Origin: Escherichia coli
GTDB taxonomy: Bacteria > Pseudomonadota > Gammaproteobacteria > Enterobacterales > Enterobacteriaceae
DNA length: 64,000 nucleotides
Assembly (NCBI RefSeq): GCF_024700885.2
Contig: NZ_CP117016.1
Direction: 5' to 3' (one strand)
In this document: positions 1-64,000 of the stretch, piece after piece
Position numbering within the stretch: the first letter of the stretch is position 1
How the letters are laid out: each line of letters starts with the position of its first letter
Translations under genes and position numbers: made by a program
The notes under the pieces: generated by a model
Databases searched by the model: none
The model's input: only the letters and a program-made list of their open reading frames with translations
Told to the model about the DNA's origin: nothing

Positions 1-187
1 CCTCTGAATTTCATCTTTTGTAAGCAATCAACTTAGCTGAATTTACTTTTCTTTAACAGTTGATTCGTTAGTCACCGATTACGACGGCATTAATGCGCAA
101 ATAAGTCGCTATACTTCGGATTTTTGCCATGCTATTTCTTTACATCTCTAAAACAAAACATAACGAAACGCACTGCCGGACAGACAA

Positions 188-1375
188 ATGAACTTATCCC
201 TACGACGCTCTACCAGCGCCCTTCTTGCCTCGTCGTTGTTATTAACCATCGGACGCGGCGCTACGCTGCCGTTTATGACCATTTACTTGAGTCGCCAGTA
301 CAGCCTGAGTGTCGATCTAATCGGTTATGCGATGACAATTGCGCTCACTATTGGCGTCGTTTTTAGCCTCGGTTTTGGTATCCTGGCGGATAAGTTCGAC
401 AAGAAACGCTATATGTTACTGGCAATTACCGCCTTCGCCAGCGGTTTTATTGCCATTCCTTTAGTGAATAACGTGACGCTGGTGGTGCTCTTTTTTGCCC
501 TTATTAACTGCGCCTATTCCGTTTTTGCTACCGTGTTGAAAGCCTGGTTTGCCGACAATCTTTCCTCCACCAGCAAAACGAAAATCTTCTCAATCAACTA
601 CACCATGCTCAACATTGGCTGGACCATCGGTCCGCCGCTCGGCACGCTGTTGGTGATGCAGAGCATCAATCTGCCCTTTTGGCTGGCAGCTATCTGTTCC
701 GCGTTTCCCATGCTTTTCATTCAAATTTGGGTAAAGCGCAGCGAGAAAATCATCGCCACGGAAACAGGCAGTGTCTGGTCGCCGAAAGTTTTATTACAAG
801 ATAAAGCACTGTTGTGGTTTACCTGCTCTGGTTTTCTGGCTTCTTTTGTTAGCGGCGCATTTGCTTCATGCATTTCACAATATGTGATGGTGATTGCTGA
901 TGGGGATTTTGCCGAAAAGGTGGTCGCGGTTGTTCTTCCGGTGAATGCTGCCATGGTGGTTACGTTGCAATATTCAGTGGGCCGCCGCCTTAACCCGGCT
1001 AACATCCGCGCGCTGATGACAGCAGGCACCCTCTGTTTCGTCATTGGGCTGGTCGGTTTTATTTTTTCCGGCAACAGCCTGCTATTGTGGGGTATGTCAG
1101 CTGCGGTATTTACTGTCGGTGAAATCATTTATGCGCCGGGCGAGTATATGTTGATTGACCATATTGCACCGCCAGGAATGAAAGCCAGCTATTTTTCCGC
1201 CCAGTCTTTAGGCTGGCTTGGTGCCGCGATTAACCCATTAGTGAGTGGCATAGTGCTTACCAGTCTGCCGCCTTTCTCGCTGTTTATCATCTTAGCGTTG
1301 GTGATCATTGCTGCGTGGGTGCTGATGTTAAAAGGAATTCGTGCAAGACCGTGGGGGCAGCCCGCGCTTTGTTGA
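188..1375 (+). CDS. ydeE: MFS transporter YdeE
   Basis: 395-aa ORF, multi-pass hydrophobic; recognised as E. coli YdeE from translation and conserved neighbourhood. Confidence 0.9.
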   Translation: MNLSLRRSTSALLASSLLLTIGRGATLPFMTIYLSRQYSLSVDLIGYAMTIALTIGVVFSLGFGILADKFDKKRYMLLAITAFASGFIAIPLVNNVTLVVLFFALINCAYSVFATVLKAWFADNLSSTSKTKIFSINYTMLNIGWTIGPPLGTLLVMQSINLPFWLAAICSAFPMLFIQIWVKRSEKIIATETGSVWSPKVLLQDKALLWFTCSGFLASFVSGAFASCISQYVMVIADGDFAEKVVAVVLPVNAAMVVTLQYSVGRRLNPANIRALMTAGTLCFVIGLVGFIFSGNSLLLWGMSAAVFTVGEIIYAPGEYMLIDHIAPPGMKASYFSAQSLGWLGAAINPLVSGIVLTSLPPFSLFIILALVIIAAWVLMLKGIRARPWGQPALC

Positions 1376-1501
1376 TTTAAGTCGAACACAATAAAAATTT
1401 AATTCAGCCTTCGTTTAGGTTACCTCTGCTAATATCTTTCTCATTGAGATGAAAATTAAGGTAAGCGAGGAAACACACCACACCATAAACGGAGGCAAAT
1501 A

Positions 1502-1597
1502 ATGCTGGGTAATATGAATGTTTTTATGGCCGTACTGGGAATAATTTTATTTTCTGGTTTTCTGGCCGCGTATTTCAGCCACAAATGGGATGACTAA
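1502..1597 (+). CDS. mgtS: small membrane protein MgtS (31 aa)
   Basis: Hand-translated short ORF MLGNMNVFMAVLGIILFSGFLAAYFSHKWDD, below the ORF-track length cutoff; hairpin plus T-run follows at ~1625-1664. Confidence 0.85.
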   Translation: MLGNMNVFMAVLGIILFSGFLAAYFSHKWDD

Positions 1598-1672
1598 TGA
1601 ACGGAGATAATCCCTCACCTAACCGGCCCCTTGTTACAGTTGTGTACAAGGGGCCTGATTTTTATGACGGCG

Positions 1673-1772
1673 AAAAAAAACCGCCAGTAAACCGGCGGTG
1701 AATGCTTGCATGGATAGATTTGTGTTTTGCTTTTACGCTAACAGGCATTTTCCTGCACTGATAACGGATCGT
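1673..1772 (-). ncRNA. mgrR: sRNA MgrR (PhoP-dependent), boundaries approximate
   Basis: Minus-strand intrinsic terminator (hairpin ccgccggtttactggcgg + T8) at 1673-1698; PhoP-box-like direct repeat GTTTAA-N5-GTTTAA on minus strand at 1804-1821; expected position between mgtS and dgcZ. Confidence 0.6.
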
Positions 1773-1803
1773 TGACACAGTAGCATCAGTTTTCTCAATG
1801 AAT

Positions 1804-1821
1804 GTTAAACGGAGCTTAAAC
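1804..1821 (-). promoter_or_regulatory. PhoP-box-like direct repeat upstream of mgrR
   Basis: Minus-strand sequence gtttaa gctcc gtttaa read directly. Confidence 0.5.
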
Positions 1822-2712
1822 TCGGTTAATCACGTTTTGTTCGTCAATAAACATACAGCGATTTCTTCCGGTTTGCTTACCCTCATACATTGCCCGGTCC
1901 GCTCTTCCAATGACCACATCCAGAGGCTCTTCAGGAAATGCGCGACTCACACCTGCAGTCACGGTAATGTTGATATGCCCTTCAGAATGTGTGATGGCAT
2001 GGTTATCGACTAACTGGCAAATTCTGATACCTGCACGACATGCTTCTTCATCATTAGCCGCTTTGACAATAATGATAAATTCTTCGCCACCGTAGCGATA
2101 AACCGTTTCGTAATCGCGCGTCCAACTGGCTAAGTAAGTTGCCAGGGTGCGTAATACTACATCGCCGATTAAATGCCCGTAGGTATCATTAACCAATTTA
2201 AATCGGTCAATATCCAACAACATTAAATAAAGATTCAGAGGCTCAGCGTTGCGTAACTGATGATCAAAGGATTCATCAAGAACCCGACGACCCGGCAATC
2301 CCGTCAAAACATCCATATTGCTACGGATCGTCAGCAAATAAATTTTGTAATCGGTTAATGCCGCAGTAAAAGAAAGCAACCCTTCCTGAAAGGCGTCGAA
2401 ATGCGCGTCCTGCCAGTGATTTTCAACAATAGCCAGCATTAATTCCCGACCACAGTTATGCATATGTTGATGGGCAGAATCCATTAGCCGAACGTAAGGT
2501 AATTCATCGTTATCGAGTGGTCCCAGATGATCAATCCACCGACCAAACTGGCACAGTCCATAAGAATGGTTATCCGTTATTTCTGGCTTACTGGCATCTC
2601 TCGCGACTACGCTGTGAAACATACTTACCAGCCACTGGTAGTGGGCATCGATAGCCTTATTGAGATTTAACAAGATGGCATCAATTTCCGTTGTCTTCTT
2701 GATCATTGCCAC
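1816..2712 (-). CDS. dgcZ: diguanylate cyclase DgcZ (zinc-sensing)
   Basis: 298-aa ORF containing the GGEEF motif (RYGGEEFIII). Confidence 0.9.
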   Translation of the reverse strand: MAMIKKTTEIDAILLNLNKAIDAHYQWLVSMFHSVVARDASKPEITDNHSYGLCQFGRWIDHLGPLDNDELPYVRLMDSAHQHMHNCGRELMLAIVENHWQDAHFDAFQEGLLSFTAALTDYKIYLLTIRSNMDVLTGLPGRRVLDESFDHQLRNAEPLNLYLMLLDIDRFKLVNDTYGHLIGDVVLRTLATYLASWTRDYETVYRYGGEEFIIIVKAANDEEACRAGIRICQLVDNHAITHSEGHINITVTAGVSRAFPEEPLDVVIGRADRAMYEGKQTGRNRCMFIDEQNVINRV

Positions 2713-2960
2713 TCCTTTTTCACAGTTCCTTGTGCGCGCTATTCTAACGAGAGAAAAGCAAAATTACGTCAATATTTTCATAGAAATCCGAAGTTATGAG
2801 TCATCTCTGAGATAACATTGTGATTTGAAACAAAATCAGCAGATAAAAAAGTGTTTAATTCTGTAAATTAAGCCTGCATTATCGCAATTAAAAGGATGAC
2901 AAATAGCATAACCCAATACCCTAATGGCCCAGTAGTTCAGGCCATCAGGCTAATTTATTT

Positions 2961-3353
2961 TTATTTCTGCAAATGAGTGACCCGAACGACGGCCGGAGCG
3001 CTTTTCTTATCCAGACTTCCGCTAATGTTGATCAGCTGGTCCGGCTGAACTTCTCGTCCATCAAAGACTGCCGCAGGAATAACAACATTAATTTCACCGC
3101 TCTTATCGCGAAAAACGTAACGGTCCTCTCCTTTGTGAGAAATCAAATTACCGCGTAGTGAAACCGAAGCGCCATCGTGCATTTTTTTTGCGAAATCAAC
3201 GGTCATTTTTTTTGCATCATCGGTTCCGCGATAGCCATCTTCTATTGCATGAGGCGGCGGTGGCGCTGCATCCTGTTTTAATCCGCCCTGGTCATCTGCC
3301 AACGCATAAGGCATGACAAGAAAACTTGCTAATACAATGGCCTGAAATTTCAT
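2961..3353 (-). CDS. ydeI: periplasmic OB-fold stress protein YdeI
   Basis: 130-aa ORF with signal peptide; K-12 neighbourhood. Confidence 0.85.
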
Positions 3354-3595
3354 ACTGACTCCTTAATTGCGTTTGGTTTGACTTATTAAGTCTGGTTGCT
3401 ATTTTTATAATTGACAAATAAGAATACTGCCAATTGTTATAAGGCATTTAAAATCAGGCAACTAGCTGTCAAATATTCAGAGAATTTTACTCACTAAAGT
3501 AAGAAGAAGATTAAAGAGTCTTAAACATATTTCAGAACAATCAGATTTATAAATTTGAAAATTATTATAACGGAAGGGTATACAAAAAAAGTAAT

Positions 3596-3673
3596 TTTGC
3601 TGGCGACTGCGAAACGGCATTCGCATTAGCGGTGAAGTTTGCCCTCACCCAGCTGCTGCAATTACTGCTATAA
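3596..3673 (+). pseudogene. ydeJ: possible 3' remnant of ydeJ (CinA/PncC-like)
   Basis: Only ~25 codons (…DCETAFALAVKFALTQLLQLLL*) resembling a PncC-family C-terminus; the 364-bp ydeI–dcp gap cannot hold the full gene; convergent hairpin follows. Confidence 0.35.
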
Positions 3674-3717
3674 CGAGGCTGGTCTGGCGATAAATCCAGG
3701 CCAGCCATTGGTGGTGT

Positions 3718-5763
3718 TTATACGTTCAAGCCACGATGTTGCAGCATCGGCATAATCTGAGGTGCCTTACCGCGCCATTGTCGATACAGGCGTTCCAGAT
3801 CTTCGCTGTTACCTCTGGAAAGAATCGCCTCGCGAAAACGCCGCCCATTTTCACGCGTTAATCCGCCCTGCTCAACAAACCACTGGTAACCATCATCGGC
3901 CAACATTTGCGTCCACAGATAAGCGTAATAACCTGCGGCATATCCGCCACCAAAAATATGGGCGAAATAACTGCTGCGATAGCGTGGCGGTATAGCAGGA
4001 AGATCCATATTTTCCGCCACCAGCGCCCGCAATTCGAAATCATCGACATCCTGCATTGCTTCGTTTTCTTCCAGGCAATGCCAGCGCATATCGAGAAGTG
4101 CGGCGCTAAGCAGTTCGCTCATCTCATACCCTTTATTGAACAGGCTGGCATTACGCATTTTCTGTTGCAGTTCATCAGGCATTGCTGCCCCGCTCTGATA
4201 ATGCCGGGCGTAGCGAGCGAATACCTGCGGATGCGTTGCCCAGTGTTCGTTGATTTGCGACGGAAATTCGACAAAATCACGCGGCGTGTTGGTGCCGGAA
4301 AGCGTGGCATAACGCTGGCGGGCAAAGAGGCCGTGTAGCGTATGACCAAATTCATGGAATAAGGTTATGACATCATCCCAGAGTAACAACGCAGGCTCAC
4401 CGGCAGCGGGTTTCTGATAATTGCAGACGTTATAAATTACCGGATGCGTTTCATTCAGCGTTGATTGCTCAACAAAATTGCCCATCCATGCACCGCCGCT
4501 TTTTGAATCACGGGCGAAGAAATCACCGTAAAATAACGCCAGCCCCACGCCATTATGATCAAAAATTTCCCATACACGAACGTCAGGATGGTAGACAGGA
4601 ATATCAAAACGTTCGACAAACTTAATACCGAAGAGCTGATTCGCAGTCCAGAATACGCCTTCATTCAACACCGTGTTTAATTCGAAATAAGGCTTGAGCT
4701 GCGCTTCATCGAGATCGAATTTCTCACGTCTTACCTGCTCGGCATAAAATGCCCAGTCCCACGGCTGCGCGCTAAACCCGCCCTGCTGCTTATCGATAAC
4801 CGCCTGTATGGAGGCTAATTCATCGCTCGCACGTTGACGCGCCGCTGGAACAATTTCCCGCATAAAGTTGAGTGCTGCTTCTGGCGTTTTTGCCATCTGA
4901 TCGGCGATTTTCCATGCGGCATAATGAGGGAAACCAAGCAGTTTCGCCTGCTGCGCGCGGATCTCCACCAGACGTTGAATGATAGCGCGGGTATCATTGG
5001 CATCATTTTTTTCCGCTCGCGTCCAGCCCGCAGTGAACAGTTTTTCACGCGTCGCACGATCGCGCATTTCGGCAAGCGCCGGTTGTTGGGTGGTATTCAG
5101 CAGCGGAATCAGCCATTTGTTATCCAGACCTTTCTCGCGAGCCGCCTCTGCCGCCAGCGCAATCTCTTGCTCACTTATTCCTGCCAGCTGCGCGATATCG
5201 TTCACAACCAGACCGCCGGATTTATTTGCTGCCAGTAACCGCTGGTTAAACTGGCTGGTCAGGGTCGCAGCTTCTGTATTCAGTACTTTTAATTTTGCTT
5301 TATCAGCTTGCGCAAGTTTGGCTCCGGCAAGGACAAAACGTTGATGAATGACCTCCACCAGGCGGATGGATTCACTATCAAGCCCCAGGGATTCTCGGCG
5401 CTGCCAGACAGCATCTACCCGCGCGAATAATTCACCGTTCAGATAGATATCATTAGCCAGTTCCGCCAGTTCAGCGGAAAACTGTTCATCAAGACGCTGT
5501 AATTCATCATTGGTATGCGCCGCAGTCATCGCAAAAAAGACGCTGGTAACGCGGGTAAGTAATTCTCCGCTTTGTTCCAGTGCCAGAATAGTATTGTTGA
5601 AATCAGGCGTTTGCGGGTTAAGCGCGATGGCAGTAATTTCTGCCCGCTTTTGCAGCATTCCCTCATCGAATGCCGGGCGATAGTGATGATTGGAAATTTG
5701 ATCAAAATGGGGAGCCAGATACGGCAGTGTGCTTTGCACAAGGAAAGGATTCATTGTTGTCAT
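3718..5763 (-). CDS. dcp: dipeptidyl carboxypeptidase II (M3 peptidase)
   Basis: HEFGH zinc motif in translation; start trimmed to MTTMNPF (681 aa) within the 703-aa track ORF. Confidence 0.92.
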   Translation of the reverse strand: MTTMNPFLVQSTLPYLAPHFDQISNHHYRPAFDEGMLQKRAEITAIALNPQTPDFNNTILALEQSGELLTRVTSVFFAMTAAHTNDELQRLDEQFSAELAELANDIYLNGELFARVDAVWQRRESLGLDSESIRLVEVIHQRFVLAGAKLAQADKAKLKVLNTEAATLTSQFNQRLLAANKSGGLVVNDIAQLAGISEQEIALAAEAAREKGLDNKWLIPLLNTTQQPALAEMRDRATREKLFTAGWTRAEKNDANDTRAIIQRLVEIRAQQAKLLGFPHYAAWKIADQMAKTPEAALNFMREIVPAARQRASDELASIQAVIDKQQGGFSAQPWDWAFYAEQVRREKFDLDEAQLKPYFELNTVLNEGVFWTANQLFGIKFVERFDIPVYHPDVRVWEIFDHNGVGLALFYGDFFARDSKSGGAWMGNFVEQSTLNETHPVIYNVCNYQKPAAGEPALLLWDDVITLFHEFGHTLHGLFARQRYATLSGTNTPRDFVEFPSQINEHWATHPQVFARYARHYQSGAAMPDELQQKMRNASLFNKGYEMSELLSAALLDMRWHCLEENEAMQDVDDFELRALVAENMDLPAIPPRYRSSYFAHIFGGGYAAGYYAYLWTQMLADDGYQWFVEQGGLTRENGRRFREAILSRGNSEDLERLYRQWRGKAPQIMPMLQHRGLNV

Positions 5764-5899
5764 TTTCTTCTCCTGAACGCGAGGTGTTCCATAGCGTAGG
5801 CTTACTGATAACGGAGTGCAATCTTGCAAACCAGTATTACCCGCTCTTAAGCATCACGTGCTATGTTATTGACACACAAAAGCGTTGAGGAACAGTGAG

Positions 5900-6646
5900 A
5901 TGATCGTTTTAGTAACTGGAGCAACGGCAGGTTTTGGTGAATGCATTACTCGTCGTTTTATTCAACAAGGGCATAAAGTTATCGCCACTGGCCGTCGCCA
6001 GGAGCGGTTGCAGGAGTTAAAAGACGAACTGGGAGATAATCTGTATATCGCCCAACTGGACGTTCGCAACCGCGCCGCTATTGAAGAGATGCTGGCATCG
6101 CTTCCTGCCGAGTGGTGCAATATTGATATCCTGGTAAATAATGCCGGTCTGGCGTTGGGCATGGAGCCTGCGCATAAAGCCAGCGTTGAAGACTGGGAAA
6201 CGATGATTGATACCAACAACAAAGGCCTGGTATATATGACGCGCGCCGTCTTACCGGGTATGGTTGAACGTAATCATGGTCATATTATTAACATTGGCTC
6301 AACGGCAGGCAGCTGGCCGTATGCCGGTGGTAACGTTTACGGTGCGACGAAAGCGTTTGTTCGTCAGTTTAGCCTGAATCTGCGTACGGACCTGCATGGT
6401 ACGGCGGTGCGCGTCACCGACATCGAACCGGGTCTGGTGGGTGGCACCGAGTTTTCCAATGTCCGCTTTAAAGGCGATGACGGTAAAGCGGAAAAAACCT
6501 ATCAAAATACCGTTGCATTGACGCCAGAAGATGTCAGCGAAGCCGTCTGGTGGGTGTCAACGCTGCCTGCTCACGTCAATATCAATACCCTGGAAATGAT
6601 GCCGGTTACCCAAAGCTATGCCGGACTGAATGTCCACCGTCAGTAA
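5900..6646 (+). CDS. ydfG: NADP-dependent 3-hydroxy acid dehydrogenase (SDR)
   Basis: TGATAGFG cofactor motif and YxxxK; start trimmed to MIVLVTG. Confidence 0.9.
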   Translation: MIVLVTGATAGFGECITRRFIQQGHKVIATGRRQERLQELKDELGDNLYIAQLDVRNRAAIEEMLASLPAEWCNIDILVNNAGLALGMEPAHKASVEDWETMIDTNNKGLVYMTRAVLPGMVERNHGHIINIGSTAGSWPYAGGNVYGATKAFVRQFSLNLRTDLHGTAVRVTDIEPGLVGGTEFSNVRFKGDDGKAEKTYQNTVALTPEDVSEAVWWVSTLPAHVNINTLEMMPVTQSYAGLNVHRQ

Positions 6647-6734
6647 TTTTTATACCCGGCGTAACTGCCGGGTTATTGCTTGTCACAAAAAAGTGGTAGA
6701 CTCATGCAGTTAACTCACTCACAAGCAAGAACGA

Positions 6735-7421
6735 ATGACCGTCGAAACGCAACTTAATCCCACACAGCCTGTCAATCAGCAGATTTATCGTATTCTTCGT
6801 CGCGACATTGTCCATTGCCTGATTGCACCAGGCACACCGTTGTCGGAAAAAGAAGTTTCTGTTCGTTTCAATGTGTCACGCCAGCCGGTTCGTGAAGCCT
6901 TTATTAAACTGGCGGAAAACGGCCTGATTCAAATTCGTCCGCAGCGTGGCAGCTACGTCAACAAAATTTCCATGGCCCAGGTGCGCAACGGCAGTTTTAT
7001 CCGTCAGGCCATTGAGTGCGCGGTGGCGCGTCGGGCGGCGAGCATGATTACCGAAAGCCAGTGCTACCAACTGGAACAAAATCTTCACCAGCAGCGCATT
7101 GCCATTGAGCGCAAGCAACTGGATGATTTTTTTGAACTTGATGACAACTTCCATCAACTCCTGACCCAGATTGCCGACTGTCAACTGGCGTGGGATACCA
7201 TTGAGAACCTGAAAGCGACCGTTGATCGCGTGCGCTATATGAGTTTCGACCACGTTTCTCCACCAGAAATGCTGTTACGCCAGCATCTTGAGATTTTCTC
7301 TGCCCTGCAAAAACGTGATGGCGATGCGGTAGAACGTGCAATGACGCAACATTTGCAGGAAATCAGCGAATCCGTGCGCCAGATCCGTCAGGAAAACAGC
7401 GACTGGTTTAGCGAAGAGTAA
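6735..7421 (+). CDS. ydfH: GntR-family transcriptional regulator
   Basis: 228-aa ORF with N-terminal HTH-like region; neighbourhood. Confidence 0.88.
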
Positions 7422-7597
7422 TTCATTTCCTCTCATCCCATCCGGGGTGAGAGTTTTTCCCTCCGTCATATGGCTCATGCATGCATCAAAAAAGATGTGA
7501 GCTTGATCAAAAACAAAAAATATTTCACTCGACAGGAGTATTTATATTGCGCCCGTTACGTGGGCTTCGACTGTAAATCAGAAAGGAGAAAACACCT

Positions 7598-7801
7598 ATG
7601 ACGACCTACGATCGTAACCGTAACGCAATCACCACTGGCAGCCGTGTTATGGTTAGCGGCACCGGTCACACTGGCAAGATCCTGTCGATTGATACTGAAG
7701 GTCTGACCGCAGAGCAAATCCGCCGCGGAAAAACCGTAGTTGTTGAAGGTTGTGAAGAGAAACTGGCACCTCTGGACCTGATTCGTCTCGGCATGAACTA
7801 A
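7598..7801 (+). CDS. ydfZ: small protein YdfZ
   Basis: 67-aa ORF with good RBS (aggaga); neighbourhood. Confidence 0.85.
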
Positions 7802-7835
7802 GCGTGTGAATGCCGCCGATGGCGGCATTGCTTTT

Positions 7836-9296
7836 TTACTTCACGGAATATTTCGCCACGGTCGCTTTCGCACCATGCGCTAATAAAGACAAGTACGCTT
7901 CCGTCACTTTTGCAGTAAACAAGCTATTGTCTGGCAAATCATCACCAAAGATTGCCTTAATCGCCAGCAATGACTGGACGCGCGCTTTCCCTTCGGCACT
8001 ACTTTGTACAGCCTTCTGAATAACAGGTAACAGTGGGTCACTGATTTCTATCGGATTTCCCTGTTCATCAACACCACCCACATAACGCATCCAACCTGCG
8101 ACGCCCAGCGCCAGCAGATCGAACTTGCTGTCATGCGCCAGATGCCAGCGAACAGAATCCAACATCCGCTGTGGCAATTTCTGGCTGCCATCCATCGCAA
8201 TCTGCCAGGTTCGATGACGTAACGCCGGGTTGCTATAGCGTGCAATTAATCGGTTAGCGTAATCTTGCAAATCAACGCCCTGCACTTTCAGCGTCGGCGC
8301 TTGTTCCTGCAACATCAAGCCATACGCCGCATGACGATAATGTTCATCTTCCATACAGTCATTAATGTGCTGATATCCAGCAAGATAACCCAGATACGCC
8401 AGGAATGAATGACTGCCGTTGAGCATGCGCAACTTCATCTCTTCATAAGGCAGCACATCGCTAACCAGTTCGGCTCCCGCTTTTTCCCATTCCGGACGTC
8501 CGGCAACAAAGTTATCTTCGATTACCCACTGGCGGAAAGGTTCACAGGCAACGCCAGCAGGATCGCGCACACCGGTAAGTTGTTCGATTTTCGCCAGCGT
8601 ATCCTCTGTCACTGCGGGCACAATACGGTCCACCATTGTTGATGGGAAAGTCACGTTATCTTCGATCCATTGTGCCAGTTTTACATCAACGGCTTGCGCG
8701 TAGGAAGTGACAACGTCACGCATAACATGACCGTTTTCTGGCATGTTGTCACATGACATGACGGTAAATGCGGGAAGTCCTGCCGCTTTACGGCGAGCCA
8801 GCGCCTCGACAATCACCCCTGTTGCAGTTTTCGGCTGGTGGGGATTTTGTACGTCGGCAACGACCATCGGGTGATCGAGCATTAACTGTCCGGTCGCCGG
8901 AGAGTGGAAATACCCTTTTTCGGTGATTGTCAGAGAGACAATCGCGATTTGCGGTTCACACATCGCAGCCAACACGGTTTCTAAGCCATCAATCTGTACG
9001 TGCAAGGCTTTTTTAACGACGCCAACGACGCGAGCCGTCCACGCATCGGCCGACATTTCCGCAACGGTATAAAGATTATCTTGCTGTTGTAAATCGGCAA
9101 TTTGCTGTTCGCCGCCGATTAAGTTGACCTCATAATATCCCCATTCACTGAAATGTTCCGTAGCAAGAATATCGGCATACACGCCCTGATGCGCACGGTG
9201 AAATGCACCAAAGCCTAAATGAACAATTCTTGGGGCCAGGTTATTACGATCATAAACAGGGAGTGTCGCTTTTGCTGATAACAAATTATTTCCCAT
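7836..9296 (-). CDS. ydfI: mannitol/mannonate dehydrogenase-family oxidoreductase
   Basis: 486-aa ORF; neighbourhood. Confidence 0.88.
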
Positions 9297-9384
9297 AACA
9301 ATTCCTTAAATATAAATATGGCAAGCTACATGTTTTGTTATATGAATAAAAATCCCCTCTCCGGTAAGAGAAGGGATTGAGGAT

Positions 9385-10752
9385 TTAAAGACTTCTGGAA
9401 GGTTGCGCAGCTCTGACAACACGCGGTTGATCTTCCGCAGCGTCTTCCAGCGCACTTAAATCACGGTCTTTCACTTCTGGCATTTTCAGCGCAGAGATTA
9501 AACCAATCACTGAATATGCCATGATCATAATGGCGATCGGATACCAGGATTCCGTCATGGTGCAGAAAATACCCGCCAGGATAGGACCAAAACCGGAAGC
9601 GATAAGACCACCAATTTCTTTAGAAATCGCCATCCGGGTAAAGCGGTTTTTACAGCCGAACATTTCTGCCATGGTAATGTTTTCCAGAGCAAATAATCCC
9701 AGCACCGCACAGTTATGAATCACAATCAGTGCAACCATAATGGTGCTCGGGGCATAGCTTTTATCTACGATGATAGAAAGCATTGGCCATGCCAGCACAA
9801 TCGCGGAGGTATTCATAATAATATACGGGATCCGGCGACCAATTTTATCGGATAACCAACCAAGGAACGGAATGGTCATAAAGCCGAGAATCGAACTGAT
9901 CATCAATGCATCTGTTGGAATTGCTTTGTTAAACAATAACGTCTGTACTAAATAGCCTGCAAGGAAAGTCTGAATTAAACCGGAGTTACCAGCCTGACCA
10001 AAACGCAGCCCTGTTGCCAGCCAGAAGGATTTGCTCTGGAACATGCTACCAGCAGGTGCAGGTTTTGCTGTCGGTTGGTTGCTGTCGTTAACCTTCTCAA
10101 AGACCGGGCTTTCTTTAAGATTCATACGCAACCAGATAGCAAAGACCATCACGACAACGCTCGCCAGAAACGGTATACGCCATCCCCACGCCAGCAGTTC
10201 TTCTTTACTGAGAATGAAGAACATAAAGGCCCAGATTGCCGTTGCGCTTAAGGTTCCGCAGTTAGTTCCCATAGCCACAAATGAGGAGATAATTCCGCGC
10301 TTACCTTTTGGTGCATATTCCGCCAGCATCGTGCCGGCACCGGAAATTTCCGCGCCTGCCCCCAGCCCCTGAATAATACGCAGCGTCACCAGCAAAATTG
10401 GCGCAAACACACCAATTTGTGCATAGGTCGGCAGCACACCAATTAAGGTGGTACAGATCCCCATCATAGTGATGGTAATAAAGAGCACTTTTTTACGCCC
10501 GATTCTGTCGCCCATTTTGCCGAAAATAAATGCTCCGACAATACGCGCCACATAACCTGCACCGTAGGTTCCCATTGCCAGAATTAACGCCATTGCCGTT
10601 GATGATTCAGGAAAAAATATTTCATGAAACACTAACGCTGCGCCGAGCGAATATAACTGGAAATCCATAAATTCAAGCGCAGTGCCCAGCCATCCCGATA
10701 CTGCTGCTTTCACCAAATCCTTAGTGCTTCTTTCGTGTTTTTCTATTGTCAT
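9385..10752 (-). CDS. ydfJ: MFS transporter YdfJ (intact)
   Basis: 455-aa multi-pass ORF directly adjacent to rspB with no intervening prophage. Confidence 0.85.
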   Translation of the reverse strand: MTIEKHERSTKDLVKAAVSGWLGTALEFMDFQLYSLGAALVFHEIFFPESSTAMALILAMGTYGAGYVARIVGAFIFGKMGDRIGRKKVLFITITMMGICTTLIGVLPTYAQIGVFAPILLVTLRIIQGLGAGAEISGAGTMLAEYAPKGKRGIISSFVAMGTNCGTLSATAIWAFMFFILSKEELLAWGWRIPFLASVVVMVFAIWLRMNLKESPVFEKVNDSNQPTAKPAPAGSMFQSKSFWLATGLRFGQAGNSGLIQTFLAGYLVQTLLFNKAIPTDALMISSILGFMTIPFLGWLSDKIGRRIPYIIMNTSAIVLAWPMLSIIVDKSYAPSTIMVALIVIHNCAVLGLFALENITMAEMFGCKNRFTRMAISKEIGGLIASGFGPILAGIFCTMTESWYPIAIMIMAYSVIGLISALKMPEVKDRDLSALEDAAEDQPRVVRAAQPSRSL

Positions 10753-10809
10753 AATGGTTATCTCTAAAAAAGAGGTAAGATGCGTACTACTTACTCGCCG
10801 TTATTGGTA

Positions 10810-22419: not shown

Positions 22420-23034
22420 ATGACCCATTTTTCACAGCAAGATAATTTTTCTGTTGCGGCGCGCGTGTTGGGCGCGCTGTTTTATTACGCTCCGGAGAGT
22501 GCGGAAGCCGCACCTCTGGTTGCGGTACTCACCAGTGACGGCTGGGAAACTCAGTGGCCTCTACCAGAAGCGTCATTAGCGCCGCTGGTGACGGCTTTTC
22601 AGGCACAGAGTGAAGAGACTCGCGCCCAGGCCTGGCAGCGTTTGTTTGTCGGCCCGTGGGCTCTGCCGTCTCCGCCGTGGGGGTCGGTCTGGCTGGATCG
22701 CGAATCTGTGCTGTTTGGCGATTCAACATTGGCACTTCGTCAATGGATGCGCGAGAAAGGCATTCAGTTCGAAATGCAGCAAAACGAACCGGAAGATCAT
22801 TTTGGTTCACTGCTGTTGATGGCTGCGTGGTTGGCGGAGAATGGTCGCCAGACAGAATGCGAAGAATTGCTGGCATGGCACCTTTTTCCGTGGTCAACAC
22901 GTTTTCTTGACGTTTTTATCGAAAAAGCAGAACACCCTTTCTACCGTGCACTGGGTGAACTGGCTCGCTTAACGCTGGCGCAATGGCAATCACAACTGTT
23001 AATTCCTGTCGCGGTTAAACCACTCTTTCGATAG
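22420..23034 (+). CDS. dmsD: Tat proofreading chaperone DmsD
   Basis: 204-aa ORF from MTHFSQQ; neighbourhood. Confidence 0.88.
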   Translation: MTHFSQQDNFSVAARVLGALFYYAPESAEAAPLVAVLTSDGWETQWPLPEASLAPLVTAFQAQSEETRAQAWQRLFVGPWALPSPPWGSVWLDRESVLFGDSTLALRQWMREKGIQFEMQQNEPEDHFGSLLLMAAWLAENGRQTECEELLAWHLFPWSTRFLDVFIEKAEHPFYRALGELARLTLAQWQSQLLIPVAVKPLFR

Positions 23035-23228
23035 GATCACCGTAATATTGCCGGATGGTGACGATTACGCGCAATTCGGCAATAATAGGTTACAGTGTCA
23101 CGTTTTTTTGTCTCTTAAAGCACGCACTGCTTTTGCGGCTGGCCTCTTTTGCCGCAAAATAGTCGCCCGTGTTTCATTGCCCATTTCTGCTCATGCATCA
23201 TCTACACATCTATCCGGATCTGCGCACT

Positions 23229-24485
23229 ATGTTCCGCCGTCTGCTTATCGCAACAGTCGTCGGTATTCTTGCGGCCTTTGCCGTTGCCGGGTTTCGTCAT
23301 GCGATGCTGCTACTGGAGTGGCTGTTCCTCAATAATGACTCGGGCAGTCTGGTCAATGCAGCTACAAATCTTTCCCCGTGGCGACGGCTGCTAACTCCGG
23401 CGCTCGGCGGACTGGCGGCGGGTTTGTTGCTGATGGGCTGGCAGAAATTTACCCAGCAACGCCCTCATGCGCCGACCGATTACATGGAAGCGTTGCAAAC
23501 CGATGGGCAGTTTGATTACGCAGCAAGCCTGGTTAAATCCCTTGCCTCTCTGCTGGTAGTAACCAGCGGCAGTGCAATTGGTCGCGAAGGTGCGATGATT
23601 CTTTTAGCTGCCCTTGCCGCCTCCTGTTTTGCCCAACGTTTTACGCCTCGCCAGGAGTGGAAATTATGGATCGCCTGTGGAGCTGCGGCGGGAATGGCTG
23701 CGGCCTATCGCGCCCCGCTTGCTGGCAGTTTATTTATAGCCGAAGTGCTGTTTGGCACTATGATGTTGGCCTCTCTCGGCCCGGTGATTATTTCCGCTGT
23801 CGTGGCGTTGCTGGTTAGCAATCTTATTAATCATAGCGACGCGTTACTCTACAGCGTACAACTCTCAGTGACGGTTCAGGCTCGTGACTATGCGCTGATT
23901 ATCAGTACAGGTGTGCTGGCAGGTCTGTGCGGACCACTGTTGTTAACGTTAATGAACGCCTGTCATCGTGGATTTGTAAGTCTCAAACTTGCGCCGCCCT
24001 GGCAACTGGCACTGGGCGGGTTGATCGTGGGTCTGCTTTCCCTGTTCACACCTGCAGTGTGGGGCAACGGCTATAGCACCGTACAATCCTTTTTAACCGC
24101 CCCGCCACTGTTAATGATCATTGCCGGGATCTTCCTCTGTAAACTGTTTGCCGTGCTGGCGAGTAGTGGTTCTGGCGCGCCCGGTGGTGTCTTTACACCG
24201 ACGCTATTTATCGGTCTTGCCATTGGCATGTTGTATGGTCGTAGCCTGGGATTATGGTTCCCTGATGGCGAAGAAATGACGCTTTTACTCGGATTGACCG
24301 GGATGGCGACACTGTTGGCGGCAACCACGCACGCGCCGATTATGTCGACGTTGATGATATGTGAAATGACCGGGGAGTATCAGCTACTCCCCGGTTTATT
24401 GATTGCCTGCGTAATTGCGTCGGTAATTTCGCGGACGTTACACCGTGACTCTATCTACCGCCAGCACACTGCGCAGCATAGCTAA
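23229..24485 (+). CDS. clcB: ClC-type chloride channel
   Basis: GREG and GxFxP selectivity motifs; 418 aa from MFRRLLIAT. Confidence 0.9.
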
Positions 24486-25133
24486 GCGGATGTATTGCCC
24501 CAGTTCACGCTGTTCGGCGCGCGGCAGATAAGGCAGTTCACCAATGAGCGGTGCCGGAAGTTTTTTACCCAGCACATCAATGATTTCCGCATAATGCGCC
24601 AGTCCTGGATTGATTCGGTTAGCCACCCAGCCAATGAGCGGCAGCCCGTCGTTGGCAATCGCCTGAGCTGTTAGTAGTGCATGGTTAATGCAACCTTCCT
24701 GAATACCGACAACCATCAATACCGGCAGTTGTTCCTGCACCACCCATTCAGAGAGCGGACGCAAATCATTCATCAGACTGCGCCAGCCGCCAGTCCCTTC
24801 TACCACCACATGATCGACTTTATCGGTCAGGTTTGCCAGGCCGTTTGAAATGAGGGTGTAATTGATTGGGCAACTGTGCGCCACGCTACTTTCTTCTTCG
24901 CTTAACGCGATAGGATTAACTGCTTCATAAGGCAGTTCGATGGTTGAAACACTCTGCAACACCAGGGCATCTTTATTACGCAGCCCTTCGGGTGTCTCTT
25001 TGCTCCCCTTCGCTACGGGTTTATATCCCGCAACCGTTTTTCCCTGGGAGGCTAACGCTTGTAGCAATGCGCGGGAAACCACCGTTTTCCCTACAGAAGT
25101 GTCTGTACCGGTAATAAAGAAACGCTTCAGCAT
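24438..25133 (-). CDS. ynfK: dethiobiotin synthetase paralogue
   Basis: P-loop GTDTSVGKT; 231 aa. Confidence 0.88.
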
Positions 25134-25257
25134 CACTAACTCCACCGTTATGCTTCACAAATATAAACCAGGAAAATAATTAACCTTGAAAGTCTAAGTT
25201 ATGCTTTCCTGGCCCAAATTGAGATAGCGCAAATTTTGGTAGAACAGTTAAAAAATG

Positions 25258-26478
25258 TTAACCCTGCAACAGACGAATCAACAAAGAACCGTTATACATC
25301 GCGTCTTTTACCAGCGCAGCCCCTGCCATCGTGCCCTGGTTAGAAAACTGAGTACTCTCAACGCTAATGTGCTGACTATACGCAGGAAGGGCCTGCTGAC
25401 GGATGCTATCTGAGATGACCGGGAAGAGGATATCTGCCGCTTTACTTAACGGTGAGCCAATCAGTATTTTTTGTGGGTTAAATAAATTCACCATGATGGC
25501 AAGAATGCGCCCTACATGCGCGCCCACCCCGGTAATGATGTCTTTTGCCAGCAGATCGCCGCGCAATGCCGCCTGACACAATGAGTCCACGGTTAACGGC
25601 TGTCCATGTAACATCGAGCTCATGGATTGATTGAGACGCAGCTGTGCCAGCTCAAGAATACTGTCCACACTGGCGATGGTTTCGAGGCAACCGTGATTCC
25701 CGCAATAACAGCGTTTCCCATACGGGTCGACCTGTGTGTGGCCTATTTCCACGAGGCTACTGCTGCCTGCGTGTAGCAGATGACCATCGGTAATGACGCC
25801 CGCCCCCACGTTGTGATCGATAACCACCTGAATCACATCGCGCGCCCCGCGTGAGGCACCAAACAAGGCCTCTGCCATCGTCCATGCGCTGATATCATGC
25901 TGAATATAAACCGGTACGCCGGTATGCTGCTCCAGCGCCTCGCCGAGCGGCATCTCTTTTACATCCTCGTAGAACGGCATGCGATGTACGATGCCATTTT
26001 CCGTATCAATAATTCCCGGCAAGGTTATGGCAATCGAAGTTAGACGCTCAAGTTTTTTCTGGTGGCGGATAAAAAACTGATCGATATGGGAAATGATACG
26101 ATCCAGCAATGGTGAGTCATCTTTTAACGCCAGTTCCTGCGCCTCCTCCACCACCAGTTTGCTGCTCAGATCGCGCAGAGCAAGGAAAATCTCCCCGCGA
26201 CTAATGCGCAGAGAAAGATAGTGCCAGGCTTCAGTTTCAACCACCAGCCCCACCGCCGGACGGCCACGGTTCCCCGCTTCTTTGATTTCCAGCTCTTGCA
26301 CCAGGTGTGCTTCGAGCATCTCACGGACAATTTTGGTGATACTGGCAGGAGCCAGTTGCGCCAGACGGGAAAGATCGATACGCGAGACTGGACCAAGCTG
26401 ATCAATCAGGCGATAAACCGCGCCCGCGTTGGTCTGCTTTATTTGATCAATGTGTCCAGGCTGGTTTTCAGCAACCAC
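25258..26478 (-). CDS. mlc: ROK-family global repressor Mlc
   Basis: 406-aa ORF; recognised sequence. Confidence 0.92.
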   Translation of the reverse strand: MVAENQPGHIDQIKQTNAGAVYRLIDQLGPVSRIDLSRLAQLAPASITKIVREMLEAHLVQELEIKEAGNRGRPAVGLVVETEAWHYLSLRISRGEIFLALRDLSSKLVVEEAQELALKDDSPLLDRIISHIDQFFIRHQKKLERLTSIAITLPGIIDTENGIVHRMPFYEDVKEMPLGEALEQHTGVPVYIQHDISAWTMAEALFGASRGARDVIQVVIDHNVGAGVITDGHLLHAGSSSLVEIGHTQVDPYGKRCYCGNHGCLETIASVDSILELAQLRLNQSMSSMLHGQPLTVDSLCQAALRGDLLAKDIITGVGAHVGRILAIMVNLFNPQKILIGSPLSKAADILFPVISDSIRQQALPAYSQHISVESTQFSNQGTMAGAALVKDAMYNGSLLIRLLQG

Positions 26479-26612
26479 CGCATACTCCCTATATTTTCGC
26501 GCTCCGAAATAATCTGTAGGCTATGGTGAAGCACTTCAATACGTGTCGTCAAATTTTTACTTAGGCATGTGATTAACAGCACATTTTTCGGGCTTTTTCG
26601 CTGAAATTTCCC

Positions 26613-27506
26613 TCACCTGAGAGCATTCAGCAGATGAATACGAAAGTTACGCGCAGCCGGACTTTGTTCATGATGTTTCGGCCAGACCAACCACATTTCA
26701 GAAACCGCATCCTCTTCAGCAATCGGCACCCAGCGCATTTCGTTGAGCTGAACACGTTTAAATGACGCAGGCAAAATTGAAACACCCAGACCGGCGGAAA
26801 CCAGACCGATGATGGTCATTGCCTCACCCACCTCCTGAGTGATGACGGGCGTCAAATGGTAACGTCGCATCAGCCCGAGAATATCGTCATACAGCCCTGT
26901 CCCGACGTGCGGATCAAAAAAGACAAAGGGTTCTTTCGCCAGTTCAGCCAGCGTTACACTCGGGTTATTTGCCAGGGGATGATCGTGCGGGATCATCGCC
27001 ATAAGCGGTTCATGGACGATGACTGCGTGTTCAAGCGTCTCCGGTAACGCTGTGTTACGCAGCAATCCCATATCCAGCGTTCCTTCAATGAGCGGAGCGA
27101 TTTGCTCGCGAGTGTTCATTTCGCGGGTTTGTAAATGGACATCGGGATAATCACGGCGAAACAGCGATAACGTATCGGACACTGCCCGAATAAAAGGAGC
27201 GGACGAAGTAAAACCAATGCGCAACTCCCCCGCTTCGCCCTGATGCAGCCTTTCAGCGCGAGCGGCAGCATCATCCACCATAGACAAGATTTGCCGACTA
27301 TCTACAAGAAACTGTTTTCCTGCTGCCGTCAGCAATACACTGCGATTGGTCCGTGCCAGCAGTCGGGCACCAATTTGTTGCTCCAGCGCCTGAATCTGCT
27401 GACTTAGCGGCGGTTGCGAAATATTCAGGCGGGCAGCGGCGCGCCCGAAATGCAGCTCTTCTGCAACAGCAACAAAGTAACGCAGATGACGAAGTTCAAT
27501 ATTCAT
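26613..27506 (-). CDS. ynfL: LysR-family transcriptional regulator
   Basis: 297 aa with N-terminal HTH; divergent from ynfM. Confidence 0.88.
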   Translation of the reverse strand: MNIELRHLRYFVAVAEELHFGRAAARLNISQPPLSQQIQALEQQIGARLLARTNRSVLLTAAGKQFLVDSRQILSMVDDAAARAERLHQGEAGELRIGFTSSAPFIRAVSDTLSLFRRDYPDVHLQTREMNTREQIAPLIEGTLDMGLLRNTALPETLEHAVIVHEPLMAMIPHDHPLANNPSVTLAELAKEPFVFFDPHVGTGLYDDILGLMRRYHLTPVITQEVGEAMTIIGLVSAGLGVSILPASFKRVQLNEMRWVPIAEEDAVSEMWLVWPKHHEQSPAARNFRIHLLNALR

Positions 27507-27612
27507 ATTTAAAACATCTTATTTGAGATTATTAATATATTAGACAGAACAATTCGATTTTCCTAATCTATTCATAAGCCTGATCCACAGGCATATTTAG
27601 CAAGGATTTCAA

Positions 27613-28866
27613 GTGAGCCGTACTACAACTGTTGATGGCGCTCCGGCAAGCGACACTGACAAGCAAAGCATTTCTCAGCCAAATCAATTTATTAAACGCG
27701 GTACGCCGCAATTTATGCGCGTCACCCTGGCGCTGTTCTCTGCCGGACTGGCAACCTTCGCACTTCTCTATTGTGTGCAACCTATCCTTCCGGTGCTTTC
27801 GCAGGAGTTTGGCTTAACGCCCGCGAACAGTAGTATTTCACTGTCCATTTCCACGGCGATGTTGGCTATCGGTTTGCTGTTTACTGGCCCGTTATCCGAT
27901 GCCATTGGTCGCAAACCAGTGATGGTAACGGCGCTACTGTTGGCCTCCATTTGTACGTTACTTTCGACAATGATGACCAGCTGGCACGGCATTTTGATTA
28001 TGCGCGCCTTGATTGGGCTTTCGTTAAGTGGCGTAGCAGCTGTCGGCATGACTTATCTTAGCGAGGAAATCCACCCCAGTTTCGTGGCCTTTTCTATGGG
28101 GTTGTATATCAGCGGCAACTCTATTGGCGGCATGAGCGGACGCTTAATTAGCGGTGTCTTCACGGACTTTTTCAACTGGCGAATTGCGCTGGCGGCAATC
28201 GGTTGTTTCGCGCTGGCCTCGGCGTTAATGTTCTGGAAAATCCTCCCGGAATCACGCCATTTTCGTCCGACTTCGCTGCGACCTAAGACGTTGTTTATCA
28301 ACTTTCGTCTGCACTGGCGTGACCGGGGATTACCGTTATTGTTCGCAGAAGGCTTTTTGCTGATGGGGTCGTTCGTCACGCTGTTTAATTACATCGGCTA
28401 TCGGTTGATGCTTTCCCCCTGGCATGTCAGTCAGGCCGTGGTTGGCTTATTATCGCTGGCTTATTTGACCGGTACATGGAGCTCACCCAAAGCCGGAACC
28501 ATGACCACCCGCTATGGGCGCGGTCCGGTGATGTTGTTTTCGACGGGGGTTATGCTGTTTGGTTTACTGATGACCTTATTTAGCTCGCTGTGGCTGATCT
28601 TTGCCGGAATGTTACTCTTCTCAGCCGGATTCTTCGCAGCCCACTCAGTAGCCAGCAGCTGGATCGGCCCCCGCGCAAAACGCGCTAAAGGCCAGGCCTC
28701 CTCGCTGTATCTGTTCAGTTACTATCTGGGGTCGAGTATTGCCGGGACGCTGGGTGGTGTTTTCTGGCATAACTATGGCTGGAACGGCGTCGGCGCATTT
28801 ATTGCTCTGATGCTGGTCATTGCTCTGCTGGTCGGGACGAGTTTGCATCGTCGTCTGCACGCCTGA
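27613..28866 (+). CDS. ynfM: MFS transporter
   Basis: 417-aa multi-pass ORF. Confidence 0.88.
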   Translation: MSRTTTVDGAPASDTDKQSISQPNQFIKRGTPQFMRVTLALFSAGLATFALLYCVQPILPVLSQEFGLTPANSSISLSISTAMLAIGLLFTGPLSDAIGRKPVMVTALLLASICTLLSTMMTSWHGILIMRALIGLSLSGVAAVGMTYLSEEIHPSFVAFSMGLYISGNSIGGMSGRLISGVFTDFFNWRIALAAIGCFALASALMFWKILPESRHFRPTSLRPKTLFINFRLHWRDRGLPLLFAEGFLLMGSFVTLFNYIGYRLMLSPWHVSQAVVGLLSLAYLTGTWSSPKAGTMTTRYGRGPVMLFSTGVMLFGLLMTLFSSLWLIFAGMLLFSAGFFAAHSVASSWIGPRAKRAKGQASSLYLFSYYLGSSIAGTLGGVFWHNYGWNGVGAFIALMLVIALLVGTSLHRRLHA

Positions 28867-29289
28867 AAAATAAGTCCGGACTGCGGTAAATACCCATCCG
28901 GACTTATTGCCTGCTCAAACCAACGTTAATAGCCATCCTAAAATAGACGAAGCGCCAGCCAATTCCCGCAGCGCATCTAGCGTCATCAGGACTATAAGTA
29001 CCCAAATAAACGGATTCATTTTGCTGTGTGTCATTTATTACTGATGCGCAGTTATTCTACCGCTTTGTAAGTAGTAAAATAGTTAACCTGATCAAGACTA
29101 CTATTATTGGTAGCTAAATTTCCCTTAAGTCACAATACGTTATTATCAACGCTGTAATTTATTCAGCGTTTGTACATATCGTTACACGCTGAAACCAACC
29201 ACTCACGGAAGTCTGCCATTCCCAGGGATATAGTTATTTCAACGGCCCCGCAGTGGGGTTAAATGAAAAAACAAATTGAGGGTATGACA

Positions 29290-29598
29290 ATGAAAAAAGT
29301 ATTAGCTCTGGTTGTTGCCGCTGCTATGGGTCTGTCTTCTGCCGCCTTTGCTGCAGAGACTGCGACCACACCTGCTCCGACTGCGACGACCACCAAAGCA
29401 GCGCCGGCGAAAACCACACATCATAAAAAACAGCATAAAGCAGCACCTGCCCAGAAAGCGCAGGCGGCTAAAAAGCATCATAAGAATGCGAAAACTGAAC
29501 AGAAAGCCCCTGAACAAAAAGCGCAGGCAGCGAAGAAACACGCCAAGAAACACAGCCATCAGCAACCGGAAAAACCTGCTGCACAACCCGCAGCGTAA
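29290..29598 (+). CDS. asr: acid shock protein
   Basis: Signal peptide plus Ala/Lys/His-rich repeats; start trimmed to MKKVLALV. Confidence 0.9.
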
Positions 29599-29690
29599 GT
29601 TTTCAACAGTAATACTGGCGCGCCCCCTCGCGCCTGAAAATTACGGTGCTAAGCGGGTAACGTTTAGCACCGCCTTTAGCGGAGGGTAGT

Positions 29691-29774
29691 ATGGTGGGCC
29701 GTTATCGCTTTGAGTTCATTCTTATCATCCTTATTTTATGCGCACTGATTGCCACCCGTTTTTATCTTTCCTGA
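29691..29774 (+). CDS. ydgU: small membrane protein YdgU (27 aa)
   Basis: Hand-translated MVGRYRFEFILIILILCALIATRFYLS with RBS ggaggg; below ORF-track cutoff. Confidence 0.7.
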   Translation: MVGRYRFEFILIILILCALIATRFYLS

Positions 29775-29873
29775 TCGTAGTTATCTGATTTTACTCCCAC
29801 TTTCATCCCGTCCCGTCTATAGTATTTATGAGGGTTTGCTTTTAATAATCATAATTACCCACCAGAGTGTGAT

Positions 29874-30695
29874 ATGCGTACAACCATTGCTGTAGTGTTG
29901 GGTGCAATTAGTTTGACGTCTGCTTTTGTGTTTGCAGATAAACCAGACGTTGCCAAATCGGCAAACGATGAGGTCAGCACCCTGTTTTTTGGTCATGATG
30001 ATCGTGTGCCAGTGAATGACACGACCCAATCACCGTGGGATGCGGTTGGCCAACTGGAAACGGCCAGCGGCAATTTATGTACGGCGACGCTGATTGCACC
30101 CAATCTGGCATTAACGGCAGGACACTGTTTATTGACGCCGCCAAAGGGTAAAGCCGATAAAGCGGTAGCGCTGCGTTTCGTGTCAAATAAAGGTCTTTGG
30201 CGCTATGAGATCCACGACATAGAAGGCCGCGTTGATCCGACACTGGGAAAGCGGTTAAAAGCAGATGGGGATGGTTGGATTGTTCCTCCCGCAGCTGCAC
30301 CATGGGACTTCGGCTTGATTGTGCTGCGTAATCCCCCTTCTGGCATTACACCATTGCCGTTATTTGAGGGAGATAAAGCCGCGCTTACCGCCGCATTAAA
30401 AGCGGCAGGTCGTAAAGTGACTCAGGCGGGATACCCTGAAGATCATCTCGATACGTTGTACAGTCATCAAAACTGTGAAGTGACTGGCTGGGCGCAAACG
30501 TCGGTGATGTCGCATCAGTGCGATACCTTGCCGGGTGACAGCGGTTCGCCTCTGATGTTGCATACCGATGACGGCTGGCAATTAATTGGGGTGCAAAGTT
30601 CGGCTCCTGCCGCGAAAGATCGCTGGCGCGCCGATAACCGGGCCATTTCTGTTACCGGTTTTCGCGACAAGCTGGATCAACTGTCGCAAAAATAA
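29874..30695 (+). CDS. ydgD: trypsin-like serine protease
   Basis: TAGHC and GDSGSP catalytic motifs; signal peptide. Confidence 0.9.
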
Positions 30696-30733
30696 TGTTC
30701 AAACGCTGCCCGACAGCGCGGGCAGCGTGTTCA

Positions 30734-31063
30734 TCAGGCAAGTTTCACCATGATCATTCCAGCCAACAGCAAGACCAGGCCAATCCAGCCTTTACGATTT
30801 AACCGTTGACCAAACAAGATCCAACCTGCGGCTAACGTGGCGGCAATACCAAACCCGCCCCACAATGCATAAGCGACAGACAAGTCGATCCCTTTAACGG
30901 CCTGAGAAAGCGCACTAAAGGCAGCCAGCACCGCCGCCAGGGAGAGCAAGCCAAATATTTTGCGACGAAAGCCGTCAGAAAATTTCAAAAAGACGTTAGC
31001 AACGATTTCCAGCACGATTGCCAATGCCAGCCAGGCGGCGTGAACCCATTCAAACTGCGCCAT
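30734..31063 (-). CDS. mdtI: SMR-family spermidine exporter subunit
   Basis: 109-aa four-helix hydrophobic ORF. Confidence 0.9.
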
Positions 31064-31415
31064 GGTTCACCTCCAGTTCAGGTTTACGCGCTTTACGGGT
31101 ACCTGATTTGATCAATACAATCCCGGCCACCAGGGTGGTTAACCCGGCAATTTTCATCAGCGATAAACTTTCGTCGAATAACAAAACGCTAAACAAGGTA
31201 ATAAATAAAATACCGATACCTTCCCACAGCGCATAAGCTACGCCTAAGGCGATCTTTTTAACGGCGAAAGAGAGAAATATATACGACAGAGAAATCATCA
31301 CCAGCATTAAAATAAAGCCGCCATTTCCCTCACTGACGCTCGCCCATTTCATAGACAGCGTACCGGTAATTTCTGTAGCAATAGCCAGACCTAATAAAAT
31401 CCAATAAATATACAT
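31050..31415 (-). CDS. mdtJ: SMR-family spermidine exporter subunit
   Basis: 121-aa hydrophobic ORF overlapping mdtI. Confidence 0.9.
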
Positions 31416-31826
31416 TGTCCTTCTCCTGCAAGAGAATTATTTTAATTTTCGCTTAATTCAGCGAAACCAAAGTAAAGTGGTCAAGCCCCGCGCATAGCGC
31501 AAGCTTAAGCAGAAGAAAGGACTAAAGCGCGTTGCGCCAGTGCTGCTCACCTACGAGCAAGATAGTGGATGAGGTACGAAGATGGGTAAATGTAGAAAAT
31601 AACGTCCTGAACAAATTGTCCATAATATTACAATTATCCGCAGTGTTGCTTCTCGTCATCGCGGATGATAATTGTCCTCGGTAGTTGAACACGCCTGATT
31701 TGTATCATAGCTTAAGAATTAACTCAAAATATTTTCACTTCTTTACCTGAGCGGTTTGATTTTCGTTATGATGACGGAGCGAAAAAGACATTATTATTAG
31801 CCAAGGAAGAAAAAACGGGGACAAGC

Positions 31827-31991
31827 ATGGCAAAGCCGATCATCACGCTCAATGGCCTAAAAATCGTCATTATGTTGGGAATGCTGGTCATTATTCTCTG
31901 CGGTATCCGTTTTGCCGCCGAGATCATCGTGCCGTTTATTCTCGCATTATTTATTGCTGTTATATATAACTTATTTCGCATAACACATTGA
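31827..31991 (+). pseudogene. tqsA: tqsA 5' fragment (45 native codons fused to 9 island-derived codons)
   Basis: [45 protein letters not shown] then IYNLFRITH*; the reading frame continues at 47218. Confidence 0.85.
31955..31963. repeat. attL core (tgctgttat)
   Basis: Identical 9-mer at both junctions of the interrupted tqsA frame. Confidence 0.7.
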
Positions 31992-32036
31992 TTTAATTAA
32001 ATAATTAACACCGCAAAAAGTGCCAAAAATCGCAAA

Positions 32037-32100
32037 ATGACTACACCAGTGACTACACCGTTCGGTGCACTGTATGAAACAACGTGGAACAAATAGACAC
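32037..32100 (+). repeat. left-end arm repeat (tgactacacc x2 then aacaacgtggaacaa)
   Basis: Near-identical to 47067-47135 in the same orientation. Confidence 0.7.
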
Positions 32101-32179
32101 AAGAAATATACAGGCGGATCATCTTTCCAGGGGGAAGCACACCAATTCATGAGGGGCGTTAATGTCGATATGGGGATCC

Positions 32180-32580
32180 CCACCTACCGGAATTTTTTTC
32201 CGGTTAAACGTTAATCAGGCTGGTGGGCTTTACCTGTTCGGTAGGTGTTATGATTATCGTAATACCTTTCCCCCAATGGGGTAAAAGCATCAACCGTAAC
32301 GAAAGTCGTTATGGTTGCCACTGATACCCCAAATTTGGGTATCACGAGTAAGCCCCAAAATCTGGGTGTTACTCTTACTACCCAAACTACGGGTAGTTTC
32401 CGTAGTTTCATGGTCGAGTTGCAGATCTGCAACTCCCCCATTAACCACAGGCGAATTTCCGCCTTCGGTCATTCCTTAATCATCTGCGTAATCATAATGA
32501 TTATTCAGCAAGCGCAATTTTGCGCTTTGCTTAAAGTTCAGCGAGTTACCGCGCCGACTTCCTCAAATTGAGGTTTCCGA
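32180..32580. other. palindrome-dense non-coding region (candidate packaging site or structured RNA)
   Basis: Inverted repeats read directly: cacctaccg/cggtaggtg, gatacccc-aaat-ttgggtatc, ctaccc/gggtag, ttgcagatctgcaa, gcgcaattttgcgc, cctcaaattgagg. Confidence 0.4.
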
Positions 32581-32689
32581 AAATATCAGCGGGTTAGCGA
32601 TTAAGCTGACCATTAATTAAACTGCGAAAATGTCGTAGTTGTGAGGGGTGTAGCCAACCCATTTTTGGGCCGTCGGGAATATCAACCAG

Positions 32690-32971
32690 TTACCGCCGCA
32701 ACCGCTCCGGCTTCTTCCAGTGGTACGTTATTTTCTCCTTCTCCCGATACATCTCCACGCGGCGACGGTAGGCCAGCAACTCAAGAACTCTGGTTCGTAT
32801 GTTGCGCATATCCACGCCATTAAGTTCTATACCATCACGGCGCATCACCTCAGCAACAACACGCGCATAGTTTTCGGCTGTCACGCTGTCCGGCTGCGTG
32901 GCCTGTTCGTCAGCCTGCTGGCTGATTCCGGCAACGCGGCGGATTAATCCCGTTATTTCGGCTTCTGTCAT
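32690..32971 (-). CDS. hypothetical protein (last gene of head/packaging operon)
   Basis: 93-aa ORF 13 bp downstream of terL on the same strand. Confidence 0.5.
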   Translation of the reverse strand: MTEAEITGLIRRVAGISQQADEQATQPDSVTAENYARVVAEVMRRDGIELNGVDMRNIRTRVLELLAYRRRVEMYREKEKITYHWKKPERLRR

Positions 32972-32984
32972 GCTGCTGACCTCA

Positions 32985-34646
32985 TTACACCCCGCTAAAT
33001 TCTTCCAGTTTCTGGCGGTGGCTGTCGCTTATATCAAAAGCAAAATCCTCATGCTCTGCCTGGAATGTACCAAACGCCATCAGCGCCGCCACGCTCGGGT
33101 CTATCTTGTTCGGTGATTTTTTCTTGTTCGGCTTGATATTGGCGTTCGCGTCACTCTGCATCACGACGTTACTCATCGACCAGGACAACACCGGATCGCC
33201 ACGATGCACAATCACCCTGCGGTTAACAAAAACTTCGAACGATTTCGCCGCCGGACTGAATCTGAGGTAGGTTTGCGGGAACGGCTCCACCTCAAAACCT
33301 GCCCCCTGTAATTGCGTTCTGAGATGCGTGGCGTTCCACGTATCAAAGCCCACCAGCCTGATATTAAATTTCTCCGCGTCCTGCATGATGTCATCTCTGA
33401 TCCGGTCGTAATCAATGCAGTCGCCAGGCGTTGTGCGTATCCAGCCTGCTTTAGCCCACTGACGATAGATGGCGCGGTTTTTATTGGCGGGGTTCTGTAG
33501 CTGAAATTCCGGCAGATAGTGACGGGAAACCAGCATAATGGTTTTACCGACCGGAAAGGCATAGCACACGCTGGAAATATCGCTGGTTGATGATAAGTCC
33601 AGCCCCGCGTAACACTCCTGGCCGTGTAAATCTTCCTCCGTGAACGTTCCGGCACACTCAGCCCATGCGCCGTTACCCATCCACGGGGTAGCCCCCTGGC
33701 ACCAGATATTAAATCGCTTTGTCATCATCTCCACCCACTGCGACGGAATACCCCGCGCTTTCTGGATGGTTGAGGCCAGTTTTTCACGATCGACGGAAAC
33801 ATCAATATTAGGGTTCGCCTTTATCCACATCGCCGGATCATCAACCTCGTTTTCGTCGTCCAGTTCGTAAATCAGTACAAAAATTGAATCGTTAACCTCT
33901 TCGCCGTCCAGGATCTGGCAGCAATAATCATAGTGCTGCTTACAGGCTGAAACGACGTTGCTGCCTGATGTGGTAATGGCAAATAACAGCCCTTCGGGAC
34001 GTGCGCCCATCCCCAGCTCAAGCGCGGAATAAACGCCGTTATCGGGGTGCAAGTGGTATTCGTCCACGATGGAAAGGCTGGGGTTTGTTCCCTCGATGGT
34101 TGCCGCTTTTGCTGCCAGCGGCTTTAACAGGCTGTTGCTTTTCGGGTGTATCACCTTATGCGCCTGAATATTCACCCGCCTGCGTAACGGTCGGGATAAA
34201 AGGCACATCTGACGCGCATCATCAAAGACGATCCGCGCCTGGTCACGGCTCACCGCTGCGGTGTAGATATCCTGCTGACCGTTCTCCATAATCAGAAACC
34301 AGTTAGCCAGAATCGCGGCGGTCGTGGATTTCGCATTTTTGCGCGGCACTTCGATAAAGGCGCTCGTGTATTTGCGCCGTCCGGTGGCCTTAACCTTAAA
34401 GCCGAGGATGCACGCAAAGGCGAACTGCTGCCACGGCTCCAGCTCAATGGGTCTGCCACGCATCGGTCCTTTTACGTGCGGGCACACCCTGGAAAAGGCA
34501 ATAAACCGCTCCACAACCTCACGATCGAACGTGTAAAGGGGGCTTTTAAGGTCCGAAAAGTACCGTTTAACGGCCTGTTTCAGCCGTTTACAGGCCGGAA
34601 TTTTGCCCGTTTTTACGTCTTCTGCGTACTTATTCCAGGCGGTCAA
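32985..34646 (-). CDS. terminase large subunit
   Basis: 553-aa ORF with an N-terminal ATPase-like region and a C-terminal nuclease-like acidic region typical of TerL; overlaps terS by 17 nt. Confidence 0.85.
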   Translation of the reverse strand: MTAWNKYAEDVKTGKIPACKRLKQAVKRYFSDLKSPLYTFDREVVERFIAFSRVCPHVKGPMRGRPIELEPWQQFAFACILGFKVKATGRRKYTSAFIEVPRKNAKSTTAAILANWFLIMENGQQDIYTAAVSRDQARIVFDDARQMCLLSRPLRRRVNIQAHKVIHPKSNSLLKPLAAKAATIEGTNPSLSIVDEYHLHPDNGVYSALELGMGARPEGLLFAITTSGSNVVSACKQHYDYCCQILDGEEVNDSIFVLIYELDDENEVDDPAMWIKANPNIDVSVDREKLASTIQKARGIPSQWVEMMTKRFNIWCQGATPWMGNGAWAECAGTFTEEDLHGQECYAGLDLSSTSDISSVCYAFPVGKTIMLVSRHYLPEFQLQNPANKNRAIYRQWAKAGWIRTTPGDCIDYDRIRDDIMQDAEKFNIRLVGFDTWNATHLRTQLQGAGFEVEPFPQTYLRFSPAAKSFEVFVNRRVIVHRGDPVLSWSMSNVVMQSDANANIKPNKKKSPNKIDPSVAALMAFGTFQAEHEDFAFDISDSHRQKLEEFSGV

Positions 34647-34986
34647 GCTCGTCCTCTTCTTCTGTTTCCGGTGGGTTTTTACGGCGGCTTATCGGGTCAA
34701 AACCGAGCAAGGAGGCCATTTTTATCATCACCCTTTCAGCGTCTGATTTCGCGCTTAATGCGGGGTTTCTGCTCTCGCCGCCCTGACTGTTAACAATGCT
34801 GAACCCGCGCGCCGCAAGGTCTGCGACGGCTTTCCGGTAAATGGAGTAGTTGACACAATACAGTTCCAGATTGCTCCAGTCGGCGGGGGTCAGGTCTCCC
34901 CGTTCCGCAAGCTGCCGCGATTTTTCCCGCCACTGCTTCACGGCGATGTCATCCAGGTAGGCGGGGGCTTTCGGTGGTCTTGCCAT
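34630..34986 (-). CDS. terminase small subunit (P27-family-like)
   Basis: 118-aa ORF with the W…LTxAD…YC…NPA pattern typical of P27-type TerS; directly upstream of terL. Confidence 0.65.
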   Translation of the reverse strand: MARPPKAPAYLDDIAVKQWREKSRQLAERGDLTPADWSNLELYCVNYSIYRKAVADLAARGFSIVNSQGGESRNPALSAKSDAERVMIKMASLLGFDPISRRKNPPETEEEDELDRLE

Positions 34987-35108
34987 GCTTATTTTTCGTC
35001 AGATTATTTTTCAAAAAATTCCCGTGCATAAAAATTTGAGGAGGCGTTCGGTGCCCGGCGGGGTCGGGTTTGTCCTGAAAACGCCCCCCACCCCGTCATA
35101 CAGCCTCA

Positions 35109-35291
35109 TCAGCGATTGCGGAAACATTCCATAACCTCGCGGTCACGGTCGGTTAATCGCTTCGCTGTGATGCGTTCTGCGCGTCCTGACGCTTTATCTT
35201 TATGCCCTGTTTCCTGTGTCTTCCATGCGTCACGCTGCCTTATAAGTCCACGGATAAGGCGGTTTTGTTCCCGCTCATTCATCAGCGTCAT
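35109..35291 (-). CDS. possible small ORF between HNH and terS
   Basis: ~60 codons (MTLMNEREQNRLIRGL…) within the tail of a longer track ORF; could instead be non-coding cos-region DNA. Confidence 0.25.
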   Translation of the reverse strand: MTLMNEREQNRLIRGLIRQRDAWKTQETGHKDKASGRAERITAKRLTDRDREVMECFRNR

Positions 35292-35715
35292 ACATCCAGT
35301 TATTGCGGTTAGCGGCCCGTTCTTCCTCTTCACGAAATCCACCTGCGGCACGCTTGCTTTTTGTTGCCGGATCAAGCCATTTCGTTTTCTGGTTATGACA
35401 CGCCTGGCACAATGGTTGATGGTTCCATTCGGGCCAGAAGAGAACATCATCACCGCCATTAATCGGGATAATGTGATCCACCACCACGGCGGGCGTATAT
35501 ATCCCCTTCTCAAGGCATCGCACGCATAACGGGTTTTTACTCAGATACATGGCGCGGTATTTGTCCCACTGTCTGGAATATCCACGCGCGCGGCGGTGTC
35601 CTCGTCTGGCATCCTCTGCACGCCATGCCGCCCGCCTGTGCTCCTCACACTTGCCGGATTTAACGCGCCTGTTACAGCCTGGTTCTGTGCATCGTCTTAA
35701 TGGTTGCCACGGCAT
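35275..35715 (-). CDS. HNH endonuclease (terminase-associated)
   Basis: CxxC…HxxP…N…H…CxxCH arrangement in a 146-aa ORF next to terS. Confidence 0.8.
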   Translation of the reverse strand: MPWQPLRRCTEPGCNRRVKSGKCEEHRRAAWRAEDARRGHRRARGYSRQWDKYRAMYLSKNPLCVRCLEKGIYTPAVVVDHIIPINGGDDVLFWPEWNHQPLCQACHNQKTKWLDPATKSKRAAGGFREEEERAANRNNWMYDADE

Positions 35716-36011
35716 CAGTACACCCCCACATCACGGTAAGCCGTCCAGAGTGCGCCTATCGTCATGGGTACGCGTGTTTTTGCGTTATCCGCGACAATCT
35801 GGCGATTTTCATACAGGTGAGCGATAAACATCATGCAGCCAATCTTTATGGCTGGCGTGAACTCCAGCCCGTCATCAAAGCGCCTGCCTATGTGTATCTG
35901 GCACGCCTCAAGCGATGCGGCAATGTATCCGCTGATTAACTGGTCTTCATCGTCGCCATCGATGCGGCAATGGAGTTTCACTTCTTCCAGGGTGATAAGT
36001 TCTTCTGTCAT
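35715..36011 (-). CDS. gp6-like head-tail connector / head completion protein
   Basis: 98-aa ORF with N-terminus …TLEEVKLHCRIDGDDEDQLI… characteristic of this family. Confidence 0.6.
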   Translation of the reverse strand: MTEELITLEEVKLHCRIDGDDEDQLISGYIAASLEACQIHIGRRFDDGLEFTPAIKIGCMMFIAHLYENRQIVADNAKTRVPMTIGALWTAYRDVGVY

Positions 36012-36346
36012 TTTTCCGCGCCCTCACGACAAAGAATTTCAAGGCGTGTCCTGGCGGCATCCGGCAGCGGCTGCCCGATGATATTCAGTACACGCCCCGC
36101 CAGCGGCCCCGTACTGACCTTTATCCGGCTGGTGGCGTTGATGTCCTTCCGGTACCGTATCCAGATCCTTACGGTACCAATCGCCAGCTCTGCGCCCGAT
36201 GAAATGGCCTCCTTGCTGCTGACCATGTTCACGCTTGCCCAGAGTGTGTGACCGTCCTCCCACGTTTCGAGTATTTCGCCGGTTATATCCCTGGTCTGTT
36301 TCAGGGTCTGAATCGTTATCCTGTCACGCAGTCGCCCTATGTTCAT
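36008..36346 (-). CDS. head closure / head-tail adaptor protein
   Basis: ~112 aa from the internal Met of the track ORF; position between portal and gp6-like gene. Confidence 0.5.
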   Translation of the reverse strand: MNIGRLRDRITIQTLKQTRDITGEILETWEDGHTLWASVNMVSSKEAISSGAELAIGTVRIWIRYRKDINATSRIKVSTGPLAGRVLNIIGQPLPDAARTRLEILCREGAEK

Positions 36347-37554
36347 TCCGGTTTTTCTCCCTCGCTGATTTTTACTTCCTGTTTCCATGCCTGGCTGAAC
36401 TCATCACCACCATCACGCGGTGACAGACCTTCACGTTCGCGGGCTTCGTTCGGACACATAACGCCGGATTTGATGCCGCGCTCATAGGTGGCAAAGCGTT
36501 CGCCAGGTGTGGCCCGTAACAGGTCCGCGCTGTCAAACTCCACCTGATACCGGATACCAGGTACAGGCGAGGCCACCAGCAGGGCGTTTTTTATCTGCTG
36601 CTCAAAGTTCGCCAGCCACGGGCGCATCGTCATGGTGAGAAATGCGCGGCTTGCCTCGCTGAAATTGCTGTAGGTGCTGTTGCTGTATTCCTGCAAAAAA
36701 ATCGGCGAGACGTTGAACATTCGGGCGATGTCTTCAATGGTGAAGCGACGGGAGGCCAGCCATTCAGCATCCTGATTACTCATGCCCAGCTGCTGATAGC
36801 TCATACCCCCTTCAAGGATGGGCGTTTTTCCGGCGTTTCTGGCCCCTTTGTAGCGTTCCAGTGCGGCTAATGCCTGTTTGCCCTTCACGCCGTCCAGCCA
36901 TTCGCCTGACGTGATAACCCCTGCCGCCATCATGCCATCACGCATCACGCTCGCGCCGTGGCGTTGTTGGGCCAGCCCAAGCCCCAGCGATTCGCGGCAG
37001 ATGGTTACAGGTGAGCACCCCATAAAGCCGTCATCCGTGGAGTAACGAAGGTGAAGTACTTCCCACGGTAAATAGTTGCGGGTGTTTCCGGTGTAGGCGT
37101 CAGTGATGCAGTAGCGCCAGTTGTGTTCGCCTGTCTGCTCCACGTTCACCGACTGCGGCGGGTAAGGATGTAAAGCCGCCGGAAAACCATCACGCCCCCA
37201 CTGAATCACCGCATAAGCATTACCGTTTAACAGGCAGTGGCGGATCATCATTCGCTTAAACTGGTAGGGGGTTTGCCATGCGTTCGGGCGCTCGTTGAGG
37301 ATGTGATCGACCGGATGAGAATCAAGCCACTCGCGGGCCTCCTTCCCCTTCTCATTGCGTACCAGGTACAGGTAACACGGCATGGTAGCCACCGCCTCAG
37401 AGATGACCGTCACGGCGTTCATGACGGCGGGCAGTGATTCCGCTGTCCCCGATGATACGTACTCACCCGCCCCCGTGTTCGATGTGCCAGCCAGCGCCAT
37501 AAATTCATCCAGCGTCATGCTGCGCTGCTCTTTTTTTCTTCTGAAAGGCCACAT
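36343..37554 (-). CDS. portal protein (HK97 family)
   Basis: 403-aa ORF; size and position next to the prohead protease. Confidence 0.85.
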   Translation of the reverse strand: MWPFRRKKEQRSMTLDEFMALAGTSNTGAGEYVSSGTAESLPAVMNAVTVISEAVATMPCYLYLVRNEKGKEAREWLDSHPVDHILNERPNAWQTPYQFKRMMIRHCLLNGNAYAVIQWGRDGFPAALHPYPPQSVNVEQTGEHNWRYCITDAYTGNTRNYLPWEVLHLRYSTDDGFMGCSPVTICRESLGLGLAQQRHGASVMRDGMMAAGVITSGEWLDGVKGKQALAALERYKGARNAGKTPILEGGMSYQQLGMSNQDAEWLASRRFTIEDIARMFNVSPIFLQEYSNSTYSNFSEASRAFLTMTMRPWLANFEQQIKNALLVASPVPGIRYQVEFDSADLLRATPGERFATYERGIKSGVMCPNEAREREGLSPRDGGDEFSQAWKQEVKISEGEKPE

Positions 37555-37555
37555 A

Positions 37556-38128
37556 TCACACCCCCGCTAAATCCACCCACCAGCGGCGATTATCCGCACG
37601 CGGCATTTTTTCGGGGTGCTGCTCATACAGGGAACGGCGGGCCAGCTCCACGCCGGAATCGGGGTAAGCCGGTACCGATGTAACGGTAATTTCGTACAGT
37701 TCCGCCACCAGCACGGTGCGCACGCATGGATCTGTTGTGGTATCCCATACATCCTTACGGGAGCGAAAGCCAAAGCTCATCCCCGAGATGTCCCCACGCT
37801 TAACCAGTTCGATAACGTCGCGCCCTGTACTGGTATCCGGTGGGGTCAGTTCAAAGCGTAACCCTGTTTCGTCCTCTTCCAGTTTCAGCGTGCCGGAACG
37901 GGTGCGCCCCAGTAACATGCTGTGGTCATGCTCATACAGGCCGCGAACGTCATTACCCGCCGCAAGCCACTCAGTAAACGCCCCCCGCTGGAATTTTTCG
38001 TAAAACTCCCCCCATAGCAGTTCTGAAAGCTTATCCCAGCGAACAACGTAGCCCGTCAGCGTACCGGCTCCGCTGGTAGTGATTTCCGATGACCGGATTT
38101 CCATACTCTTCATAATTTTTTCACCCAT
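37556..38128 (-). CDS. prohead maturation protease (HK97 family)
   Basis: 190-aa ORF with the GMSFGF region characteristic of HK97 prohead proteases. Confidence 0.85.
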   Translation of the reverse strand: MGEKIMKSMEIRSSEITTSGAGTLTGYVVRWDKLSELLWGEFYEKFQRGAFTEWLAAGNDVRGLYEHDHSMLLGRTRSGTLKLEEDETGLRFELTPPDTSTGRDVIELVKRGDISGMSFGFRSRKDVWDTTTDPCVRTVLVAELYEITVTSVPAYPDSGVELARRSLYEQHPEKMPRADNRRWWVDLAGV

Positions 38129-38167
38129 AAAACACTAAAGGGGCTTTTAAGCCCCTTCTGTATGCTG

Positions 38168-39325
38168 TTAATCGTCGTCCTGTGGCAGTTCCAGAATCTT
38201 GATCGCGTTCGAATCCACCACGCCACCGCCTAAATATTTCTGCGTGAAAATTTTGATGAAGCCCGGCTCTGTGAGGTTGTCCGGTCTGGTGCGAACACCT
38301 GTTTCGTGATCAACAATGTAGTAACCGCGTTTGAAGTCACCCAGGGCAATAACGTTATCCGGCATAAACTCCAGATATTCGACCGGAAGGCCCAGTAACG
38401 TATCAGGATCACCCGCCTGTAAACGGTCGCGCCAGATGTAATCACCGTTCGCGTTCTTCACCTTCTGAAGTTTTGCCGCCGTCGTGGAGTTAACCACCCA
38501 GACCGCGTTTTTGCGGTATTTTTTACGTAATGCAAATTTCAGGTCGATCAGCGGGTCCGCAGATGTCCACGCCAGAGATTCGGAAGGTTTAATTACCTGC
38601 AACGTACCAAAATCACGCTCTTTGTCGTTCTTCTCTGCACGGGGTACGGATAAAAAGCCTTTTGCTTTTTTGTCACCGTCGCCCACAACCAGATCGCTTT
38701 CTTCGGTTTCCGTGAAGTTGTCGCCAATCTCGCCCGTCAGCCATGAAAGGATGTCCACATCGGAAAAATCCACGATTTCCTGCGTGGTGCGCGGGTACGC
38801 ATAGACCGGATACAGCTTAATGCTCACCTCGTTAATCTGCGGGGTGCTGGTCTGTTCGCGTGCCTTACCCTCTTCACCGTGGTTAACGGTCGCACCGCCA
38901 GCGGAAACAAGCTGCTTAAACTCGTTGCTGCTGATTTTCTTCACGGTACAGATGCGGCGCATGGTGGATTCATCCGTCAGCATTCGCATGATTTCGGTGT
39001 TCAGTTCGGGGATAACGGTATAACCACCATCAGCGGGAACGCCTGTACTTAATGCGCGGGTTTCACCTGTCAGAATGTAGTGACGTAGTTCGGCTGGGTC
39101 AGTGGTCTGACTGCTTTTACCTGGCTTGCTGCGCTCTTCGTCTGCAATGGCTTCAAGGCGGGAAATGTCTTTATCGAGGGATTCAGCTTTAGCGCGTAAT
39201 TCGTCAAATTTTGCGCCCTCAGCATCGTTAAGACTGCGGTTTTCTTTTTCCGCGTTCTCCAGCATGTCGCGCATCTGATTTTTAATGGCGGTTTTCTGCT
39301 GGCGTAATTCGATTATTCTCGGCAT
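38168..39325 (-). CDS. major capsid protein (HK97 fold) with N-terminal delta domain
   Basis: 385-aa ORF; N-terminal ~100 aa charged and coiled-coil-like, then a capsid-like region. Confidence 0.85.
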   Translation of the reverse strand: MPRIIELRQQKTAIKNQMRDMLENAEKENRSLNDAEGAKFDELRAKAESLDKDISRLEAIADEERSKPGKSSQTTDPAELRHYILTGETRALSTGVPADGGYTVIPELNTEIMRMLTDESTMRRICTVKKISSNEFKQLVSAGGATVNHGEEGKAREQTSTPQINEVSIKLYPVYAYPRTTQEIVDFSDVDILSWLTGEIGDNFTETEESDLVVGDGDKKAKGFLSVPRAEKNDKERDFGTLQVIKPSESLAWTSADPLIDLKFALRKKYRKNAVWVVNSTTAAKLQKVKNANGDYIWRDRLQAGDPDTLLGLPVEYLEFMPDNVIALGDFKRGYYIVDHETGVRTRPDNLTEPGFIKIFTQKYLGGGVVDSNAIKILELPQDDD

Positions 39326-39362
39326 AAAAAAAGTCCTGGGGTTAAGTAAGGAACTCCAGGAC
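39326..39362 (-). terminator. terminator-like hairpin + U7 immediately 5' of the capsid start codon
   Basis: Minus strand reads gtcctggag…ccaggac then ttttttt then ATG; the AGGA Shine-Dalgarno lies inside the 3' stem arm. Confidence 0.5.
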
Positions 39363-39582
39363 GCGGCAAAAACTCAACCGTTTTTCATAAGGAAATCAGC
39401 AATCGCACCGATCGTTTTCCCGCCTGGTAATGAATATTGGCGAGAACATTAACAGGCGGAAAAGTGGCCCCAGCGTCCTGGCACCACGGGCGAGAATAAT
39501 CATGATTCAGTTCGGGTAAAATATGCCGATCCGCTCAGTGAACAACGTGGAACAACCACGAACAAATAATTTACAAAACATG

Positions 39583-39605
39583 ACAAAAAGCCGGATTGCT
39601 CCGGC
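39583..39605 (-). terminator. intrinsic terminator after the replication-module genes
   Basis: Hairpin gccggagcaatccggc followed by a T-run on the minus strand, just below the 93-aa ORF stop. Confidence 0.55.
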
Positions 39606-39612
39606 TGTGTGA

Positions 39613-39894
39613 TTATCTGTCCTGGTAATTTCGCCATATTTCATTACCAGCACCATCCATACCCATTTCGGCATAAGTGCGATCGACCGCCTTTTTCAGG
39701 TCTCCGTAGTTATCCGGCGGCTCCGGTGGCCTCTGTGCCTTCCTGGAACATTCCAGCCGTCGCATCGTGATGTGATGCCGTTCCTTGTCTGTCTCCACCA
39801 GTTGCATGACTTCACCCCATCGCGCCGACGCTCTCCGGTAAAAGCCTTTCGCCTCCAGTTCTTCCGCTATGCGGTCATGTACCATCGTCCCCAC
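39613..39894 (-). CDS. hypothetical protein
   Basis: 93-aa ORF, operonic with ssb. Confidence 0.5.
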   Translation of the reverse strand: MGTMVHDRIAEELEAKGFYRRASARWGEVMQLVETDKERHHITMRRLECSRKAQRPPEPPDNYGDLKKAVDRTYAEMGMDGAGNEIWRNYQDR

Positions 39895-39897
39895 CCC

Positions 39898-40308
39898 TCA
39901 GAACGGAATATCATCACCGTAAGGGTCATCGCCTCCCGCTGGTGGCTGATTACCCTGTGTGCCTGTGGTCTTGCGTCGGCTCCCACCAGGACGTGCCGCA
40001 CGGGCACTGATTACGCTGTCTGCAATAACCTGATAACCCTGCCGCGTTTCCCCGTTCTGTCCGGTCCACTGGCTGACCTGCATCGTGCCGGATACGCTGG
40101 CAACGTCGCCTTTTTGATGTTTAGCCAGGAAGTCGGCCTGCTTACCAAATGCGATGACCGATAGCCATAACGTCGCCTGTCCATCCTGTGCCTGGCTGCA
40201 TGGCAGCGATACCGCCATACGCGCCAGCGTCATCGGTGTACCCTTGCTGGTCTGTTTTACCTGCGGGTCGTCCACCAGCCGCCCGTAAGCTGCTATCTGT
40301 GCTGTCAT
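39898..40308 (-). CDS. ssb: single-stranded DNA-binding protein
   Basis: 136 aa ending in the acidic DDIPF tail; Gly/Pro-rich linker. Confidence 0.85.
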   Translation of the reverse strand: MTAQIAAYGRLVDDPQVKQTSKGTPMTLARMAVSLPCSQAQDGQATLWLSVIAFGKQADFLAKHQKGDVASVSGTMQVSQWTGQNGETRQGYQVIADSVISARAARPGGSRRKTTGTQGNQPPAGGDDPYGDDIPF

Positions 40309-40583
40309 GATTCCACCTCTCCGGTTTTAACGTTGATGGTTGTTACCTGTTCCGCTTCGGCAATCTCCCGCTCTGTCAGCGTGGCAAAATTTGCCGCCGT
40401 CGTGGTCATGAATGCGCTTATCAGTTTGGGATGTGCTTTCGCGTATCCTTCCCCCGCGTGGCGGTCTATCGTTCTGATTGCCACCTTTAAAGCGTGCTCT
40501 GTCATGTCTAACGCGCGATATTTCGGTTCTGTTCTGTCTCTGCGTTTTTTGAGTGATTTATTAAATTTCCCTGAAGTGTGCAT
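40305..40583 (-). CDS. hypothetical protein
   Basis: 92-aa ORF overlapping the ssb start by 4 nt. Confidence 0.5.
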   Translation of the reverse strand: MHTSGKFNKSLKKRRDRTEPKYRALDMTEHALKVAIRTIDRHAGEGYAKAHPKLISAFMTTTAANFATLTEREIAEAEQVTTINVKTGEVES

Positions 40584-40599
40584 ATTTATTTTTACCCCC

Positions 40600-40865
40600 T
40601 CGTTTAAAAAGTTTTGAGTTGTGCCTCCCCTTGTCTACCTTATCTACCTTAGTGGCCCTCATACCAGTAATGGCGCGGCTTTCAGCGGGGTAGAGTGCTT
40701 TTATCCACTATCTACCCCGTGTCTACCTCCCTGTCTGATTCAGGTAAAATCAGGTAGAGAGGGTAGATAGTGGGTAGACAGTAAAAAAAGGTTATCTACC
40801 TAACTTAATGCACTGAATTAAATGTATTTTTCTTTACTCAGGTAGACAGGGTAGACAGCAATTAC
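40600..40865. repeat. iteron-rich candidate replication origin
   Basis: At least 12 copies of a 7-9-bp unit (ggtagaca / tctacc) in both orientations, immediately 3' of the primase gene. Confidence 0.7.
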
Positions 40866-40871
40866 AAAAAA

Positions 40872-42626
40872 TTATAAAAACGCGTCGCACTCGTCTGTTG
40901 TTATTGCGTTAGTCTGCGTTACTCCCTTAACTTTCCGCGTAATATATTCATGTCCGTAAACTTTCGCGGCTGGCTTCATAGCCTTGCCAAAGTCATTTAC
41001 GTTTAGCGGTTTGCTCCTGCCTGCGTACGCCATAAACGCCAGATAGACGCGGTAAAGGCTGTTTCTGGTCGTGTACTTCACTGAATCGCCACCGCCGCCC
41101 ATCATCAGGCCGCGTGCTTCCTCCAGAAAATTCAGGAACTGGCAAAACTCAATAACCGGATCCGTCTGTTGCTTTATTGCCAGAGCTTCATCACCGTCAC
41201 GCTGTTCCAGTAGTAAAGCCCGTGCCTTCTCAGGGTCGGTAAAGTTCGCCAGCAATCGGCGGATAATGACAGGGATTTCAGCCGCGATCTTTTCCGGTAG
41301 CTCCCTGTCTTTTTCGGCCTCACTGACGATATTGTCGAAACGGAAAATCACGCGACGACGTGCCACACCTCCGGCCCGTTCGGTGAATATCATCGGGTTA
41401 TTGTTGGTCGCCAGCACCACCGCCCTGATTACCGCCGTGAAACGCTTTTCGTATTTCGGGTTAATTTCCACGGGGTCACCGCCCGTGATTTTCTTGATGC
41501 CCGTTCCTTCGCCTGTATATTTCGGCTGGTCAGCCAGGACGATAAGACGACTCCCGACAACCTGCGCACGTCCACCAGCATCATCAAGCGATGTCATTTC
41601 AGCGCTTACCGTGTTCTGTTTCCCTGCCAGAAGGCTGGCTATGTGTGTGAATGTACTTTTACCGCTCCCGCCGTCTCCGGTGGCCTCAATAAACATCTGC
41701 CAGTCGTACCGGTTCGCCATAATCATGTACAGCGCGGCACATATACGCATCATCTTGCGCGGGTCTTTTCCGGCTGCGTGCTCAAGCCATTTATGAAAGT
41801 TTGGCGCGTTATCGCGGATGTTCTCCCCTGGTGCTGGTGGCGTGTACTCAATGCCGTTGTGCGTGGTGATCCAGTTCTCCGGCGTGTGCGGGGAAAATTC
41901 CCCCGTTTTCAGGTCAAGCGCACCATTGGCGAACGGCAACAAATCGCCGGACGGCTCGCCCATTGGTTCGGCAATAACTTTTAACGCTTCCACGGCGTTA
42001 TTGATTACGCGCTTGCTGAAAGTGGCCCTGTGCTCTGAATAGATCGCCACCATTTCGCGGCTAAGTTCCATTGTGCTGACCGGACACCATACCCCGCCGC
42101 GCCATACGTGAACGATTTCACTTTCAGGATGTACGCAAACGCCATCAAAGCGATCGGCAAGCAGTTGCGCGCGCTCACTGTCCGCCATCTGCGAAAGTTG
42201 CGCCTTTTGCTTTACCGGAAGCTCAATGACCAGACCATCAGAAAGATTCTGGCGCTCACGGGCCAGATATTCGCGCCAGTTCTCCACCTTCTGACCGTGC
42301 ATACCATCAGGGTAAAAATTTGCATCCTGTACGCCTGCCGCCGCCAGCTTCTGACCAATCGCCTTTATCATTACTGGCGCAAGATATCCGGCCCTGAATA
42401 TGCGCACGGATTTTCTGCCTTCCGGCACAATTTGCAGCTTATCCAGTTCGGATAACTGCTGCTCCCCAAGCCACACAGGAGGCTCATTATCTCCGGCCAT
42501 ACGCGCGTCATGTTCCTGCCATTGTTTTGCGTGTGACCAGGCATCACTACCCGCAAAAATAATGACTTCTGTTTCTTTGTGTTTTATGCCGCGTGACTGC
42601 TGTTTTACGTTCGGTGCCAGTTTCAT
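40872..42626 (-). CDS. replication protein: primase/helicase (P4-alpha / D5-like)
   Basis: 584-aa ORF with Walker A GDGGSGKST. Confidence 0.8.
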   Translation of the reverse strand: MKLAPNVKQQSRGIKHKETEVIIFAGSDAWSHAKQWQEHDARMAGDNEPPVWLGEQQLSELDKLQIVPEGRKSVRIFRAGYLAPVMIKAIGQKLAAAGVQDANFYPDGMHGQKVENWREYLARERQNLSDGLVIELPVKQKAQLSQMADSERAQLLADRFDGVCVHPESEIVHVWRGGVWCPVSTMELSREMVAIYSEHRATFSKRVINNAVEALKVIAEPMGEPSGDLLPFANGALDLKTGEFSPHTPENWITTHNGIEYTPPAPGENIRDNAPNFHKWLEHAAGKDPRKMMRICAALYMIMANRYDWQMFIEATGDGGSGKSTFTHIASLLAGKQNTVSAEMTSLDDAGGRAQVVGSRLIVLADQPKYTGEGTGIKKITGGDPVEINPKYEKRFTAVIRAVVLATNNNPMIFTERAGGVARRRVIFRFDNIVSEAEKDRELPEKIAAEIPVIIRRLLANFTDPEKARALLLEQRDGDEALAIKQQTDPVIEFCQFLNFLEEARGLMMGGGGDSVKYTTRNSLYRVYLAFMAYAGRSKPLNVNDFGKAMKPAAKVYGHEYITRKVKGVTQTNAITTDECDAFL

Positions 42627-42922
42627 TTTTTACCCCTGAATCCGTTAATCATGGTTTTCAGCTTCTGGATGTTTGCCCGTGCCCTGGCGTTGCTGGTGGA
42701 CACGTTATGCGGCGCGGTCTGTACCAGAGAAAAATCACGCCGGAACTGATAAACAGGCATCACGCAATCATATTCGTAACCTTCACGGCGGTAGGTTACG
42801 CGCCGTTCTTCCACGCCCTTAATCATTACCGTGCCGCCGTACTGGTCGCGGTAAATATCGCCGCGCGTAAATTTAGGGTGAGTGTTGCCACTGGCAGTTA
42901 AGCCAGAATATTTAAGTTTCAT
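42623..42922 (-). CDS. hypothetical protein
   Basis: 99-aa ORF; stop overlaps primase start (ATGA). Confidence 0.55.
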   Translation of the reverse strand: MKLKYSGLTASGNTHPKFTRGDIYRDQYGGTVMIKGVEERRVTYRREGYEYDCVMPVYQFRRDFSLVQTAPHNVSTSNARARANIQKLKTMINGFRGKK

Positions 42923-42927
42923 TATTT

Positions 42928-43161
42928 TTATTCTCCGGTGTGCTGTTCTTTATATCTGTCGTGCAATAGATCTATTTCTTGCAGTTCCATTATTACAGGC
43001 TCAAGAAGCGTTATTAATGCCGTGGCAATTCTTGATTTTTGTTTGTCGCGTTCATTGTCGCCAAGTGTTTCAAGCCATATGCGCAATATTTCCAGCATGT
43101 TTTCACTGTGAGAAAGTGCAAGAAATGCGCGGTCTATTGTTTCGTGGTAAATATCACGCAT
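42928..43161 (-). CDS. hypothetical protein
   Basis: 77-aa ORF in a tightly packed same-strand operon. Confidence 0.5.
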   Translation of the reverse strand: MRDIYHETIDRAFLALSHSENMLEILRIWLETLGDNERDKQKSRIATALITLLEPVIMELQEIDLLHDRYKEQHTGE

Positions 43162-43387
43162 GGCTTACATCCTCAGGAAATTTTCTTCTATAACGCGCCT
43201 CTGCCACATATTCCGCATAATCGGCGGCGATATTCAGTACATCAAGCCCCGTTGATTTATATTCTCTCGTGGAAAGTAAGAAAAAAGCCGCTCTAATAAG
43301 TTCTGGCATTGACGAAAGCGCATCAGCCGCATCATCAGGAACGCCGGAAAATTCCTGTTTCAGGGAATTAAAACGATCATCACGCAT
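43154..43387 (-). CDS. hypothetical protein
   Basis: 77-aa ORF with 8-nt overlap to the next gene. Confidence 0.5.
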   Translation of the reverse strand: MRDDRFNSLKQEFSGVPDDAADALSSMPELIRAAFFLLSTREYKSTGLDVLNIAADYAEYVAEARYRRKFPEDVSHA

Positions 43388-43745
43388 GTTTACCCCCCTG
43401 AATGACCTGATAACCGCAACTGGTCAGCAACTCGATAAATTCCGGCAGTGTGCCGAAACAGCAATCATCACGCAGCCGTTCACAGGATACCTCGACGCCG
43501 TTTTCGTAGTGACTCACCATACATCCGGTAAAATGCAGATCATCATCGTGATGGCTCGTTGACGGCTTAATCAGTCGCGCACGTTCCGCCAGTTCCAGCA
43601 ATGCTTCAACGCTTCCGGCAATTGCACCATCCGGCAGGTGATAATTACGCACTATGCGCCCGTTCTCCACATTGACCAGCAACTGCCCGGTAAATTTCTC
43701 ATCAAACTGAATGCTGTTAAGGTCAGAAATTGACAGATTATGCAT
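43380..43745 (-). CDS. hypothetical protein
   Basis: ~121 aa from MHNLSISDL; Cys-containing. Confidence 0.5.
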   Translation of the reverse strand: MHNLSISDLNSIQFDEKFTGQLLVNVENGRIVRNYHLPDGAIAGSVEALLELAERARLIKPSTSHHDDDLHFTGCMVSHYENGVEVSCERLRDDCCFGTLPEFIELLTSCGYQVIQGGKHA

Positions 43746-43962
43746 GGTGCACCTCCTGCACATCAGCCATGATAATTTTTCCGGCCTTATCCAGTGCCTG
43801 ATCGGCTTTTAGCTGCACAAATGCTAAATAATGGAAGATGCATTCTGATTCTCTGGCTGCGTGTTTATGCGCCCTGTCAGCAATAACAGAAATATCAATA
43901 AGCGCGTGCATCAGCGTAGTGAGCGCGGCGGCGGCTGCGTCCGGTGTGGTTTTATTGCACAT
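43738..43962 (-). CDS. hypothetical protein
   Basis: ~74 aa from an internal Met of the 92-aa track ORF; start uncertain. Confidence 0.4.
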   Translation of the reverse strand: MCNKTTPDAAAAALTTLMHALIDISVIADRAHKHAARESECIFHYLAFVQLKADQALDKAGKIIMADVQEVHHA

Positions 43963-44182
43963 GTACCCCTCCGCATTTTTTTTCGTTAGAAATAAGCGTT
44001 CTTCTTTCCTGTTCATCGCTCAGGAATACGCAGACCTCACCGCTAAGGCGTTTAAGTAAGCCGATGATTGCCCCTGATTCGCTGTCGGTCATCATGCCAG
44101 GGTAATCCTCTGCCAGTGCGCAAATAACTTCGATTTGGTGGGCGCGTTCTGCTGCCTGTTGTAGTGTGATTTCCTGGCTCAT
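43952..44182 (-). CDS. hypothetical protein
   Basis: 76-aa ORF. Confidence 0.5.
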   Translation of the reverse strand: MSQEITLQQAAERAHQIEVICALAEDYPGMMTDSESGAIIGLLKRLSGEVCVFLSDEQERRTLISNEKKCGGVHVQ

Positions 44183-44379
44183 AAGCCTACCCCCTGACGA
44201 ATACGGGCAGCAAATACCATCACGCAGCCAGCCGGAGATTGCTGGCGTGCTTCCTGTTCGCTGGTGGCCTCAATGGTAATCACGCGCGGTTGTGCCGTGC
44301 TCAGGGCGATAAAACGCCAGATGTATTTATTCAGGTTGTGCGAGTCCCGCCCTTGCGGGTGTGTGGTATGATTTCTCAT
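44179..44379 (-). CDS. hypothetical protein (possible first gene of early operon)
   Basis: 66 codons from the last Met of the long track ORF; GAGGT RBS 4 nt upstream; stop overlaps the next start. Confidence 0.35.
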   Translation of the reverse strand: MRNHTTHPQGRDSHNLNKYIWRFIALSTAQPRVITIEATSEQEARQQSPAGCVMVFAARIRQGVGL

Positions 44380-44475
44380 AGCTACCTCGATACTTTCGCT
44401 ATCGTTGGTGGTTAGAAGCCCGGTTAGTGTTAGCGCACTGCCGGGTTTCGTCGTTTCTGCACCTTGCGCCAACAA

Positions 44476-44549
44476 GGTGTTGAACACCAATTTAAACCCA
44501 GGTGTTAAACACGTCAAGTGTTGAACACTTATTTTTTTTCCTGCATACT
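44476..44549. promoter_or_regulatory. divergent control region with three 13-bp palindromic operators and a sigma70-like promoter
   Basis: ggtgttgaacacc (44476-44488), ggtgttaaacacg (44501-44513), agtgttgaacact (44517-44529); ttgaac -35 and catact -10 with 17-bp spacer. Confidence 0.6.
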
Positions 44550-44578
44550 GCATTTGTTTTTTATGAGGGGTACACCAC

Positions 44579-44758
44579 ATGGCGACAAAAGCGGTAAACG
44601 CAAAATCACAAACCGTTGCGGCAAGGGTTCCGCATGAAGTTATGAACAATGTTGAGGCGGTAAAAATGCCTGGCGAAAGTACGGGGCAATTTGTTACTGC
44701 GGCATTAAAACGAGAAGTTGAATATCGCCAGCGGCGCAAGGCCAAAGAACCAGAGTAA
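44579..44758 (+). CDS. small DNA-binding protein, probable ribbon-helix-helix regulator
   Basis: Hand-translated 59-aa ORF MATKAVNAKSQTVAARVPHEVMNNVEAVKMPGESTGQFVTAALKREVEYRQRRKAKEPE; gagggg RBS 8 nt upstream. Confidence 0.55.
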   Translation: MATKAVNAKSQTVAARVPHEVMNNVEAVKMPGESTGQFVTAALKREVEYRQRRKAKEPE

Positions 44759-45084
44759 TCACCATCAGCGCCGTGGTGTAAGGTATTACGGCGCATTGCT
44801 ATGCAGGACAACACAATGACCGATAAAGAATTGACCAAAACATTATCACCGGCACGGAAAAGACGGCGCAGAAAGATAGAGCATGAATCAGAAAGATTCG
44901 CGCCATGTGCTTTTGCCCTTGAGCAATTCCTTAAAGAGTACAGGGAAAAGCGCTCATTGCAGGTATGGCAACGAACTGAACCAGACTGATTGCATTGCCC
45001 ACCAGCCTGATAACGGCTATCATCCCCGTGCTTATGTTTGGGATCACACACACAAACGGCGCAGCGGGTTATCTGTTCAGAAAG

Positions 45085-45112
45085 GCGGCTCCATTTCGGG
45101 GCCGCTTTTTTT
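45085..45112 (+). terminator. intrinsic terminator
   Basis: Hairpin gcggctcc…ggggccgc followed by T7. Confidence 0.6.
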
Positions 45113-45258
45113 ATACCTGAAAAACCCCAATTTTGTTGTTTTTCAGTTTCACCAGGGCGAACGAATCCCCGCCCACGTTCTGGCGTATATTCAATCTTCA
45201 TGGTTATAGCTCTGTGTTCAGATGATTGATGTGTGGCGGCTGCGTGCCGCCAGCGTGA

Positions 45259-45528
45259 TTAATGAACTGCCTTGCAGCTATCCTTCCAGGCCAGAACCTC
45301 GGATAAAGACCAGCCAACGGAACGACCGCCAAGTTTACGACGTGATGGGAATTGTCCGGCCTTTTCCAGGCGGTAGCGACACGTACGGCTAAGGCCGGTT
45401 AGTTTTTCGCATTCTTTTTCACGTATAAACCGATCAGTGCTTAACACTATTGCCCCCCTTTCGTTTCTTAAAGAGTCATCAGGTGTCTTATTGTGTCGTA
45501 TTGTTCCCGCTAGAGTGATGAATGGCAA
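45259..45528 (-). CDS. alpA: AlpA-family transcriptional regulator / excisionase-like
   Basis: C-terminal …LTGLSRTCRYRLEKAGQFPSRRKLGGRSVGW… HTH typical of AlpA; true start probably internal. Confidence 0.7.
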   Translation of the reverse strand: MPFITLAGTIRHNKTPDDSLRNERGAIVLSTDRFIREKECEKLTGLSRTCRYRLEKAGQFPSRRKLGGRSVGWSLSEVLAWKDSCKAVH

Positions 45529-45720
45529 ATACTGAGGATGTATGATTTACAGAAAATGAAACAGTAAGAATAAAATTTTTTAAATTCATGTTAATACAAA
45601 GGCATAAAATATTGTTCCATGCCTTTTTTCTCGCTCTTTAAAGAGTGATTCGCTAGTGTACAAAAAACCAGTAACGCATTAAAAATCAGCTACTTATAAA
45701 TCCGTACGCTTTTTCGCCTC

Positions 45721-45760
45721 TTGTTCGTAGTTGTTCCACATTGTTGCTCATTGTTGCACG
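45721..45760. repeat. internal copy of ACAACGTGnAACAA motif (reverse orientation) upstream of alpA
   Basis: Reverse complement reads acaacgtgcaacaatgagcaacaatgtggaacaactacgaacaa. Confidence 0.55.
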
Positions 45761-45812
45761 TTGTATCTGTTCGCATATCCAGTATGCGCATACTGAAAAA
45801 ACACGAAAAAAA

Positions 45813-47042
45813 TTATTTTCTTCTGGCTACGGGTAGCGTGGTTACGTTTTCATGTGTTCCCGCCAGTATCCCTAACCGCTCCGTCCACATATCCAGCGCA
45901 TTGCGTTTCGCATCCAGATAACGGGAATGATTATAAACTCGCTGCATTCCTGGCATCTGGTGGCCTGTAAGCTGCTCCACGACATGCGGATCAACGCCTA
46001 AATCGTTCAGCATGGTTGTAAAGGTGCGCCGGATGTCATGCAGTGACCAGTGAGGGTGATTAAGCCTCCTGTACGCTAATCTTCCATACTGCGATACGCT
46101 GGCCTCCTGTTTCACTTCCCCCAGCAATAAGCCCGTGTGCCTGTTCTGCTCCACCAGCTGCGTGACGAACGGCAGGATCGCTTCCGGTATGGGCCGGAAT
46201 ATTGCGACCTTCGTTTTGCTGTGCTCCTTCGGAACGGTCCATAGCATTTCCGTAAAATCCCACTCCCCGATCTCCGATAACCTCAGTTCTACCGTTCTGG
46301 CTCCGAAGACAATCAGGAGGCGGATTAACGCGACGTAGTAAGGGGAGAATATTTTTTTGTCCAGTGCCTGCAATAATTCGCCAAGTTCTTTGTTACTTAA
46401 GACACGTTCGCTTATATCCGGTTTTTTCCCAACGTCCGCAACGTTCAGATCGTCCAGAACGTTGCTGATTGCATAGCGCCGCCTACGGCAGAACTTAAGC
46501 GCCTGTTTGCACGCCTGTAGCACGAATCCGGCAGTAACAGGCGTTCGCTTTGCCACCTGGTCAAAACAGGCCAGCCAGTGCCGTAGCTCGCATTTATCCA
46601 GCGGCATAGCACCAATCTGCTGTATTACGTGATTATTAAGTCGCCTTTTCAGGGCGATATAATCCACGCGGTTTTCCTTTACGTAATACTCAAGCCAGTA
46701 GGTGAGCGCATCGCCAACCGTTACGGGCTTTAACGCTTCCTGTACGGTGTAATTCATCTCATGACGTGGATTTTTCCCCTCAGCCAGCCATGTGCGACAC
46801 TGTGCGGCTTTTTCCCTGGCTGCTTTCAGGCTCAGATCAGGATAACTTCCCAGCTTAATGCGTTCGGGTCGTGTCTCCCTTCCCGTTCCGGCCCTGTATG
46901 TGAAATACCAGGTCAATTTCCCTGATGTTAAATATTTCACGCTCAGGTTTCCGCCATCACTATAAAACGTGTTTTTCTCCGCTGGCTTACCATGAAGTTT
47001 CCTTAGCAAGGTATCGCTCAGTTTGTTCATTGCTCTGCTCAC
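45813..47042 (-). CDS. int: tyrosine recombinase / integrase
   Basis: 409 aa with C-terminal catalytic region (HDIRRT…RVYNHSRY); adjacent to attR. Confidence 0.9.
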   Translation of the reverse strand: MSRAMNKLSDTLLRKLHGKPAEKNTFYSDGGNLSVKYLTSGKLTWYFTYRAGTGRETRPERIKLGSYPDLSLKAAREKAAQCRTWLAEGKNPRHEMNYTVQEALKPVTVGDALTYWLEYYVKENRVDYIALKRRLNNHVIQQIGAMPLDKCELRHWLACFDQVAKRTPVTAGFVLQACKQALKFCRRRRYAISNVLDDLNVADVGKKPDISERVLSNKELGELLQALDKKIFSPYYVALIRLLIVFGARTVELRLSEIGEWDFTEMLWTVPKEHSKTKVAIFRPIPEAILPFVTQLVEQNRHTGLLLGEVKQEASVSQYGRLAYRRLNHPHWSLHDIRRTFTTMLNDLGVDPHVVEQLTGHQMPGMQRVYNHSRYLDAKRNALDMWTERLGILAGTHENVTTLPVARRK

Positions 47043-47066
47043 GTTTTACCCCCTCTTTACGAAAAA

Positions 47067-47135
47067 GTGACTACACCAGTGACTACACCGATCGTTGCAC
47101 AAAGGGCTACAACGTGAAACAAGCTGGAACAAGGA
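47067..47135 (+). repeat. right-end arm repeat (gtgactacacc x2 then acaacgtgaaacaa)
   Basis: Matches 32037-32100; lies between int and attR. Confidence 0.7.
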
Positions 47136-47217
47136 AAATCACAAATCTATTGATAATCAAAAACATAATGCACAGCCTGAAACATTATGAAACAGCAAAA
47201 AACACTAAATGATAAAA

Positions 47218-47226
47218 TGCTGTTAT
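47218..47226. repeat. attR core (tgctgttat)
   Basis: Direct repeat of 31955-31963. Confidence 0.7.
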
Positions 47227-48124
47227 TCTTAACCCGCTGGTGCAACACATGGTCCGCTGGCGTGTGCCGCGTGTACTGGCAGTGTCGATTTTGATGACCA
47301 TCATCGTGATGGCGATGGTGTTGCTGTTAGCTTATCTGGGTTCCGCACTCAACGAGTTGACGCGGACGTTACCGCAATATCGCAACTCTATTATGACGCC
47401 GCTGCAAGCTCTTGAACCGTTGTTGCAACGCGTAGGGATTGACGTCTCAGTTGACCAACTGGCGCATTACATTGATCCGAACGCGGCGATGACGTTGCTC
47501 ACCAACTTATTGACGCAGTTATCTAATGCCATGTCATCAATCTTTTTATTGCTGCTGACGGTGCTGTTTATGCTGCTCGAAGTGCCACAATTGCCCGGAA
47601 AATTTCAGCAAATGATGGCGCGTCCGGTTGAAGGGATGGCGGCGATTCAGCGTGCGATTGACAGTGTGTCTCATTATCTGGTGCTGAAAACAGCCATCAG
47701 CATCATCACCGGCCTGGTCGCCTGGGCGATGCTCGCCGCACTCGATGTTCGCTTCGCTTTTGTCTGGGGATTGCTGGCCTTTGCGCTTAATTACATCCCG
47801 AATATTGGTTCAGTTCTCGCGGCAATCCCCCCTATTGCTCAGGTACTGGTGTTTAATGGCTTCTACGAAGCGTTGCTGGTGCTGGCGGGATATCTGCTGA
47901 TTAATCTGGTCTTCGGCAATATTCTGGAGCCACGCATCATGGGGCGTGGGCTGGGGCTTTCCACATTGGTGGTATTTTTGTCGTTGATTTTTTGGGGATG
48001 GTTGTTAGGACCGGTGGGTATGCTGCTTTCCGTGCCGTTGACAATTATTGTCAAAATTGCGCTTGAACAAACAGCGGGAGGTCAAAGCATCGCCGTTCTG
48101 TTAAGCGATCTCAATAAAGAGTGA
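47218..48124 (+). pseudogene. tqsA: tqsA 3' portion, separated from its start and promoter
   Basis: In-frame continuation …[16 protein letters not shown]…; track ORF 47240-48124 (GTG start) covers the C-terminal 294 aa. Confidence 0.85.
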
Positions 48125-48148
48125 CGGCCTCCGCAGAGGCCGTCAGGG

Positions 48149-49540
<1,392 letters not shown>

Positions 49541-49547
49541 TTACCCC

Positions 49548-51143
<1,596 letters not shown>

Positions 51144-51603
51144 TCATGTACGAGCTAAATGTTACTCCGTTAAAATAAATTAGTAACAAACGCCCTATAA
51201 CGTACTGAAAATTATGCCTGTGATCTAGCGCCAAAAATCAGTATTTCGGCGTGAACTCGCAAAATATTAACGATTCAGCCGTGATAGTGGGATAAACACC
51301 TTAGAACGGCGGATAAAGACTGATAATTGTCTTCGGCGGTCGGGTAAAACGAGACATCGCCCCGGCACGAATCACTACTTAACATTAAATTAACTTATAC
51401 AATTCAGTTGCTTCAGTAGTAATGATGCTGATACGGCTGTTTTTTAAGCATAGACGGTCATTTGAGCAGGATTAAAATTGGCTTAAGGAATGTGATATGA
51501 AAAATGACGCAGACAGTTACACCGTTTAAATGCAATAATCAGCCACGTTTCTCGTTAATAACAATACCAGTACCTGGTTTGCGCAAGGCGAAGGATTATT
51601 TTT

Positions 51604-52548
51604 ATGAAGCTTAAGAACACCCTCCTGGCGTCGGCACTGCTTTCTGCTACGGCATTCTCCGTTAACGCAGCAACAGAACTGACACCGGAGCAAGCGGCAG
51701 CGGTTAAACCTTTTGACCGTGTAGTGGTTACCGGTCGTTTTAATGCTATTGGCGAAGCGGTGAAAGCCGTTTCTCGTCGCGCAGATAAAGAAGGTGCCGC
51801 CTCTTTTTATGTTGTCGACACTTCTGATTTTGGTAACAGCGGTAACTGGCGTGTGGTCGCTGACCTCTATAAAGCCGATGCTGAAAAAGCAGAAGAAACA
51901 AGTAATCGCGTAATTAACGGTGTTGTCGAACTGCCGAAAGATCAGGCCGTTCTGATTGAACCGTTTGACACGGTCACCGTCCAGGGCTTCTATCGTAGCC
52001 AGCCAGAAGTCAATGATGCCATCACCAAAGCGGCAAAAGCGAAAGGTGCCTACTCTTTCTACATCGTTCGTCAAATCGATGCCAACCAGGGCGGCAACCA
52101 GCGTATTACTGCATTCATCTATAAAAAAGATGCTAAGAAACGTATCGTCCAGAGCCCGGATGTGATCCCGGCAGATTCCGAAGCAGGACGTGCAGCTCTG
52201 GCTGCCGGTGGCGAAGCTGCGAAGAAAGTTGAGATCCCGGGTGTTGCGACTACCGCATCACCAAGTTCTGAAGTCGGTCGCTTCTTTGAAACCCAGTCAT
52301 CAAAAGGCGGGCGTTACACCGTCACGCTCCCGGATGGCACTAAAGTCGAAGAACTGAACAAAGCGACCGCAGCGATGATGGTCCCGTTCGACAGCATCAA
52401 ATTCTCTGGCAACTACGGCAACATGACTGAAGTCTCCTATCAGGTTGCGAAACGTGCCGCGAAGAAAGGTGCTAAGTATTACCACATCACCCGCCAGTGG
52501 CAGGAACGTGGTAATAACCTGACCGTCAGCGCAGATCTGTATAAATAA
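51604..52548 (+). CDS. ydgH: periplasmic DUF1471-repeat protein
   Basis: 314-aa ORF with signal peptide and internal repeats. Confidence 0.88.
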   Translation: MKLKNTLLASALLSATAFSVNAATELTPEQAAAVKPFDRVVVTGRFNAIGEAVKAVSRRADKEGAASFYVVDTSDFGNSGNWRVVADLYKADAEKAEETSNRVINGVVELPKDQAVLIEPFDTVTVQGFYRSQPEVNDAITKAAKAKGAYSFYIVRQIDANQGGNQRITAFIYKKDAKKRIVQSPDVIPADSEAGRAALAAGGEAAKKVEIPGVATTASPSSEVGRFFETQSSKGGRYTVTLPDGTKVEELNKATAAMMVPFDSIKFSGNYGNMTEVSYQVAKRAAKKGAKYYHITRQWQERGNNLTVSADLYK

Positions 52549-52733
52549 CTATTCAGTTACTCCTATAAGGCGGCTTGATGCCGCCTTTCGCATTTTTAGT
52601 CACAAATTTCCCCGCGACCATTGCATGCAGACACATCTCTTCGTAAAATCCCGCGCTTCAGTGGCAAACTCCATTTTTATGCGTTTTGCCCTAATATTTA
52701 TTCTTCTTATCACGTTTTAATCACTGGATATCG

Positions 52734-54116
52734 ATGGAAAAGAAACTGGGACTGAGCGCACTCACCGCGCTGGTATTAAGCTCAATGCTGGGCGCGGGTG
52801 TTTTCAGTCTGCCGCAAAATATGGCGGCAGTTGCCAGCCCGGCAGCACTGCTCATCGGCTGGGGCATTACTGGCGCTGGCATTTTATTGCTGGCCTTTGC
52901 CATGCTGATCCTCACGCGCATTCGTCCCGAACTTGACGGCGGTATCTTTACCTATGCCCGCGAAGGGTTTGGCGAGCTAATCGGCTTTTGTTCCGCATGG
53001 GGATACTGGCTGTGCGCAGTCATCGCCAACGTCTCCTATCTGGTGATCGTTTTTTCCGCGTTAAGCTTTTTTACGGACACGCCGGAATTGCGCCTGTTTG
53101 GCGATGGTAATACCTGGCAATCGATCCTCGGTGCATCGGCTTTATTGTGGATTGTTCACTTTTTGATCCTGCGCGGAGTGCAAACCGCTGCCAGCATTAA
53201 CCTGGTGGCGACACTGGCAAAATTGTTGCCGCTGGGTCTGTTTGTTGTGCTGGCGATGATGATGTTCAAACTGGATACCTTCAAGCTCGACTTCACCGGA
53301 CTTGCACTTGGCGTACCCGTTTGGGAACAGGTGAAAAACACCATGCTGATCACCCTGTGGGTTTTCATTGGTGTGGAAGGTGCCGTGGTTGTTTCTGCGC
53401 GTGCGCGTAATAAACGTGATGTTGGCAAAGCGACACTGCTGGCGGTTCTCTCCGCTCTGGGCGTTTACTTGCTGGTAACGCTGCTTTCGCTGGGCGTGGT
53501 GGCACGTCCTGAACTGGCTGAAATTCGTAACCCGTCAATGGCCGGTCTGATGGTGGAAATGATGGGACCGTGGGGCGAAATCATCATCGCTGCCGGTTTG
53601 ATCGTTTCCGTTTGCGGCGCGTACTTAAGCTGGACCATCATGGCGGCAGAAGTTCCGTTCCTGGCTGCCACTCATAAAGCATTCCCGCGCATTTTTGCGC
53701 GCCAGAACGCACAAGCTGCGCCATCCGCCTCACTGTGGTTGACCAACATCTGCGTGCAAATTTGTCTGGTACTCATCTGGCTGACCGGTTCCGATTACAA
53801 CACGTTGCTGACCATCGCCTCAGAAATGATTCTGGTGCCCTATTTCCTGGTCGGCGCGTTCTTGCTGAAAATCGCAACCCGTCCACTGCATAAAGCGGTA
53901 GGTGTCGGTGCCTGCATTTATGGCTTATGGTTATTGTACGCCTCTGGTCCAATGCACTTGCTGTTATCCGTTGTTCTGTATGCGCCGGGGCTGCTGGTTT
54001 TCCTGTATGCGCGTAAAACGCATACACATGATAACGTACTGAACCGCCAGGAAATGGTGCTAATTGGCATGCTGTTAATTGCCTCAGTTCCGGCGACCTG
54101 GATGCTGGTGGGATAA
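52734..54116 (+). CDS. ydgI: amino-acid antiporter (arginine:ornithine-like)
   Basis: 460-aa multi-pass ORF. Confidence 0.88.
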   Translation: MEKKLGLSALTALVLSSMLGAGVFSLPQNMAAVASPAALLIGWGITGAGILLLAFAMLILTRIRPELDGGIFTYAREGFGELIGFCSAWGYWLCAVIANVSYLVIVFSALSFFTDTPELRLFGDGNTWQSILGASALLWIVHFLILRGVQTAASINLVATLAKLLPLGLFVVLAMMMFKLDTFKLDFTGLALGVPVWEQVKNTMLITLWVFIGVEGAVVVSARARNKRDVGKATLLAVLSALGVYLLVTLLSLGVVARPELAEIRNPSMAGLMVEMMGPWGEIIIAAGLIVSVCGAYLSWTIMAAEVPFLAATHKAFPRIFARQNAQAAPSASLWLTNICVQICLVLIWLTGSDYNTLLTIASEMILVPYFLVGAFLLKIATRPLHKAVGVGACIYGLWLLYASGPMHLLLSVVLYAPGLLVFLYARKTHTHDNVLNRQEMVLIGMLLIASVPATWMLVG

Positions 54117-54152
54117 CGTTCATCCCATCGTTGGATAGCAAAGGAGATAACG

Positions 54153-54875
54153 ATGGGTAAAGCCCAGCCCTTGCCAATATTAATTACTGGCGGAGGTCGT
54201 CGCATCGGCCTCGCACTCGCCTGGCATTTCATTAATCAAAAGCAACCGGTGATTGTCAGCTATCGGACGCACTATCCAGCCATTGATGGACTGATTAAGG
54301 CAGGTGCGCAGTGTATTCAGGCTGATTTTTCGACCAACGACGGTGTGATGGCGTTTGCCGATGAAGTACTAAAAAGCACCCATGGTCTGCGTGCTATTTT
54401 GCATAACGCCAGCGCGTGGATGGCGGAAAAACCGGGAGCGCCACTGACCGACGTACTGGCTTGCATGATGCAGATCCACGTTAATACCCCATACCTGCTC
54501 AACCATGCGCTGGAAAGATTACTGCGTGGGCACGGACACGCCGCCAGTGATATCATTCACTTTACCGATTATGTGGTGGAGCGCGGTAGCGACAAACATA
54601 TTGCCTATGCTGCAAGCAAGGCGGCACTGGATAATATGACCCGCTCGTTTGCCCGCAAGCTGGCACCGGAAGTGAAAGTGAATTCTATTGCGCCATCGCT
54701 GATCCTGTTTAATGAGCATGATGATGCCGAATATCGACAACAGGCGCTGAATAAATCACTGATGAAAACCGCGCCTGGCGAGAAAGAAGTGATCGACCTG
54801 GTCGATTACTTACTTACCAGCTGCTTTGTCACCGGACGCAGTTTCCCTCTTGATGGCGGTCGTCATCTGCGTTAA
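54153..54875 (+). CDS. folM: dihydromonapterin reductase (SDR)
   Basis: 240-aa ORF; recognised sequence. Confidence 0.9.
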   Translation: MGKAQPLPILITGGGRRIGLALAWHFINQKQPVIVSYRTHYPAIDGLIKAGAQCIQADFSTNDGVMAFADEVLKSTHGLRAILHNASAWMAEKPGAPLTDVLACMMQIHVNTPYLLNHALERLLRGHGHAASDIIHFTDYVVERGSDKHIAYAASKAALDNMTRSFARKLAPEVKVNSIAPSLILFNEHDDAEYRQQALNKSLMKTAPGEKEVIDLVDYLLTSCFVTGRSFPLDGGRHLR

Positions 54876-55207
54876 TGCAGCTTAATCCAGCATATAATCA
54901 ACACCCATGCGCTTATCCCCCAGCATGCAACAGAACCAACAAAAGCGGCGGGCAAGCGCATCATTCCGGTGAAATACCACAGCGACGCCAGGTAAACAAA
55001 ATAGGGAATAATCGACCACATGCTAAAAATGATGGTTGCGCGTAAGGCTTCAATGCCGCGTTCGCTGGCAACAATATAATGCGCGATGAGCGCAAAGGTC
55101 GGGAAAAGTGGAATCAGCCCGGCGATATAATAATTTTTCGTTTTTGCTAAAACACCAATCAACAGCACTACCAGCGCACCGAGCGCGGCTTTGATTACCA
55201 GCCCCAT
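54872..55207 (-). CDS. ydgC: GlpM-family inner membrane protein
   Basis: 111-aa hydrophobic ORF. Confidence 0.85.
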   Translation of the reverse strand: MGLVIKAALGALVVLLIGVLAKTKNYYIAGLIPLFPTFALIAHYIVASERGIEALRATIIFSMWSIIPYFVYLASLWYFTGMMRLPAAFVGSVACWGISAWVLIICWIKLH

Positions 55208-55335
55208 CTTTTTACCTTAACACCTCCATAACAAGTCATCAGTAGAATACCTGATGAAAGCTTGTTTAGAAACGATTGATAGTAAGTAAAAACAGCGCGG
55301 TGTATTGTGACGTTTTTATATCTACCGTGAATGTT

Positions 55336-56055
55336 ATGAACACTATCGTATTTGTGGAAGATGATGCGGAAGTCGGTTCACTGATTGCCGCGTACCTGGC
55401 AAAACATGATATGCAGGTTACCGTAGAGCCGCGCGGCGACCAGGCCGAAGAAACCATTTTGCGAGAAAATCCGGATTTGGTGTTACTCGATATCATGCTA
55501 CCAGGCAAGGACGGCATGACCATTTGTCGTGATTTACGCGCAAAGTGGTCCGGACCGATTGTTCTTCTAACCTCTCTCGATAGCGATATGAACCACATCC
55601 TGGCACTGGAAATGGGTGCCTGCGACTATATTCTCAAAACGACGCCCCCTGCTGTTTTGTTAGCGCGTTTACGTTTGCATTTGCGTCAGAATGAGCAAGC
55701 CACACTGAGCAAAGGTCTTCAGGAAACGTCTCTGACTCCCTACAAAGCCCTGCATTTCGGCACGTTGACCATCGATCCTATCAACCGCGTAGTCACCCTG
55801 GCTAACACTGAAATCTCGCTCTCGACAGCTGATTTCGAATTATTGTGGGAATTAGCTACCCATGCTGGGCAAATCATGGACCGCGATGCATTGCTGAAAA
55901 ATTTACGTGGCGTCAGTTATGACGGACTGGATCGTAGCGTGGACGTGGCTATTTCGCGGTTAAGAAAAAAACTGCTCGATAACGCCGCAGAACCTTATCG
56001 CATTAAAACTGTGCGTAACAAAGGCTATCTTTTTGCGCCTCATGCATGGGAATAA
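55336..56055 (+). CDS. rstA: two-component response regulator RstA
   Basis: 239 aa from MNTIVFVEDD; receiver plus winged-helix domains. Confidence 0.9.
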   Translation: MNTIVFVEDDAEVGSLIAAYLAKHDMQVTVEPRGDQAEETILRENPDLVLLDIMLPGKDGMTICRDLRAKWSGPIVLLTSLDSDMNHILALEMGACDYILKTTPPAVLLARLRLHLRQNEQATLSKGLQETSLTPYKALHFGTLTIDPINRVVTLANTEISLSTADFELLWELATHAGQIMDRDALLKNLRGVSYDGLDRSVDVAISRLRKKLLDNAAEPYRIKTVRNKGYLFAPHAWE

Positions 56056-56058
56056 GCG

Positions 56059-57360
56059 ATGAAAAAACTGTTTATCCAGTTTTACCTGTTATTGTTTGTC
56101 TGCTTCCTTGTGATGTCTCTGCTGGTCGGGCTGGTGTACAAATTTACCGCCGAACGCGCGGGCAAACAGTCGCTGGATGATTTGATGAACAGTTCGCTGT
56201 ATCTGATGCGTAGCGAATTGCGTGAGATCCCCCCACACGACTGGGGTAAGACGCTGAAAGAGATGGATTTAAATCTCTCTTTCGATCTGCGTGTCGAGCC
56301 ACTGAGTAAATACCATCTGGATGATATTTCCATGCACCGGCTGCGTGGCGGCGAAATTGTCGCTCTGGACGATCAGTACACCTTTTTGCAACGTATCCCG
56401 CGCAGCCACTACGTGCTGGCAGTTGGTCCTGTTCCTTATCTTTATTACCTCCATCAGATGCGATTACTGGATATCGCCCTGATCGCTTTTATTGCCATTT
56501 CCCTCGCCTTTCCGGTGTTTATCTGGATGCGTCCGCACTGGCAGGATATGTTAAAACTGGAAGCAGCGGCGCAACGATTTGGCGATGGGCATCTCAGTGA
56601 GCGTATCCACTTTGATGAGGGTTCGAGCTTTGAACGACTTGGCGTCGCATTTAACCAGATGGCGGACAATATCAACGCCTTGATTGCCAGCAAAAAACAG
56701 CTTATCGACGGAATCGCTCACGAACTGCGAACGCCGTTAGTGCGCTTGCGTTATCGACTGGAGATGAGTGATAACCTGAGCGCCGCCGAATCCCAGGCAT
56801 TGAATCGCGATATCAGTCAACTTGAAGCTTTAATTGAAGAGCTACTGACTTATGCCCGACTCGATCGCCCACAAAACGAGCTTCATCTTAGCGAACCAGA
56901 CCTGCCGTTGTGGCTGTCAACGCATCTGGCAGACATTCAGGCAGTAACACCCGATAAAACGGTACGGATTAAAACGCTCGCGCAAGGCCATTATGCGGCG
57001 TTGGATATGCGCTTAATGGAGCGTGTGCTGGATAATTTGCTCAATAACGCCCTGCGCTACTGCCATTCAACGGTTGAAACCAGCCTGCTACTGTCGGGGA
57101 ATAGAGCGACATTAATTGTTGAGGATGATGGCCCAGGGATTGCCCCAGAAAACCGCGAACATATCTTTGAACCTTTTGTTCGCCTCGATCCCAGCCGGGA
57201 TCGCTCAACCGGCGGCTGCGGGCTGGGGTTGGCGATTGTCCACTCTATAGCACTGGCAATGGGCGGTACGGTTAATTGTGACACCAGCGAACTGGGTGGT
57301 GCCCGCTTCTCGTTTAGTTGGCAGTTATGGCATAACATCCCGCAATTTACCTCTGCCTGA
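56059..57360 (+). CDS. rstB: sensor histidine kinase RstB
   Basis: H-box HELRTP and ATPase motifs. Confidence 0.9.
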   Translation: MKKLFIQFYLLLFVCFLVMSLLVGLVYKFTAERAGKQSLDDLMNSSLYLMRSELREIPPHDWGKTLKEMDLNLSFDLRVEPLSKYHLDDISMHRLRGGEIVALDDQYTFLQRIPRSHYVLAVGPVPYLYYLHQMRLLDIALIAFIAISLAFPVFIWMRPHWQDMLKLEAAAQRFGDGHLSERIHFDEGSSFERLGVAFNQMADNINALIASKKQLIDGIAHELRTPLVRLRYRLEMSDNLSAAESQALNRDISQLEALIEELLTYARLDRPQNELHLSEPDLPLWLSTHLADIQAVTPDKTVRIKTLAQGHYAALDMRLMERVLDNLLNNALRYCHSTVETSLLLSGNRATLIVEDDGPGIAPENREHIFEPFVRLDPSRDRSTGGCGLGLAIVHSIALAMGGTVNCDTSELGGARFSFSWQLWHNIPQFTSA

Positions 57361-57402
57361 CACTACGCGCACGGTGGTCAAGTCACCACCATTGTGCTAT
57401 AA

Positions 57403-59765
<2,363 letters not shown>

Positions 59766-59878
59766 GGCCTGCTCCTCACCTGATTAATTTTTTCTTTCTG
59801 TTTTGCTTTCGTTAAGCAACTTTTAGCTCACTCATTATTTACTATTTGATAACAAATGTTTGGTCTTTCGTGCCATGT

Positions 59879-59903
59879 AAAAAAACCGCCCCGAAGGGCG
59901 GCT
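59879..59903 (-). terminator. intrinsic terminator downstream of fumA
   Basis: Hairpin ccgcccttcggggcgg followed by T7 on the minus strand. Confidence 0.6.
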
Positions 59904-59907
59904 CTGT

Positions 59908-61554
59908 TTATTTCACACAGCGGGTGCACTGTGTGAGTTGTATCTGCTGGAAGAAGTCATTTCCTTTATCATCCACAAGGATAAACGCCGGGAAATCTTC
60001 CACTTCAATTTTCCAGATGGCTTCCATTCCCAGTTCCGGATATTCAACACATTCCAGGCTCTTAATGCTTCCCTGCGCCAATACAGCTGCCGGACCACCG
60101 ATACTACCGAGGTAGAAACCGCCGTGTTTTTTACAAGCATCCGTCACCTGCTGGCTGCGGTTGCCTTTCGCCAGCATGATCATACTTCCGCCCTGCGCTT
60201 GCAGTTGATCGACATAAGAATCCATCCGTCCGGCGGTCGTTGGGCCAAGAGAACCGGAGGCATAACCTTCCGGCGTTTTGGCCGGACCCGCATAGTAAAT
60301 CGGATGATCTTTGATGTACTGCGGCAGCCCTTCACCGTTATCCATCCGCTCTTTCAGTTTGGCGTGAGCAATATCACGACCGACGATAATCGTGCCGTTA
60401 AGCGATAAGCGTGTAGAAACGGGGTACTGCGACAACTGTGCGAGGATCTCTTTCATCGGACGGTTAAGGTCAACGCGCACCGCTTCGCCTTCTCCCGTTT
60501 TGCGCAGCTCTTCCGGAATATATTTGCCTGGATTATGTTCCAGTTTTTCGATCCAGATCCCCTGACGGTTGATCTTCGCTTTGATATTACGGTCAGCGGA
60601 ACAGGAGACGCCCATTCCGACCGGGCAGGATGCGCCGTGACGTGGCAGGCGAATCACGCGGATGTCGTGAGCGAAGTATTTACCACCAAACTGCGCACCC
60701 AGACCAAGATTTTGCGCTTCGATCAGCAATTCTTTTTCCAGTTCCACATCGCGGAACGCCTGACCGTGCTCATTCCCTTCCGTTGGCAATTCATCATAGT
60801 ATTTAGCGGAAGCCAGTTTCACCGTTTTAAGGTTCGTTTCCGCAGAAGTTCCACCAATCACAAATGCAATATGATAGGGAGGACAGGCCGCCGTACCCAG
60901 CGTGCGCATCTTCTCAACCAGGTAATTTTTCAGTTTCCCCGGCGTTAGTAACGCTTTGGTTTCCTGATAGAGATACGTCTTGTTTGCCGAACCGCCACCT
61001 TTGGCGATACAGAGGAATTTGTACTCGTCGCCATCAACGGCATAAAGATCGATCTGCGCTGGTAGATTGGTGCCGGTATTCACCTCTTTATACATATCCA
61101 GCGGCGCGTTTTGCGAGTAGCGCAGATTATCTTCGATATAAGTGTTATAGACACCGCGTGCCAGCGCCGCTTCATCACCGCCACCGGTCCATACACGCTG
61201 CCCTTTTTTACCAACAATAATCGCGGTGCCGGTATCCTGACAGGTTGGCAGAACGCCTTTCGCCGCGATGTCGGAGTTGCGCAGGAATTGCAGCGCCACA
61301 TATTTATCATTTTCGCTGGCTTCCGGGTCACGCAGAATGTCGGCCACCTGTTGTTGGTGAGCCGGACGCAGCATAAATGACGCATCATGAAACGCCTGAC
61401 GCGCCAACAAAGTTAACGCTTCGGGTGCGACTTTCAAAATCTCCTGCCCTTCAAATTCAGATACGCTAACGTGTTCGCTGGTTAGCAGGTAATACTCAGT
61501 ATCATCTTTTTTGAGTGGAAAAGGAGCCTGATAATGAAAGGGTTTGTTTGACAT
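59908..61554 (-). CDS. fumA: fumarate hydratase class I (Fe-S)
   Basis: 548-aa ORF; recognised sequence. Confidence 0.93.
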
Positions 61555-61752
61555 TGTTCTCTCACTTACTGCCTGGTTTGGTTATGCTCTGGGCGGGTGT
61601 TCCGTTGCCCTGTTAAAAGCGAGTAACAATATCCTACACACTTTTTTAACAAAAACTGAGACTAGTACGACTTTTTGCGGCTCCAGGTTACTTCCCGTAG
61701 GATTCTTGCTTTAATAGCGGGATTAATTTCCACATTAAAACAGGGATTGATC

Positions 61753-62928
61753 ATGCAAAAACTCATTAACTCAGTGCAAAACTATGCCTGGGGCAGCAAA
61801 ACGGCGTTGACTGAACTTTATGGTATGGAAAATCCGTCCAGCCAGCCGATGGCCGAGCTGTGGATGGGCGCACATCCGAAAAGCAGTTCACGGGTGCAGA
61901 ATGCCGCCGGAGATATCGTTTCACTGCGTGATGTGATTGAGAGTGATAAATCGACTCTGCTCGGAGAGGCCGTTGCCAAACGCTTTGGCGAACTGCCTTT
62001 CCTGTTCAAAGTATTATGCGCAGCACAGCCGCTCTCCATTCAGGTTCATCCAAACAAACGCAATTCTGAAATCGGTTTTGCCAAAGAAAATGCCGCAGGT
62101 ATTCCGATGGATGCCGCCGAGCGTAACTATAAAGATCCTAACCACAAGCCGGAGCTGGTTTTTGCGCTGACGCCTTTCCTTGCGATGAACGCGTTTCGTG
62201 AATTTTCCGAGATTGTCTCCCTACTCCAGCCAGTCGCAGGTGCACATCCGGCGATTGCTCACTTTTTACAACAGCCTGATGCCGAACGTTTAAGCGAACT
62301 GTTCGCCAGCCTGCTGAATATGCAGGGGGAAGAAAAATCCCGCGCGCTGGCGATTTTAAAATCGGCGCTCGACAGTCAGCAGGGTGAACCGTGGCAAACG
62401 ATTCGTTTAATTTCTGAATTTTACCCGGATGACAGCGGTCTGTTCTCCCCGCTGTTGCTGAATGTGGTGAAATTGAATCCTGGCGAAGCGATGTTCCTGT
62501 TCGCTGAAACGCCGCACGCTTACCTGCAAGGCGTAGCGCTGGAAGTGATGGCGAACTCCGATAATGTGCTGCGTGCGGGTCTGACGCCTAAATATATTGA
62601 TATTCCGGAACTGGTTGCCAATGTGAAGTTCGAAGCCAAACCGGCTAACCAGTTGTTGACCCAGCCGGTGAAACAAGGTGCAGAACTGGACTTCCCGATT
62701 CCTGTTGATGATTTTGCCTTCTCGCTGCATGACCTTAGTGATAAAGAAACCACCATCAGCCAGCAGAGTGCCGCCATTTTGTTCTGCGTCGAAGGCGATG
62801 CAACGCTGTGGAAAGGTTCTCAGCAGTTACAGCTTAAACCGGGTGAATCAGCGTTTATTGCCGCCAACGAATCACCGGTGACTGTCAAAGGCCACGGCCG
62901 TTTAGCGCGTGTTTACAACAAGCTGTAA
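61753..62928 (+). CDS. manA: mannose-6-phosphate isomerase
   Basis: 391 aa from MQKLINSVQNYAWGSK. Confidence 0.93.
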   Translation: MQKLINSVQNYAWGSKTALTELYGMENPSSQPMAELWMGAHPKSSSRVQNAAGDIVSLRDVIESDKSTLLGEAVAKRFGELPFLFKVLCAAQPLSIQVHPNKRNSEIGFAKENAAGIPMDAAERNYKDPNHKPELVFALTPFLAMNAFREFSEIVSLLQPVAGAHPAIAHFLQQPDAERLSELFASLLNMQGEEKSRALAILKSALDSQQGEPWQTIRLISEFYPDDSGLFSPLLLNVVKLNPGEAMFLFAETPHAYLQGVALEVMANSDNVLRAGLTPKYIDIPELVANVKFEAKPANQLLTQPVKQGAELDFPIPVDDFAFSLHDLSDKETTISQQSAAILFCVEGDATLWKGSQQLQLKPGESAFIAANESPVTVKGHGRLARVYNKL

Positions 62929-63028
62929 GAGCTTACTGAAAAAATTAACATCTCTTGCTAAGCTTATTAAAGGCTTATAACACCTTCAGGCGGCCAGTCC
63001 GCCTGATTTCATTTTATGGATAATCATT

Positions 63029-64000
63029 ATGAATAAATCGCTGGTAGCGGTAGGCGTCATTGTTGCGCTAGGCGTAGTCTGGACAGGCGGCGCATGGTAT
63101 ACAGGCAAGAAGATTGAAACCCATCTCGAAGACATGGTCGCGCAGGCGAACGCGCAACTCAAACTGACCGCTCCTGAATCCAACCTGGAAGTCAGTTATC
63201 AAAACTATCATCGCGGCGTATTCAGCAGCCAGTTGCAACTGTTGGTGAAACCCATTGCCGGGAAAGAAAATCCGTGGATTAAAAGCGGTCAGAGCGTCAT
63301 CTTCAACGAATCGGTTGATCATGGTCCCTTCCCCCTTGCCCAGCTAAAAAAACTGAACCTGATCCCGTCGATGGCATCAATTCAAACCACGCTGGTTAAT
63401 AACGAAGTTAGCAAGCCACTGTTTGATATGGCAAAAGGTGAAACGCCTTTTGAGATTAACTCCCGCATTGGTTACAGCGGAGATTCCAGTTCCGATATTT
63501 CGCTCAAGCCGCTGAATTACGAGCAAAAGGATGAAAAAGTCGCCTTTAGCGGCGGCGAGTTCCAGTTAAATGCGGACAGAGACGGCAAAGCTATCTCCCT
63601 TTCCGGGGAGGCGCAAAGTGGTCGGATAGACGCAGTTAACGAATACAACCAGAAAGTGCAGTTGACCTTTAATAATCTGAAAACCGACGGTTCCAGCACG
63701 CTGGCAAGTTTTGGTGAGCGCGTAGGAAACCAAAAACTGTCACTGGAAAAAATGACCATTTCAGTGGAAGGCAAAGAACTGGCACTGCTGGAAGGCATGG
63801 AGATCAGCGGTAAATCGGATCTGGTCAATGACGGTAAAACGATCAATAGCCAACTGGATTACTCGCTAAACAGCCTGAAGGTACAGAATCAGGATCTGGG
63901 CAGTGGCAAGCTGACTCTAAAAGTCGGCCAAATTGATGGCGAAGCCTGGCATCAGTTTAGCCAGCAATATAACGCGCAAACTCAGGCGCTGCTGGCACAG
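63029..64000 (+). CDS. ydgA: DUF945 protein YdgA (partial, runs off window end)
   Basis: Starts MNKSLVAVGVIVALGV; truncated at the window edge. Confidence 0.8.
   Translation, partial: MNKSLVAVGVIVALGVVWTGGAWYTGKKIETHLEDMVAQANAQLKLTAPESNLEVSYQNYHRGVFSSQLQLLVKPIAGKENPWIKSGQSVIFNESVDHGPFPLAQLKKLNLIPSMASIQTTLVNNEVSKPLFDMAKGETPFEINSRIGYSGDSSSDISLKPLNYEQKDEKVAFSGGEFQLNADRDGKAISLSGEAQSGRIDAVNEYNQKVQLTFNNLKTDGSSTLASFGERVGNQKLSLEKMTISVEGKELALLEGMEISGKSDLVNDGKTINSQLDYSLNSLKVQNQDLGSGKLTLKVGQIDGEAWHQFSQQYNAQTQALLAQ

Follow-up and report, generated by a model that had tools for sequence, protein, structure and literature searches.

The cf-PICIs, phage satellites that form capsids, cross species by means of the tail-less capsids they release, which take up tails borrowed from phages. 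How the capsid operon is switched on, and at what time, was not described in the literature searched, and no work linking PICIs with attenuation or antitermination was found there. Their helper phages include relatives of HK022 and HK97. In published work, EcCIEDL933, taken here as the island of Sakai Sp7, made capsids without helper induction, so any block on its capsid operon must be leaky, and induction by a helper phage required the island gene alpA, whose expression the helper activates. The AlpA of P. aeruginosa, an antiterminator lead, shares its name with the AlpA-like excisionase/regulator of the island.

Among described systems, the classical attenuators (trp/his/pyrBI, B. subtilis trp-TRAP, bgl, and riboswitch platforms) carry a leader terminator with a U-run before the first structural gene, the place taken by hairpin H3 in the cf-PICI leader analyzed here. 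They also share with it a mutually exclusive pairing that uses the 5' arm of the terminator, and folds that are predicted to be near-isoenergetic in the nascent RNA, with the terminator fold favoured when complete. Late control in phage lambda, with Q read-through along PR'-qut-6S RNA-tR', has in common with the island a promoter, a non-coding leader of 165 to 195 nt, and a terminator before the head genes. The put RNA of HK022, a processive antiterminator acting in cis, resembles H1 and H2 of the leader (about 73 nt) in having two adjacent stem-loops right from the transcript 5' end. In RNAs that mask the Shine-Dalgarno (SD) sequence, such as the MS2 maturation leader, hok fold-back, and Mu mom/Com, the ribosome binding site lies in a hairpin dependent on a distant 5' segment, and a third cf-PICI lineage is predicted to have a long-range 5'-3' closing helix over AGGAG, exactly as in the long-distance members of this group.

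The window, by which the whole stretch of 64,000 nucleotides of E. coli DNA is meant, carries a cf-PICI close to EcCIEDL933/Sakai Sp7, and an identical island, inserted in tqsA, has been annotated (PGAP). The element of about 15 kb combines int, alpA, and primase genes with genes for an HK97-type capsid, protease, portal, connectors, HNH, TerS, and TerL, the gene set of a cf-PICI, and is without tail or lysis genes. Its gene order is the same as that of Sakai Sp7, with 87% identity in PchE (ECs_1588 in Sakai) and 80% in RgdR; Sakai Sp7 was equated with OI-51/CP-933C and EcCIEDL933 by joining three papers, with no coordinates confirming it. The packaging operon opens with the capsid gene, followed by protease, portal, connectors, HNH, TerS, and TerL to about position 32985, and the slot upstream of the packaging module is known to be variable. 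The capsid gene and the elements directly preceding it are as follows.

38168 to 39325, minus strand: gene for the HK97-fold major capsid protein (ORF list and PGAP annotation of the identical locus)
39325 to 39323, minus strand: capsid ATG
39332 to 39326, minus strand: U7 (T7) tract, directly 3' of the H3 stem and adjoining the capsid ATG
39337 to 39334, minus strand: Shine-Dalgarno AGGA, within the H3 3' arm, 8 nt 5' of the ATG
39362 to 39356 paired with 39339 to 39333, minus strand: H3 stem, 7 bp GTCCTGG/CCAGGAC (sequence)
39333 to 39362, minus strand: whole H3 hairpin (7 bp, A.C mismatch, 3 bp, and 8-nt loop)

The minus-strand letters read GCC GC GTCCTGG a GTT ccttactt AAC c CCAGGAC TTTTTTT ATG CCG, in which the 7-bp stem is topped by a 1x1 A.C mismatch, then by 3 bp of inner helix (GTT/AAC), and finally by an apical loop of 8 nt. 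An earlier note on this DNA had placed a hairpin and U7 on the minus strand directly 5' of the capsid ATG, which was confirmed to the base, and its claim that AGGA inside the 3' arm is the sole plausible SD was borne out, since the sequence reading found no other purine-rich stretch within 20 nt of the capsid ATG. RNA folding of the region agreed as well, giving -12.7 kcal/mol for H3 alone and z = -2.5 for its 61-nt context. The start codon is backed by the PGAP annotation of the identical locus and by the N-terminal alignment with relatives (MPRIIELRQQK vs MKKLIELRQQK).

Judged as an intrinsic terminator, H3 has a G+C-rich stem (7 bp with 5 G-C, plus the inner 3-bp helix) and U7 directly after it. 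The loop is 8 nt only when the inner GTT/AAC helix forms across the A.C mismatch; failing this, the 7-bp arms are 16 nt apart, a span that is long for an efficient terminator. The T run adjoining H3 came about 12th in hairpin stability among the 95 runs of at least six T in the 64-kb window, and in this comparison H3 and U7 ranked beside obvious gene-end terminators. H3 was not called by the consensus terminator scan, only because the scan demands a loop of 3 to 8 nt and allows no internal mismatch. H3 and U7 together have the full anatomy of an intrinsic terminator and also bury the sole SD. As the U-run adjoins the ATG and no promoter fits between, all capsid transcripts traverse H3, and read-through or unmasking of some form is therefore required. 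A leaderless promoter within H3 was rejected, there being no -10-like hexamer at the proper distance.

Of 5426 complete E. coli genomes, about 358 contained most of a 321-base capsid-proximal query (window 39150 to 39470), with an identity of 94.8 to 100% in the sampled matches; about 12 of the 358 were read at the hairpin itself. Each of 40 sampled copies, some contigs being represented twice, had a U-run of 7 or 8 and never one shorter than 7, and the H3 stem was kept or bettered in these copies save two rare variants; in the TT and TG variants the helix was kept or bettered. Sakai Sp7 of O157:H7 has the same hairpin as the window, but with U8. In the relative L245, the H3 stem (-14.0 kcal/mol) and U8 were kept though the loop and the upstream linker had been replaced. 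This persistence and the variants were counted in favour of selection on the stem and U-run, which the comparison suggests.

A leader hairpin followed by U7 was present in 15 of 16 type A leaders, the type of the window, in five of eight leaders of lineage 3, and in none of 36 leaders of the majority type. In the five lineage 3 leaders, U7 follows an H2-like hairpin at a position not touching the SD, so that by sequence comparison this lineage gained its leader terminator independently, at another hairpin, and the U-tract at H3 appears specific to the type A lineage. Given its absence from the majority leaders, termination is not a conserved function of the family and could be incidental here. 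H3 might then be a translational operator only, masking the SD and start codon, with the U-run acting as an A/U-rich spacer or S1-binding enhancer and with negligible termination in vivo. Every long-leader lineage does carry SD-like purines within the H3 3' arm, the SD-AUG spacing of 8 to 9 nt is optimal, closure of the hairpin would be slowed by the 16 nt that part the stem arms, and capsids are produced uninduced. However, U7 to U8 right after a G+C-rich stem of this stability is the canonical terminator signal and is strictly retained in the sampled copies, and a lineage with an independent hairpin and U7 away from the SD is hard to explain by translation alone. A purely translational role is accordingly held to be unlikely, with a modest chance of being correct.

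Upstream of H3, the following features were located.

39613 to 39885, minus strand: gene for a PerC-family (PchE-like) small regulator (PGAP annotation of the identical locus)
39579 to 39606, minus strand: T1, early-operon intrinsic terminator, hairpin 39606 to 39589 (terminator scan)
39562 to 39577, minus strand: conserved motif TTTGTAAATTATTTGT, some 85 bp 5' of the predicted start site
39536 to 39565, minus strand: three 10-bp direct repeats, TTGTTCGTGG, TTGTTCCACG, and TTGTTCACTG (sequence reading)
39493 to 39520, minus strand: predicted sigma-70-like promoter of the packaging operon (positional homology)

The PerC/PchE-like gene, the product of which matches PHROG transcriptional-activator families, is the last of the early operon and is followed by T1 (AGCCGGA-GCAA-TCCGGCT, then TTTTTGTCATG). 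T1 opens the leader block and is kept even with a different upstream gene, e.g., in O157; an equivalent terminator is present in L003, and T1, the promoter-like site, and the leader are kept together as a single conserved block. A role of H3 as terminator of the PerC-like gene was rejected, because T1 serves there and the promoter-like site lies between T1 and H3. A cos site or replication origin at H3 was ruled out by position, the origin being taken as after the primase gene and cos as between HNH and terS, as we assume from HK97/PICI layouts.

The predicted promoter consists of -35 TTTACC (39520 to 39515), a 16-nt spacer, and -10 TATTCT (39498 to 39493), which ends 5 nt 5' of H1. It is the positional homologue of TTTACA-16-TATGTT/TATCTT, kept in all long-leader lineages; in the window it agrees with the consensus at 8 of 12 positions, under the scan threshold, and in L003 no promoter-like site besides the homologous one occurs within 700 nt. 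In 54 loci, which comprise 46 distinct leader sequences, the capsid ATG is preceded at a distance of 212 to 257 nt by the motif TTTGTAAATTATTTGT; distant lineages have the variant TTTGTAAATAT, and the window has only one exact copy. The direct repeats share a TTGTTC core, are nearly unchanged in L003-type islands, whose leaders otherwise differ, and are candidate activator sites. With T1 upstream and the promoter-like site between, H3 would belong to a 5' UTR leader running from the predicted start. No start-site or 3'-end data for the island were found in the literature (OI-51/rgdR, ECs1589-1591, Z1849/50).

This arrangement bears on the earlier proposal that the hairpin terminates read-through, occludes ribosome binding, and is overcome by antitermination or a helper-phage activator. 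The terminator anatomy and the buried SD stood, but a barrier to upstream read-through did not, as T1 is already there. A processive antiterminator or activator (Q-, N-, or put-like) supplied by a helper phage and acting on upstream transcription blocked at H3 would fit the likeness to lambda PR'-6S-tR' in promoter, leader of about 165 nt, and terminator before late genes, and also the need for a helper-activated alpA in induction of the island. Yet EcCIEDL933 makes its capsids without a helper and Sp7, taken as the same island, shares the leader, which contradicts helper gating for this leader type; the outcome that the earlier note held would speak against it, capsid made with no helper, is nearly what these published data describe, with transduction and not mRNA or protein as the read-out.

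The search for antitermination components pointed the same way. In PHROGs and NCBIfam scans, the nine small ORFs of the island matched excisionase/AlpA, PerC-type activator, and unknown families and nothing else, with no Q-like match, no Com-like protein, and no antiterminator family; the larger genes carry unrelated annotations. In the initial transcribed region (H1), no TAnnnT-like or -10-like element of a Q-binding or sigma-dependent pause was seen. The cf-PICI thus differs from lambda late control in having no Q gene or such elements, and further in a leader without similarity to phage late regions, in capsids formed without a helper, and in a terminator that adjoins the ATG and holds the SD. 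When leaders of both types were compared by blastn with 50,697 phage records, only three matches were obtained, the best of which is itself a cf-PICI-like element. The putL and putR sites of HK022, read by eye from NC_002166, are unrelated in sequence to the leader: they share GAACGGC...GTCGGG...GGATGA motifs that it does not contain, and the put stems are sequence-specific, unlike the cf-PICI H2, which is free in sequence. A helper-supplied antiterminator is not supported, and we consider it very improbable.

The leader that H3 closes, of about 165 nt, contains three further hairpins.

39464 to 39487, minus strand: H1, 5'-terminal hairpin GTGGTG-CCAG-GACG-CTGG-GGCCAC (predicted folds)
39415 to 39463, minus strand: H2, long hairpin TTTTCCGCCTG...CAGGCGGGAAAA with variable apical part (covariation)
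39394 to 39413, minus strand: H2b, small hairpin GATCGGT-GCGATT-GCTGATT (predicted folds; lineage-specific)

The minimum free energy of the 165-nt leader is -62.4 kcal/mol (z = -5.28), and none of 200 shuffled sequences was equally stable. The layout is common to relatives in about 25 Enterobacterales species and in more than 100 contigs of viral collections, with leader lengths of about 130 to 165 nt across the family. In sequence, H1 and the arms of H3 are almost invariant across genera and H2 varies freely. Compensatory changes were seen at 12 of 12 basal pairs of H2 among 67 distinct relatives, with a covariation score of 0.337 vs 0.118 on shuffling and 93.7% of cells paired vs 35 to 51% in slid controls; in the window, a C-to-U change in H2 yields a G.U pair. 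In H1, the loop GACG was kept across about 25 species, compensatory changes were found at three pairs, and the inner stem of the window differs from the majority form CTCA/TGAG by compensatory changes. H2b is bettered at one pair by a G-to-A variant and is missing from L245.

In the majority type, the sole purines (GGAA or GAGAA) lie within the H3 3' arm, and from sequence and predicted folds occlusion of the ribosome site appears to recur across the long-leader lineages. Majority-type H3 showed no covariation and is conserved in sequence alone, so the comparative data do not prove this helix. A covariance model of the majority-type leaders, R1, did not detect the leader of the window at E<=0.01; what links type A to the majority is common flanks, the position, and a partial likeness (CGTCCTG..CTTAACC), and no model match. 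No Rfam 15 covariance model matched the region at E<=1 in the window and three relatives. The lone match in the Rfam scan was sub-threshold, symR-like, and located elsewhere than the leader region. A leader peptide was not supported, as the frame from the 5' GUG is not conserved and stops and frames shift with H2 indels. Having no Rfam family, phage homologue, or paper in the searched literature, the leader is previously undescribed.

Within the leader, the 5' arm of H3 has a second possible partner.

39481 to 39473, minus strand: H1 apex CCAGGACGC, complementary to the H3 5' arm
39356 to 39364, minus strand: GCGTCCTGG, H3 5' arm plus 2 nt, with two possible partners

For the segment GCGTCCTGG two pairings are possible, one of 7 bp with the H3 3' arm and one of 9 bp with the H1 apex. 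This segment is the longest H1 complement in the whole leader, a length matched by 12 of 5000 shuffles, and among 64 leaders tallied, 62 had their longest H1 complement in the H3 5' arm. The complementarity spans 9 nt in the window and 7 to 8 nt in other lineages, with p ~0.002 for type A and ~0.02 for the majority by shuffling. In position, GCGTCCTGG corresponds to the majority-type pairing UCACGUC(U):(A)GACGUGA, the seven core pairs of which were 100% paired in 67 distinct sequences, with two G.U changes and one compensatory exchange of U-A to G-C. The exchange occurred in one clade (L325, five sequences) and sits on a base that is bulged within H3 itself; the changed base also alters its partner inside H1, amounting to a three-way change. 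Type A has a wholly different yet complementary pair of segments at the same place.

H3 as a functionless chance hairpin, left by recombination at the junction of the accessory slot and capsid gene, would suit the variable slot and the last approximately 27 nt before codon 4, which differ from all other lineages like a recombination scar. It conflicts with the stability of the whole leader, the survival of stem and U-run through replacement of loop and linker, and the specific 9-nt complementarity to H1, and is regarded as extremely improbable.

The H1:H3 pairing is inferred from few independent events, and could equally reflect a protein-binding DNA motif present as two inverted copies. In that case the copies of TCACGTCT (GCGTCCTGG here), about 100 bp apart, would act as DNA in repressor looping or as roadblocks, and the terminator-like look of H3 would be a by-product. 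The near-invariant H1 and H3 arms beside a free H2, the joint change of the copies in the H1 apex and H3 5' arm, and the want of RNA-type covariation in majority-type H3 are all consistent with this. Against it, H2, located between the sites, shows RNA covariation on the same strand, the H1 stem has compensatory changes, the three-way change in the L325 clade is as RNA pairing predicts, and the strictly kept U-run has no role in a DNA model. Action as DNA is judged quite improbable.

Folding of the nascent RNA placed the H1:H3 pairing in the minimum-energy structure, by 0.1 to 2.9 kcal/mol, until the H3 3' arm appears; once this arm is present, the state with three hairpins is favoured by 7.6 to 9.5 kcal/mol. 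When the H3 arm was shuffled, H1 stayed intact in 94% of trials. As expected of an attenuator, the leader has a predicted promoter upstream, the first gene of the operon downstream, and a mutually exclusive pairing with the terminator arm; for a sensor, there was no conserved leader ORF, no Rfam match, and no RNA-binding or antiterminator family in the small island ORFs. Competition between H1 and H3 suggests a bistable attenuator that would also hide the ribosome site. Because H1 is local and first to form, the alternative pairing needs strand displacement while about 25 to 35 nt are transcribed, and in the absence of a factor this may seldom happen.

The reading we lean towards, and hold to be somewhat more probable than not, is that H3 and U7 are the last element of a cf-PICI leader of about 165 nt that acts as a cis-encoded bistable attenuator setting expression of the capsid operon. 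The leader would be transcribed from its own predicted sigma-70-like promoter downstream of T1, and H3 would be the leader attenuator in type A, including the prototype island carried as Sakai Sp7. With H1, H2, and H3 all locally folded, H3 and U7 would halt a fraction of RNA polymerases before the capsid ATG, and in the escaping transcripts H3 would conceal the SD. Pairing of CCAGGACGC in the H1 apex with GCGUCCUGG in the H3 5' arm would block the terminator and free the SD, a cis-encoded way round the hairpin. The low state is predicted to be the equilibrium state of the full-length leader, and what tips the balance is presumably either the speed or pausing of the polymerase or a factor, from island or host, by which H1 is opened or stabilised. 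No factor from a helper phage would be required, and the leader probably throttles capsid production without need of a helper phage.

Such an attenuator would depart from the classical ones in having no leader peptide, recognisable ligand, or protein-binding repeat, in a competitor that is the apex of a 5'-end hairpin about 110 nt off across the covarying H2 and not an adjacent segment, and in the SD held by H3, by which transcription and translation would be gated together. Unlike in the SD-masking RNAs, the 5' element of the window pairs with the opposite arm, which would unmask the SD, and H3 is followed by a U-run. More tentatively, and as a possibility we consider doubtful, the H1-H2-H3 leader may represent a satellite-specific family of riboregulators in which competition by H1 decides whether an island makes its own capsids, the near-invariant H1 with its GACG loop being read out by a factor from island or host or through polymerase kinetics.

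If no more than the modest reading holds, the locus would still clearly exemplify a hairpin of a satellite late operon that is terminator and SD mask at once. The likely control region of the capsid operon is located, comprising a conserved promoter with upstream repeats and a structured leader across Enterobacterales, and the competition of H1 with H3 offers a testable model in which, in the lineage of the prototype EcCIEDL933, a terminator is set against the ATG. If true, the switch would explain how basal capsid production is set free of a helper, provide handles for engineering cf-PICI-based delivery particles, and add a covarying cis-regulatory RNA family that is missing from Rfam. If the leader is indeed a riboregulator, the 'spontaneous' tail-less capsids that are the basis of tail piracy would be the product of a regulated RNA-level decision, which in the type A lineage would act on both termination and translation.

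The 385-aa ORF that begins just past the hairpin H3 and its T-run is an HK97-type major capsid gene, the first of a co-directional block continuing with protease, portal, connectors, HNH, TerS, and TerL. Integrase, an AlpA-like regulator, Icd-like genes, primase, SSB, and a PerC-family gene lie upstream, and the island, a capsid-forming phage satellite (cf-PICI), is inserted in tqsA. Gene order was identical in Sakai prophage Sp7, which, when three papers are read together, is probably OI-51/CP-933C and the published prototype EcCIEDL933. The Sp7 PerC homolog is PchE, 87% identical to the PerC-family protein of the window (39613-39885, minus strand), and RgdR/ECs1581 of Sp7, described in the literature as regulating type III secretion, shares 80% identity with the 99-aa DUF4222 protein of the window (42623-42922, minus strand). 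Most of a 321-base capsid-proximal query (window 39150-39470) was present in about 358 of 5426 complete E. coli genomes. The features around the capsid start are the following:

39326-39362, minus strand: H3 and T-run, GTCCTGG-a-GTT-ccttactt-AAC-c-CCAGGAC, then TTTTTTT, then ATG of the 385-aa ORF
39606-39589 plus TTTTTGT, minus strand: T1, a canonical terminator (terminator scan) directly after the PerC-like stop codon
39520-39493, minus strand: predicted promoter, window version, TTTACC-16-TATTCT
39481-39473 (CCAGGACGC) with 39364-39356 (GCGUCCUGG), minus strand: alternative pairing of H1, the first leader hairpin, with H3, 9 nt

Elsewhere in the island, a strong 9-bp hairpin with a weak U-tail, GAAGGGGCT-TAAA-AGCCCCTTT (38137-38158, minus strand), is placed 10 nt 3' of the capsid stop codon and 5' of the protease gene; its role may be to terminate transcription partially or to stabilize mRNA, which would give excess capsid message. 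A subthreshold Rfam match to the SymR antitoxin RNA (44380-44452, plus strand; 33.3 bits, E = 0.005; gathering score, 61), on the strand opposing the Icd-like genes, may be due to chance or represent an antisense RNA.

The 7-bp stem, the seven T's, and the AGGA within the 3' arm, 8 nt 5' of the ATG, match the sequence exactly as the earlier note described them. RNAfold added an inner 3-bp helix across an A.C mismatch, giving the hairpin an energy of -12.7 kcal/mol. H3 was not listed by the consensus terminator scan of the window because the loop rule (3-8 nt) disallows the mismatch. The window has 95 runs of T>=6; when they were ordered by the stability of the adjacent hairpin, the H3 run came about 12th, in the company of clear gene-end terminators. 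The leader also contains a four-codon mini-ORF, ATG AAA AAC GGT TGA (39374-39388, minus strand), whose A5 run can bind the U7 tract when the full-length leader adopts its minimum free energy (MFE) structure; it is probably untranslated, since it has no Shine-Dalgarno sequence (SD) and is missing from the related locus L245.

The stretch from T1 to the capsid ATG, roughly 280 nt, is conserved as a single block and is intact even in O157 islands with an additional ORF between pchE and T1. The extra segment of these islands (about 350 bp; L008-L010, L012, and L451, from O157:H7 and relatives) carries the 74-aa hypothetical ORF ECs_1589 and a fragment misannotated as trigger factor; it leaves the leader block undisturbed and fits the accessory-gene slot published ahead of the packaging module. 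Distant cf-PICIs, with capsid DNA about 77% identical, share with the window the motif TTTGTAAATTATTTGT, TTGTTC repeats, and a sigma-70-like site, TTTAC(A/T)-16 nt-TAT(C/G)TT, the end of which is always 5 nt 5' of a conserved hairpin. In the related locus L003, this site is the sole promoter-like match within 700 nt and lies downstream of a terminator. The window version matches at 8 of 12 positions, under the scan threshold, and its position gives a predicted transcription start at about 39487 and an untranslated leader of ~165 nt ending in H3. TTTGTAAATTATTTGT and, after it, three direct repeats of 10 bp sharing the TTGTTC core occupy 39536-39577 (minus strand), some 50-90 bp before the predicted start; the motif is conserved in dozens of cf-PICIs, and its spacing from the capsid ATG is constant in them. 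This region is probably the binding site for an activator, with the PerC/PchE-like protein and AlpA as the obvious candidates. H3 had been taken as a barrier to upstream read-through; this role falls away, as T1 already follows the PerC-like gene and the promoter-like site lies between T1 and H3. H3 is a leader element, closing a leader and no upstream transcription unit.

The window leader folds as H1 (39487-39464), H2 (39463-39415), H2b, and H3, with an MFE of -62.4 kcal/mol (z = -5.28). Scanning one genome per species for the H1 pattern yielded 37 places, about 25 of them in Enterobacterales (Serratia, Proteus, Hafnia, Erwinia, Pectobacterium, Klebsiella, Citrobacter, Kosakonia, Pantoea, and others). 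At 23 Enterobacterales loci the order was H1, H2, a C/U-rich linker, H3 (GGTTTCACGTC...ACG(A)GAAACC), 4-7 nt, and the capsid ATG; the others were truncated or degenerate copies. In a covariance model built on 43 sequences, with 73 realigned, compensatory changes were found in 12/12 pairs of H2 and in three pairs of H1, and the H3 sequence was conserved with no covariation. Over the whole structure, paired cells made up 93.7%, against 35-51% when the controls were slid; the score for covariation was 0.337 versus 0.118 shuffled (reached by 0/500 shuffles), in an alignment fitted to the model with many sequences ascertained via H1 or the upstream motif; loci ascertained via the capsid protein gave the same picture. 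The strict conservation of H1 and H3 would also fit a role as DNA, the two segments being inverted copies of one protein site, a reading that leaves the RNA-type covariation of H2 and the U-run unexplained. Neither the window leader nor three relatives scanned with it matched Rfam, and among 50,697 phage records only three matched, at least one being a cf-PICI-like element filed as a phage.

The 5' arm of H3 has a second potential partner in the H1 apex. In 62 of the 64 leaders tallied, it holds the longest perfect downstream complement of H1, 38-43 nt before the leader end. The 9-nt complementarity of the window was equaled by 12/5000 shuffles, and that of the majority type (most related leaders, H3 without a U-tract), (A)GACGUGA : UCACGUC(U), by 118/5000. 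In the L325 clade, ascertained first via the capsid and then by a targeted scan for H3 variants, H1 reads CTCC-GACG-GGAG and H3 GGTTTCCCGTC; the U-to-G substitution in H1 is compensated twice, at the base it pairs with in the H1 stem and, by A to C, at an H3 base that is bulged in H3's own fold. All seven core H1:H3 pairs are paired in 67/67 distinct sequences. At one pair, 5 sequences that probably reflect a single event have G-C in place of U-A; at another, A-U became G.U. In nascent-prefix folding, the H1:H3 pairing was the MFE structure, more stable than the H1-closed fold by 0.1-2.9 kcal/mol, for as long as the H3 3' arm had not been transcribed; with this arm present, the three-hairpin fold was favored by 7.6-9.5 kcal/mol. 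When the H3 arm was shuffled, H1 stayed intact in 94% of trials.

The U-run differs between lineages. U's followed H3 in 0/36 distinct capsid-ascertained majority-type leaders, in which the sole SD-like purines (GGAA or GAGAA) lie within the H3 3' arm, pointing to ribosome-site masking as the likely shared feature of the long leaders. In some Proteus-like majority-type leaders (L309-L315), a U-rich tail (TTCTTCTTTTTGTG) stands after H2 instead of the usual C-rich linker, so H2 may serve as a weak terminator in them. Type A, the E. coli lineage of the window and Sp7, retains part of the L003-type H3 5' arm and loop (CGTCCTG..CTTAACC); the 3' arm, a true AGGA, U7-U8, and the first codons are novel. 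The type A U-run is always >=7 in the 40 copies sampled; the frequent variants either replace the A.C mismatch with a base pair (-14.6 kcal/mol) or preserve stability, and only two rare variants weaken the stem. In L245, also type A, stem and U-run are kept (-14.0 kcal/mol, U8) despite a replaced loop and an entirely replaced H2-H3 linker. A third lineage (including viral-collection contigs L248/L280, L300, L312, L316, and L319) has no H1 or H3 homologs and a different hairpin 5' of the ATG; in 5/8 members, an H2-like hairpin is followed by U7 about 50 nt 5' of the ATG. Leader terminators would thus have at least two origins, an argument for termination being selected, not incidental, and the third lineage seems to have solved the same control problem independently with its leader. 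The MFE of this leader includes a long-range 5'-3' helix over AGGAG; the polarity differs from that of the window, but both bring the 5' end and the start region into communication. AT-rich lineages have leaders of about 40 nt with no stable hairpins predicted, so it looks as if the ~110-nt H1-H2-H3 module was either inserted or lost at a point flanked by the promoter and by a conserved start region that has no SD. Such leaders (L221, L227, L231, L254, and others; viral-collection contigs) end in AAAACACC-ATG, without an SD.

The best reading is a bistable leader, for which we infer the start site, real termination, switching, and trigger. With H1, H2, and H3 each folded locally, H3 and U7 would terminate part of the transcription, and in the remaining transcripts H3 would mask the SD. 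Capture of the H3 5' arm by H1 would block the terminator and free the SD. A leader peptide was not found, and none of the small island ORFs resembled an antiterminator.

The Sakai copy, taken as the prototype island, has the same leader, with U8, before ECs_1590, and published work found that island induction requires alpA and, judged by transduction, that EcCIEDL933 forms capsids with no helper inducing it. The block is therefore leaky or bypassed by the island itself, making a helper-encoded antiterminator unnecessary, and the proposed dependence on a helper phage is unsupported. The HK022 put RNA, considered as a cis-acting analog, is unrelated in sequence. Of the original interpretation, a terminator-like hairpin that masks the SD and must be bypassed still stands, without the read-through barrier and the helper; the bypass is probably cis-encoded. 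More widely, these leaders make up a covarying family, hitherto undescribed, that is specific to the packaging operons of cf-PICIs.

Follow-up and report, generated by a model that had tools for sequence, protein, structure and literature searches.

A genomic island of Escherichia coli carries four clusters of TTGTTC units repeated at an exact period of 10 bp, one in each attachment arm, one between int and alpA and one upstream of the major capsid gene. With a probability that we put at about 0.57, these clusters serve a single protein of the island as operator arrays; this protein is most probably AlpA, in the role of a dual-purpose recombination directionality factor (RDF). AlpA monomers would bind co-operatively, one per helical turn, to at least three TTGTTC(C/G) units, bending the DNA; in the att arms the arrays, placed beside doubled GGTGTAGTCACT motifs that are the putative arm-type sites of Int, would help to build the excisive intasome. 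The known auto-activation of AlpA would act in cis through the inverted five-unit array that follows int, and the three-unit array upstream of a predicted weak promoter would switch on the capsid and packaging operon.

The window, i.e. the whole stretch of 64,000 nucleotides that was analysed, contains an island of 15.3 kb that, judged on gene content and size, is a capsid-forming PICI of the EcCIEDL933 kind. It is inserted in tqsA, which is annotated as split into a 5' and a 3' fragment, one on each side of the island. All island genes are on the minus strand, in the order int, alpA, icd-like genes, primase gene, ssb, a perC-like gene and an HK97-type packaging operon running from the capsid gene to terL; the int product is homologous to IntS of KplE1 (E = 1e-14). 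The main landmarks are the following:

31955-31963, no strand: attL core TGCTGTTAT, the left island junction inside tqsA, with 9-bp identity to 47218-47226, within repeat D15.
32985-34646, minus strand: terL, through which the packaging operon extends.
38168-39325, minus strand: major capsid gene of HK97 type, with which the packaging operon begins; from the RefSeq annotation of an identical island.
39613-39885, minus strand: perC-like gene, part of the replication/perC module.
45259-45447, minus strand: alpA, 62 amino acids, Phage_AlpA family, excisionase-type winged helix.
45813-47042, minus strand: int, a tyrosine recombinase with an N-terminal Arm-DNA-bind_3 domain.
47218-47226, no strand: attR core TGCTGTTAT, the 9-bp direct repeat partner of the attL core (repeat D15).

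Downstream of the primase gene (pri), a 21-nt direct repeat TCAGGTAGAGAGGGTAGATAG (40750-40770 and 40838-40858, 88 nt apart) probably marks the iterons of the island's own origin. A perfect 18-nt inverted repeat ATCAGGCTGGTGGGCTTT at 32214-32231 and 33345-33362, 1113 nt apart, encloses the final small ORF together with the 3' end of terL. The Rfam scan of the island returned nothing relevant except a sub-threshold match to the SymR antitoxin RNA at 44380-44452 on the plus strand (33 bits versus a gathering score of 61, E = 0.005), which sits between an icd-like gene and the YlcI/YnfO gene.

The sequence-only reading of this DNA had claimed that one motif recurs at four places of the element, and all four are found. 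gtgaacaacgtggaacaaccacgaacaa is present at 39538-39565, between the terminator of the replication module and the capsid gene; its close relative between int and alpA, at 45721-45770, is the only one of the four in inverted orientation and forms with the 39.5-kb copy a 25-nt inverted repeat, 92% complementary; the two terminal copies are contained in a 76-nt direct repeat at both island ends (32034-32109 and 47064-47139). ACAACGTGNAACAA has four exact matches in the window, at 32079, 39542, 45751 (minus strand) and 47109, versus 0.00 expected from 100 dinucleotide shuffles, and ten matches versus 1.86 expected when up to two mismatches are allowed. However, the motif is better described as TTGTT(C) units with an exact 10-bp period in all four clusters; the unit consensus is TTGTTCCACG, where TTGT is invariant and positions 5-10 are degenerate, and TTGTTN5TTGTT gives 8 matches versus 0.30 expected, 7 of them inside the island. 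The part of the earlier claim by which one factor acts at the four sites agrees with this common motif, which fits a single sequence-specific protein; the single 14-mer on which it was built gives way to a phased array of three to five units as the functional unit. The arrays and the motifs that accompany them in the arms are:

32039-32059, minus strand: far-arm doubled 12-bp motif, GGTGTAGTCAnT twice, proposed Int arm-type sites.
32073-32102, minus strand: far-arm array, three TTGTTC units with 10-bp spacing, of which the two strongest lie at 32078-32092.
39536-39565, minus strand: capsid-upstream array TTGTTCGTGG TTGTTCCACG TTGTTCACTG, three units.
45721-45770, plus strand: int-alpA array TTGTTCGTAG TTGTTCCACA TTGTTGCTCA TTGTTGCACG TTGTATCTGT, five units.
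47069-47089, minus strand: int-side doubled 12-bp motif, GGTGTAGTCACT twice, 27 nt upstream of the int start codon.
47093-47132, minus strand: int-side arm array TTGTTCCAGC TTGTTTCACG TTGTAGCCCT TTGTGCAACG, three to four units, between the core and the doubled motif.

When a three-unit array is defined by at most three mismatches over 18 core positions, the window contains four, all within the island, versus 0-1 per shuffle. The same definition yields 21 arrays in 94 kb of island DNA versus 0 in 168.6 kb of flanking E. coli DNA; the motif is thus island-specific and non-random, as the sequence-only reading required. A relaxed array search in 1.16 Mb of mostly unrelated viral DNA gave 9 matches; two of these are true arrays of PICIs, and a third corresponds to P4-type TGTTCACC iterons in a row. 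As a separate observation, the int gene is flanked by inverted arrays (45741-45765 and 47108-47132, 80% complementary, 1342 nt apart), and proteins bound at these two arrays could loop out int.

A motif search across the element and its relatives had been suggested as a check, and it recovered the arrays throughout: arm arrays in about 130 loci, whose AlpA is either of type A (62 aa, at least 89% identical) or of type B (69 aa, 56% identical), and the int-alpA array in all 86 type-A loci. These islands are inserted at several different chromosomal sites. In the loci that reach the island ends, each arm present has an array beside the doubled motif, in both types; in type-A islands the int-alpA array directly follows the stop codon of int, at positions -330 to -264 relative to the start of alpA, and it is always inverted, with 3-6 units. 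All the related capsid-forming islands that were examined, including those with the diverged capsid modules of loci L007, L054, L067 and L115, have a capsid-upstream array, which always precedes the ATG of the HK97-type capsid gene by 190-215 nt, and the same array occurs with type-A and with type-B AlpA; classical PICIs, including EcCICFT073, have no capsid-upstream array of this kind. Array cores and phase are kept across the relatives while spacers and unit number (3-6) vary, a pattern that, at the level of sequence comparison, is a phylogenetic footprint. The arrays also persist when the replication protein is exchanged, being present in islands that encode a primase-family protein, a RepA-type helicase or a DUF927 protein, and they do not depend on the presence of PerC.

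Two further islands with diverged capsid modules, L113 and L116, carry three TTACCC units at the capsid-upstream position (L113 545-564, L116 9791-9820), suggesting that this position is occupied by an exchangeable three-unit operator. A scan for further TTACCC-type islands returned only these two; near int and xis of L116 no clear TTACCC array is found, and only degenerate two-unit matches are present beside the doubled motif.

Each island end is the same composite module, i.e. an array followed, 13-22 nt on, by the doubled 12-bp motif, and GACTACACC has two exact matches in each arm and none in the rest of the window. In the int-side arm the array stands between the core and the doubled motif and also overlaps the int promoter region, whereas the far-arm array lies beyond the doubled motif as seen from the core. 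After excision, the two doubled motifs would have their centres about 90 and 143 bp from the core of the circle, one on each side. The two components of the module seem to follow different proteins. The tail of the doubled motif agrees with the N-domain variant of Int in 68 of 69 arms, whatever the AlpA type: the KY variant is associated with CACT in 24 of 25 arms and the RH variant with (T/C)AAT in 44 of 44. Conversely, the arrays do not covary with the Int N-domain in these 69 arms, and the base next to TTGTTC in these arrays seems to go with the type of AlpA: it is C with type A (58/58) and G with type B (10/10), although the RH variant of Int is found with both AlpA types. This covariation comprises three lineages, with two informative contrasts. 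In the internal arrays position 7 is mixed (C, G or A), in an AlpA-type comparison of three lineages only.

The doubled motif has counterparts in other satellites. In attP of the HE-PICIs a co-oriented doubled motif TGTATTGC lies 81 and 132 bp either side of the centre, and its authors could not decide between Int and AlpA as its binder (PMC10111431). This motif corresponds to the doubled GGTGTAGT motif of the present island and not to the TTGTTC array; similarly, attP of P4 is annotated with tandem 12-bp arm repeats that flank the core at distances of 75 and 134 bp. The covariation of the tail, together with core distances that resemble those of P4 and of the HE-PICIs, makes Int the likely binder of all three doubled motifs, which are likely Int arm-type sites here, in P4 and in HE-PICIs. 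Since the terminal TTGTTC copies are part of the attL and attR arms, beside these putative Int sites, the factor shared by the four arrays would be first of all a recombination factor, i.e. an RDF. HE-PICI-type islands differ from the present one in a third AlpA type, in a gap of just 2 nt between the stop codon of int and the start of alpA, which leaves no int-alpA spacer, and in the absence of phased arrays; they gave no help in a search for islands with the same AlpA and an unrelated Int, which found no informative locus.

Upstream of the capsid operon the array is part of a compact region, with these elements:

39589-39606, minus strand: intrinsic terminator, stem 39606-39589 followed by TTTTGT, which ends the replication/perC module.
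39566-39578, minus strand: conserved box TTTTGTAAATTAT, directly upstream of the capsid-upstream array.
39493-39520, minus strand: predicted weak late promoter, -35 TTTACC (39520-39515), 16-nt spacer, -10 TATTCT (39498-39493).
39326-39365, minus strand: hairpin with a U7 tail that immediately precedes the capsid ATG; its 3' arm contains the Shine-Dalgarno AGGA.

Three different hairpins occupy the terminator position upstream of the array across the island lineages, and TATnnT is conserved in all capsid-upstream variants; together, the variable terminator and the conserved TATnnT indicate that the capsid operon needs its own promoter, probably an activator-dependent one. A promoter scan upstream of the capsid gene gave no candidate above threshold, and the promoter proposed here is a weaker guess, based on conservation. 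From its predicted start site the array would lie at about -80 to -51, a usual location for an upstream activator. The TTTTGTAAATTAT box is retained, as TTTGTAAATTAT, in L113 and L116 despite their TTACCC units. The putative leader of the operon (39326-39490, minus strand, about 160 nt) is strongly structured (z = -4.4), and its U7 hairpin has a 7-bp stem that is kept with a different loop in L115; by covering the Shine-Dalgarno sequence, this hairpin may act as an attenuator or a translational block and provide a second control step.

A different arrangement is seen in classical PICIs, where three TTGCA-type units at 10 bp are found upstream of a lambda-E-type capsid gene; they are clear in L004 (about 21263-21292) and L005 (about 18808-18840) and looser in EcCICFT073 (L329, about 9860-9900). 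The CII site of lambda consists of two TTGC repeats 10 bp apart (TTGC-N6-TTGC) that straddle the -35. The TTGCA arrays recall this box and may represent a different late-gene activator input; they fit the CII-type family better than the TTGTTC arrays do, for which a CII-type site was rejected, the core being TTGT and not TTGC, with 3-5 units that lie upstream of the predicted -35 and not around it.

Between int and alpA two further elements accompany the array:

45500-45528, minus strand: candidate PalpA, TTGCCA, 17-nt spacer, AACAAT.
45597-45629, no strand: conserved terminator hairpin, between the int-alpA array and PalpA.

The TTGCCA of the candidate promoter is invariant in 54 distinct sequences, and a short ACAAT pair at 10-bp spacing (45504-45490, minus strand) overlaps its predicted -10; this pair extends to four CACAA/CCCAA units in L003, L004 and L007. 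The stem of the terminator shows compensatory changes in the same three loci. Just upstream of this hairpin, at 45645-45671 on the minus strand, there is a nearly invariant block CTGGTTTTTTRTACAYTRGYGAATCAC, which together with the hairpin could form a short regulatory RNA or an insulator. The claim of a motif upstream of alpA is therefore borne out as to its presence; however, the array is inverted and 215-265 bp upstream of the candidate PalpA, so that activation from a promoter-proximal position finds no support.

AlpA of the island (WP_000953272.1) matches the Pfam family Phage_AlpA with E = 6e-17; its AF2 model (pLDDT 87) has the GIsul2 excisionase 8c3t as best PDB match, with TorI and RdfS also matched, and BLASTP identifies TorI as a distant homologue (E = 6e-5). 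A close relative has been studied in EcCICFT073, whose Int and AlpA share accessions with those of L003 and whose AlpA is 93.5% identical to that of the window; EcCICFT073 has arrays at both arms and a six-unit array between int and alpA. In this island AlpA activates a PalpA fusion, over-expressed AlpA leads, without helper, to int-dependent excision and replication, a Pint-lacZ fusion is unchanged by AlpA, and helper phages switch on alpA (PMC6092414), through a factor that is not named in the later literature searched. Induction and transfer of the capsid-forming EcCIEDL933 also require alpA. In the literature searched, no paper was found that defines where PICI AlpA binds.

The closest parallel to the proposed organization is the IntS/TorI system of KplE1 (CPS-53), in which a small winged-helix RDF reads 10-bp units and the arm sites overlap the int promoter; TorI and IntS are distant homologues of AlpA and Int, and TorI binds GTTCG/GATCG/GTCCG sites (PMC2951348). 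In the K-12 sequence TorI sites I3-I5 read GTTCGtcatgGTTCGcttcaGATCG, i.e. three units at exactly 10 bp, and lie between the core and a doubled 12-bp GGGTAAAA, just upstream of intS, in the same order as on the int side of the present island; the doubled GGGTAAAA, with its conserved TAAA, fits the IntS arm-type sites as reported (PMC2951348). KplE1 differs in having TorI sites on the int-side arm only, in the repression of int by TorI and IntS, in the absence of a known TorI array before structural genes and in the location of torI at the far end of the prophage and not beside int. More generally, RDF sites are direct repeats one helical turn apart, at least three adjacent operators are needed, and they are reused at distant promoters (PMC7498355). 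Apl of phage 186 and Cox of P2 share with the present case these helical-turn repeats, at least three adjacent sites, and one kind of array at att and at far promoters; indeed, P2 Cox has cox-boxes at att and at promoters and activates from such boxes a satellite late promoter, PLL of P4 (PMC3936717). However, both are HTH proteins of a different branch, their remote sites are in the lysis-lysogeny switch and not before a capsid operon, and at PLL the RDF is supplied by the helper and not by the satellite. P4 itself has an AlpA homologue, Vis, annotated as excisionase and transcriptional regulator; it differs in having no capsid operon of its own, and its late genes are activated by the zinc-finger proteins Delta and Ogr. 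In P4 (L332) the annotated 'ori type 2 repeats' at 9176-9205 are three tandem decamers TGGCTTTAAG, which on the other strand are cox-boxes, upstream of vis in the Cox-activated PLL region.

Several lines favour AlpA as the binder, whose identity, like the sign of regulation, we infer from these comparisons. The arrays are 10-bp direct repeats with at least three units, they are found within att beside the doubled motif and again away from att at predicted promoters, and the island encodes a small winged-helix protein of RDF type; phased units reused in this way at att and promoters are the hallmark of RDF sites. The homologue TorI binds units of like spacing, in the same order relative to the Int sites, and the arm-array base seems to follow the AlpA type while the doubled motif follows Int, this last line being weak when taken alone. 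Furthermore, the same arrays occur with primase, RepA or DUF927 islands, which excludes the replication proteins. AlpA, one of the two candidates of the sequence-only reading, is thus the best one on geometry, TorI homology and fold. Other observations count against it. The int-alpA array is inverted and distant from the best PalpA candidate, with a terminator between them; Pint-lacZ of EcCICFT073 is indifferent to AlpA despite the array upstream of int; position 7 is mixed in the internal arrays, and one capsid-upstream array is found with both AlpA types; the TTACCC array of L116 has no clear counterpart near its own int and xis. RDF sites, moreover, are usually confined to one arm, whereas here both arms carry arrays and the far-arm array is distal to the doubled motif.

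The arrays might instead be bound by an outside factor, either a helper-phage protein, e.g. its own excisionase, or a host regulator of the OmpR/PhoB type, so that they would sense the induction of the helper; we consider this unlikely. OmpR/PhoB-type response regulators also read 10-bp direct repeats, the tor boxes of TorR being CTGTTCATAT, but the units match the tor box at just 5-6 of 10 positions. For a helper protein speak the helper-triggered alpA switch with its unnamed factor (PMC6092414), the three 10-bp repeats TGGCTTTAAG of P4, reverse complement of the cox-box and upstream of vis, and the activation of PLL by the helper RDF Cox from cox-boxes in the promoter region (PMC3936717), along with a capsid-upstream array that is unchanged with AlpA type and the TTACCC array of L116 that lacks a clear partner near its own int and xis. 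Nevertheless, the arrays are integral to both att arms, beside the Int sites, in every island of the int/alpA family and at several chromosomal sites, over-expressed AlpA alone induces excision and replication without helper, and the 300 nt upstream of the capsid gene have no match in the phage collection. As the arrays follow the int/alpA module of the island and no phage has the capsid-upstream region, the helper-encoded activator, the other candidate of the sequence-only reading, is less likely. The specific version, by which a helper excisionase or another helper protein binds the TTGTTC arrays and triggers alpA, excision and the capsid operon together, is quite improbable; if true, that protein would be the inducer of Gram-negative PICIs that has long escaped identification.

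In lambda, too, Int reads arm-type sites in the form of direct repeats that follow each other at intervals of about 10 bp, the Int of the island has an Arm-DNA-bind_3 domain and arrays are present in both arms, all of which would suit arrays that are read by the N-terminal domain of Int, with the internal copies allowing Int to regulate alpA and the capsid operon. Such a role of Int is distinctly improbable, since it is the doubled 12-bp motif, and not the array, that covaries with the N-domain variant and has the layout and core distances of the P4 arm repeats and of the HE-PICI motif; in KplE1 the 10-bp GTTCG units are RDF sites and it is the doubled GGGTAAAA that fits Int arm-type sites, and the arm arrays differ between L004 and L005, whose Int N-domains are nearly identical from residue 28 on. 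It is very unlikely that only the terminal copies are functional and that the internal ones are inert relics, pieces of att arms duplicated or captured when modules were joined. PICI modules are clearly shuffled, and the similarity of the capsid-upstream copy to the far arm extends past the array itself, with 77% identity in 35 nt; but internal arrays hold cores and phase while spacers and unit numbers change, they keep a fixed capsid-upstream place in every lineage examined, L007, L054, L067 and L115 included, and L113 and L116 substitute a different three-unit array at the same position. A fixed place, kept cores and swapped arrays are what is expected from selection on an operator. Finally, some units contain TGTTCAC, resembling the type-1 iteron TGTTCACC of P4, which could make the arrays replication iterons or crr-like sites for the P4-alpha-like primase of the island. 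The probability of this is negligible and it was rejected: the arrays do not covary with the replication module, being identical in islands of the primase, RepA and DUF927 kinds, the island has its own iterons downstream of pri (40750-40858, TCAGGTAGAGAGGGTAGATAG), and none of the four arrays is at the origin.

Further candidates were considered and discarded. The AlpA of Pseudomonas aeruginosa acts in antitermination at an ABE, a GGGACG that is placed between the -35 and the -10 and recognized by a Q21-like protein of eight or more helices; this AlpA, Q21-like, helical and with more than 140 residues, is unrelated to the 62-aa winged helix, and the PICI motif and its position differ from the ABE, so that only the name AlpA is shared. 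The PerC-like protein (39613-39885) was rejected as binder of the arm arrays and of the int-alpA array, since these are also found in islands that have no perC; it may still act as co-factor at the promoter of the capsid operon. DnaA boxes were also rejected: TTGTTCCACA resembles TTATCCACA, but most units have no CCAC. No support was found for a cos or pac site for TerS; by analogy with HK97-type phages, cos should be between hnh and terS.

An RDF that doubles as transcription factor is an already well-known class of mechanism; in the literature searched, however, we found no description of the putative operator and of the four places where it occurs, nor an assignment of the doubled motif to Int. 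The doubled 12-bp motif, left unassigned in HE-PICIs, is predicted to belong to Int. AlpA is the master switch of Gram-negative PICIs, and the array provides a concrete putative operator for it at four mapped places, where a few mutations are predicted to uncouple excision from the expression of the late genes; this would be useful for engineering PICI-based delivery vehicles. The co-ordination of int and alpA with the head genes, as the sequence-only reading had envisaged, would then have a simple basis: if the AlpA reading is right, one protein of 62 amino acids could couple excision, its own amplification and the production of satellite capsids.

Follow-up and report, generated by a model that had tools for sequence, protein, structure and literature searches.

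A capsid-forming PICI inserted in tqsA

The window, that is, the whole 64-kb stretch of Escherichia coli DNA analyzed here, carries an island of approximately 15.3 kb inserted in tqsA, the ends of which were delineated from the split tqsA annotation and the junction sequences. A short core, TGCTGTTAT, is shared by both tqsA junctions. [quoted passage not shown]

31966..47227, strand not applicable: whole island, inserted in tqsA
45813..47042, minus strand: tyrosine integrase of the island (NCBIfam match, RefSeq annotation)
45259..45447, minus strand: AlpA-type helix-turn-helix regulator (WP_000953272.1, identical to the EcCIEDL933 protein)
42623..42922, minus strand: DUF4222 protein, homologue of RgdR (ECs1581) (Pfam DUF4222)
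40872..42626, minus strand: pri-rep, P4-family primase-helicase (D5_N, DUF5906, Pox_D5)
40627..40861, strand not applicable: replication origin with 9 TRTCTACC iterons, between the primase stop and orfX
40305..40583, minus strand: orfX, 92-aa ORF, function unassigned (phrog_1231)
39898..40308, minus strand: ssb, ATG-to-TGA ORF for a 136-aa short-linker SSB (OB domain, residues 1-101; disordered linker, residues ~102-128; tip, PYGDDIPF)
39613..39885, minus strand: perC-family (PchE-like) regulator gene (Pfam PerC, E=4.6e-43; RefSeq coordinates)
39589..39606, minus strand: terminator-like hairpin and T run, directly 3' of perC
32985..39325, minus strand: cf-PICI packaging module (Pfam, NCBIfam, RefSeq), made up of the next eight genes
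38168-39325, minus strand: capsid
37556-38128, minus strand: prohead protease
36343-37554, minus strand: portal
36008-36346, minus strand: head closure
35715-36011, minus strand: connector
35275-35715, minus strand: HNH
34630-34986, minus strand: TerS
32985-34646, minus strand: TerL

Read along the minus strand of the window, the island thus consists of the integrase, the AlpA-type regulator, an Icd-like gene with small ORFs, the DUF4222 protein and the primase-helicase, followed by a 288-bp intergenic region, orfX, ssb, perC, the hairpin, the packaging genes from capsid to TerL and one small ORF. In RefSeq, the annotation of an identical island includes neither tail nor lysis genes, and an Rfam search of the island at gathering thresholds returned no structured RNA. 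With a length of about 15 kb, int, alpA and pri-rep genes followed by an iteron origin, and its own capsid-to-TerL set, the island is, judged by its genes, a capsid-forming PICI (cf-PICI), and the original prediction was correct in calling the element a satellite. Experiments on EcCIEDL933 have documented that a helper phage induces such an element, which is then transferred in small capsids of its own to which helper tails are joined (10.1101/2022.09.08.507074; 10.1101/2025.02.11.637232).

Comparison with the prototype cf-PICI, EcCIEDL933 (also O-island 51, CP-933C or Sp7), and with EcCICFT073, the prototype of the classical Gram-negative PICIs, indicates by sequence that the window island is a mosaic, combining a primase and origin of the EcCICFT073 type with a capsid and packaging module of the EcCIEDL933 type. 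EcCIEDL933 has the window-type gene order in the packaging module, with several identical proteins and with TerS and AlpA accessions in common, but its replicase is a DUF927 protein associated with a different origin. Conversely, EcCICFT073 is devoid of the full packaging module, whereas its primase is 99.5% identical to that of the window at the amino acid level and its origin region is 94% identical and contains the same nine iterons. Both prototypes are integrated between roxA and phoQ rather than in tqsA. The orfX-ssb-perC position is shared by all three islands. The SSB of EcCICFT073 (WP_000126698.1) displays 98.5% amino acid identity to the window SSB, and the ssb of EcCIEDL933 (WP_000126692.1) differs from that of the window by a pN (non-synonymous nucleotide difference) of 0.4% over codons 1-110, although its product ends in DGIPF rather than DDIPF. 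The EcCIEDL933 gene was annotated in 2011 as encoding a putative ssDNA-binding protein of O-island 51 (PMC3378721), both prototype copies are annotated as SSB in RefSeq, and in 2023 SSB was placed in the 'Replication' PICI gene families alongside Primase and DUF5906 (PMC10111431). The cf-PICI and PICI papers searched contained annotation-level mentions and no experiments on the PICI SSB protein. The gene is therefore an already known, common and annotated component of PICIs rather than a new kind of feature.

Several other sequence features of the island deserve mention. A 76-nt imperfect direct repeat, containing a tandem GTGACTACACC, is located just inside both island ends (window 32034-32109 and 47064-47139) and may hold arm sites of the integrase. 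A AACAACGTGGAACAA-like motif is found at both island ends as well as in the perC-capsid intergenic region (39541-39585), approximately 215 nt upstream of the capsid start, and could be a binding site for a late-operon regulator. At 44179-45201 on the minus strand, the window contains one uninterrupted 340-aa ORF, residues 293-336 of which match an Icd-like cell-division-inhibitor domain; RefSeq splits the same sequence into an N-terminal 'pseudogene', a 66-aa Icd-like CDS and a YlcI/YnfO gene on the opposite strand. At the corresponding position of two related islands (L003 and L006), single genes of 302-353 aa are called. Finally, the island encodes homologues of two published regulators of LEE/type III secretion: the DUF4222 protein, which is 80% identical to the EDL933 copy of RgdR, a 99-aa protein encoded by OI-51 (PMC3378721), and the PerC-family protein, the OI-51 version of which has been named PchE (PMC3378721). 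Through these 2 homologues, the island could affect virulence or motility regulation of its host even when uninduced.

The ssb product is a divergent member of the bacterial SSB family

An identical protein is recorded in RefSeq as single-stranded DNA-binding protein WP_000126693.1. The window SSB matches Pfam PF00436 (E=4.2e-17; 62.5 bits, cutoff 26), with residues 5-99 aligned to positions 4-101 of the 104-position profile, exceeds the cutoff of the NCBIfam model TIGR00621 ssb (57.7 versus 53.95 bits), and is similar to PHROG 44, single strand DNA binding protein (E=1e-40), as well as to 26 distinct sequences of solved SSBs (E<=0.01). In an AlphaFold2 monomer model based on 40 homologues, residues 1-101 form a beta-barrel with one helix (pLDDT >95), and residues 102-136 are devoid of secondary structure (pLDDT 51-64). 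When the model was compared with the PDB using Foldseek, the best 50 matches were all OB domains of bacterial SSBs, each with a probability of 1.00. Three of the 4 aromatic residues that stack with ssDNA in E. coli SSB are conserved in the alignment, with W48, F54 and W81 of the window protein corresponding to W54, F60 and W88, whereas the position of W40 is occupied by Ser; H55, which matters for tetramer formation, is replaced by Leu. Given the profile and OB-fold matches, the 3 stacking aromatics, the disordered linker and the IPF tip, the sequence and the predicted fold identify the product as a genuine member of the bacterial SSB family, which would be expected to bind ssDNA and to form tetramers.

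Compared with the chromosomal SSB of E. coli (178 aa), with which it shares the OB fold, the equivalents of W54, F60 and W88, a disordered linker and the terminal DDIPF, the window protein is 42 residues shorter and only 26% identical. Its linker spans approximately 35 residues and includes a basic SRRK patch, compared to approximately 65 residues in the host protein, and the acidic run preceding the tip is shorter (PYGDDIPF versus DFDDDIPF). The original prediction had described a full-length SSB with the canonical DDIPF tail. The last 5 residues are indeed those of the E. coli protein, and the OB domain, the linker and the tip are all present, but at 136 versus 178 residues and with a linker of about half the length, the protein is full-length in its parts rather than in its size.

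Mobile elements encoding an SSB with a host-compatible tip despite the presence of the host gene are known from the leading region of F-type plasmids, and the F ssb is able to complement ssb mutants. However, the window SSB scores only 25 bits against the F-type model PRK13732 (cutoff 265) and belongs to another lineage, and its gene is not located in a conjugative leading region. Since satellite DNA enters the cell double-stranded, via the virion, early protection of transferred ssDNA offers no rationale for a satellite ssb, in contrast to that of F-type plasmids. A plasmid-type identity of the protein was rejected on the PRK13732 score, the close plasmid matches being islands or small replicons with primase genes.

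ssb lies downstream of an iteron-containing origin

Consistent with its predicted assignment to a replication module, ssb begins 564 bp beyond the stop of the primase-helicase gene, past the 288-bp intergenic region with the iterons and the 92-aa orfX. The 9 iterons are arranged as two opposed sets flanking AT-rich stretches and account for 9 of the 12 TRTCTACC matches in the window, against 1.5 expected in the entire 64 kb. Gram-negative PICI origins have been described with this organization (PMC6092414), and the origin of the window is 94% identical to the experimentally validated one of EcCICFT073.

The TGA stop codon of orfX overlaps the ATG of ssb (ATGA), which suggests that the 2 genes are probably translationally coupled, and a Shine-Dalgarno-like run, GGAGAGGTGG, is located 5' of the ssb start. 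The perC gene starts 12 nt past the ssb stop codon. The hairpin that follows perC would terminate the orfX-ssb-perC unit ahead of the capsid operon, although this candidate is a consensus match only and hairpins are no more frequent here than in shuffled sequence. A sigma-70 consensus scan of the coding strand from the primase gene to orfX detected no promoter; as weak negative evidence, this is consistent with read-through from upstream, in which case ssb would be co-transcribed with the primase gene.

Distribution of the satellite SSB lineage

The lineage is widespread: of 5426 complete E. coli genomes, 1783 contain it, with 2327 matching places in total and up to 6 copies per genome. Thus, together with its presence in EcCIEDL933 and EcCICFT073, a private SSB is not, for this class of satellite, the exception that the original prediction had taken it to be. 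The cf-PICI capsid gene has matches in only 530 of the 5426 genomes, indicating that most ssb copies reside in PICIs that do not form capsids, examples of which are EcCICFT073 and islands carrying DUF927, ProQ and PerC genes.

IMG/VR loci located via the capsid gene include 37 close cf-PICIs with enough upstream sequence to be counted, and ssb is intact in 35 of them. In one of the 2 exceptions (L024), a deletion in ssb leaves codons 1-12 joined in frame to the sequence for the C-terminal part of PerC (MTAQIAAYGRLV-ETDKERHH...); in the other (L033), ssb is truncated and only a fragment is retained. At L024:5500-6380, orfX is followed by an unrelated 101-aa ORF with the same ATGA overlap, and the rest of the island looks intact. 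The entire orfX-ssb-perC block is absent from the divergent cf-PICIs L057 and L058, the capsids of which are 66% identical to that of the window. The slot between the origin and the capsid gene hence appears, from these sequences, to be a variable accessory region. In L057 (6300-8000), as well as in L058, this slot contains two reverse-strand genes, one encoding a 139-aa protein with an N-terminus that looks signal-like and the other a 230-aa protein, and the D5-type primase of these islands is 43% identical.

Beyond E. coli, relatives of ssb are found in replicons or islands of Klebsiella, Serratia, Sodalis and Enterobacter, where they adjoin other types of primase-helicase genes. The lineage is part of a short-SSB subfamily of small integrative islands (approximately 125-150 aa), which comprises 328 clusters at 50% identity (E<=1e-10), with a median length of 134 aa for the best-scoring 150. 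Its members have in common with the window SSB the N-terminal MTAQIAAYGRL, the motif WL.V.AFG, a SARTVRP segment after the OB fold and a PFDDxIPF-like end, and in the handful of contexts sampled they are accompanied by an integrase, an HTH_17/AlpA-type gene and a primase or helicase. A recognizable tip is present in only 43 of 117 longer representative proteins of this subfamily. One member of the lineage is encoded by a small circular replicon, the 15,459-bp Enterobacter hormaechei plasmid pEho8-4 (L012), in which a VapE-type primase-helicase gene is followed by the gene for a 104-aa protein, 55% identical in the OB domain, and by a toxin-antitoxin pair of the HicAB type; the 104-aa protein looks too short to have a linker and a tip.

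A tblastn search of 50,697 phage genomes revealed no close relative, the best match being 35% identical and most matches coming from Staphylococcus phages and none from enterobacterial ones. Recent capture of ssb from a coliphage is, with only such distant matches, not supported.

Selection and modularity of the orfX-ssb-perC block

Comparison of ssb alleles yielded dN/dS values of 0.03-0.26, with dS reaching 2.3, indicative of purifying selection. The xxIPF end is conserved in 101 of the 107 near-full-length clusters of the close family, 68 of which end in DDIPF and 25 in DNIPF, while the linker varies by insertions and deletions (proteins of 136, 140, 141 and 149 aa).

The block is not tied to a particular replicase. 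It is found after primase-helicases of the D5_N/DUF5906, DUF927 and zinc-binding types, and a VapE-type protein is followed by a more divergent, shorter SSB homologue. Given that the SSB accompanies at least 4 types of replicase, it more likely has its partners among host proteins than in the replicase of the island. In islands with different replicases, homology to the window begins exactly at orfX (window 40250-40900 versus L011:18140-18850 and L002:9430-10060), and orfX itself is 78%-93% identical in other E. coli cf-PICIs regardless of the replicase type. Islands thus exchange the orfX-ssb-perC block separately from the replicase-origin unit, and co-evolution of the SSB with one replicase was rejected. 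In its behavior the block therefore resembles an accessory cassette: it recombines independently, and it includes perC, the gene for a regulator with no relation to replication. The origin sequences themselves are unrelated between types, with TRTCTACC iterons in the D5 type and repeated ATAACCCGC and GCGGGTTAT motifs in the DUF927 type.

Possible functions of the satellite SSB

We favor, with moderate confidence, the interpretation that ssb encodes a functional ssDNA-binding protein serving as an auxiliary, non-essential replication factor of the satellite. Upon induction, transcription of the early operon of the island would proceed through rgdR, pri-rep and the origin and reach orfX-ssb-perC. 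The primase-helicase would open the AT-rich core between the two iteron sets, and the SSB, being produced next to the origin, would coat the exposed single strands. In E. coli, the SSB tip binds the chi subunit of Pol III and PriA, and the DDIPF tip of the island protein may engage these and other host proteins that bind the SSB tip, coupling a DnaB-independent replisome resembling that of P4 alpha to the host polymerase. The additional SSB could also be of value during simultaneous replication of helper and satellite, when host SSB is in short supply. The roles suggested in the original prediction, namely protection of replication intermediates and engagement of host or helper machinery, are plausible.

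Satellite P4 provides a useful reference. The window primase matches TIGR01613, 'phage/plasmid primase, P4 family', and both elements are integrative satellites with autonomous, iteron-dependent replication. Replication of the P4 alpha type relies on host Pol III and SSB and proceeds without DnaB, DnaC and DnaG. P4 is not known to have an SSB gene of its own and makes use of the SSB of the host; consistently, no P4-like phage record matched the window SSB. Homology between E. coli PICIs and P4 is distant and confined to Int, AlpA and Pri-Rep (PMC6092414).

A role in replication is supported by the adjoining origin of the validated type and by the distant relatives, which also adjoin primase or helicase genes in small integrase-bearing islands. 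Against it stand the loss of ssb from L024 and L033, the absence of the block from L057 and L058, the cassette-like recombination and the replacement of residues equivalent to H55 and W40. For EcCICFT073, Rep and ori are reported to be sufficient for plasmid maintenance in DH5alpha, where host SSB is the only one available (PMC6092414). Because of this report and the natural losses, ssb is probably not essential, and the evidence leans toward its dispensability for basic replication.

The main rival explanation, which we nevertheless consider unlikely, is that the satellite SSB acts mainly in conflict, competing with host or helper SSB through mixed tetramers or by titrating proteins that bind the tip (ExoI, RecJ, RecQ, PriA and chi). 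Satellite DNA could thereby be shielded from nucleases, resources could be biased away from the helper, or the sensing of phage SSB or ssDNA by defense systems could be altered. The location of the cassette in a variable slot between the origin and the packaging genes, its movement independent of the replicase and its replacement by unrelated genes all fit this explanation, as do the restriction of the lineage to satellites and islands, with no close relative in the phage genomes searched, and the short, basic linker unlike that of the host. Furthermore, the defense systems Retron-Eco8, DARNA, Hna and DRT10 are reported to respond to SSBs of phages, or to proteins resembling them, that have the same tip. 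However, conservation of the tip is expected equally under a replication role, and the consistent siting beside primase-helicase genes in distant islands is more simply explained by replication. PADLOC found no match for the SSB, orfX, PerC and three other island proteins; for the SSB, this speaks against involvement in conflict, and the possibility that any of these proteins is a component of a defense system was rejected.

It is quite unlikely that orfX-ssb-perC is a mobile accessory cassette whose SSB is primarily a competitor for the host SSB interaction network and not a replication factor. The host-type tip on a short basic linker, or mixed tetramers, would in that case divert or block ExoI, RecJ, RecQ, PriA and chi and might alter what SSB-sensing defense systems detect; if so, the satellite would be favored over the helper or over host immunity.

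We regard as rather improbable a role in support of the helper or in recombination, whereby the SSB would aid replication or recombination of the helper, or recombination or repair of satellite DNA once it has entered a cell or been excised. A general argument in favor of this idea is that single-strand annealing and reactions dependent on RecA are stimulated by SSBs. Yet ssb adjoins the origin rather than int or alpA, and no recombinase gene accompanies it in the islands examined. One E. coli PICI has been reported to aid the replication of its helper phage, but that report mentions no SSB (PMC11773190).

That ssb is an inert relic, a pseudogene inherited from an ancestral phage or plasmid, agrees with its loss from rare islands but has hardly any probability and was rejected on the dN/dS values and the conservation of the IPF end, its intactness in nearly all close cf-PICIs and its presence in about one-third of E. 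coli genomes pointing in the same direction.

PICIs and cf-PICIs are major vehicles of gene transfer in Enterobacteriaceae, and about one-third of complete E. coli genomes carry, by way of a gene that has been annotated for more than 10 years, a second, divergent SSB with a host-type tip. If this SSB boosts satellite replication, as we favor, it would represent a further means by which small elements reduce their reliance on host and helper. If, instead, it competes for tip-binding proteins or triggers SSB-sensing defense, it would matter for the conflict between satellites, helpers and hosts.

Follow-up and report, generated by a model that had tools for sequence, protein, structure and literature searches.

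The island and its initiator gene

In the 64,000-nucleotide stretch of Escherichia coli DNA that we analysed (the window), the interval 40584-40871 coincides exactly with the gap that separates the stop codon of a 584-amino-acid open reading frame, pri (40872-42626, minus strand), from the ATG of the next gene (40305-40583, minus strand), and all genes around it are on the minus strand. A preliminary description of this DNA had placed a repeat-filled gap after pri at the same coordinates, which match the stop codon and the next ATG to the nucleotide. The gap belongs to an island that splits the AI-2 transporter gene tqsA and ends in a 23-bp direct repeat (TGACTACACCAGTGACTACACCG, at 32038 and 47068). 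Its int, alpA, pri, ssb and perC genes and its capsid module lie on a single strand throughout; with the end repeats and the size, this context fits the EcCICFT073 type of PICI, whose islands measure about 10-15 kb. Near pri are genes for an integrase, AlpA and a DUF4222 protein, several small open reading frames and an Icd-like gene; downstream of pri follow genes for a single-stranded DNA-binding protein (SSB), PerC, an HK97-type capsid, a protease, a portal, head-tail adaptors, an HNH endonuclease, TerS and TerL. Capsid-forming PICIs have been described as having a packaging module of their own, which includes an HK97-like capsid (bioRxiv 10.1101/2025.02.11.637232), and the gene set of this island is that of a capsid-forming PICI. 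The island and the genes that flank the gap are as follows.

32038-47090, minus strand: island of about 15 kb, similar to capsid-forming PICIs, in tqsA, with ends formed by a 23-bp direct repeat; very probably replicated from the gap described here
39898-40308, minus strand: island-encoded SSB
40305-40583, minus strand: 92-amino-acid protein (phrog_1231), found downstream of every cassette type
40872-42626, minus strand: pri, 584-amino-acid initiator with D5_N, SF3 helicase DUF5906 (P-loop) and Pox_D5 C-terminal domains (Pfam)
40890-41165, minus strand: Pri residues 488-579, winged-helix origin-binding domain (OBD) by homology (match to 1KA8)
42237-42626, minus strand: Pri residues 1-130, N-terminal Toprim-like fold, retained through exchange of the helicase-OBD-ori cassette

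Pri matches TIGR01613 ('phage/plasmid primase, P4 family') with a score that narrowly passes the cut-off (109.1 against 108.7 bits). Residues 488-579 align with the origin-binding domain of P4 alpha as solved by crystallography (1KA8; 32% identity, E = 5e-8), and the helicase core matches SaPI PriRep5 (7OLA, E = 4e-15). Pfam and PDB sequence searches returned no match for the N-terminal domain, and the Toprim-like lead for it comes from fold comparison only. The name 'primase' that the preliminary description gave to this gene is apt as a family label of the primase-helicase type but has no counterpart in a catalytic primase motif, as none was detected in Pri; possibly the N-terminal domain is without catalytic residues despite its Toprim-like fold.

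Elsewhere in the island, an odd 340-amino-acid open reading frame at 44179-45201 was considered and dropped, since the PGAP annotation accounts for it with Icd-like and YlcI/YnfO genes. Within this region, the segment 44380-44452 (plus strand) resembles the SymR antitoxin RNA family, but with 33 bits (E = 0.005) it stays below the gathering score of 61 and is probably a chance match. Known RNA families, sought across the island, yielded nothing beyond this symR-like match, far from the origin.

Organization of the iteron array

Counted over the gap, the hexamer GGTAGA/TCTACC occurs in 11 exact copies (40634-40855), six with GGTAGA on the plus strand and five with it on the minus strand. As octamers these are TGTCTACC (five copies), TATCTACC (four), TCTCTACC (one) and ACTCTACC (one), giving an 8-bp iteron consensus in the window of T(G/A/C)TCTACC. 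A single-mismatch copy, TTTACC, lies at 40743-40748 and a degenerate copy, GTGGATA, at 40703-40709, and with degenerate copies included the total is 12-13. The earlier claim of at least twelve copies in both orientations was thus slightly generous for exact copies, is right once degenerate ones are counted, and is borne out as to orientation. The remaining 63.7 kb of the window hold 23 copies of the hexamer, and shuffles of the whole window contain 13.3 +/- 3.9 copies on average, or about 0.06 expected per 288 bp. With 11 cores against this expectation, the array is real and non-random. No other 288-bp stretch of the window has more than three copies; the trio at 15749-16039, far from the island, is the sole other local excess and is probably a chance occurrence. 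In the island itself (32-47 kb), only one further GGTAGA lies outside the array, a single copy at 46288. Neighbouring iterons of the same orientation are spaced by 9 or 11 bp, about one helical turn, which would place neighbouring sites on one face of the helix. The parts of the gap, with strands referring to the iteron orientation where there is one, are these.

40584-40871, minus strand: very probable origin of replication, the whole gap from pri to the next gene; equals the 'primase ori' fragment of a CFT073-derived conditional replicon
40841-40857, minus strand: pri-proximal outer iteron pair, two copies of TGTCTACC (40850-40857 and 40841-40848), 9 bp apart
40801-40840, no strand: AT-rich spacer of 40 bp, about 22% GC by hand count; candidate DNA-unwinding region
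40793-40800, plus strand: single inverted iteron, TATCTACC
40753-40780, minus strand: inner iteron triplet, TGTCTACC (40773-40780), TATCTACC (40762-40769) and TCTCTACC (40753-40760), spaced by 11 and 9 bp
40728-40752, no strand: dyad centre with the degenerate copy TTTACC (40743-40748)
40709-40727, plus strand: inner pair of the distal half, TATCTACC (40709-40716) and TGTCTACC (40720-40727), plus the degenerate GTGGATA (40703-40709)
40689-40696, minus strand: single iteron, ACTCTACC
40665-40678, minus strand: invariant block CCGCGCCATTACTG, not an iteron, within the GC-rich distal spacer
40632-40648, plus strand: distal outer iteron pair, TGTCTACC (40632-40639) and TATCTACC (40641-40648), 9 bp apart
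40585-40615, minus strand: conserved ribosome-binding site (RBS) and leader of the downstream gene (AAAACTTTTTAAACGAGGGGGT.AAAATAAA), mostly inside the functional ori fragment

Read along the minus strand, the iterons and spacers follow the order '>> | AT-rich | < >>> | centre | << > | spacer | <<', and the array thus consists of two inverted copies of one unit made up of two iterons, a spacer, one inverted iteron and three more. The two spacers differ in composition: only the pri-proximal one is AT-rich, whereas the pri-distal one, also of 40 bp, is GC-rich. Because of this, the picture of iterons flanking an AT-rich centre is asymmetric here.

The GC-rich spacer contains a conserved element that is not an iteron. 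The 8-mer CATTACTG (40665-40672, within the CCGCGCCATTACTG block) recurs in 53 of the 60 distinct origins of the primase type, one of them with P4-type repeats, and it occurs once in P4, inside ori1. We estimate the chance of such a match in P4 at about 0.02, allowing for the seven 8-mers of the block, and the match between the window and P4 is only marginally beyond chance. The block at 40665-40678 falls outside the iteron-initiator model. A search of the conserved GC-rich spacer for a hairpin or single-strand initiation signal found no significant structure (z = +1.1 and +0.5).

Other candidate signals in and around the gap were also considered. A search of 40400-41000 gave no sigma-70-like promoter on the coding (minus) strand, and the sole promoter-like match on the plus strand is at chance level; no terminator-like site was found between pri and the downstream genes. 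A putative DnaA box, TTATCCACT (40701-40709), agrees at eight of nine positions with the DnaA-box consensus, but the MSHS133 and CB6837 variants lack it, and a degenerate iteron is the better reading. A 49-amino-acid open reading frame at 40621-40770 (plus strand) was rejected as a gene because it is not conserved; an antisense frame of at least 45 codons is present in only 24 of 60 distinct variants.

Related origins and their initiators

The closest described relative of this module is that of EcCICFT073, in which a DUF4222 gene, a 584-amino-acid primase gene, a 288-bp gap, a small open reading frame, ssb and perC follow one another. The two Pri proteins are identical at 581 of 584 positions (99.5%), and the two gaps, both 288 bp long, at 272 of 288 (94.4%). 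None of the 16 substitutions in the gap falls in an iteron core, so all 11 cores are unchanged; two of the substitutions affect an iteron at its variable seventh base. The flanking DUF4222, 92-amino-acid, ssb and perC genes are also the same. The islands differ in the rest: EcCICFT073 has lambda-type capsid and decoration genes and lies by phoQ, whereas the island in the window has HK97-type capsid, portal, protease and terminase genes and lies in tqsA. A replication module about 95% identical to that of a classical PICI is thus joined to a full HK97-type packaging set, which makes the island a mosaic of classical and capsid-forming PICIs.

The function of the EcCICFT073 sequence has been established experimentally. 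PICI origins are defined as lying immediately 3' of the replication initiator gene (PMC6092414). Fillol-Salom et al. (2018, ISME J) found that a thermosensitive plasmid carrying the EcCICFT073 pri-ori was kept at the restrictive temperature, and that its delta-pri and delta-ori derivatives were not maintained (PMC6092414, Fig. 2b). Brödel et al. (2024, Nature) exchanged the p15A origin of a cosmid for a 'primase ori' and expressed the CFT073 primase from a separate plasmid (PMC11338833); after 5 h, about 1% of cells were GFP-positive without primase and about 75% with it (Fig. 2), and no colonies with the cosmid arose without inducer. The fragment in their supplementary plasmid p2328, TTTTGTGCAATGGCTGTCTACCCTGTCTACC...GAGGGGGTAAA, spans essentially the whole gap (PMC11338833), reaching from a few bases past the stop codon to the RBS of the next gene. 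Because the CFT073 gap of about 280 bp replicates only with primase in trans, the experiment proposed in the preliminary description, in which the gap is cloned into a non-replicating vector and the initiator supplied in trans, has already been done on the ortholog, with the predicted outcome. Pri-dependent replication of the fragment has been demonstrated for this near-identical ortholog alone. The array lies directly 3' of a primase-helicase-type initiator gene in an island, and the pri-ori is nearly identical to that of EcCICFT073; both agree with the layout of a satellite pri-rep origin that had been recognized in the preliminary description. Together, these data support the view that 40584-40871 is an allele of an origin already described, functionally validated and used in biotechnology.

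Natural variation shows which parts of the gap are held constant. Among five natural variants, with gap identity as low as 68%, 56 of 66 iteron core columns are invariant, against 96 of 222 in the rest of the gap (Fisher p = 1.2e-9); the last approximately 30 bp before the downstream ATG are invariant as well. In a scan of IMG/VR we found 80 loci with Pri relatives, of which 79 extend far enough downstream for the comparison. Within 420 bp after the gene, 75 of these 79 carry 6-12 GGTAGA cores (9-12 in all but two), and one more, in which the Pri reading frame is truncated, has five. The commonest pattern, '>> | < >>> | << > | <<', is found in 23 of 58 distinct origin sequences, and same-orientation spacing across related origins is 8-12 bp, mostly 9 and 11. 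The order of the two units varies: they converge in the type found in the window and diverge in E. coli ETEC1738 and in the IMG/VR locus L082.

Other E. coli islands keep the flanks of this segment, with nucleotide identities of 87-89% towards DUF4222 and 93% towards ssb, but have a different initiator between them. An island with a RepA/AAA_25 helicase (strain SJ7) has CTCACTTTT repeats in the same slot, and one with a DUF927-type initiator (PNUSAE145743) has GCGGGTTAT repeats there. The IMG/VR loci L087 and L088 hold a fourth cassette, in which the N-terminal domain is 98% identical, the helicase 46% and the C-terminal domain 33%, and the repeats are TGTTCACC. Homology with the window breaks at 40559 and at 42205-42252, which indicates that initiator residues ~125-584 are exchanged as one unit with the iterons; up to residue ~125 the initiator is common to the cassette types. 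TCTACC repeats are found at every locus where the OBD shares 56% identity or more with that of the window, and TTCACC or TGTTCAC(C) repeats at those where it shares 28-36% (L087-L089, vB_KppS-Ant and P4). This pattern supports the idea that the iteron sequence tracks the C-terminal winged-helix domain of the initiator. The repeats track neither the capsid and packaging module nor the downstream genes, and this independence argues against reading them as a packaging site or an operator. The proposal that the array sets replication specificity hence receives comparative support, as four initiator types occupy one slot, each with its own iterons in step with its OBD.

One locus appears to have recorded such an exchange. 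ETEC1738 (L009, NZ_CP122768.1) has, at 1080-2281, a pri-ori of the primase type; directly after it come a RepA-family pseudogene, which is truncated, and an array of orphan repeats of the RepA type (AAAAGTGAGGA). To judge from sequence, this combination of a pri-ori with a RepA remnant is a fossil of the replacement of one initiator-origin cassette by another. The primase-type origin of ETEC1738 also has a strong 14-bp hairpin in one spacer (z = -7.6), specific to this variant.

Outside the PICIs, the array resembles the cis elements of P4. The annotated type I repeats of P4 (TGTTCACC, with the variants TATTCACC and TCTTCACC) likewise are 8 bp long, have a T-N-T...ACC frame with a variable second base and are spaced by 9-11 bp; TGTCTACC and TGTTCACC match at six of eight positions, differing at positions 4 and 5, and no P4-type GGTGAA cores occur in the gap. 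On the alpha-sense strand, P4 ori1 is one unit of two iterons, an AT-rich spacer, one inverted iteron and three more, whereas PICI origins have two such units in inverted order, and the AT-rich spacer at 40801-40840 is in the same place as that of ori1. In P4, too, a repeat-filled element, crr with its many type I repeats, comes immediately downstream of the initiator gene (alpha). However, P4 has two cis elements, ori and crr, 4.5 kb apart, in contrast to the single compact array of the window, and the equation of the distal half of the array with crr was dropped because the orientation pattern of the inner repeats differs. The initiators differ as well: P4 alpha has 777 amino acids and a different N-terminus with a CxxC motif, whereas Pri lacks the CxxC and has a Toprim-like domain of ~130 amino acids with no evident catalytic acidic motifs.

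The Klebsiella satellite vB_KppS-Ant (LR881103) and L087-L089 combine features of both, in that they have the gene order of the window and a two-unit dyad directly after the Pri homolog but P4-type TGTTCACC iterons. The OBD of vB_KppS-Ant is 50% identical to that of P4 alpha and about 32% identical to that of the window. In this element (L008, LR881103.1), an origin of exact TGTTCACC repeats at 3280-3515 follows a Pri homolog of 41% identity. Although this 16.5-kb element was deposited under the name 'Escherichia phage' (induced prophage), it has the look of a satellite that encodes its own capsid, not of a phage.

A similar arrangement is found in the SaPIs. In SaPI1, SaPIbov1 and SaPI5 the origin lies 3' of the initiator gene and has 6-12 short iterons in opposite orientations (PMC9371898). 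SaPI Reps are self-loading helicases whose C-terminal winged helix reads iterons located just after rep, with an AT-rich region between them, and SaPI replication does not need the helper (PMC9371898). The SaPIs differ in having a Gram-positive host and divergent transcription of the island (PMC6092414). Their iterons are also shorter, at 5-6 nt, and unrelated in sequence. The initiator in the window resembles theirs in combining a helicase with a winged helix at the C-terminus.

Classical iteron plasmids (pSC101, R6K, F, P1, RK2) also have repeated initiator sites by an AT-rich region, which give replicon-specific initiation. Their iterons are ~17-22 bp long and mostly direct, their Rep has two winged-helix domains, and they rely on DnaA boxes and on loading of DnaB by host factors. 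In contrast, the origin in the window has 8-bp repeats that face both ways, an initiator that is a helicase in its own right, and no conserved DnaA box.

Function of the array

Taken together, the evidence makes it very probable that the gap is the replication origin of the ~15-kb phage-satellite island, which its cognate Pri would open via the iterons. Several other functions could be imagined for an array in this position. It lies directly upstream of the next gene, the invariant ~30 bp adjoin that gene's ATG, and no terminator-like site separates pri from the genes beyond, all of which would suit an array of operators or a promoter, bound by an island regulator, that mainly controls transcription of the downstream operon (the 92-amino-acid gene, ssb, perC and the capsid genes). 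Origin-binding proteins often autoregulate as well. However, the minus strand has no sigma-70-like promoter in 40400-41000, the downstream genes remain 93% identical in nucleotide sequence across initiator types that differ in their repeats, and the orthologous fragment by itself gives Pri-dependent replication. We therefore regard this explanation as quite unlikely: transcriptional control cannot be the main function of the array, although it may be a secondary one. Still less probable is that the array serves as a cis enhancer akin to P4 crr and depends on a separate origin elsewhere in the island. Its position directly downstream of the initiator gene is that of crr, and the P4 ori is indeed 4.5 kb away; but the island holds no second GGTAGA cluster (only the copy at 46288), the orthologous fragment of ~280 bp was sufficient on a cosmid, and the array contains the '2+1+3' unit of P4 ori1 itself.

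Short repeats in two orientations are also typical of the binding sites of terminase small subunits or recombinases, and on these grounds the array might be taken for a packaging (cos/pac) or recombination site of the island. We consider the probability of this to be very small, because the same array accompanies lambda-type capsid genes (CFT073, N61) and HK97-type capsid and terminase genes (the window), islands with a RepA initiator (SJ7) and the same annotated type of major capsid gene have different repeats, and the att repeats are instead at the ends of the island. The least credible reading, with practically no probability left to it, is that the copies cluster by chance or belong to a small gene. 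The 49-codon frame does overlap the array, but 11 copies stand against the ~0.06 expected, fewer than half of the distinct variants (24/60) keep the frame, and conservation follows the 6-bp cores in both orientations and no reading frame.

If the gap is the origin, its mode of action can be outlined by homology with P4 alpha and the SaPI Reps, which makes the following steps likely. Pri would bind the 8-bp iterons T(G/A/C)TCTACC via its C-terminal winged-helix domain, at sites one helical turn apart that are arranged as two inverted units of two direct, a spacer, one inverted and three direct iterons. Bound Pri may then assemble into SF3 helicase rings on the two half-origins; the presence of two inverted units suggests the loading of two such rings. 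Melting of the DNA by Pri would most likely take place at the AT-rich spacer (40801-40840), and the helicase is predicted to load itself, with no helper phage. The SSB of the island, together with the host replisome and polymerase, would finish synthesis. Because the iterons would be read by the initiator's own C-terminal domain, the origin is expected to work only with its cognate initiator.

Some features point beyond this scheme. The CATTACTG block, which is common to P4 ori1 and spans iteron types, could be a separate cis element, for example a priming start or a site for a host factor. The N-terminal Toprim-like domain, kept with four unrelated helicase, OBD and iteron cassettes, might serve not as a primase but as an adaptor, for instance to bring in the host DnaG. 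That the two-unit layout, this block and the N-terminal domain jointly constitute an unrecognised layer of this replicon family is a speculative proposal, to which we give only a minor chance. The function of the origin is already known, and the array itself opens no new question.

These results nevertheless have practical implications. The phage satellite whose replicon the array marks is widespread in E. coli: 521 of 5426 complete genomes contain sequence that covers at least 80% of the pri-ori region. Genome annotation can rely on the array as a landmark of PICI replication modules, and the ~280-bp origin is already in use as a conditional, non-disseminating origin for therapeutic DNA payloads. 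Knowledge of an origin and its cognate initiator tells which satellites replicate independently or interfere with each other.

Follow-up and report, generated by a model that had tools for sequence, protein, structure and literature searches.

Gene content and organisation of the locus

In the current work, a block of seven small open reading frames (ORF1 to ORF7, positions 42623-44379) was analysed on the minus strand of a 64,000-nucleotide stretch of Escherichia coli DNA, the whole of which is referred to below as the window. The island encompassing the block, and the genes from alpA to the primase gene, are as follows (the genes in order of transcription):

32038-47090, no strand assigned: island of about 15 kb, by its genes a capsid-forming PICI (cf-PICI), inserted in tqsA, with a 23-nt direct repeat at both ends
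45259-45447, minus strand: alpA (HTH activator/excisionase family), upstream of the operon; phrog_2790 match and RefSeq call
44179-44379, minus strand: ORF1, 66 aa, basic (pI 10.7), Icd/Kil-like, first translated gene of the operon
43952-44182, minus strand: ORF2, 76 aa, acidic (pI 4.8), optional cassette
43738-43962, minus strand: ORF3, 74 aa, highly allelic
43380-43745, minus strand: ORF4, 121 aa, acidic, optional cassette
43154-43387, minus strand: ORF5, 77 aa, acidic
42928-43161, minus strand: ORF6, 77 aa, acidic
42623-42922, minus strand: ORF7, 99 aa, basic (pI 10.2), DUF4222
40872-42626, minus strand: primase/replicase gene (pri), 584 aa, entered by the ORF1-7 block

The earlier note on this DNA had described seven ORFs of 66-127 aa overlapping by 4-11 nt. 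All seven were recovered, with overlaps of 4 nt (ORF1/2), 11 nt (ORF2/3) and 8 nt (ORF3/4, ORF4/5 and ORF5/6), while the ORF6/7 junction proved to be a 5-nt gap, and the 127-aa version of ORF4, which would generate a 26-nt overlap with ORF3, gave way to a 121-aa version whose start is accompanied by AGGAGG and matches the RefSeq choice. ORF7 in turn overlaps pri by 4 nt (ATGA), and no terminator-like sites were found on the operon strand within the ORF1-7 block; together with the overlaps, these properties bear out the proposal of one tightly coupled, co-directional operon reading into pri.

The seven minus-strand ORFs are real, co-directional genes with coupled starts. A Shine-Dalgarno sequence of the GGAG/GAGG/GGGG type is located 5-12 nt upstream of every start, the same seven ORFs are called by RefSeq/PGAP in identical islands, and the exact ORF1-7 proteins are each present on at least 1,000 contigs. 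Each ORF has a PHROG family of its own (E 1e-28 to 1e-49), and median pairwise dN/dS values of 0.19-0.43 were obtained for six of the seven, i.e. ORF1 (0.23), ORF2 (0.43, from 3 pairs only), ORF3 (0.29), ORF5 (0.19), ORF6 (0.35) and ORF7, the ungapped diversity of ORF4 being too low for an estimate. That some of the seven are chance or shadow ORFs within a transcribed leader might be argued from the few ORF2 pairs, from the missing ORF4 value and from the long non-coding open frame which does exist just upstream of the block. Such an explanation is nevertheless highly improbable in view of the Shine-Dalgarno sequences at all starts, the dN/dS below 0.45 for every measurable ORF, the separate PHROG families and, in the case of ORF4, divergent full-length homologues at 32-42% identity.

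The first gene and its upstream control region

The following features surround the start of the operon:

44179-45201, minus strand: long open frame (340 aa) that follows immediately on the alpA stop codon, in the same frame, and has ORF1 as its last part
44364-44455, plus strand: candidate cis-antisense sRNA, opposite the Shine-Dalgarno sequence and start codon of ORF1
44475-44528, no strand assigned: three operator-like repeats of the form A(G/A)GTGTT(G/A)AACAC, palindromic at the core, from a repeat search
44489-44517, minus strand: predicted sigma-70-like operon promoter (TTGACG, 17 nt, TAAATT), a consensus scan match only
44579-44758, plus strand: divergent YlcI/YnfO-family gene, 59 aa (NF041551, 59.7 bits, cut-off 30)

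ORF1 matches the Icd-like model NF033153 over the entire profile (positions 1-48 of 48; 68.2 bits, cut-off 25) as well as phrog_6196 and phrog_1743, and the C-terminus of the P4 "cI 137-aa" ORF matches the same NF033153 and phrog_1743 models. In the phage collection, BLAST-level similarity to ORF1 was confined to one 16.5-kb satellite-like record. The Icd protein of phage P1 inhibits cell division. ORF1 is the probable counterpart of P4 kil/eta, and its product may be toxic or arrest division; an indirect indication of toxicity comes from an Icd-like protein of a comparable locus in ECOR61 (10.1101/2023.04.06.535777).

The nesting of P4 kil within eta, and the logic connecting eta, kil and CI, have been described previously (PMC10111431); ORF1 is likewise nested, in an Eta-like arrangement of the P4 type, at the end of the 340-aa frame. 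In about half of 78 related loci this frame runs without a stop beyond 200 codons (up to approximately 540), and the part of it opposite the YlcI gene is the shadow frame of that gene. The 200 nt upstream of the ORF1 ATG display an omega of about 1, and the longer, 133-aa call of ORF1 is therefore unsupported as a coding sequence under selection; stops in some relatives further led to the rejection of both the 133-aa and the 340-aa versions as selected proteins, as far as their leader part is concerned.

The three operator-like repeats cover the -35 and -10 hexamers of the predicted operon promoter, and the divergent YlcI/YnfO-family gene is, as we infer, a candidate repressor of this switch. 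The candidate antisense RNA would be transcribed from an extended -10 sequence, TGGTATGAT (44364-44372), with a start near 44379/44380, and is predicted to consist of two hairpins followed by a U-rich tail ending near 44455. Across 26 variants the structure comprises 23 base pairs, 9 of which exhibit compensatory changes, and paired cells amount to 98.7%, the corresponding values being 89.4% for shuffles and 35-57% for slid controls. Approximately 28% of the paired cells are G.U on the plus strand, so that the G.U content favours the antisense strand, for which the minimum free energy ranges from -27.5 to -41 kcal/mol versus -18 to -30 kcal/mol for the mRNA strand. The two-hairpin structure is thus conserved on the antisense strand, and it overlaps the ribosome-binding site of ORF1.

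This arrangement, with a predicted antisense RNA of about 75 nt whose promoter lies within the first codons of its target gene and which covers the Shine-Dalgarno sequence and start codon of that target, recalls the type I pairs represented by SymE/SymR. The Rfam symR model (RF01809) matches the window weakly (33.3 bits, E 3.6e-4) and also matches a relative (L004, 33.9 bits), in both cases below the gathering score of 61. The RNA, which is here predicted from sequence, may accordingly work in a SymR-like manner but is not a member of the SymR family by the Rfam criterion; moreover, its target is Icd/Kil-like instead of SymE. A toxic first gene would fit with both the candidate antisense RNA and the operators.

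ORF2 to ORF6

The author of the earlier note had recognised no motif among the seven proteins and had proposed a remote-homology search. This search placed two of the seven in named families, i.e. ORF1 (Icd/Kil-like; NF033153, 68 bits) and ORF7 (DUF4222; PF13973, E 6e-23), while for ORF2-6 the original impression stood, their matches being limited to PHROGs of unknown function, with none in Pfam, NCBIfam, PADLOC or PDB. ORF2, which is present in 23 of 87 related loci, matches phrog_1478 (unknown function) only. The identity of ORF3 between islands varies from 30 to 100%, and its matches are phrog_5146 and the N-terminal half of phrog_2512, the C-terminal half of which is matched by ORF5 together with phrog_24341; in islands without ORF4, ORF3 is joined to ORF5 via a run of G7-G11. 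ORF4 represents a tandem duplication of a domain of about 55 aa (beta-hairpin, strand, helix), and zinc binding by its Cys/His-rich part was rejected on the grounds that the cysteines are missing from the homologues at 32-42% identity. ORF6 matches phrog_2196, lies directly upstream of the DUF4222 gene in nearly all close relatives (of 85 loci in which ORF7 is close, 84 have ORF6), and has alleles down to 26% identity which retain a C-terminal ...HTGE; no match to it was detected in 50,697 phage records.

Profile searches of PDB with the ORF3, ORF4, ORF5 and ORF6 alignments returned nothing significant, and comparison of PDB sequences with a concatenated query containing glycine linkers produced linker noise only. 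A search of an index of 5.8 billion proteins with ORF2-6 concatenated, in which candidates are selected by words, returned one irrelevant match. An interpretation of ORF2, ORF3, ORF5 and ORF6 as paralogous helical hairpins was abandoned, all hhalign probabilities being below 1%. By the sequence methods applied, ORF2-6 have no relative of known function.

ORF7 and the replicase

ORF7 corresponds to the full length of PF13973 (DUF4222; model positions 1-53 of 53, E 6.1e-23) and is predicted to fold into a small beta-barrel, with a basic helix at the C-terminus. It always overlaps the replicase start by 4 nt, and the block is translationally tied to the replicase in 82 of 82 loci. The primase matches the P4-family model TIGR01613 (109.1 bits, cut-off 108.7) and phrog_864; its first approximately 125 aa are common to the RepA-helicase (62%) and DUF927 (47%) replicases of other islands, to which the remainder is unrelated. 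ORF7 travels with this N-terminal domain, which is common to three otherwise unrelated replicases. A DUF4222-replicase fusion was encountered once (in locus L006) and not among the 120 best homologues, and was treated as a one-off read-through. A contig scan for DUF4222 relatives, based on narrow peptide patterns, returned Escherichia albertii only.

The island and its distribution

The direct repeat TGACTACACCAGTGACTACACCG (23 nt) occurs at 32038 and 47068, i.e. 15.03 kb apart. In the RefSeq annotation of an identical island, genes are present for int, alpA, primase, ssb, perC, capsid, protease, portal, connectors, HNH, terS and terL, whereas tail or lysis genes are absent. With int, alpA, a replicase, the set of capsid, protease, portal, head-tail connector, terS and terL genes, no tail or lysis genes, a size of about 15 kb and att repeats, the island is by gene content a cf-PICI. 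It shares with Gram-negative PICIs and cf-PICIs such as EcCICFT073 and EcCIEDL933 the island type and a left arm composed of int, alpA, small ORFs and a replicase, although replicase type and small-ORF set vary from island to island. An O157:H7 island has ORF5-7 in common at 97-100% identity, and protein AAN79962.1 of EcCICFT073 is at least 90% identical to ORF7.

Parts of the block are present in 1,936 of 5,426 complete E. coli genomes, and the block DNA had no match among 50,697 phage genomes. Gene order is fixed across related loci, but ORF2 and ORF4 can be missing and distinct alleles are found for ORF3 and ORF5, so that ORF2-6 vary in a cassette-like manner between islands; these five proteins appear to be satellite-restricted.

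Published work divides the PICI layout into four zones, named Integration, Bro, Replication and Late (PMC10111431). AlpA has a role in PICI induction and in EcCICFT073 activates downstream genes; in Gram-negative PICIs the interference genes (c1499/c1500 in EcCICFT073) are located downstream of pri-rep, and accessory genes are found at the island ends (PMC6092414). The studies of EcCICFT073 and EcCIEDL933 consulted here focused on alpA, pri and the genes for interference and packaging and have left the small ORFs aside.

Comparison with the left operon of P4

The P4 map reads ORF88 (vis), the cI/kil ORF, epsilon, ORF151, ORF106 and alpha, with 8-nt overlaps. The present operon resembles it in having, in the same order, an AlpA/Vis-type regulator, an Icd-like ORF contained within a longer frame, a set of small ORFs with 8-nt overlaps and a P4-family primase, to which the NF033153/phrog_1743 models common to ORF1 and the P4 ORF can be added. 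Several differences are nonetheless apparent. Rfam C4 and isrK gave no match in the window even at E<=10, whereas both exceed the gathering score in two relatives (L004 and L058); lacking a C4/isrK-type CI RNA, the window must therefore contain a switch that differs from that of P4, and it possesses instead the divergent YlcI/YnfO gene, the three operator-like repeats and the candidate antisense RNA. ORF2-7 display no detectable similarity to epsilon, orf151 or orf106 (BLASTP E of at least 0.05; hhalign probability at most 2.3%), and homology to these P4 proteins was rejected on that basis. By eye, the N-terminus of orf151 resembles the core of DUF4222, but Pfam did not confirm this, P4 orf151 having no match there. 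In addition, the present island encodes its own capsid.

Function of the block

The block is an ordinary, widely shared front end of a satellite early (replication) operon, and the finding reveals no new kind of system. More specifically, it is probably the promoter-proximal part of the cf-PICI early operon, running from regulation to replication and built like the P4 left operon (vis/alpA, eta/kil, small early genes, primase). The earlier note had taken this position to be one that typically carries helper-interference or anti-phage functions, and the block to be the likeliest site of an undescribed system. The first assertion is at odds with the published location of Gram-negative PICI interference genes downstream of pri-rep and of accessory genes at island ends (PMC6092414); the block itself behaves as a core early operon, with allelic cassettes in fixed order, and not as a cargo hotspot. 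Given the P4-like layout, the published interference genes downstream of pri and the lack of any defence-model match, the hotspot argument is weak. Two analogies keep the idea alive: the corresponding position in P4 is occupied by kil and by epsilon, which derepresses the helper, and a similarly arranged locus of ECOR61 mediates phage-gene-triggered growth arrest (Silas et al., 10.1101/2023.04.06.535777).

The ECOR61 locus, a prophage-encoded "superinfection exclusion" locus at which a phage gene triggers growth arrest or cell death, requires all six of its genes and loses its effect on removal of the Icd-like gene, the product of which is the likely toxic effector (10.1101/2023.04.06.535777). 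It resembles the present block in gene arrangement: an Icd-like gene comes first, then small hypothetical ORFs that overlap, and finally a DNA primase, all in one direction (supplement coordinates QOYT01000045.1:8940-9675). It differs in that its Icd-like ORF is 121 aa long with an N-terminal extension, and in having two small ORFs (61 and 63 aa) and six genes in total. Considered in this light, the block, with or without the primase, could be a dedicated abortive-infection or superinfection-exclusion system. ORF2-6 would then be sensors or modulators by which the Icd/Kil-like effector is set free once a protein of an invading phage appears. The gene requirements of ECOR61, the cassette-like turnover of ORF2-6, as expected from an arms race, and a candidate antisense RNA guarding a putatively toxic first gene would all agree with this. 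We consider it unlikely, since none of the seven proteins matched a defence family in PADLOC-DB v2 (E<=0.1), and since the fixed order and position and the replicase tie in 82 of 82 loci are unlike defence-hotspot cargo. Furthermore, P4 toxicity required int, alpA, the Icd-like gene and the primase (10.1101/2023.04.06.535777), which fits runaway satellite induction better than a separate system, and the Tn5 insertions made in the upstream small ORFs of ECOR61 also affect the genes further downstream through polarity and thus constitute no proof of a sensor role for those ORFs.

Alternatively, ORF2-6 may be piracy factors directed at the helper, equivalent to P4 epsilon or the SaPI interference proteins, such as anti-repressors inducing a helper prophage, or proteins that inhibit replication or packaging of the helper. 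P4 epsilon (95 aa) is found in the same slot, with 8-nt overlaps to either neighbour; ORF2-6 are small and acidic (pI 4.8-6.3), as is typical of protein-binding inhibitors; they are satellite-restricted, ORF6 being unmatched in the 50,697 phage genomes; and relatives without some of the ORFs have AntA/AntB and BRO-N anti-repressor-like genes nearby. We regard this as quite improbable, as no resemblance to epsilon was detected (hhalign probability at most 1.5%), the mapped PICI interference genes are downstream of pri (PMC6092414), and the prototype cf-PICI EcCIEDL933 exhibits no or negligible interference with its helper (10.1101/2022.09.08.507074). ORF2 and ORF4 are, moreover, only optionally present, and neither is therefore essential to the life cycle.

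Under the favoured early-operon interpretation, alpA would be induced by the helper phage, the operon would then be transcribed, and ORF1 would arrest host division or growth while the island replicates. The small, acidic, satellite-specific and interchangeable products of ORF2-6 would bind host or helper proteins, as P4 epsilon binds the P2 repressor, and ORF7 might aid the replicase via the shared N-terminal domain of the latter or via contacts with DNA or RNA polymerase. Phage-triggered growth arrest of the ECOR61 type would then be a by-product of the induction circuit and not a separate defence system. Against this interpretation it may be held that no sequence method linked ORF2-6 to a relative of known function or to P4 epsilon, ORF151 or ORF106, that the switch, lacking a C4/isrK-type CI RNA in the window, differs from that of P4, and that BLAST-level similarity to ORF1 in the phage collection is confined to one satellite-like record. 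A more speculative proposal, to which only a low probability is assigned, is that the Icd/Kil-like gene, the SymR-like antisense RNA and ORF2-6 (with the primase) form a phage-sensing cell-death module within the satellite induction circuit, the small proteins serving as sensors or decoys for invading-phage proteins. This would account for the cassette-like turnover of ORF2-6 and for the ECOR61 phenotype, and, if true, would make a phase-variable switch of the poly-G run at which, in relatives, ORF3 and ORF5 are either joined or kept apart.

Parts of the block are carried by about a third of complete E. coli genomes, and five of its proteins appear never to have been studied. In the early-operon interpretation, expression of the satellite would start with the block once a helper phage is sensed. 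The binding partners of ORF2-6 would reveal the means by which PICIs and cf-PICIs gain control of cell and helper, and would also tell if inducing the satellite amounts at the same time to abortive infection, a possibility hinted at by the ECOR61 result.

The island and its operon

The seven small minus-strand ORFs belong to an island which is flanked in the window by E. coli chromosome (pntAB, ydgH, mdtIJ) and which interrupts the AI-2 exporter gene tqsA, the latter being left as N- and C-terminal fragments near 31830-31970 and 47240-48124. Its gene list was taken from strain C7, in which RefSeq has annotated an island with 100% identity to it; there the left part encodes, in order, an integrase, an AlpA-type regulator, a divergent YlcI/YnfO gene and an Icd-like gene. 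These are followed by five hypotheticals, a DUF4222 protein, a DNA primase family protein, a hypothetical, SSB and PerC, and then by HK97-type capsid, protease, portal, head closure and connector proteins, HNH, and the small and large terminase subunits, with no tail or lysis genes in that annotation. This gene content is that of a capsid-forming PICI, or cf-PICI (10.1101/2022.09.08.507074; PMC10085698).

Features of the island in the window
32038-47090: island, element of ~15 kb interrupting tqsA and flanked by the two copies of a 23-nt direct repeat (32038 and 47068)
42623-44379, minus: ORF1 to ORF7, of 66, 76, 74, 121, 77, 77 and 99 aa, respectively
44517-44489, minus: sigma-70-like promoter (TTGACG, 17 nt, TAAATT), 110 nt upstream of ORF1
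44475-44528: three operator-like repeats, A(G/A)GTGTT(G/A)AACAC, overlapping the operon promoter
44179-45201, minus: open frame of 340 codons ending in ORF1, in phase with alpA and beginning directly past the alpA stop codon
44364-44455, plus: candidate cis-antisense RNA of ~75 nt, opposite the Shine-Dalgarno sequence and start codon of ORF1
44364-44372, plus: extended -10 (TGGTATGAT) of this RNA, inside ORF1 codons 3-6
40872-42626, minus, residues 1-125: N-terminal domain (~125 aa) of the replicase, also found in the related loci L002 (9607-11004) and L004 (287-2416)

Each of the seven starts is preceded by a Shine-Dalgarno motif located within the preceding gene, and ORF7 overlaps the start of the primase gene by 4 nt. 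An earlier note on this DNA had described all seven ORFs as overlapping by 4-11 nt, which holds for five junctions (4, 11, 8, 8 and 8 nt from ORF1/2 to ORF5/6) and not for ORF6/ORF7, which are separated by a 5-nt gap. Similarly, the lower end of its size range (66-127 aa) is accurate, while ORF4 measures 121 aa from a start that has AGGAGG upstream and is also the RefSeq start; the 127-aa version uses an upstream ATG without a Shine-Dalgarno sequence. No terminator-like site was found on the operon strand within 42623-44379, each exact protein sequence occurs on at least 1,000 contigs, and six of the seven ORFs have pairwise dN/dS values of 0.19-0.43 in a comparison of 87 related loci. Because of these starts, coupled junctions, lack of a terminator, wide occurrence and dN/dS values, the seven ORFs are genes of one operon reading into pri, as had been proposed. 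Upstream, the interval 44579-44989 (plus) holds the divergent YlcI/YnfO-family gene and then a 62-aa ORF (44801-44989; phrog_21027), which is uncalled by RefSeq in strain C7 and called at the corresponding position in the related locus L006.

Distribution of the block

Parts of the 1.8-kb block were matched in 1,936 of 5,426 complete E. coli genomes, at least 80% of it in only 128. The 87 loci of the gene-order sample came from E. coli genomes and IMG/VR and share one fixed order, Icd-like, (ORF2), ORF3, (ORF4), ORF5, ORF6, DUF4222 and replicase, with ORF2 and ORF4 being optional and ORF3 and ORF5 occurring as diverged alleles; nearly every protein directly preceding DUF4222 ends in HTGE. True phage genomes essentially lack the block: no match was obtained in them to its DNA in a DNA search or to ORF6 by tblastn, the sole match of ORF1 in phage genomes being a 16.5-kb "induced prophage" record. 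Considering the fixed order, the optional or allelic members and the near-absence from true phages, this pattern is that of a mosaic core operon of a satellite rather than a cargo hotspot.

ORF1 and the overlapping open frame

The earlier note had recognised no motif in any of the seven proteins and had suggested a remote-homology search; families could be assigned to ORF1 (NF033153, "Icd-like"; 68 bits, cut-off 25) and ORF7 (DUF4222). ORF1 also matches phrog_6196 and phrog_1743. A P4 ORF annotated as "cI gene product (AA 1-137)" shares with it, through its C-terminus, the matches to this NCBIfam model and to phrog_1743.

The frame ending in ORF1, 340 codons long in the window, stays open over more than 200 codons, and over as many as ~540, in roughly half of 78 related loci; its part opposite the YlcI gene is a shadow frame of that gene. 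Its 200-nt leader has an omega of ~1 and has acquired stops in some relatives, and therefore the 66-aa product is taken as the selected protein. The arrangement is likened to the nested eta and kil genes of P4, where the long form, Eta, is coupled in translation to the alpA homologue and Kil is a truncated, cell-killing form, and where an internal constitutive promoter yields prematurely terminated transcripts, termination being blocked by eta translation (PMC10111431). The window's frame is Eta-like, and its translation, rather than its sequence, may be what matters.

A candidate antisense RNA opposite ORF1

A 1.2-kb search with Rfam gave a SymR match at 44380-44452 (plus; 33 bits, E 3.6e-4), below the gathering score of 61, and the candidate RNA has no curated Rfam family of its own. 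Its extended -10 is kept in both major ORF1 allele groups, and 26 distinct variants of the RNA fold alike, into two hairpins with a U-rich tail behind them. RNAalifold returned 23 pairs, nine with compensatory changes, and 98.7% of cells are paired, versus 89.4% in shuffles and 35-57% when the partners were slid. Approximately 28% of paired cells on the antisense strand are G.U, a pair that becomes an A.C mismatch if read on the mRNA strand, and the minimum free energy is -27.5 to -41 kcal/mol for the antisense strand and -18 to -30 for the mRNA strand. This conserved structure is good evidence, at the sequence level, for a candidate cis-antisense RNA that would cover the ORF1 Shine-Dalgarno sequence and start codon, as the RNA of type I toxin-antitoxin pairs does at its target.

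A CI RNA of the C4/isrK type was not found in the window. C4 and isrK score above the Rfam gathering scores in the relatives L004 (3430-3631, minus) and L058 (3177-3362, plus), and therefore immunity modules differ among otherwise similar islands. In some related islands C4/isrK is embedded in an ORF that has the ATG of ORF1 and ends in an Icd-like domain.

ORF2 to ORF6 and the poly-G junction

For ORF2-6 the earlier statement on motifs stands, as these match only PHROGs of unknown function (ORF2, 1478; ORF3, 5146; ORF4, 340; ORF5, 24341/2512; ORF6, 2196), with no match in Pfam, NCBIfam, PADLOC or PDB, nor to P4 proteins. ORF2, ORF4, ORF5 and ORF6 are acidic (pI 4.8-5.1), ORF3 has a pI of 6.3, and no paralogy among them was detectable. 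ORF4 is a tandem duplication of a domain of ~55 aa, single-domain versions of which occur in other islands, and it matches only 23 clusters among 1.84 billion representatives.

In loci without ORF4, a tract of 7-11 G connects the ORF3 and ORF5 genes: G7 or G10 fuses the two into one protein of ~150 aa (phrog_2512), and G8, G9 or G11 keeps them separate. The junction is absent from the window, where ORF4 intervenes.

Poly-G junction in related loci
GAAAAT-Gn-TTATGCGTGAT: L002 (11216-11680), L003, L012 and about 50 IMG/VR loci

Such a tract is either slippage-prone, and possibly phase-variable, or a homopolymer assembly error.

ORF7 and the replicase

ORF7 is a full-length DUF4222 domain and is basic (pI 10.2). 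Structure prediction, the other check that had been suggested, was informative for this protein, the AF2 model (pLDDT 75 overall, ~90 over residues 20-66) showing a predicted small beta-barrel followed by a basic helix; the ORF4 model was too poor to use. In 82 of 82 loci the stop codon of the ORF7-type gene and the ATG of the replicase overlap in the sequence ATGA, and the replicase located downstream varies, being a P4-family primase, a RepA-family helicase or a DUF927 protein. These three otherwise unrelated types have only their first ~125 residues in common (62% and 47% identity), and this N-terminal domain always follows DUF4222; therefore the two travel together and constitute a conserved module. 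In one genome, at L006 (695-2797, minus), DUF4222 and the replicase form a single 700-aa protein through an in-frame fusion arising at the ATGA overlap, which was seen nowhere else. Distant DUF4222 relatives in lambdoid phages are located between cro/cII-like genes and the replication initiator, and ORF7 is predicted to be a replication-associated accessory protein.

Comparison with P4 and the question of defence

The earlier note had regarded this position as typical for helper-interference or anti-phage genes, and the block as the most likely place for an undescribed system. This positional argument fails, because in PICIs the genes for interference are located downstream of pri-rep, with accessory genes at the island ends (PMC6092414), and because the helper of the prototype cf-PICI meets no interference from it (10.1101/2022.09.08.507074). 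A dedicated abortive-infection-type system is nevertheless suggested by the prophage-encoded Icd-like/primase locus of ECOR61, where growth arrest set off by a phage accessory gene was mapped to the Icd-like gene and two small overlapping ORFs of 61 and 63 aa, six linked genes being needed, the primase among them, and the Icd-like protein being the likely effector (10.1101/2023.04.06.535777). Against this, the block proteins match no known defence model, and P4 toxicity in the same screen depended on int, alpA, the primase and the Icd-like gene (10.1101/2023.04.06.535777), requirements that look like satellite induction. Such a dedicated system is consequently considered unlikely; taking the ECOR61 arrest together with the induction-like P4 toxicity, an abortive-infection-like outcome is plausible, by analogy, as something secondary to the induction circuit.

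The block is laid out like the left operon of P4 (orf88/vis, the Icd-model ORF, epsilon, orf151, orf106 and the alpha primase), which likewise has 8-nt overlaps. The earlier observation was essentially right and its interpretation partly so, in that five proteins of unknown function are encoded in a coupled operon. P4 provides a clear precedent for the layout, and the block belongs to the ordinary, very widespread equipment of a type of element that is already known. The more unusual details are the candidate antisense RNA, the open frame resembling Eta and the poly-G junction.

Follow-up and report, generated by a model that had tools for sequence, protein, structure and literature searches.

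Three short sites and the small gene beside them, at 44,476–44,758 of an Escherichia coli contig (NZ_CP117016.1, assembly GCF_024700885.2), form a candidate genetic switch. The sites are very probably the operators of the 59-aa ribbon-helix-helix (RHH) protein that the gene encodes, as judged from the covariation of protein and site classes over 89 related loci in which the neighbouring genes reassort. The best explanation of the whole arrangement, and one that we consider probable, is that this protein represses the replication operon of a satellite and limits its own synthesis, with an antisense RNA as an additional lock and AlpA-driven read-through as the bypass. All coordinates refer to the window, the whole stretch of 64,000 nucleotides that was analysed.

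The original prediction described three near-identical palindromes here, and exact matching confirmed them. The 64-kb window holds exactly three copies of the core GTGTTNAACAC, at 44,477, 44,502 and 44,518, all inside 52 bp. Dinucleotide-preserving shuffles of the window contained 0.08 copies on average and one at most, and none of 100 reached three. The three sites are thus non-random in the window. O1 (GGTGTTGAACACC, 44,476–44,488) is centred on the predicted +1 (about 44,482) of a leftward promoter, P_L; O2 (GGTGTTAAACACG, 44,501–44,513) lies in the spacer of P_L and abuts its −35; and O3 (AGTGTTGAACACT, 44,517–44,529) holds the −35 (TTGAAC) of P_R, the promoter predicted for the RHH gene. 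The palindromes are 6-1-6 and perfect in O1 and O3, and 5-1-5 in O2. The centre-to-centre distances, 25 bp from O1 to O2 and 16 bp from O2 to O3, are out of helical phase, so that cooperative binding is not obvious. Copies with one mismatch at 22,890 and 45,437, the latter inside alpA, were within chance expectation and were rejected.

P_L (44,489–44,517, minus strand) is a sigma-70-like sequence consisting of TTGACG (44,517–44,512), a 17-bp spacer and TAAATT (44,494–44,489), and precedes the operon that runs from an Icd-like gene to the primase gene. P_R (44,521–44,549, plus strand) has TTGAAC (44,521–44,526) and CATACT (44,544–44,549) separated by 17 bp, with a run of eight T residues at 44,532–44,539 within the spacer. 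Sixteen representative loci were scored for the same features. The P_L geometry reached 7–10 of 12 in most of them, with differing −10 sequences, and was not recovered in L082 and L083; the usual pattern was TTGAC(G/A), 16–18 bp and TAnnnT, with the spacer and the +1 each carrying a site. Related loci hold a −35/−10 pair where P_R lies. The −10 hexamer of P_R was kept in position in most representative loci (TATACT, TATATT, TACAAT or CATACT), and the predicted −35 was weak in most classes. The divergent switch that had been proposed is therefore borne out as a predicted pair of promoters carrying the sites, and the site geometry on P_L and P_R fits repression.

Comparison of classes modified the description of the sites in two respects. 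O1–O3 are palindromic as proposed, but palindromy is not a defining property: other classes use asymmetric 11-mers in either orientation, in arrangements such as direct-direct-direct or direct-inverted-inverted, and the outer GTG...CAC alone is constant, giving the general form GTG-N5/6-CAC. Likewise, the third palindrome does overlap a −35 in this window, but this is special to class A; in most representative loci of the other classes the presumed autoregulatory site lies just after the −10 of P_R. That site has been lost in E. coli class A loci, this window included, and a counterpart of O3 is found in class A loci only. A site matching the position of O1 (−102 from the RHH ATG) is kept in all classes, and a site at −77 followed by (A/G)CGTCAA, the counterpart of O2, in nearly all.

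The RHH gene (44,579–44,758, plus strand) has GAGGGG 8 nt 5′ of its ATG. Its product was placed in the YlcI/YnfO family by NCBIfam model NF041551 (59.7 bits against a cut-off of 30, E 2.1e-16, model positions 1–42 of 42), and PGAP uses this name in strains PCN033 and CFT073. Structure prediction, which had been suggested as a check on the fold, was run with AlphaFold. A Foldseek search with the monomer gave no useful information, as a single subunit leaves the strand without its partner, and the dimer was therefore modelled as a tethered pair with an artificial Gly/Ser linker. The modelled dimer has the beta-alpha-alpha topology of the RHH superfamily, with the N-terminal strands of the two subunits paired. 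The family alignment also contains the G-x-S/T/N turn at the start of helix B, with G32, E33 and S34 invariant in 30 members. The models and their fold matches thus support the RHH-like assignment made earlier, and a 59-aa protein with an RHH fold and without an HTH agrees with the earlier statement that this is not an Stl-type repressor. A Pfam scan of the protein gave no family at E 0.001 or better and no RHH model, and PDB sequence searches with the single sequence and the family profile gave no meaningful match to a solved structure. Alignment to Arc with hhalign scored 5% probability, though the register was as expected, with residues 12, 14 and 16 opposite the DNA-contacting Q9, N11 and R13 of Arc.

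The link between protein and sites comes from the 89 related loci, which represent at least six genera. Twelve strand motifs map to nine site classes without exception, and residues 11–15 of the strand co-vary one-to-one with the central 5–6 bp of the sites. The pairs are SQT[VIL]AARV with GTGTTGAACAC, SQSVTARI with GTGTAAGACAC, SKKLEARV with GTGTCAGCCAC (class C), SKKIDVRV with GTGTCAGACAC, SKR[IF]D[AV]RV with GTGTCGGACAC, SQMTTVRI with GTGTATTTCAC, SQSLKSRV with GTGTGGTCCAC, SQALKARV with GTGTGGCCCAC (the pair found in EcCICFT073) and SAQKKIRF with GTGTACCCCCAC. Changes of nearly a single residue track single base changes: K12R with A to G, D14E with A to C, and S12A with T to C. The class C 11-mer is identical in Escherichia, Proteus and Xenorhabdus, and the spacers differ. 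The neighbouring genes reassort freely. One DNA cluster of the Icd-like gene accompanies classes A, B, C, E and H, one cluster of gene 2 (the gene that follows the RHH gene) accompanies classes A, B, C and H, and AlpA at 95% identity or above is found alongside both class A and class C. A natural chimera, with the N-terminal half of class B and the C-terminal half of class A, has class B sites. This reassortment, together with the chimera, indicates that the pairing of strand and site is not hitch-hiking.

Gene 2 (44,801–44,989, plus strand; 62 aa, or 57 aa from an ATG at 44,816) is co-oriented with the RHH gene. Its product has a basic N-terminus and a conserved motif, ERFAPCAFALExFLKEYR, and matches phrog_21027, to which PHROGs assigns no function; no match to Pfam, PADLOC or toxin families was found. 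It is absent from L082, L083, L085 and L089 (Xenorhabdus, Proteus, L085 and vB_KppS-Ant), which keep the RHH gene and its sites. On the other side, the Icd-like gene (44,179–44,379, minus strand; 66 aa from an ATG at 44,379) is the first gene of the P_L operon, and was identified by NCBIfam NF033153 (E 1.4e-19) and by PGAP. The C-terminus of its product matches phrog_6196, labelled 'transcriptional repressor'. In L086, a KilA-N gene replaces it as the first gene, and the RHH gene and sites are kept. With PADLOC, neither the RHH protein nor gene 2 nor the Icd-like protein matched a defence system. Genes of the Bro-N/antirepressor type occur in the matching zone of related loci, a point of likeness to immI of P22, and the cassette of approximately 300 bp is flanked by Chi sites.

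Two layers absent from the original prediction overlap this region. The first is a conserved candidate cis-antisense RNA of approximately 75 nt (44,380–44,455, plus strand). It would form two hairpins, with a U-rich tail after the second, and would pair with the P_L leader and with the Shine-Dalgarno sequence and start of the Icd-like gene. The MFE z-score of the region is −4.45 on the plus strand against −1.35 on the minus strand, and covariation and a strand test also support the RNA. An extended −10, TGgTATGAT (44,364–44,372, plus strand), is placed to start it at about 44,379/44,380, and a TG-n-TAnnnT element is kept there in diverged loci. The second is an open frame of 340 codons (44,179–45,201, minus strand) that starts 57 nt after alpA and has the Icd-like gene as its 3′ end. 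On the way it passes antisense over gene 2, the RHH gene and the operators. Nearly all related loci keep this frame uninterrupted, whereas the other two frames meet a stop within 3–36 codons in nearly every locus; no Pfam family matched the 340-aa product. The sites had been described as lying between the leftward operon and the rightward gene, but the interval is not purely intergenic, as the leftward frame crosses it. Upstream of this frame and co-oriented with it is alpA (45,259–45,447, minus strand), which encodes an HTH_17/AlpA-type regulator. Terminator-like matches between alpA and the switch were no commoner than in shuffles and were rejected.

The element that carries the switch was identified as a capsid-forming PICI (cf-PICI), a phage-parasitic island, from the PGAP annotation of the identical region in PCN033, using published criteria (10.1101/2022.09.08.507074). 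It has the int-alpA-primase backbone and its own capsid, protease, portal, connector, HNH, TerS and TerL genes, and lacks tail and lysis genes. In PCN033 it is inserted in tqsA, beside pntAB. DNA similar to the 1.1-kb stretch around the module was present in 1,679 of 5,426 complete E. coli genomes, and the class A cassette itself in at least 486. The prototype EcCICFT073 holds the RHH module between alpA and the Icd-like gene. A tblastn search of 50,697 phage records for YlcI/YnfO homologues gave a single match, in vB_KppS-Ant, which is 16.5 kb long and labelled an 'induced prophage' but is a satellite too. It follows that the family does not serve phages in general as a repressor.

According to the literature AlpA is helper-induced, and published experiments show it to be an essential activator of EcCICFT073 and EcCIEDL933 (PMC6092414; 10.1101/2022.09.08.507074). 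A reporter downstream of alpA in EcCICFT073 is expressed at a low level without AlpA, and over-expression of AlpA alone induces EcCICFT073 (PMC6092414). A repressor is thus not formally required, and a 2018 paper called the Gram-negative PICI repressor "unclear". Uncontrolled expression of the PICI replication operon is harmful (PMC6092414). The literature that we searched on YlcI/YnfO, PICI ribbon-helix-helix proteins and the EcCICFT073 repressor did not describe a function for the 59-aa protein. Within that literature, the RHH protein and its three sites are the best candidate for the repressor said to be missing for cf-PICIs. That it is the master repressor, as was originally proposed, is something we infer, since AlpA is the proven activator.

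Judged from the sequence comparisons, the likely function of the protein is repression of the replication operon combined with autoregulation. In the integrated island it would be made from its own promoter, P_R, and an RHH dimer would read the 11–13-bp GTG-N5-CAC sites through its N-terminal beta-ribbon. Binding to O1, over the +1, and to O2, in the spacer, would keep P_L and the Icd-like/primase operon silent, while binding to O3, which is itself the −35 of P_R, would limit synthesis of the protein. A constitutive antisense RNA covering the ribosome-binding site of the Icd-like gene could act as a second lock. At induction, the helper phage would turn on alpA, with no need for cleavage of the RHH protein. 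The AlpA-activated leftward transcript would then cross gene 2, the RHH gene and the operators in antisense through the long frame, overriding repression of P_L and interfering with RHH expression. We infer this bypass by analogy with eta of P4.

Several other explanations were weighed against this one. Some other regulator might occupy the sites, whether AlpA, the Icd-like protein, gene 2 or a factor of the host, with the 59-aa protein a mere neighbour. AlpA is the only regulator of these islands shown by experiment (PMC6092414), the Icd-like protein has its match to a 'transcriptional repressor', and covariation of strand and site is by itself no proof of contact. However, the site class is independent of the types of the Icd-like gene, gene 2 and AlpA and was never parted from the RHH strand motif; the sites of the chimera track the N-terminal half of the RHH protein; L086 retains RHH gene and sites with a KilA-N gene in place of the Icd-like gene; and the Xenorhabdus, Proteus, L085 and vB_KppS-Ant loci do so without gene 2. 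AlpA, the Icd-like product and gene 2 were therefore rejected as binders, and we regard this explanation in general as improbable. Small RHH proteins that control their own promoters through repeats are common among type II antitoxins, and gene 2 lies 3′ of the RHH gene in the same orientation, so the protein could be the antitoxin of an addiction cassette, with the sites serving autoregulation only. An assignment of this kind is very improbable: two of the three sites are on the divergent P_L (spacer and +1) and not on P_R, and gene 2 has no match among toxin families, reassorts independently of the RHH class and is missing in several loci where RHH gene and sites are retained, so it does not behave as an obligately linked toxin.

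In immI of P22 the RHH protein Arc is a late shut-off factor, and the 59-aa protein might similarly bind its sites but act late or transiently, in the manner of Cro or Arc, with quiescence resulting from the lack of AlpA and from the antisense RNA. The weak predicted −35 of P_R in most classes would suit this role, and the AlpA-activation model works without a repressor (PMC6092414). Against a purely late role, P_L is near-consensus (9–10 of 12) and stands before an operon that is harmful if uncontrolled, from which it follows that some silencer is needed in the prophage-like state. The RHH gene also faces away from the induced operon, and an induced alpA transcript would oppose rather than drive it. 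We consider this account unlikely. Short repeats in either orientation are also found at origins and at cos/pac sites, and the cassette is flanked by Chi, so the sites could be structural DNA and not operators, serving as origin iterons or in packaging or recombination. But the PICI origin maps downstream of pri-rep (PMC6092414), and the sites are in fixed register with the −35 and −10 of two promoters and co-vary with the DNA-binding fold of a protein whose gene lies 50 bp away, which leaves a structural role scarcely credible. Repression of P_L by the RHH protein, with autoregulation, is therefore the reading that we retain.

The proposed switch resembles immI of P22 (Mnt/Arc, divergent Pant/Pmnt and sar antisense RNA) in having a small RHH gene divergent from the controlled operon, operators that overlap close divergent promoters (here predicted) and a short antisense RNA against the ribosome-binding site of the downstream gene. 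It differs in that the protein has no significant sequence similarity to Arc and lacks the C-terminal tetramerisation domain of Mnt, that there are three to four sites of single-dimer size rather than one operator of 17–21 bp, and that an Icd-like gene, as in P1 immI, takes the place of arc-ant as the first gene under control, in a satellite rather than a phage. Omega of pSM19035, CopG and ParG are likewise RHH dimers on short direct or inverted repeats arrayed over promoters. Here, however, a partition or copy-control context is lacking, and sites of 11–12 bp with invariant GTG/CAC ends are 16–45 bp apart, whereas Omega binds contiguous 7-bp heptads.

The immunity region of satellite P4 has PLE inside eta, as well as Kil and CI RNA/seqA, with late read-through from PLL via vis (PMC10111431). 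As there, the replication-operon promoter lies inside a long open frame following an alpA/vis homologue, a truncated C-terminal product (Kil in P4, Icd-like here) starts downstream of that promoter, and an RNA layer is combined with induction by upstream read-through, which is proposed here. P4 differs in using a sense-strand processed CI RNA and no protein repressor, in place of an antisense RNA and a protein/operator pair. Rfam models C4 and IsrK gave no hit at E 1 or better in 27,000–48,000 of the window or in 11 related loci, and an immunity RNA of the P4/P1 type was rejected. SymR (RF01809), whose target is SymE, resembles the candidate RNA: a cis-antisense RNA of approximately 75 nt that begins beside a start codon, with two hairpins, covering the 5′ UTR and Shine-Dalgarno sequence of a small, potentially toxic gene, although the target here is the Icd-like gene. 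The match was 33.3 bits (E 0.006; 34.4 bits in L052 and 32.9 in L025), below the gathering threshold of 61, and the RNA is therefore not a SymR family member by the Rfam criterion.

Stl/Rpr of the Gram-positive PICIs (SaPIs) share with the RHH protein a location adjoining int, divergence from the excision/replication operon and a proposed role in quiescence, but Stl proteins are large HTH repressors relieved by helper-phage proteins. The K-12 proteins YlcI (DLP12) and YnfO (Qin), which are DUF3950 proteins, belong to the same family, NF041551, and both the ..IRFP...I..I.. strand/helix motif and the NFSAWV helix of YlcI recur in the class I satellite protein. The ylcI gene, by contrast, adjoins the terminase gene nohD and is not part of a divergent early control region; the DNA upstream of ylcI shows no evident GTG-N5-CAC array, and the literature searched reports no function for YlcI or YnfO of K-12.

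Gram-negative PICIs and cf-PICIs are widespread and carry virulence and defence genes between species, and their control has been described as activation by AlpA. A candidate repressor with operators mapped to the base, present in the experimental prototype EcCICFT073, makes a further level of control directly testable. The nine protein/site classes form a natural recognition table for the RHH beta-ribbon and may define immunity groups among co-resident satellites. For the YlcI/YnfO branch of the E. coli 'y-ome', the analysis offers a first hypothesis of function. More tentatively, and as a possibility that we would not yet call probable, the RHH protein and its GTG-N5-CAC sites may supply the immunity repressor that Gram-negative PICIs and cf-PICIs in general have seemed to lack, encoded in at least nine interchangeable classes by a cassette of approximately 300 bp that is swapped between conserved Chi-flanked arms and lies antisense within an eta-like read-through frame, such that the state with RHH on and P_L off and the AlpA-driven transcript are mutually exclusive. 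If so, a helper-phage inducer might act on the RHH protein, instead of or besides the alpA promoter, and these satellites would be controlled by a convergent-transcription switch with protein, antisense-RNA and translated-spacer layers.

The window is E. coli chromosome and carries an island of about 16 kb between tqsA fragments, adjoining pntAB, as annotated by PGAP in strain PCN033, where the region is 100% identical. The same annotation gives int (45813-47042, minus strand), alpA (45259-45447, minus strand) and, downstream of a run of small leftward genes, a primase (40872-42626) followed by ssb and PerC; the island also encodes a major capsid protein, protease, portal, connectors, HNH, TerS and TerL. 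By its sequence this gene set matches a capsid-forming phage-inducible chromosomal island (cf-PICI) as defined in 10.1101/2022.09.08.507074. The element lies at about 30.7-47.05 kb, inserted in tqsA (ydgG), which is left as two pseudogene fragments. The Rfam int-alpA RNA motif, RF02996, exceeded its gathering threshold in L014 (6015-6082) and L047 (5853-5921), both related loci, and was not found by Rfam in the window's island.

Three 13-bp palindromic operators had been predicted upstream of the gene for a 59-aa candidate ribbon-helix-helix (RHH) protein (44579-44758, plus strand), and these were located in the window sequence: O1 at 44476-44488 (GGTGTTGAACACC), O2 at 44501-44513 (GGTGTTAAACACG) and O3 at 44517-44529 (AGTGTTGAACACT). 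Their core, GTGTTNAACAC, has three copies in the 64 kb, none of them outside the switch, against 0.08 copies predicted by shuffles; a search allowing one mismatch gave no more additional matches than chance. The predicted promoter of the leftward Icd-like/primase operon, P_L, was placed by a consensus scan and is of sigma-70 type (minus strand; TTGACG at 44517-44512, 17 bp, TAAATT at 44494-44489). That of the RHH gene, P_R, reads TTGAAC (44521-44526), 17 bp, CATACT (44544-44549) on the plus strand, then GAGGGG and the ATG at 44579. The two -35 hexamers stand back to back with a 3-bp gap. O2 fills the P_L spacer beside the -35, the predicted P_L start at about 44482 is the centre of O1, and TTGAAC falls within O3, as had been proposed for the third palindrome.

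Promoters were compared in 16 representative loci spanning nine site classes, and the positions of P_L and P_R are kept in most of them despite differing -10 sequences. P_L is TTGAC(G/A), 16-18 bp, then TAAATT, TACATT, TAATAT, TAACAT or TATAGT, and the P_R -10 is TATACT, TATATT, TACAAT or CATACT. A run of eight T in the P_R spacer (44532-44539) is T7 in L008, L010 and L040, which shortens the spacer from 17 to 16 and frameshifts a long antisense open reading frame; the run could be a slippage-prone site.

The 59-aa product scores above the curated cut-off of NCBIfam NF041551 (YlcI/YnfO family; 59.7 bits versus 30), and has no Pfam match and no sequence relative among solved structures. Its 74 cluster representatives come from Escherichia, Salmonella, Klebsiella, Pectobacterium, Serratia, Rouxiella, Proteus and Xenorhabdus, with M1-A2-T3, N7, K9, S10, R16, H19, G32-E33-S34, Q37, F38, E46 and R50 invariant. 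An AlphaFold monomer shows two helices and a disordered N-terminus, and a Foldseek search with it was uninformative. Because RHH strands form solely in dimers, two copies tethered by a Gly/Ser linker were modelled with a matching alignment. The model contains strand 10-18, helix 19-28 and helix 35-55, each twice, with pLDDT 88-91, in keeping with the RHH-like fold of the original prediction. The assignment is thus supported by a modelled fold, not by a sequence profile. A weak hhalign match to Arc (5% probability) aligns R16-V17-P18 on Arc R13-W14-P15, and in this register residues 12, 14 and 16 are therefore the counterparts of the base-contacting Q9, N11 and R13 of Arc.

To relate protein to site, 80 loci from IMG/VR, five from genomes and assemblies, the prototype EcCICFT073 and one phage-database match were compared. 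Sites at -102 and -77 relative to the ATG occur in every locus, with the -77 site directly against the P_L -35; most loci have a third at -32, directly after the P_R -10. The operator after the P_R -10 is lost in the window (44550-44562) and the other class A loci of E. coli, CATACTGCATTTG replacing CATACTGTTGAACACC; four sites are retained in class A loci of Klebsiella type (L048, L049 and L067, compared at -32). The outer GTG...CAC of the site is constant, and nine classes are distinguished by the central 5-6 bp, each tied to its own strand motif at residues 10-17 with no exceptions in 89 loci. The window belongs to class A, which pairs SQT[VIL]AARV with GTGTTGAACAC; the others are B, SQSVTARI with GTGTAAGACAC; C, SKKLEARV with GTGTCAGCCAC; D, SKKIDVRV with GTGTCAGACAC; E, SKR[IF]D[AV]RV with GTGTCGGACAC; F, SQMTTVRI with GTGTATTTCAC; G, SQSLKSRV with GTGTGGTCCAC; H, SQALKARV with GTGTGGCCCAC; and I, SAQKKIRF with GTGTACCCCCAC. 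Near-single residue differences accompany single base changes: K12R with A to G (class D versus E), D14E with A to C (D versus C) and S12A with T to C (G versus H). The class C 11-mer is identical in E. coli, Proteus and Xenorhabdus, where the spacers differ and the proteins are just 51-58% identical to the query. Class E also occurs in a Salmonella locus with KilA-N, not Icd-like, as first leftward gene. The palindromic character first noticed holds for the 13-bp sites of the window and does not extend to most other classes, which are non-palindromic and occur in either orientation. As with the omega repressor, such sites fit one pseudo-symmetric RHH dimer per site.

The sites might be bound by another product of the island, namely AlpA, the Icd-like protein or the product of gene 2, the open reading frame that follows the RHH gene (44801-44989, plus strand; 62 aa, or 57 aa from ATG 44816). 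This is contradicted by reassortment of the site class against the types of all three. When the Icd-like segment is clustered at 85% nucleotide identity, one cluster holds classes A, B, C, E and H; one gene-2 cluster holds A, B, C and H; and class A occurs with at least 10 Icd-like and more than 10 gene-2 clusters. AlpA at least 95% identical to the window's is found with class A (nine loci) and class C (four loci). In a natural chimera, P0027, a class B N-terminal half is joined to the window's C-terminal half, and the sites are of class B. The reassortment and the chimera therefore place the specificity determinant in the N-terminal half of the RHH protein, and the covariation is more than linkage. 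The RHH gene and its sites act as a cassette of about 300 bp swapped between conserved arms.

The N-terminus of the gene 2 product is very basic, and ERFAPCAFALExFLKEYR is a motif conserved in it. Its PHROGs family is phrog_21027 (unknown function), and Pfam, NCBIfam and PADLOC give no match. That gene 2 forms a toxin-antitoxin pair with the RHH protein is contradicted by the positions of the sites and by the loci that lack it (Xenorhabdus, Proteus, L085 and vB_KppS-Ant). The sites are unlikely to be repeats of an origin or packaging region, since they keep to promoter registers. It is possible that the RHH protein is a late shut-off factor like Cro or Arc.

Chi octamers (GCTGGTGG) lie on either side of the cassette at 44260-44267 (plus strand) and 44999-45006 (minus strand), conserved positions -319 and +420 from the ATG, both oriented for activity on RecBCD travelling outward from the cassette. 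A minus-strand Chi is found at +150 to +1000 in 64 of 79 distinct loci, mostly at +420 to +440, and the 16-kb island has 14 Chi sites (32.2-46.2 kb region). Chi may be related to the cassette-like reassortment of specificity classes. L020 carries two different YlcI/YnfO paralogues; the second (3741-3920) follows 740 bp downstream and has a site class (GTGTATTTCAC), an antisense-RNA-like leader and a long open reading frame of its own, which suggests tandem or nested satellites.

A conserved candidate antisense RNA of about 75 nt lies within 44364-44460 (plus strand, promoter included). It gives a SymR match below the Rfam gathering score (44380-44452, plus strand; 33.3 bits, E 0.006), and two diverged loci show such a match in the corresponding position. 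An extended -10, TGgTATGAT (44364-44372, plus strand), is placed for a start at 44379/44380, adjoining the Icd-like ATG, and the 3′ end is a long terminator-like hairpin followed by a U-rich tail. Both hairpins are retained in 20 diverse loci, with double changes at seven pairs and 97.8% of cells paired; none of 500 shuffles reached the observed covariation score. The signal is specific to the plus strand: 54 G.U pairs become A.C mismatches on the minus strand (84.8% paired), and the minimum free energy is -35.1 kcal/mol (z -4.45) for the plus strand versus -20.5 (z -1.35) for the minus strand. The RNA is complementary to the P_L leader, the Shine-Dalgarno sequence and the Icd-like start, and should therefore block Icd-like translation.

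A frame of 340 codons (44179-45201, minus strand) starts 57 nt after alpA and has the Icd-like gene as its last part, running antisense to gene 2, the RHH gene, P_R and the operators and also spanning P_L. Nearly all related loci, Klebsiella-type, Proteus and Xenorhabdus ones among them, keep it uninterrupted for about 200-550 codons (exceptions: the three T7-for-T8 loci, L049 and L086); the remaining two frames meet a stop within 3-36 codons in almost all loci. No Pfam domain was found in the long frame, and PGAP names parts of it Icd-like, BRO-N or Ash. Since gene 2 and the RHH gene clearly show conservation as plus-strand proteins, the simplest reading is that the frame may be an eta-like translated spacer. 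Translation of alpA-promoter transcripts through it would prevent polarity and let them reach the replication operon. The P4 eta ORF contains the constitutive promoter PLE, and Kil is a truncated Eta; full-length eta is translated solely from the upstream late promoter, coupled to an alpA homologue, and its translation blocks termination (Mageeney et al. 2023, PMC10111431). The 'Bro zone' after int-alpA is able to hold immunity RNAs (PMC10111431). The window's frame resembles eta, with its internal promoter and truncated product, and the embedding of an RHH switch in an antisense read-through frame is unusual.

In the quiescent state, RHH dimers made from P_R would occupy O1 and O2 and block P_L, so that neither Icd-like product nor primase is made; occupancy of O3 would restrain P_R, and leaky P_L transcripts would be mopped up by the antisense RNA. 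On induction the helper turns on alpA, as published, and the alpA transcript, translated via the long frame, would traverse the cassette, reach the replication operon irrespective of P_L repression and counter the convergent P_R transcript. We infer this read-through step from the P4 precedent and the conserved frame. The RHH protein very probably binds the predicted sites, and it probably represses P_L and regulates its own synthesis; that it is the main island-silencing factor, with switching by read-through, is a tentative proposal. The closest complete analogue is P22 immI, with divergent Mnt, operators on Pant/Pmnt and sar antisense RNA, here combined with a layout like P4 eta/PLE; an Icd-like gene is shared with P1 immI.

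At least 486 of 5,426 complete E. coli genomes have the class A cassette, in every case on the chromosome, and 1,679 genomes have DNA similar to the wider 1.1-kb stretch around the module. The single homologue found in the phage database belongs to another such satellite, recorded as a 16.5-kb 'induced prophage' (L089; LR881103.1, Escherichia phage vB_KppS-Ant), with 12-bp class I sites. Its RHH gene is unannotated beneath an annotated 324-aa antisense ORF, and the encoded protein falls between the satellite family and K-12 YlcI. In EcCICFT073, the prototype Gram-negative PICI (L088, NC_004431.1 1377930-1388700), int and alpA are followed, on the opposite strand, by a 57-aa gene and a 'YlcI/YnfO family protein', after which come the genes from Icd-like to primase; the element is of class H, with two copies of GTGTGGCCCAC and one of CTGTCCCCCAC, and the literature searched makes no mention of its RHH module.

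The global repressor in Gram-negative PICIs has been called 'unclear' (Fillol-Salom et al. 2018, PMC6092414). The helper phage turns on alpA by an inducer reported as unknown, and EcCICFT073 is induced by AlpA over-expression alone (PMC6092414); the cf-PICI prototype EcCIEDL933 likewise requires alpA (10.1101/2022.09.08.507074). The RHH protein belongs to an uncharacterised family, and no repressor is described for such elements in the searchable literature. RHH repressors with promoter-overlapping operators are a well-known kind, and the module makes a question of PICI biology directly testable.
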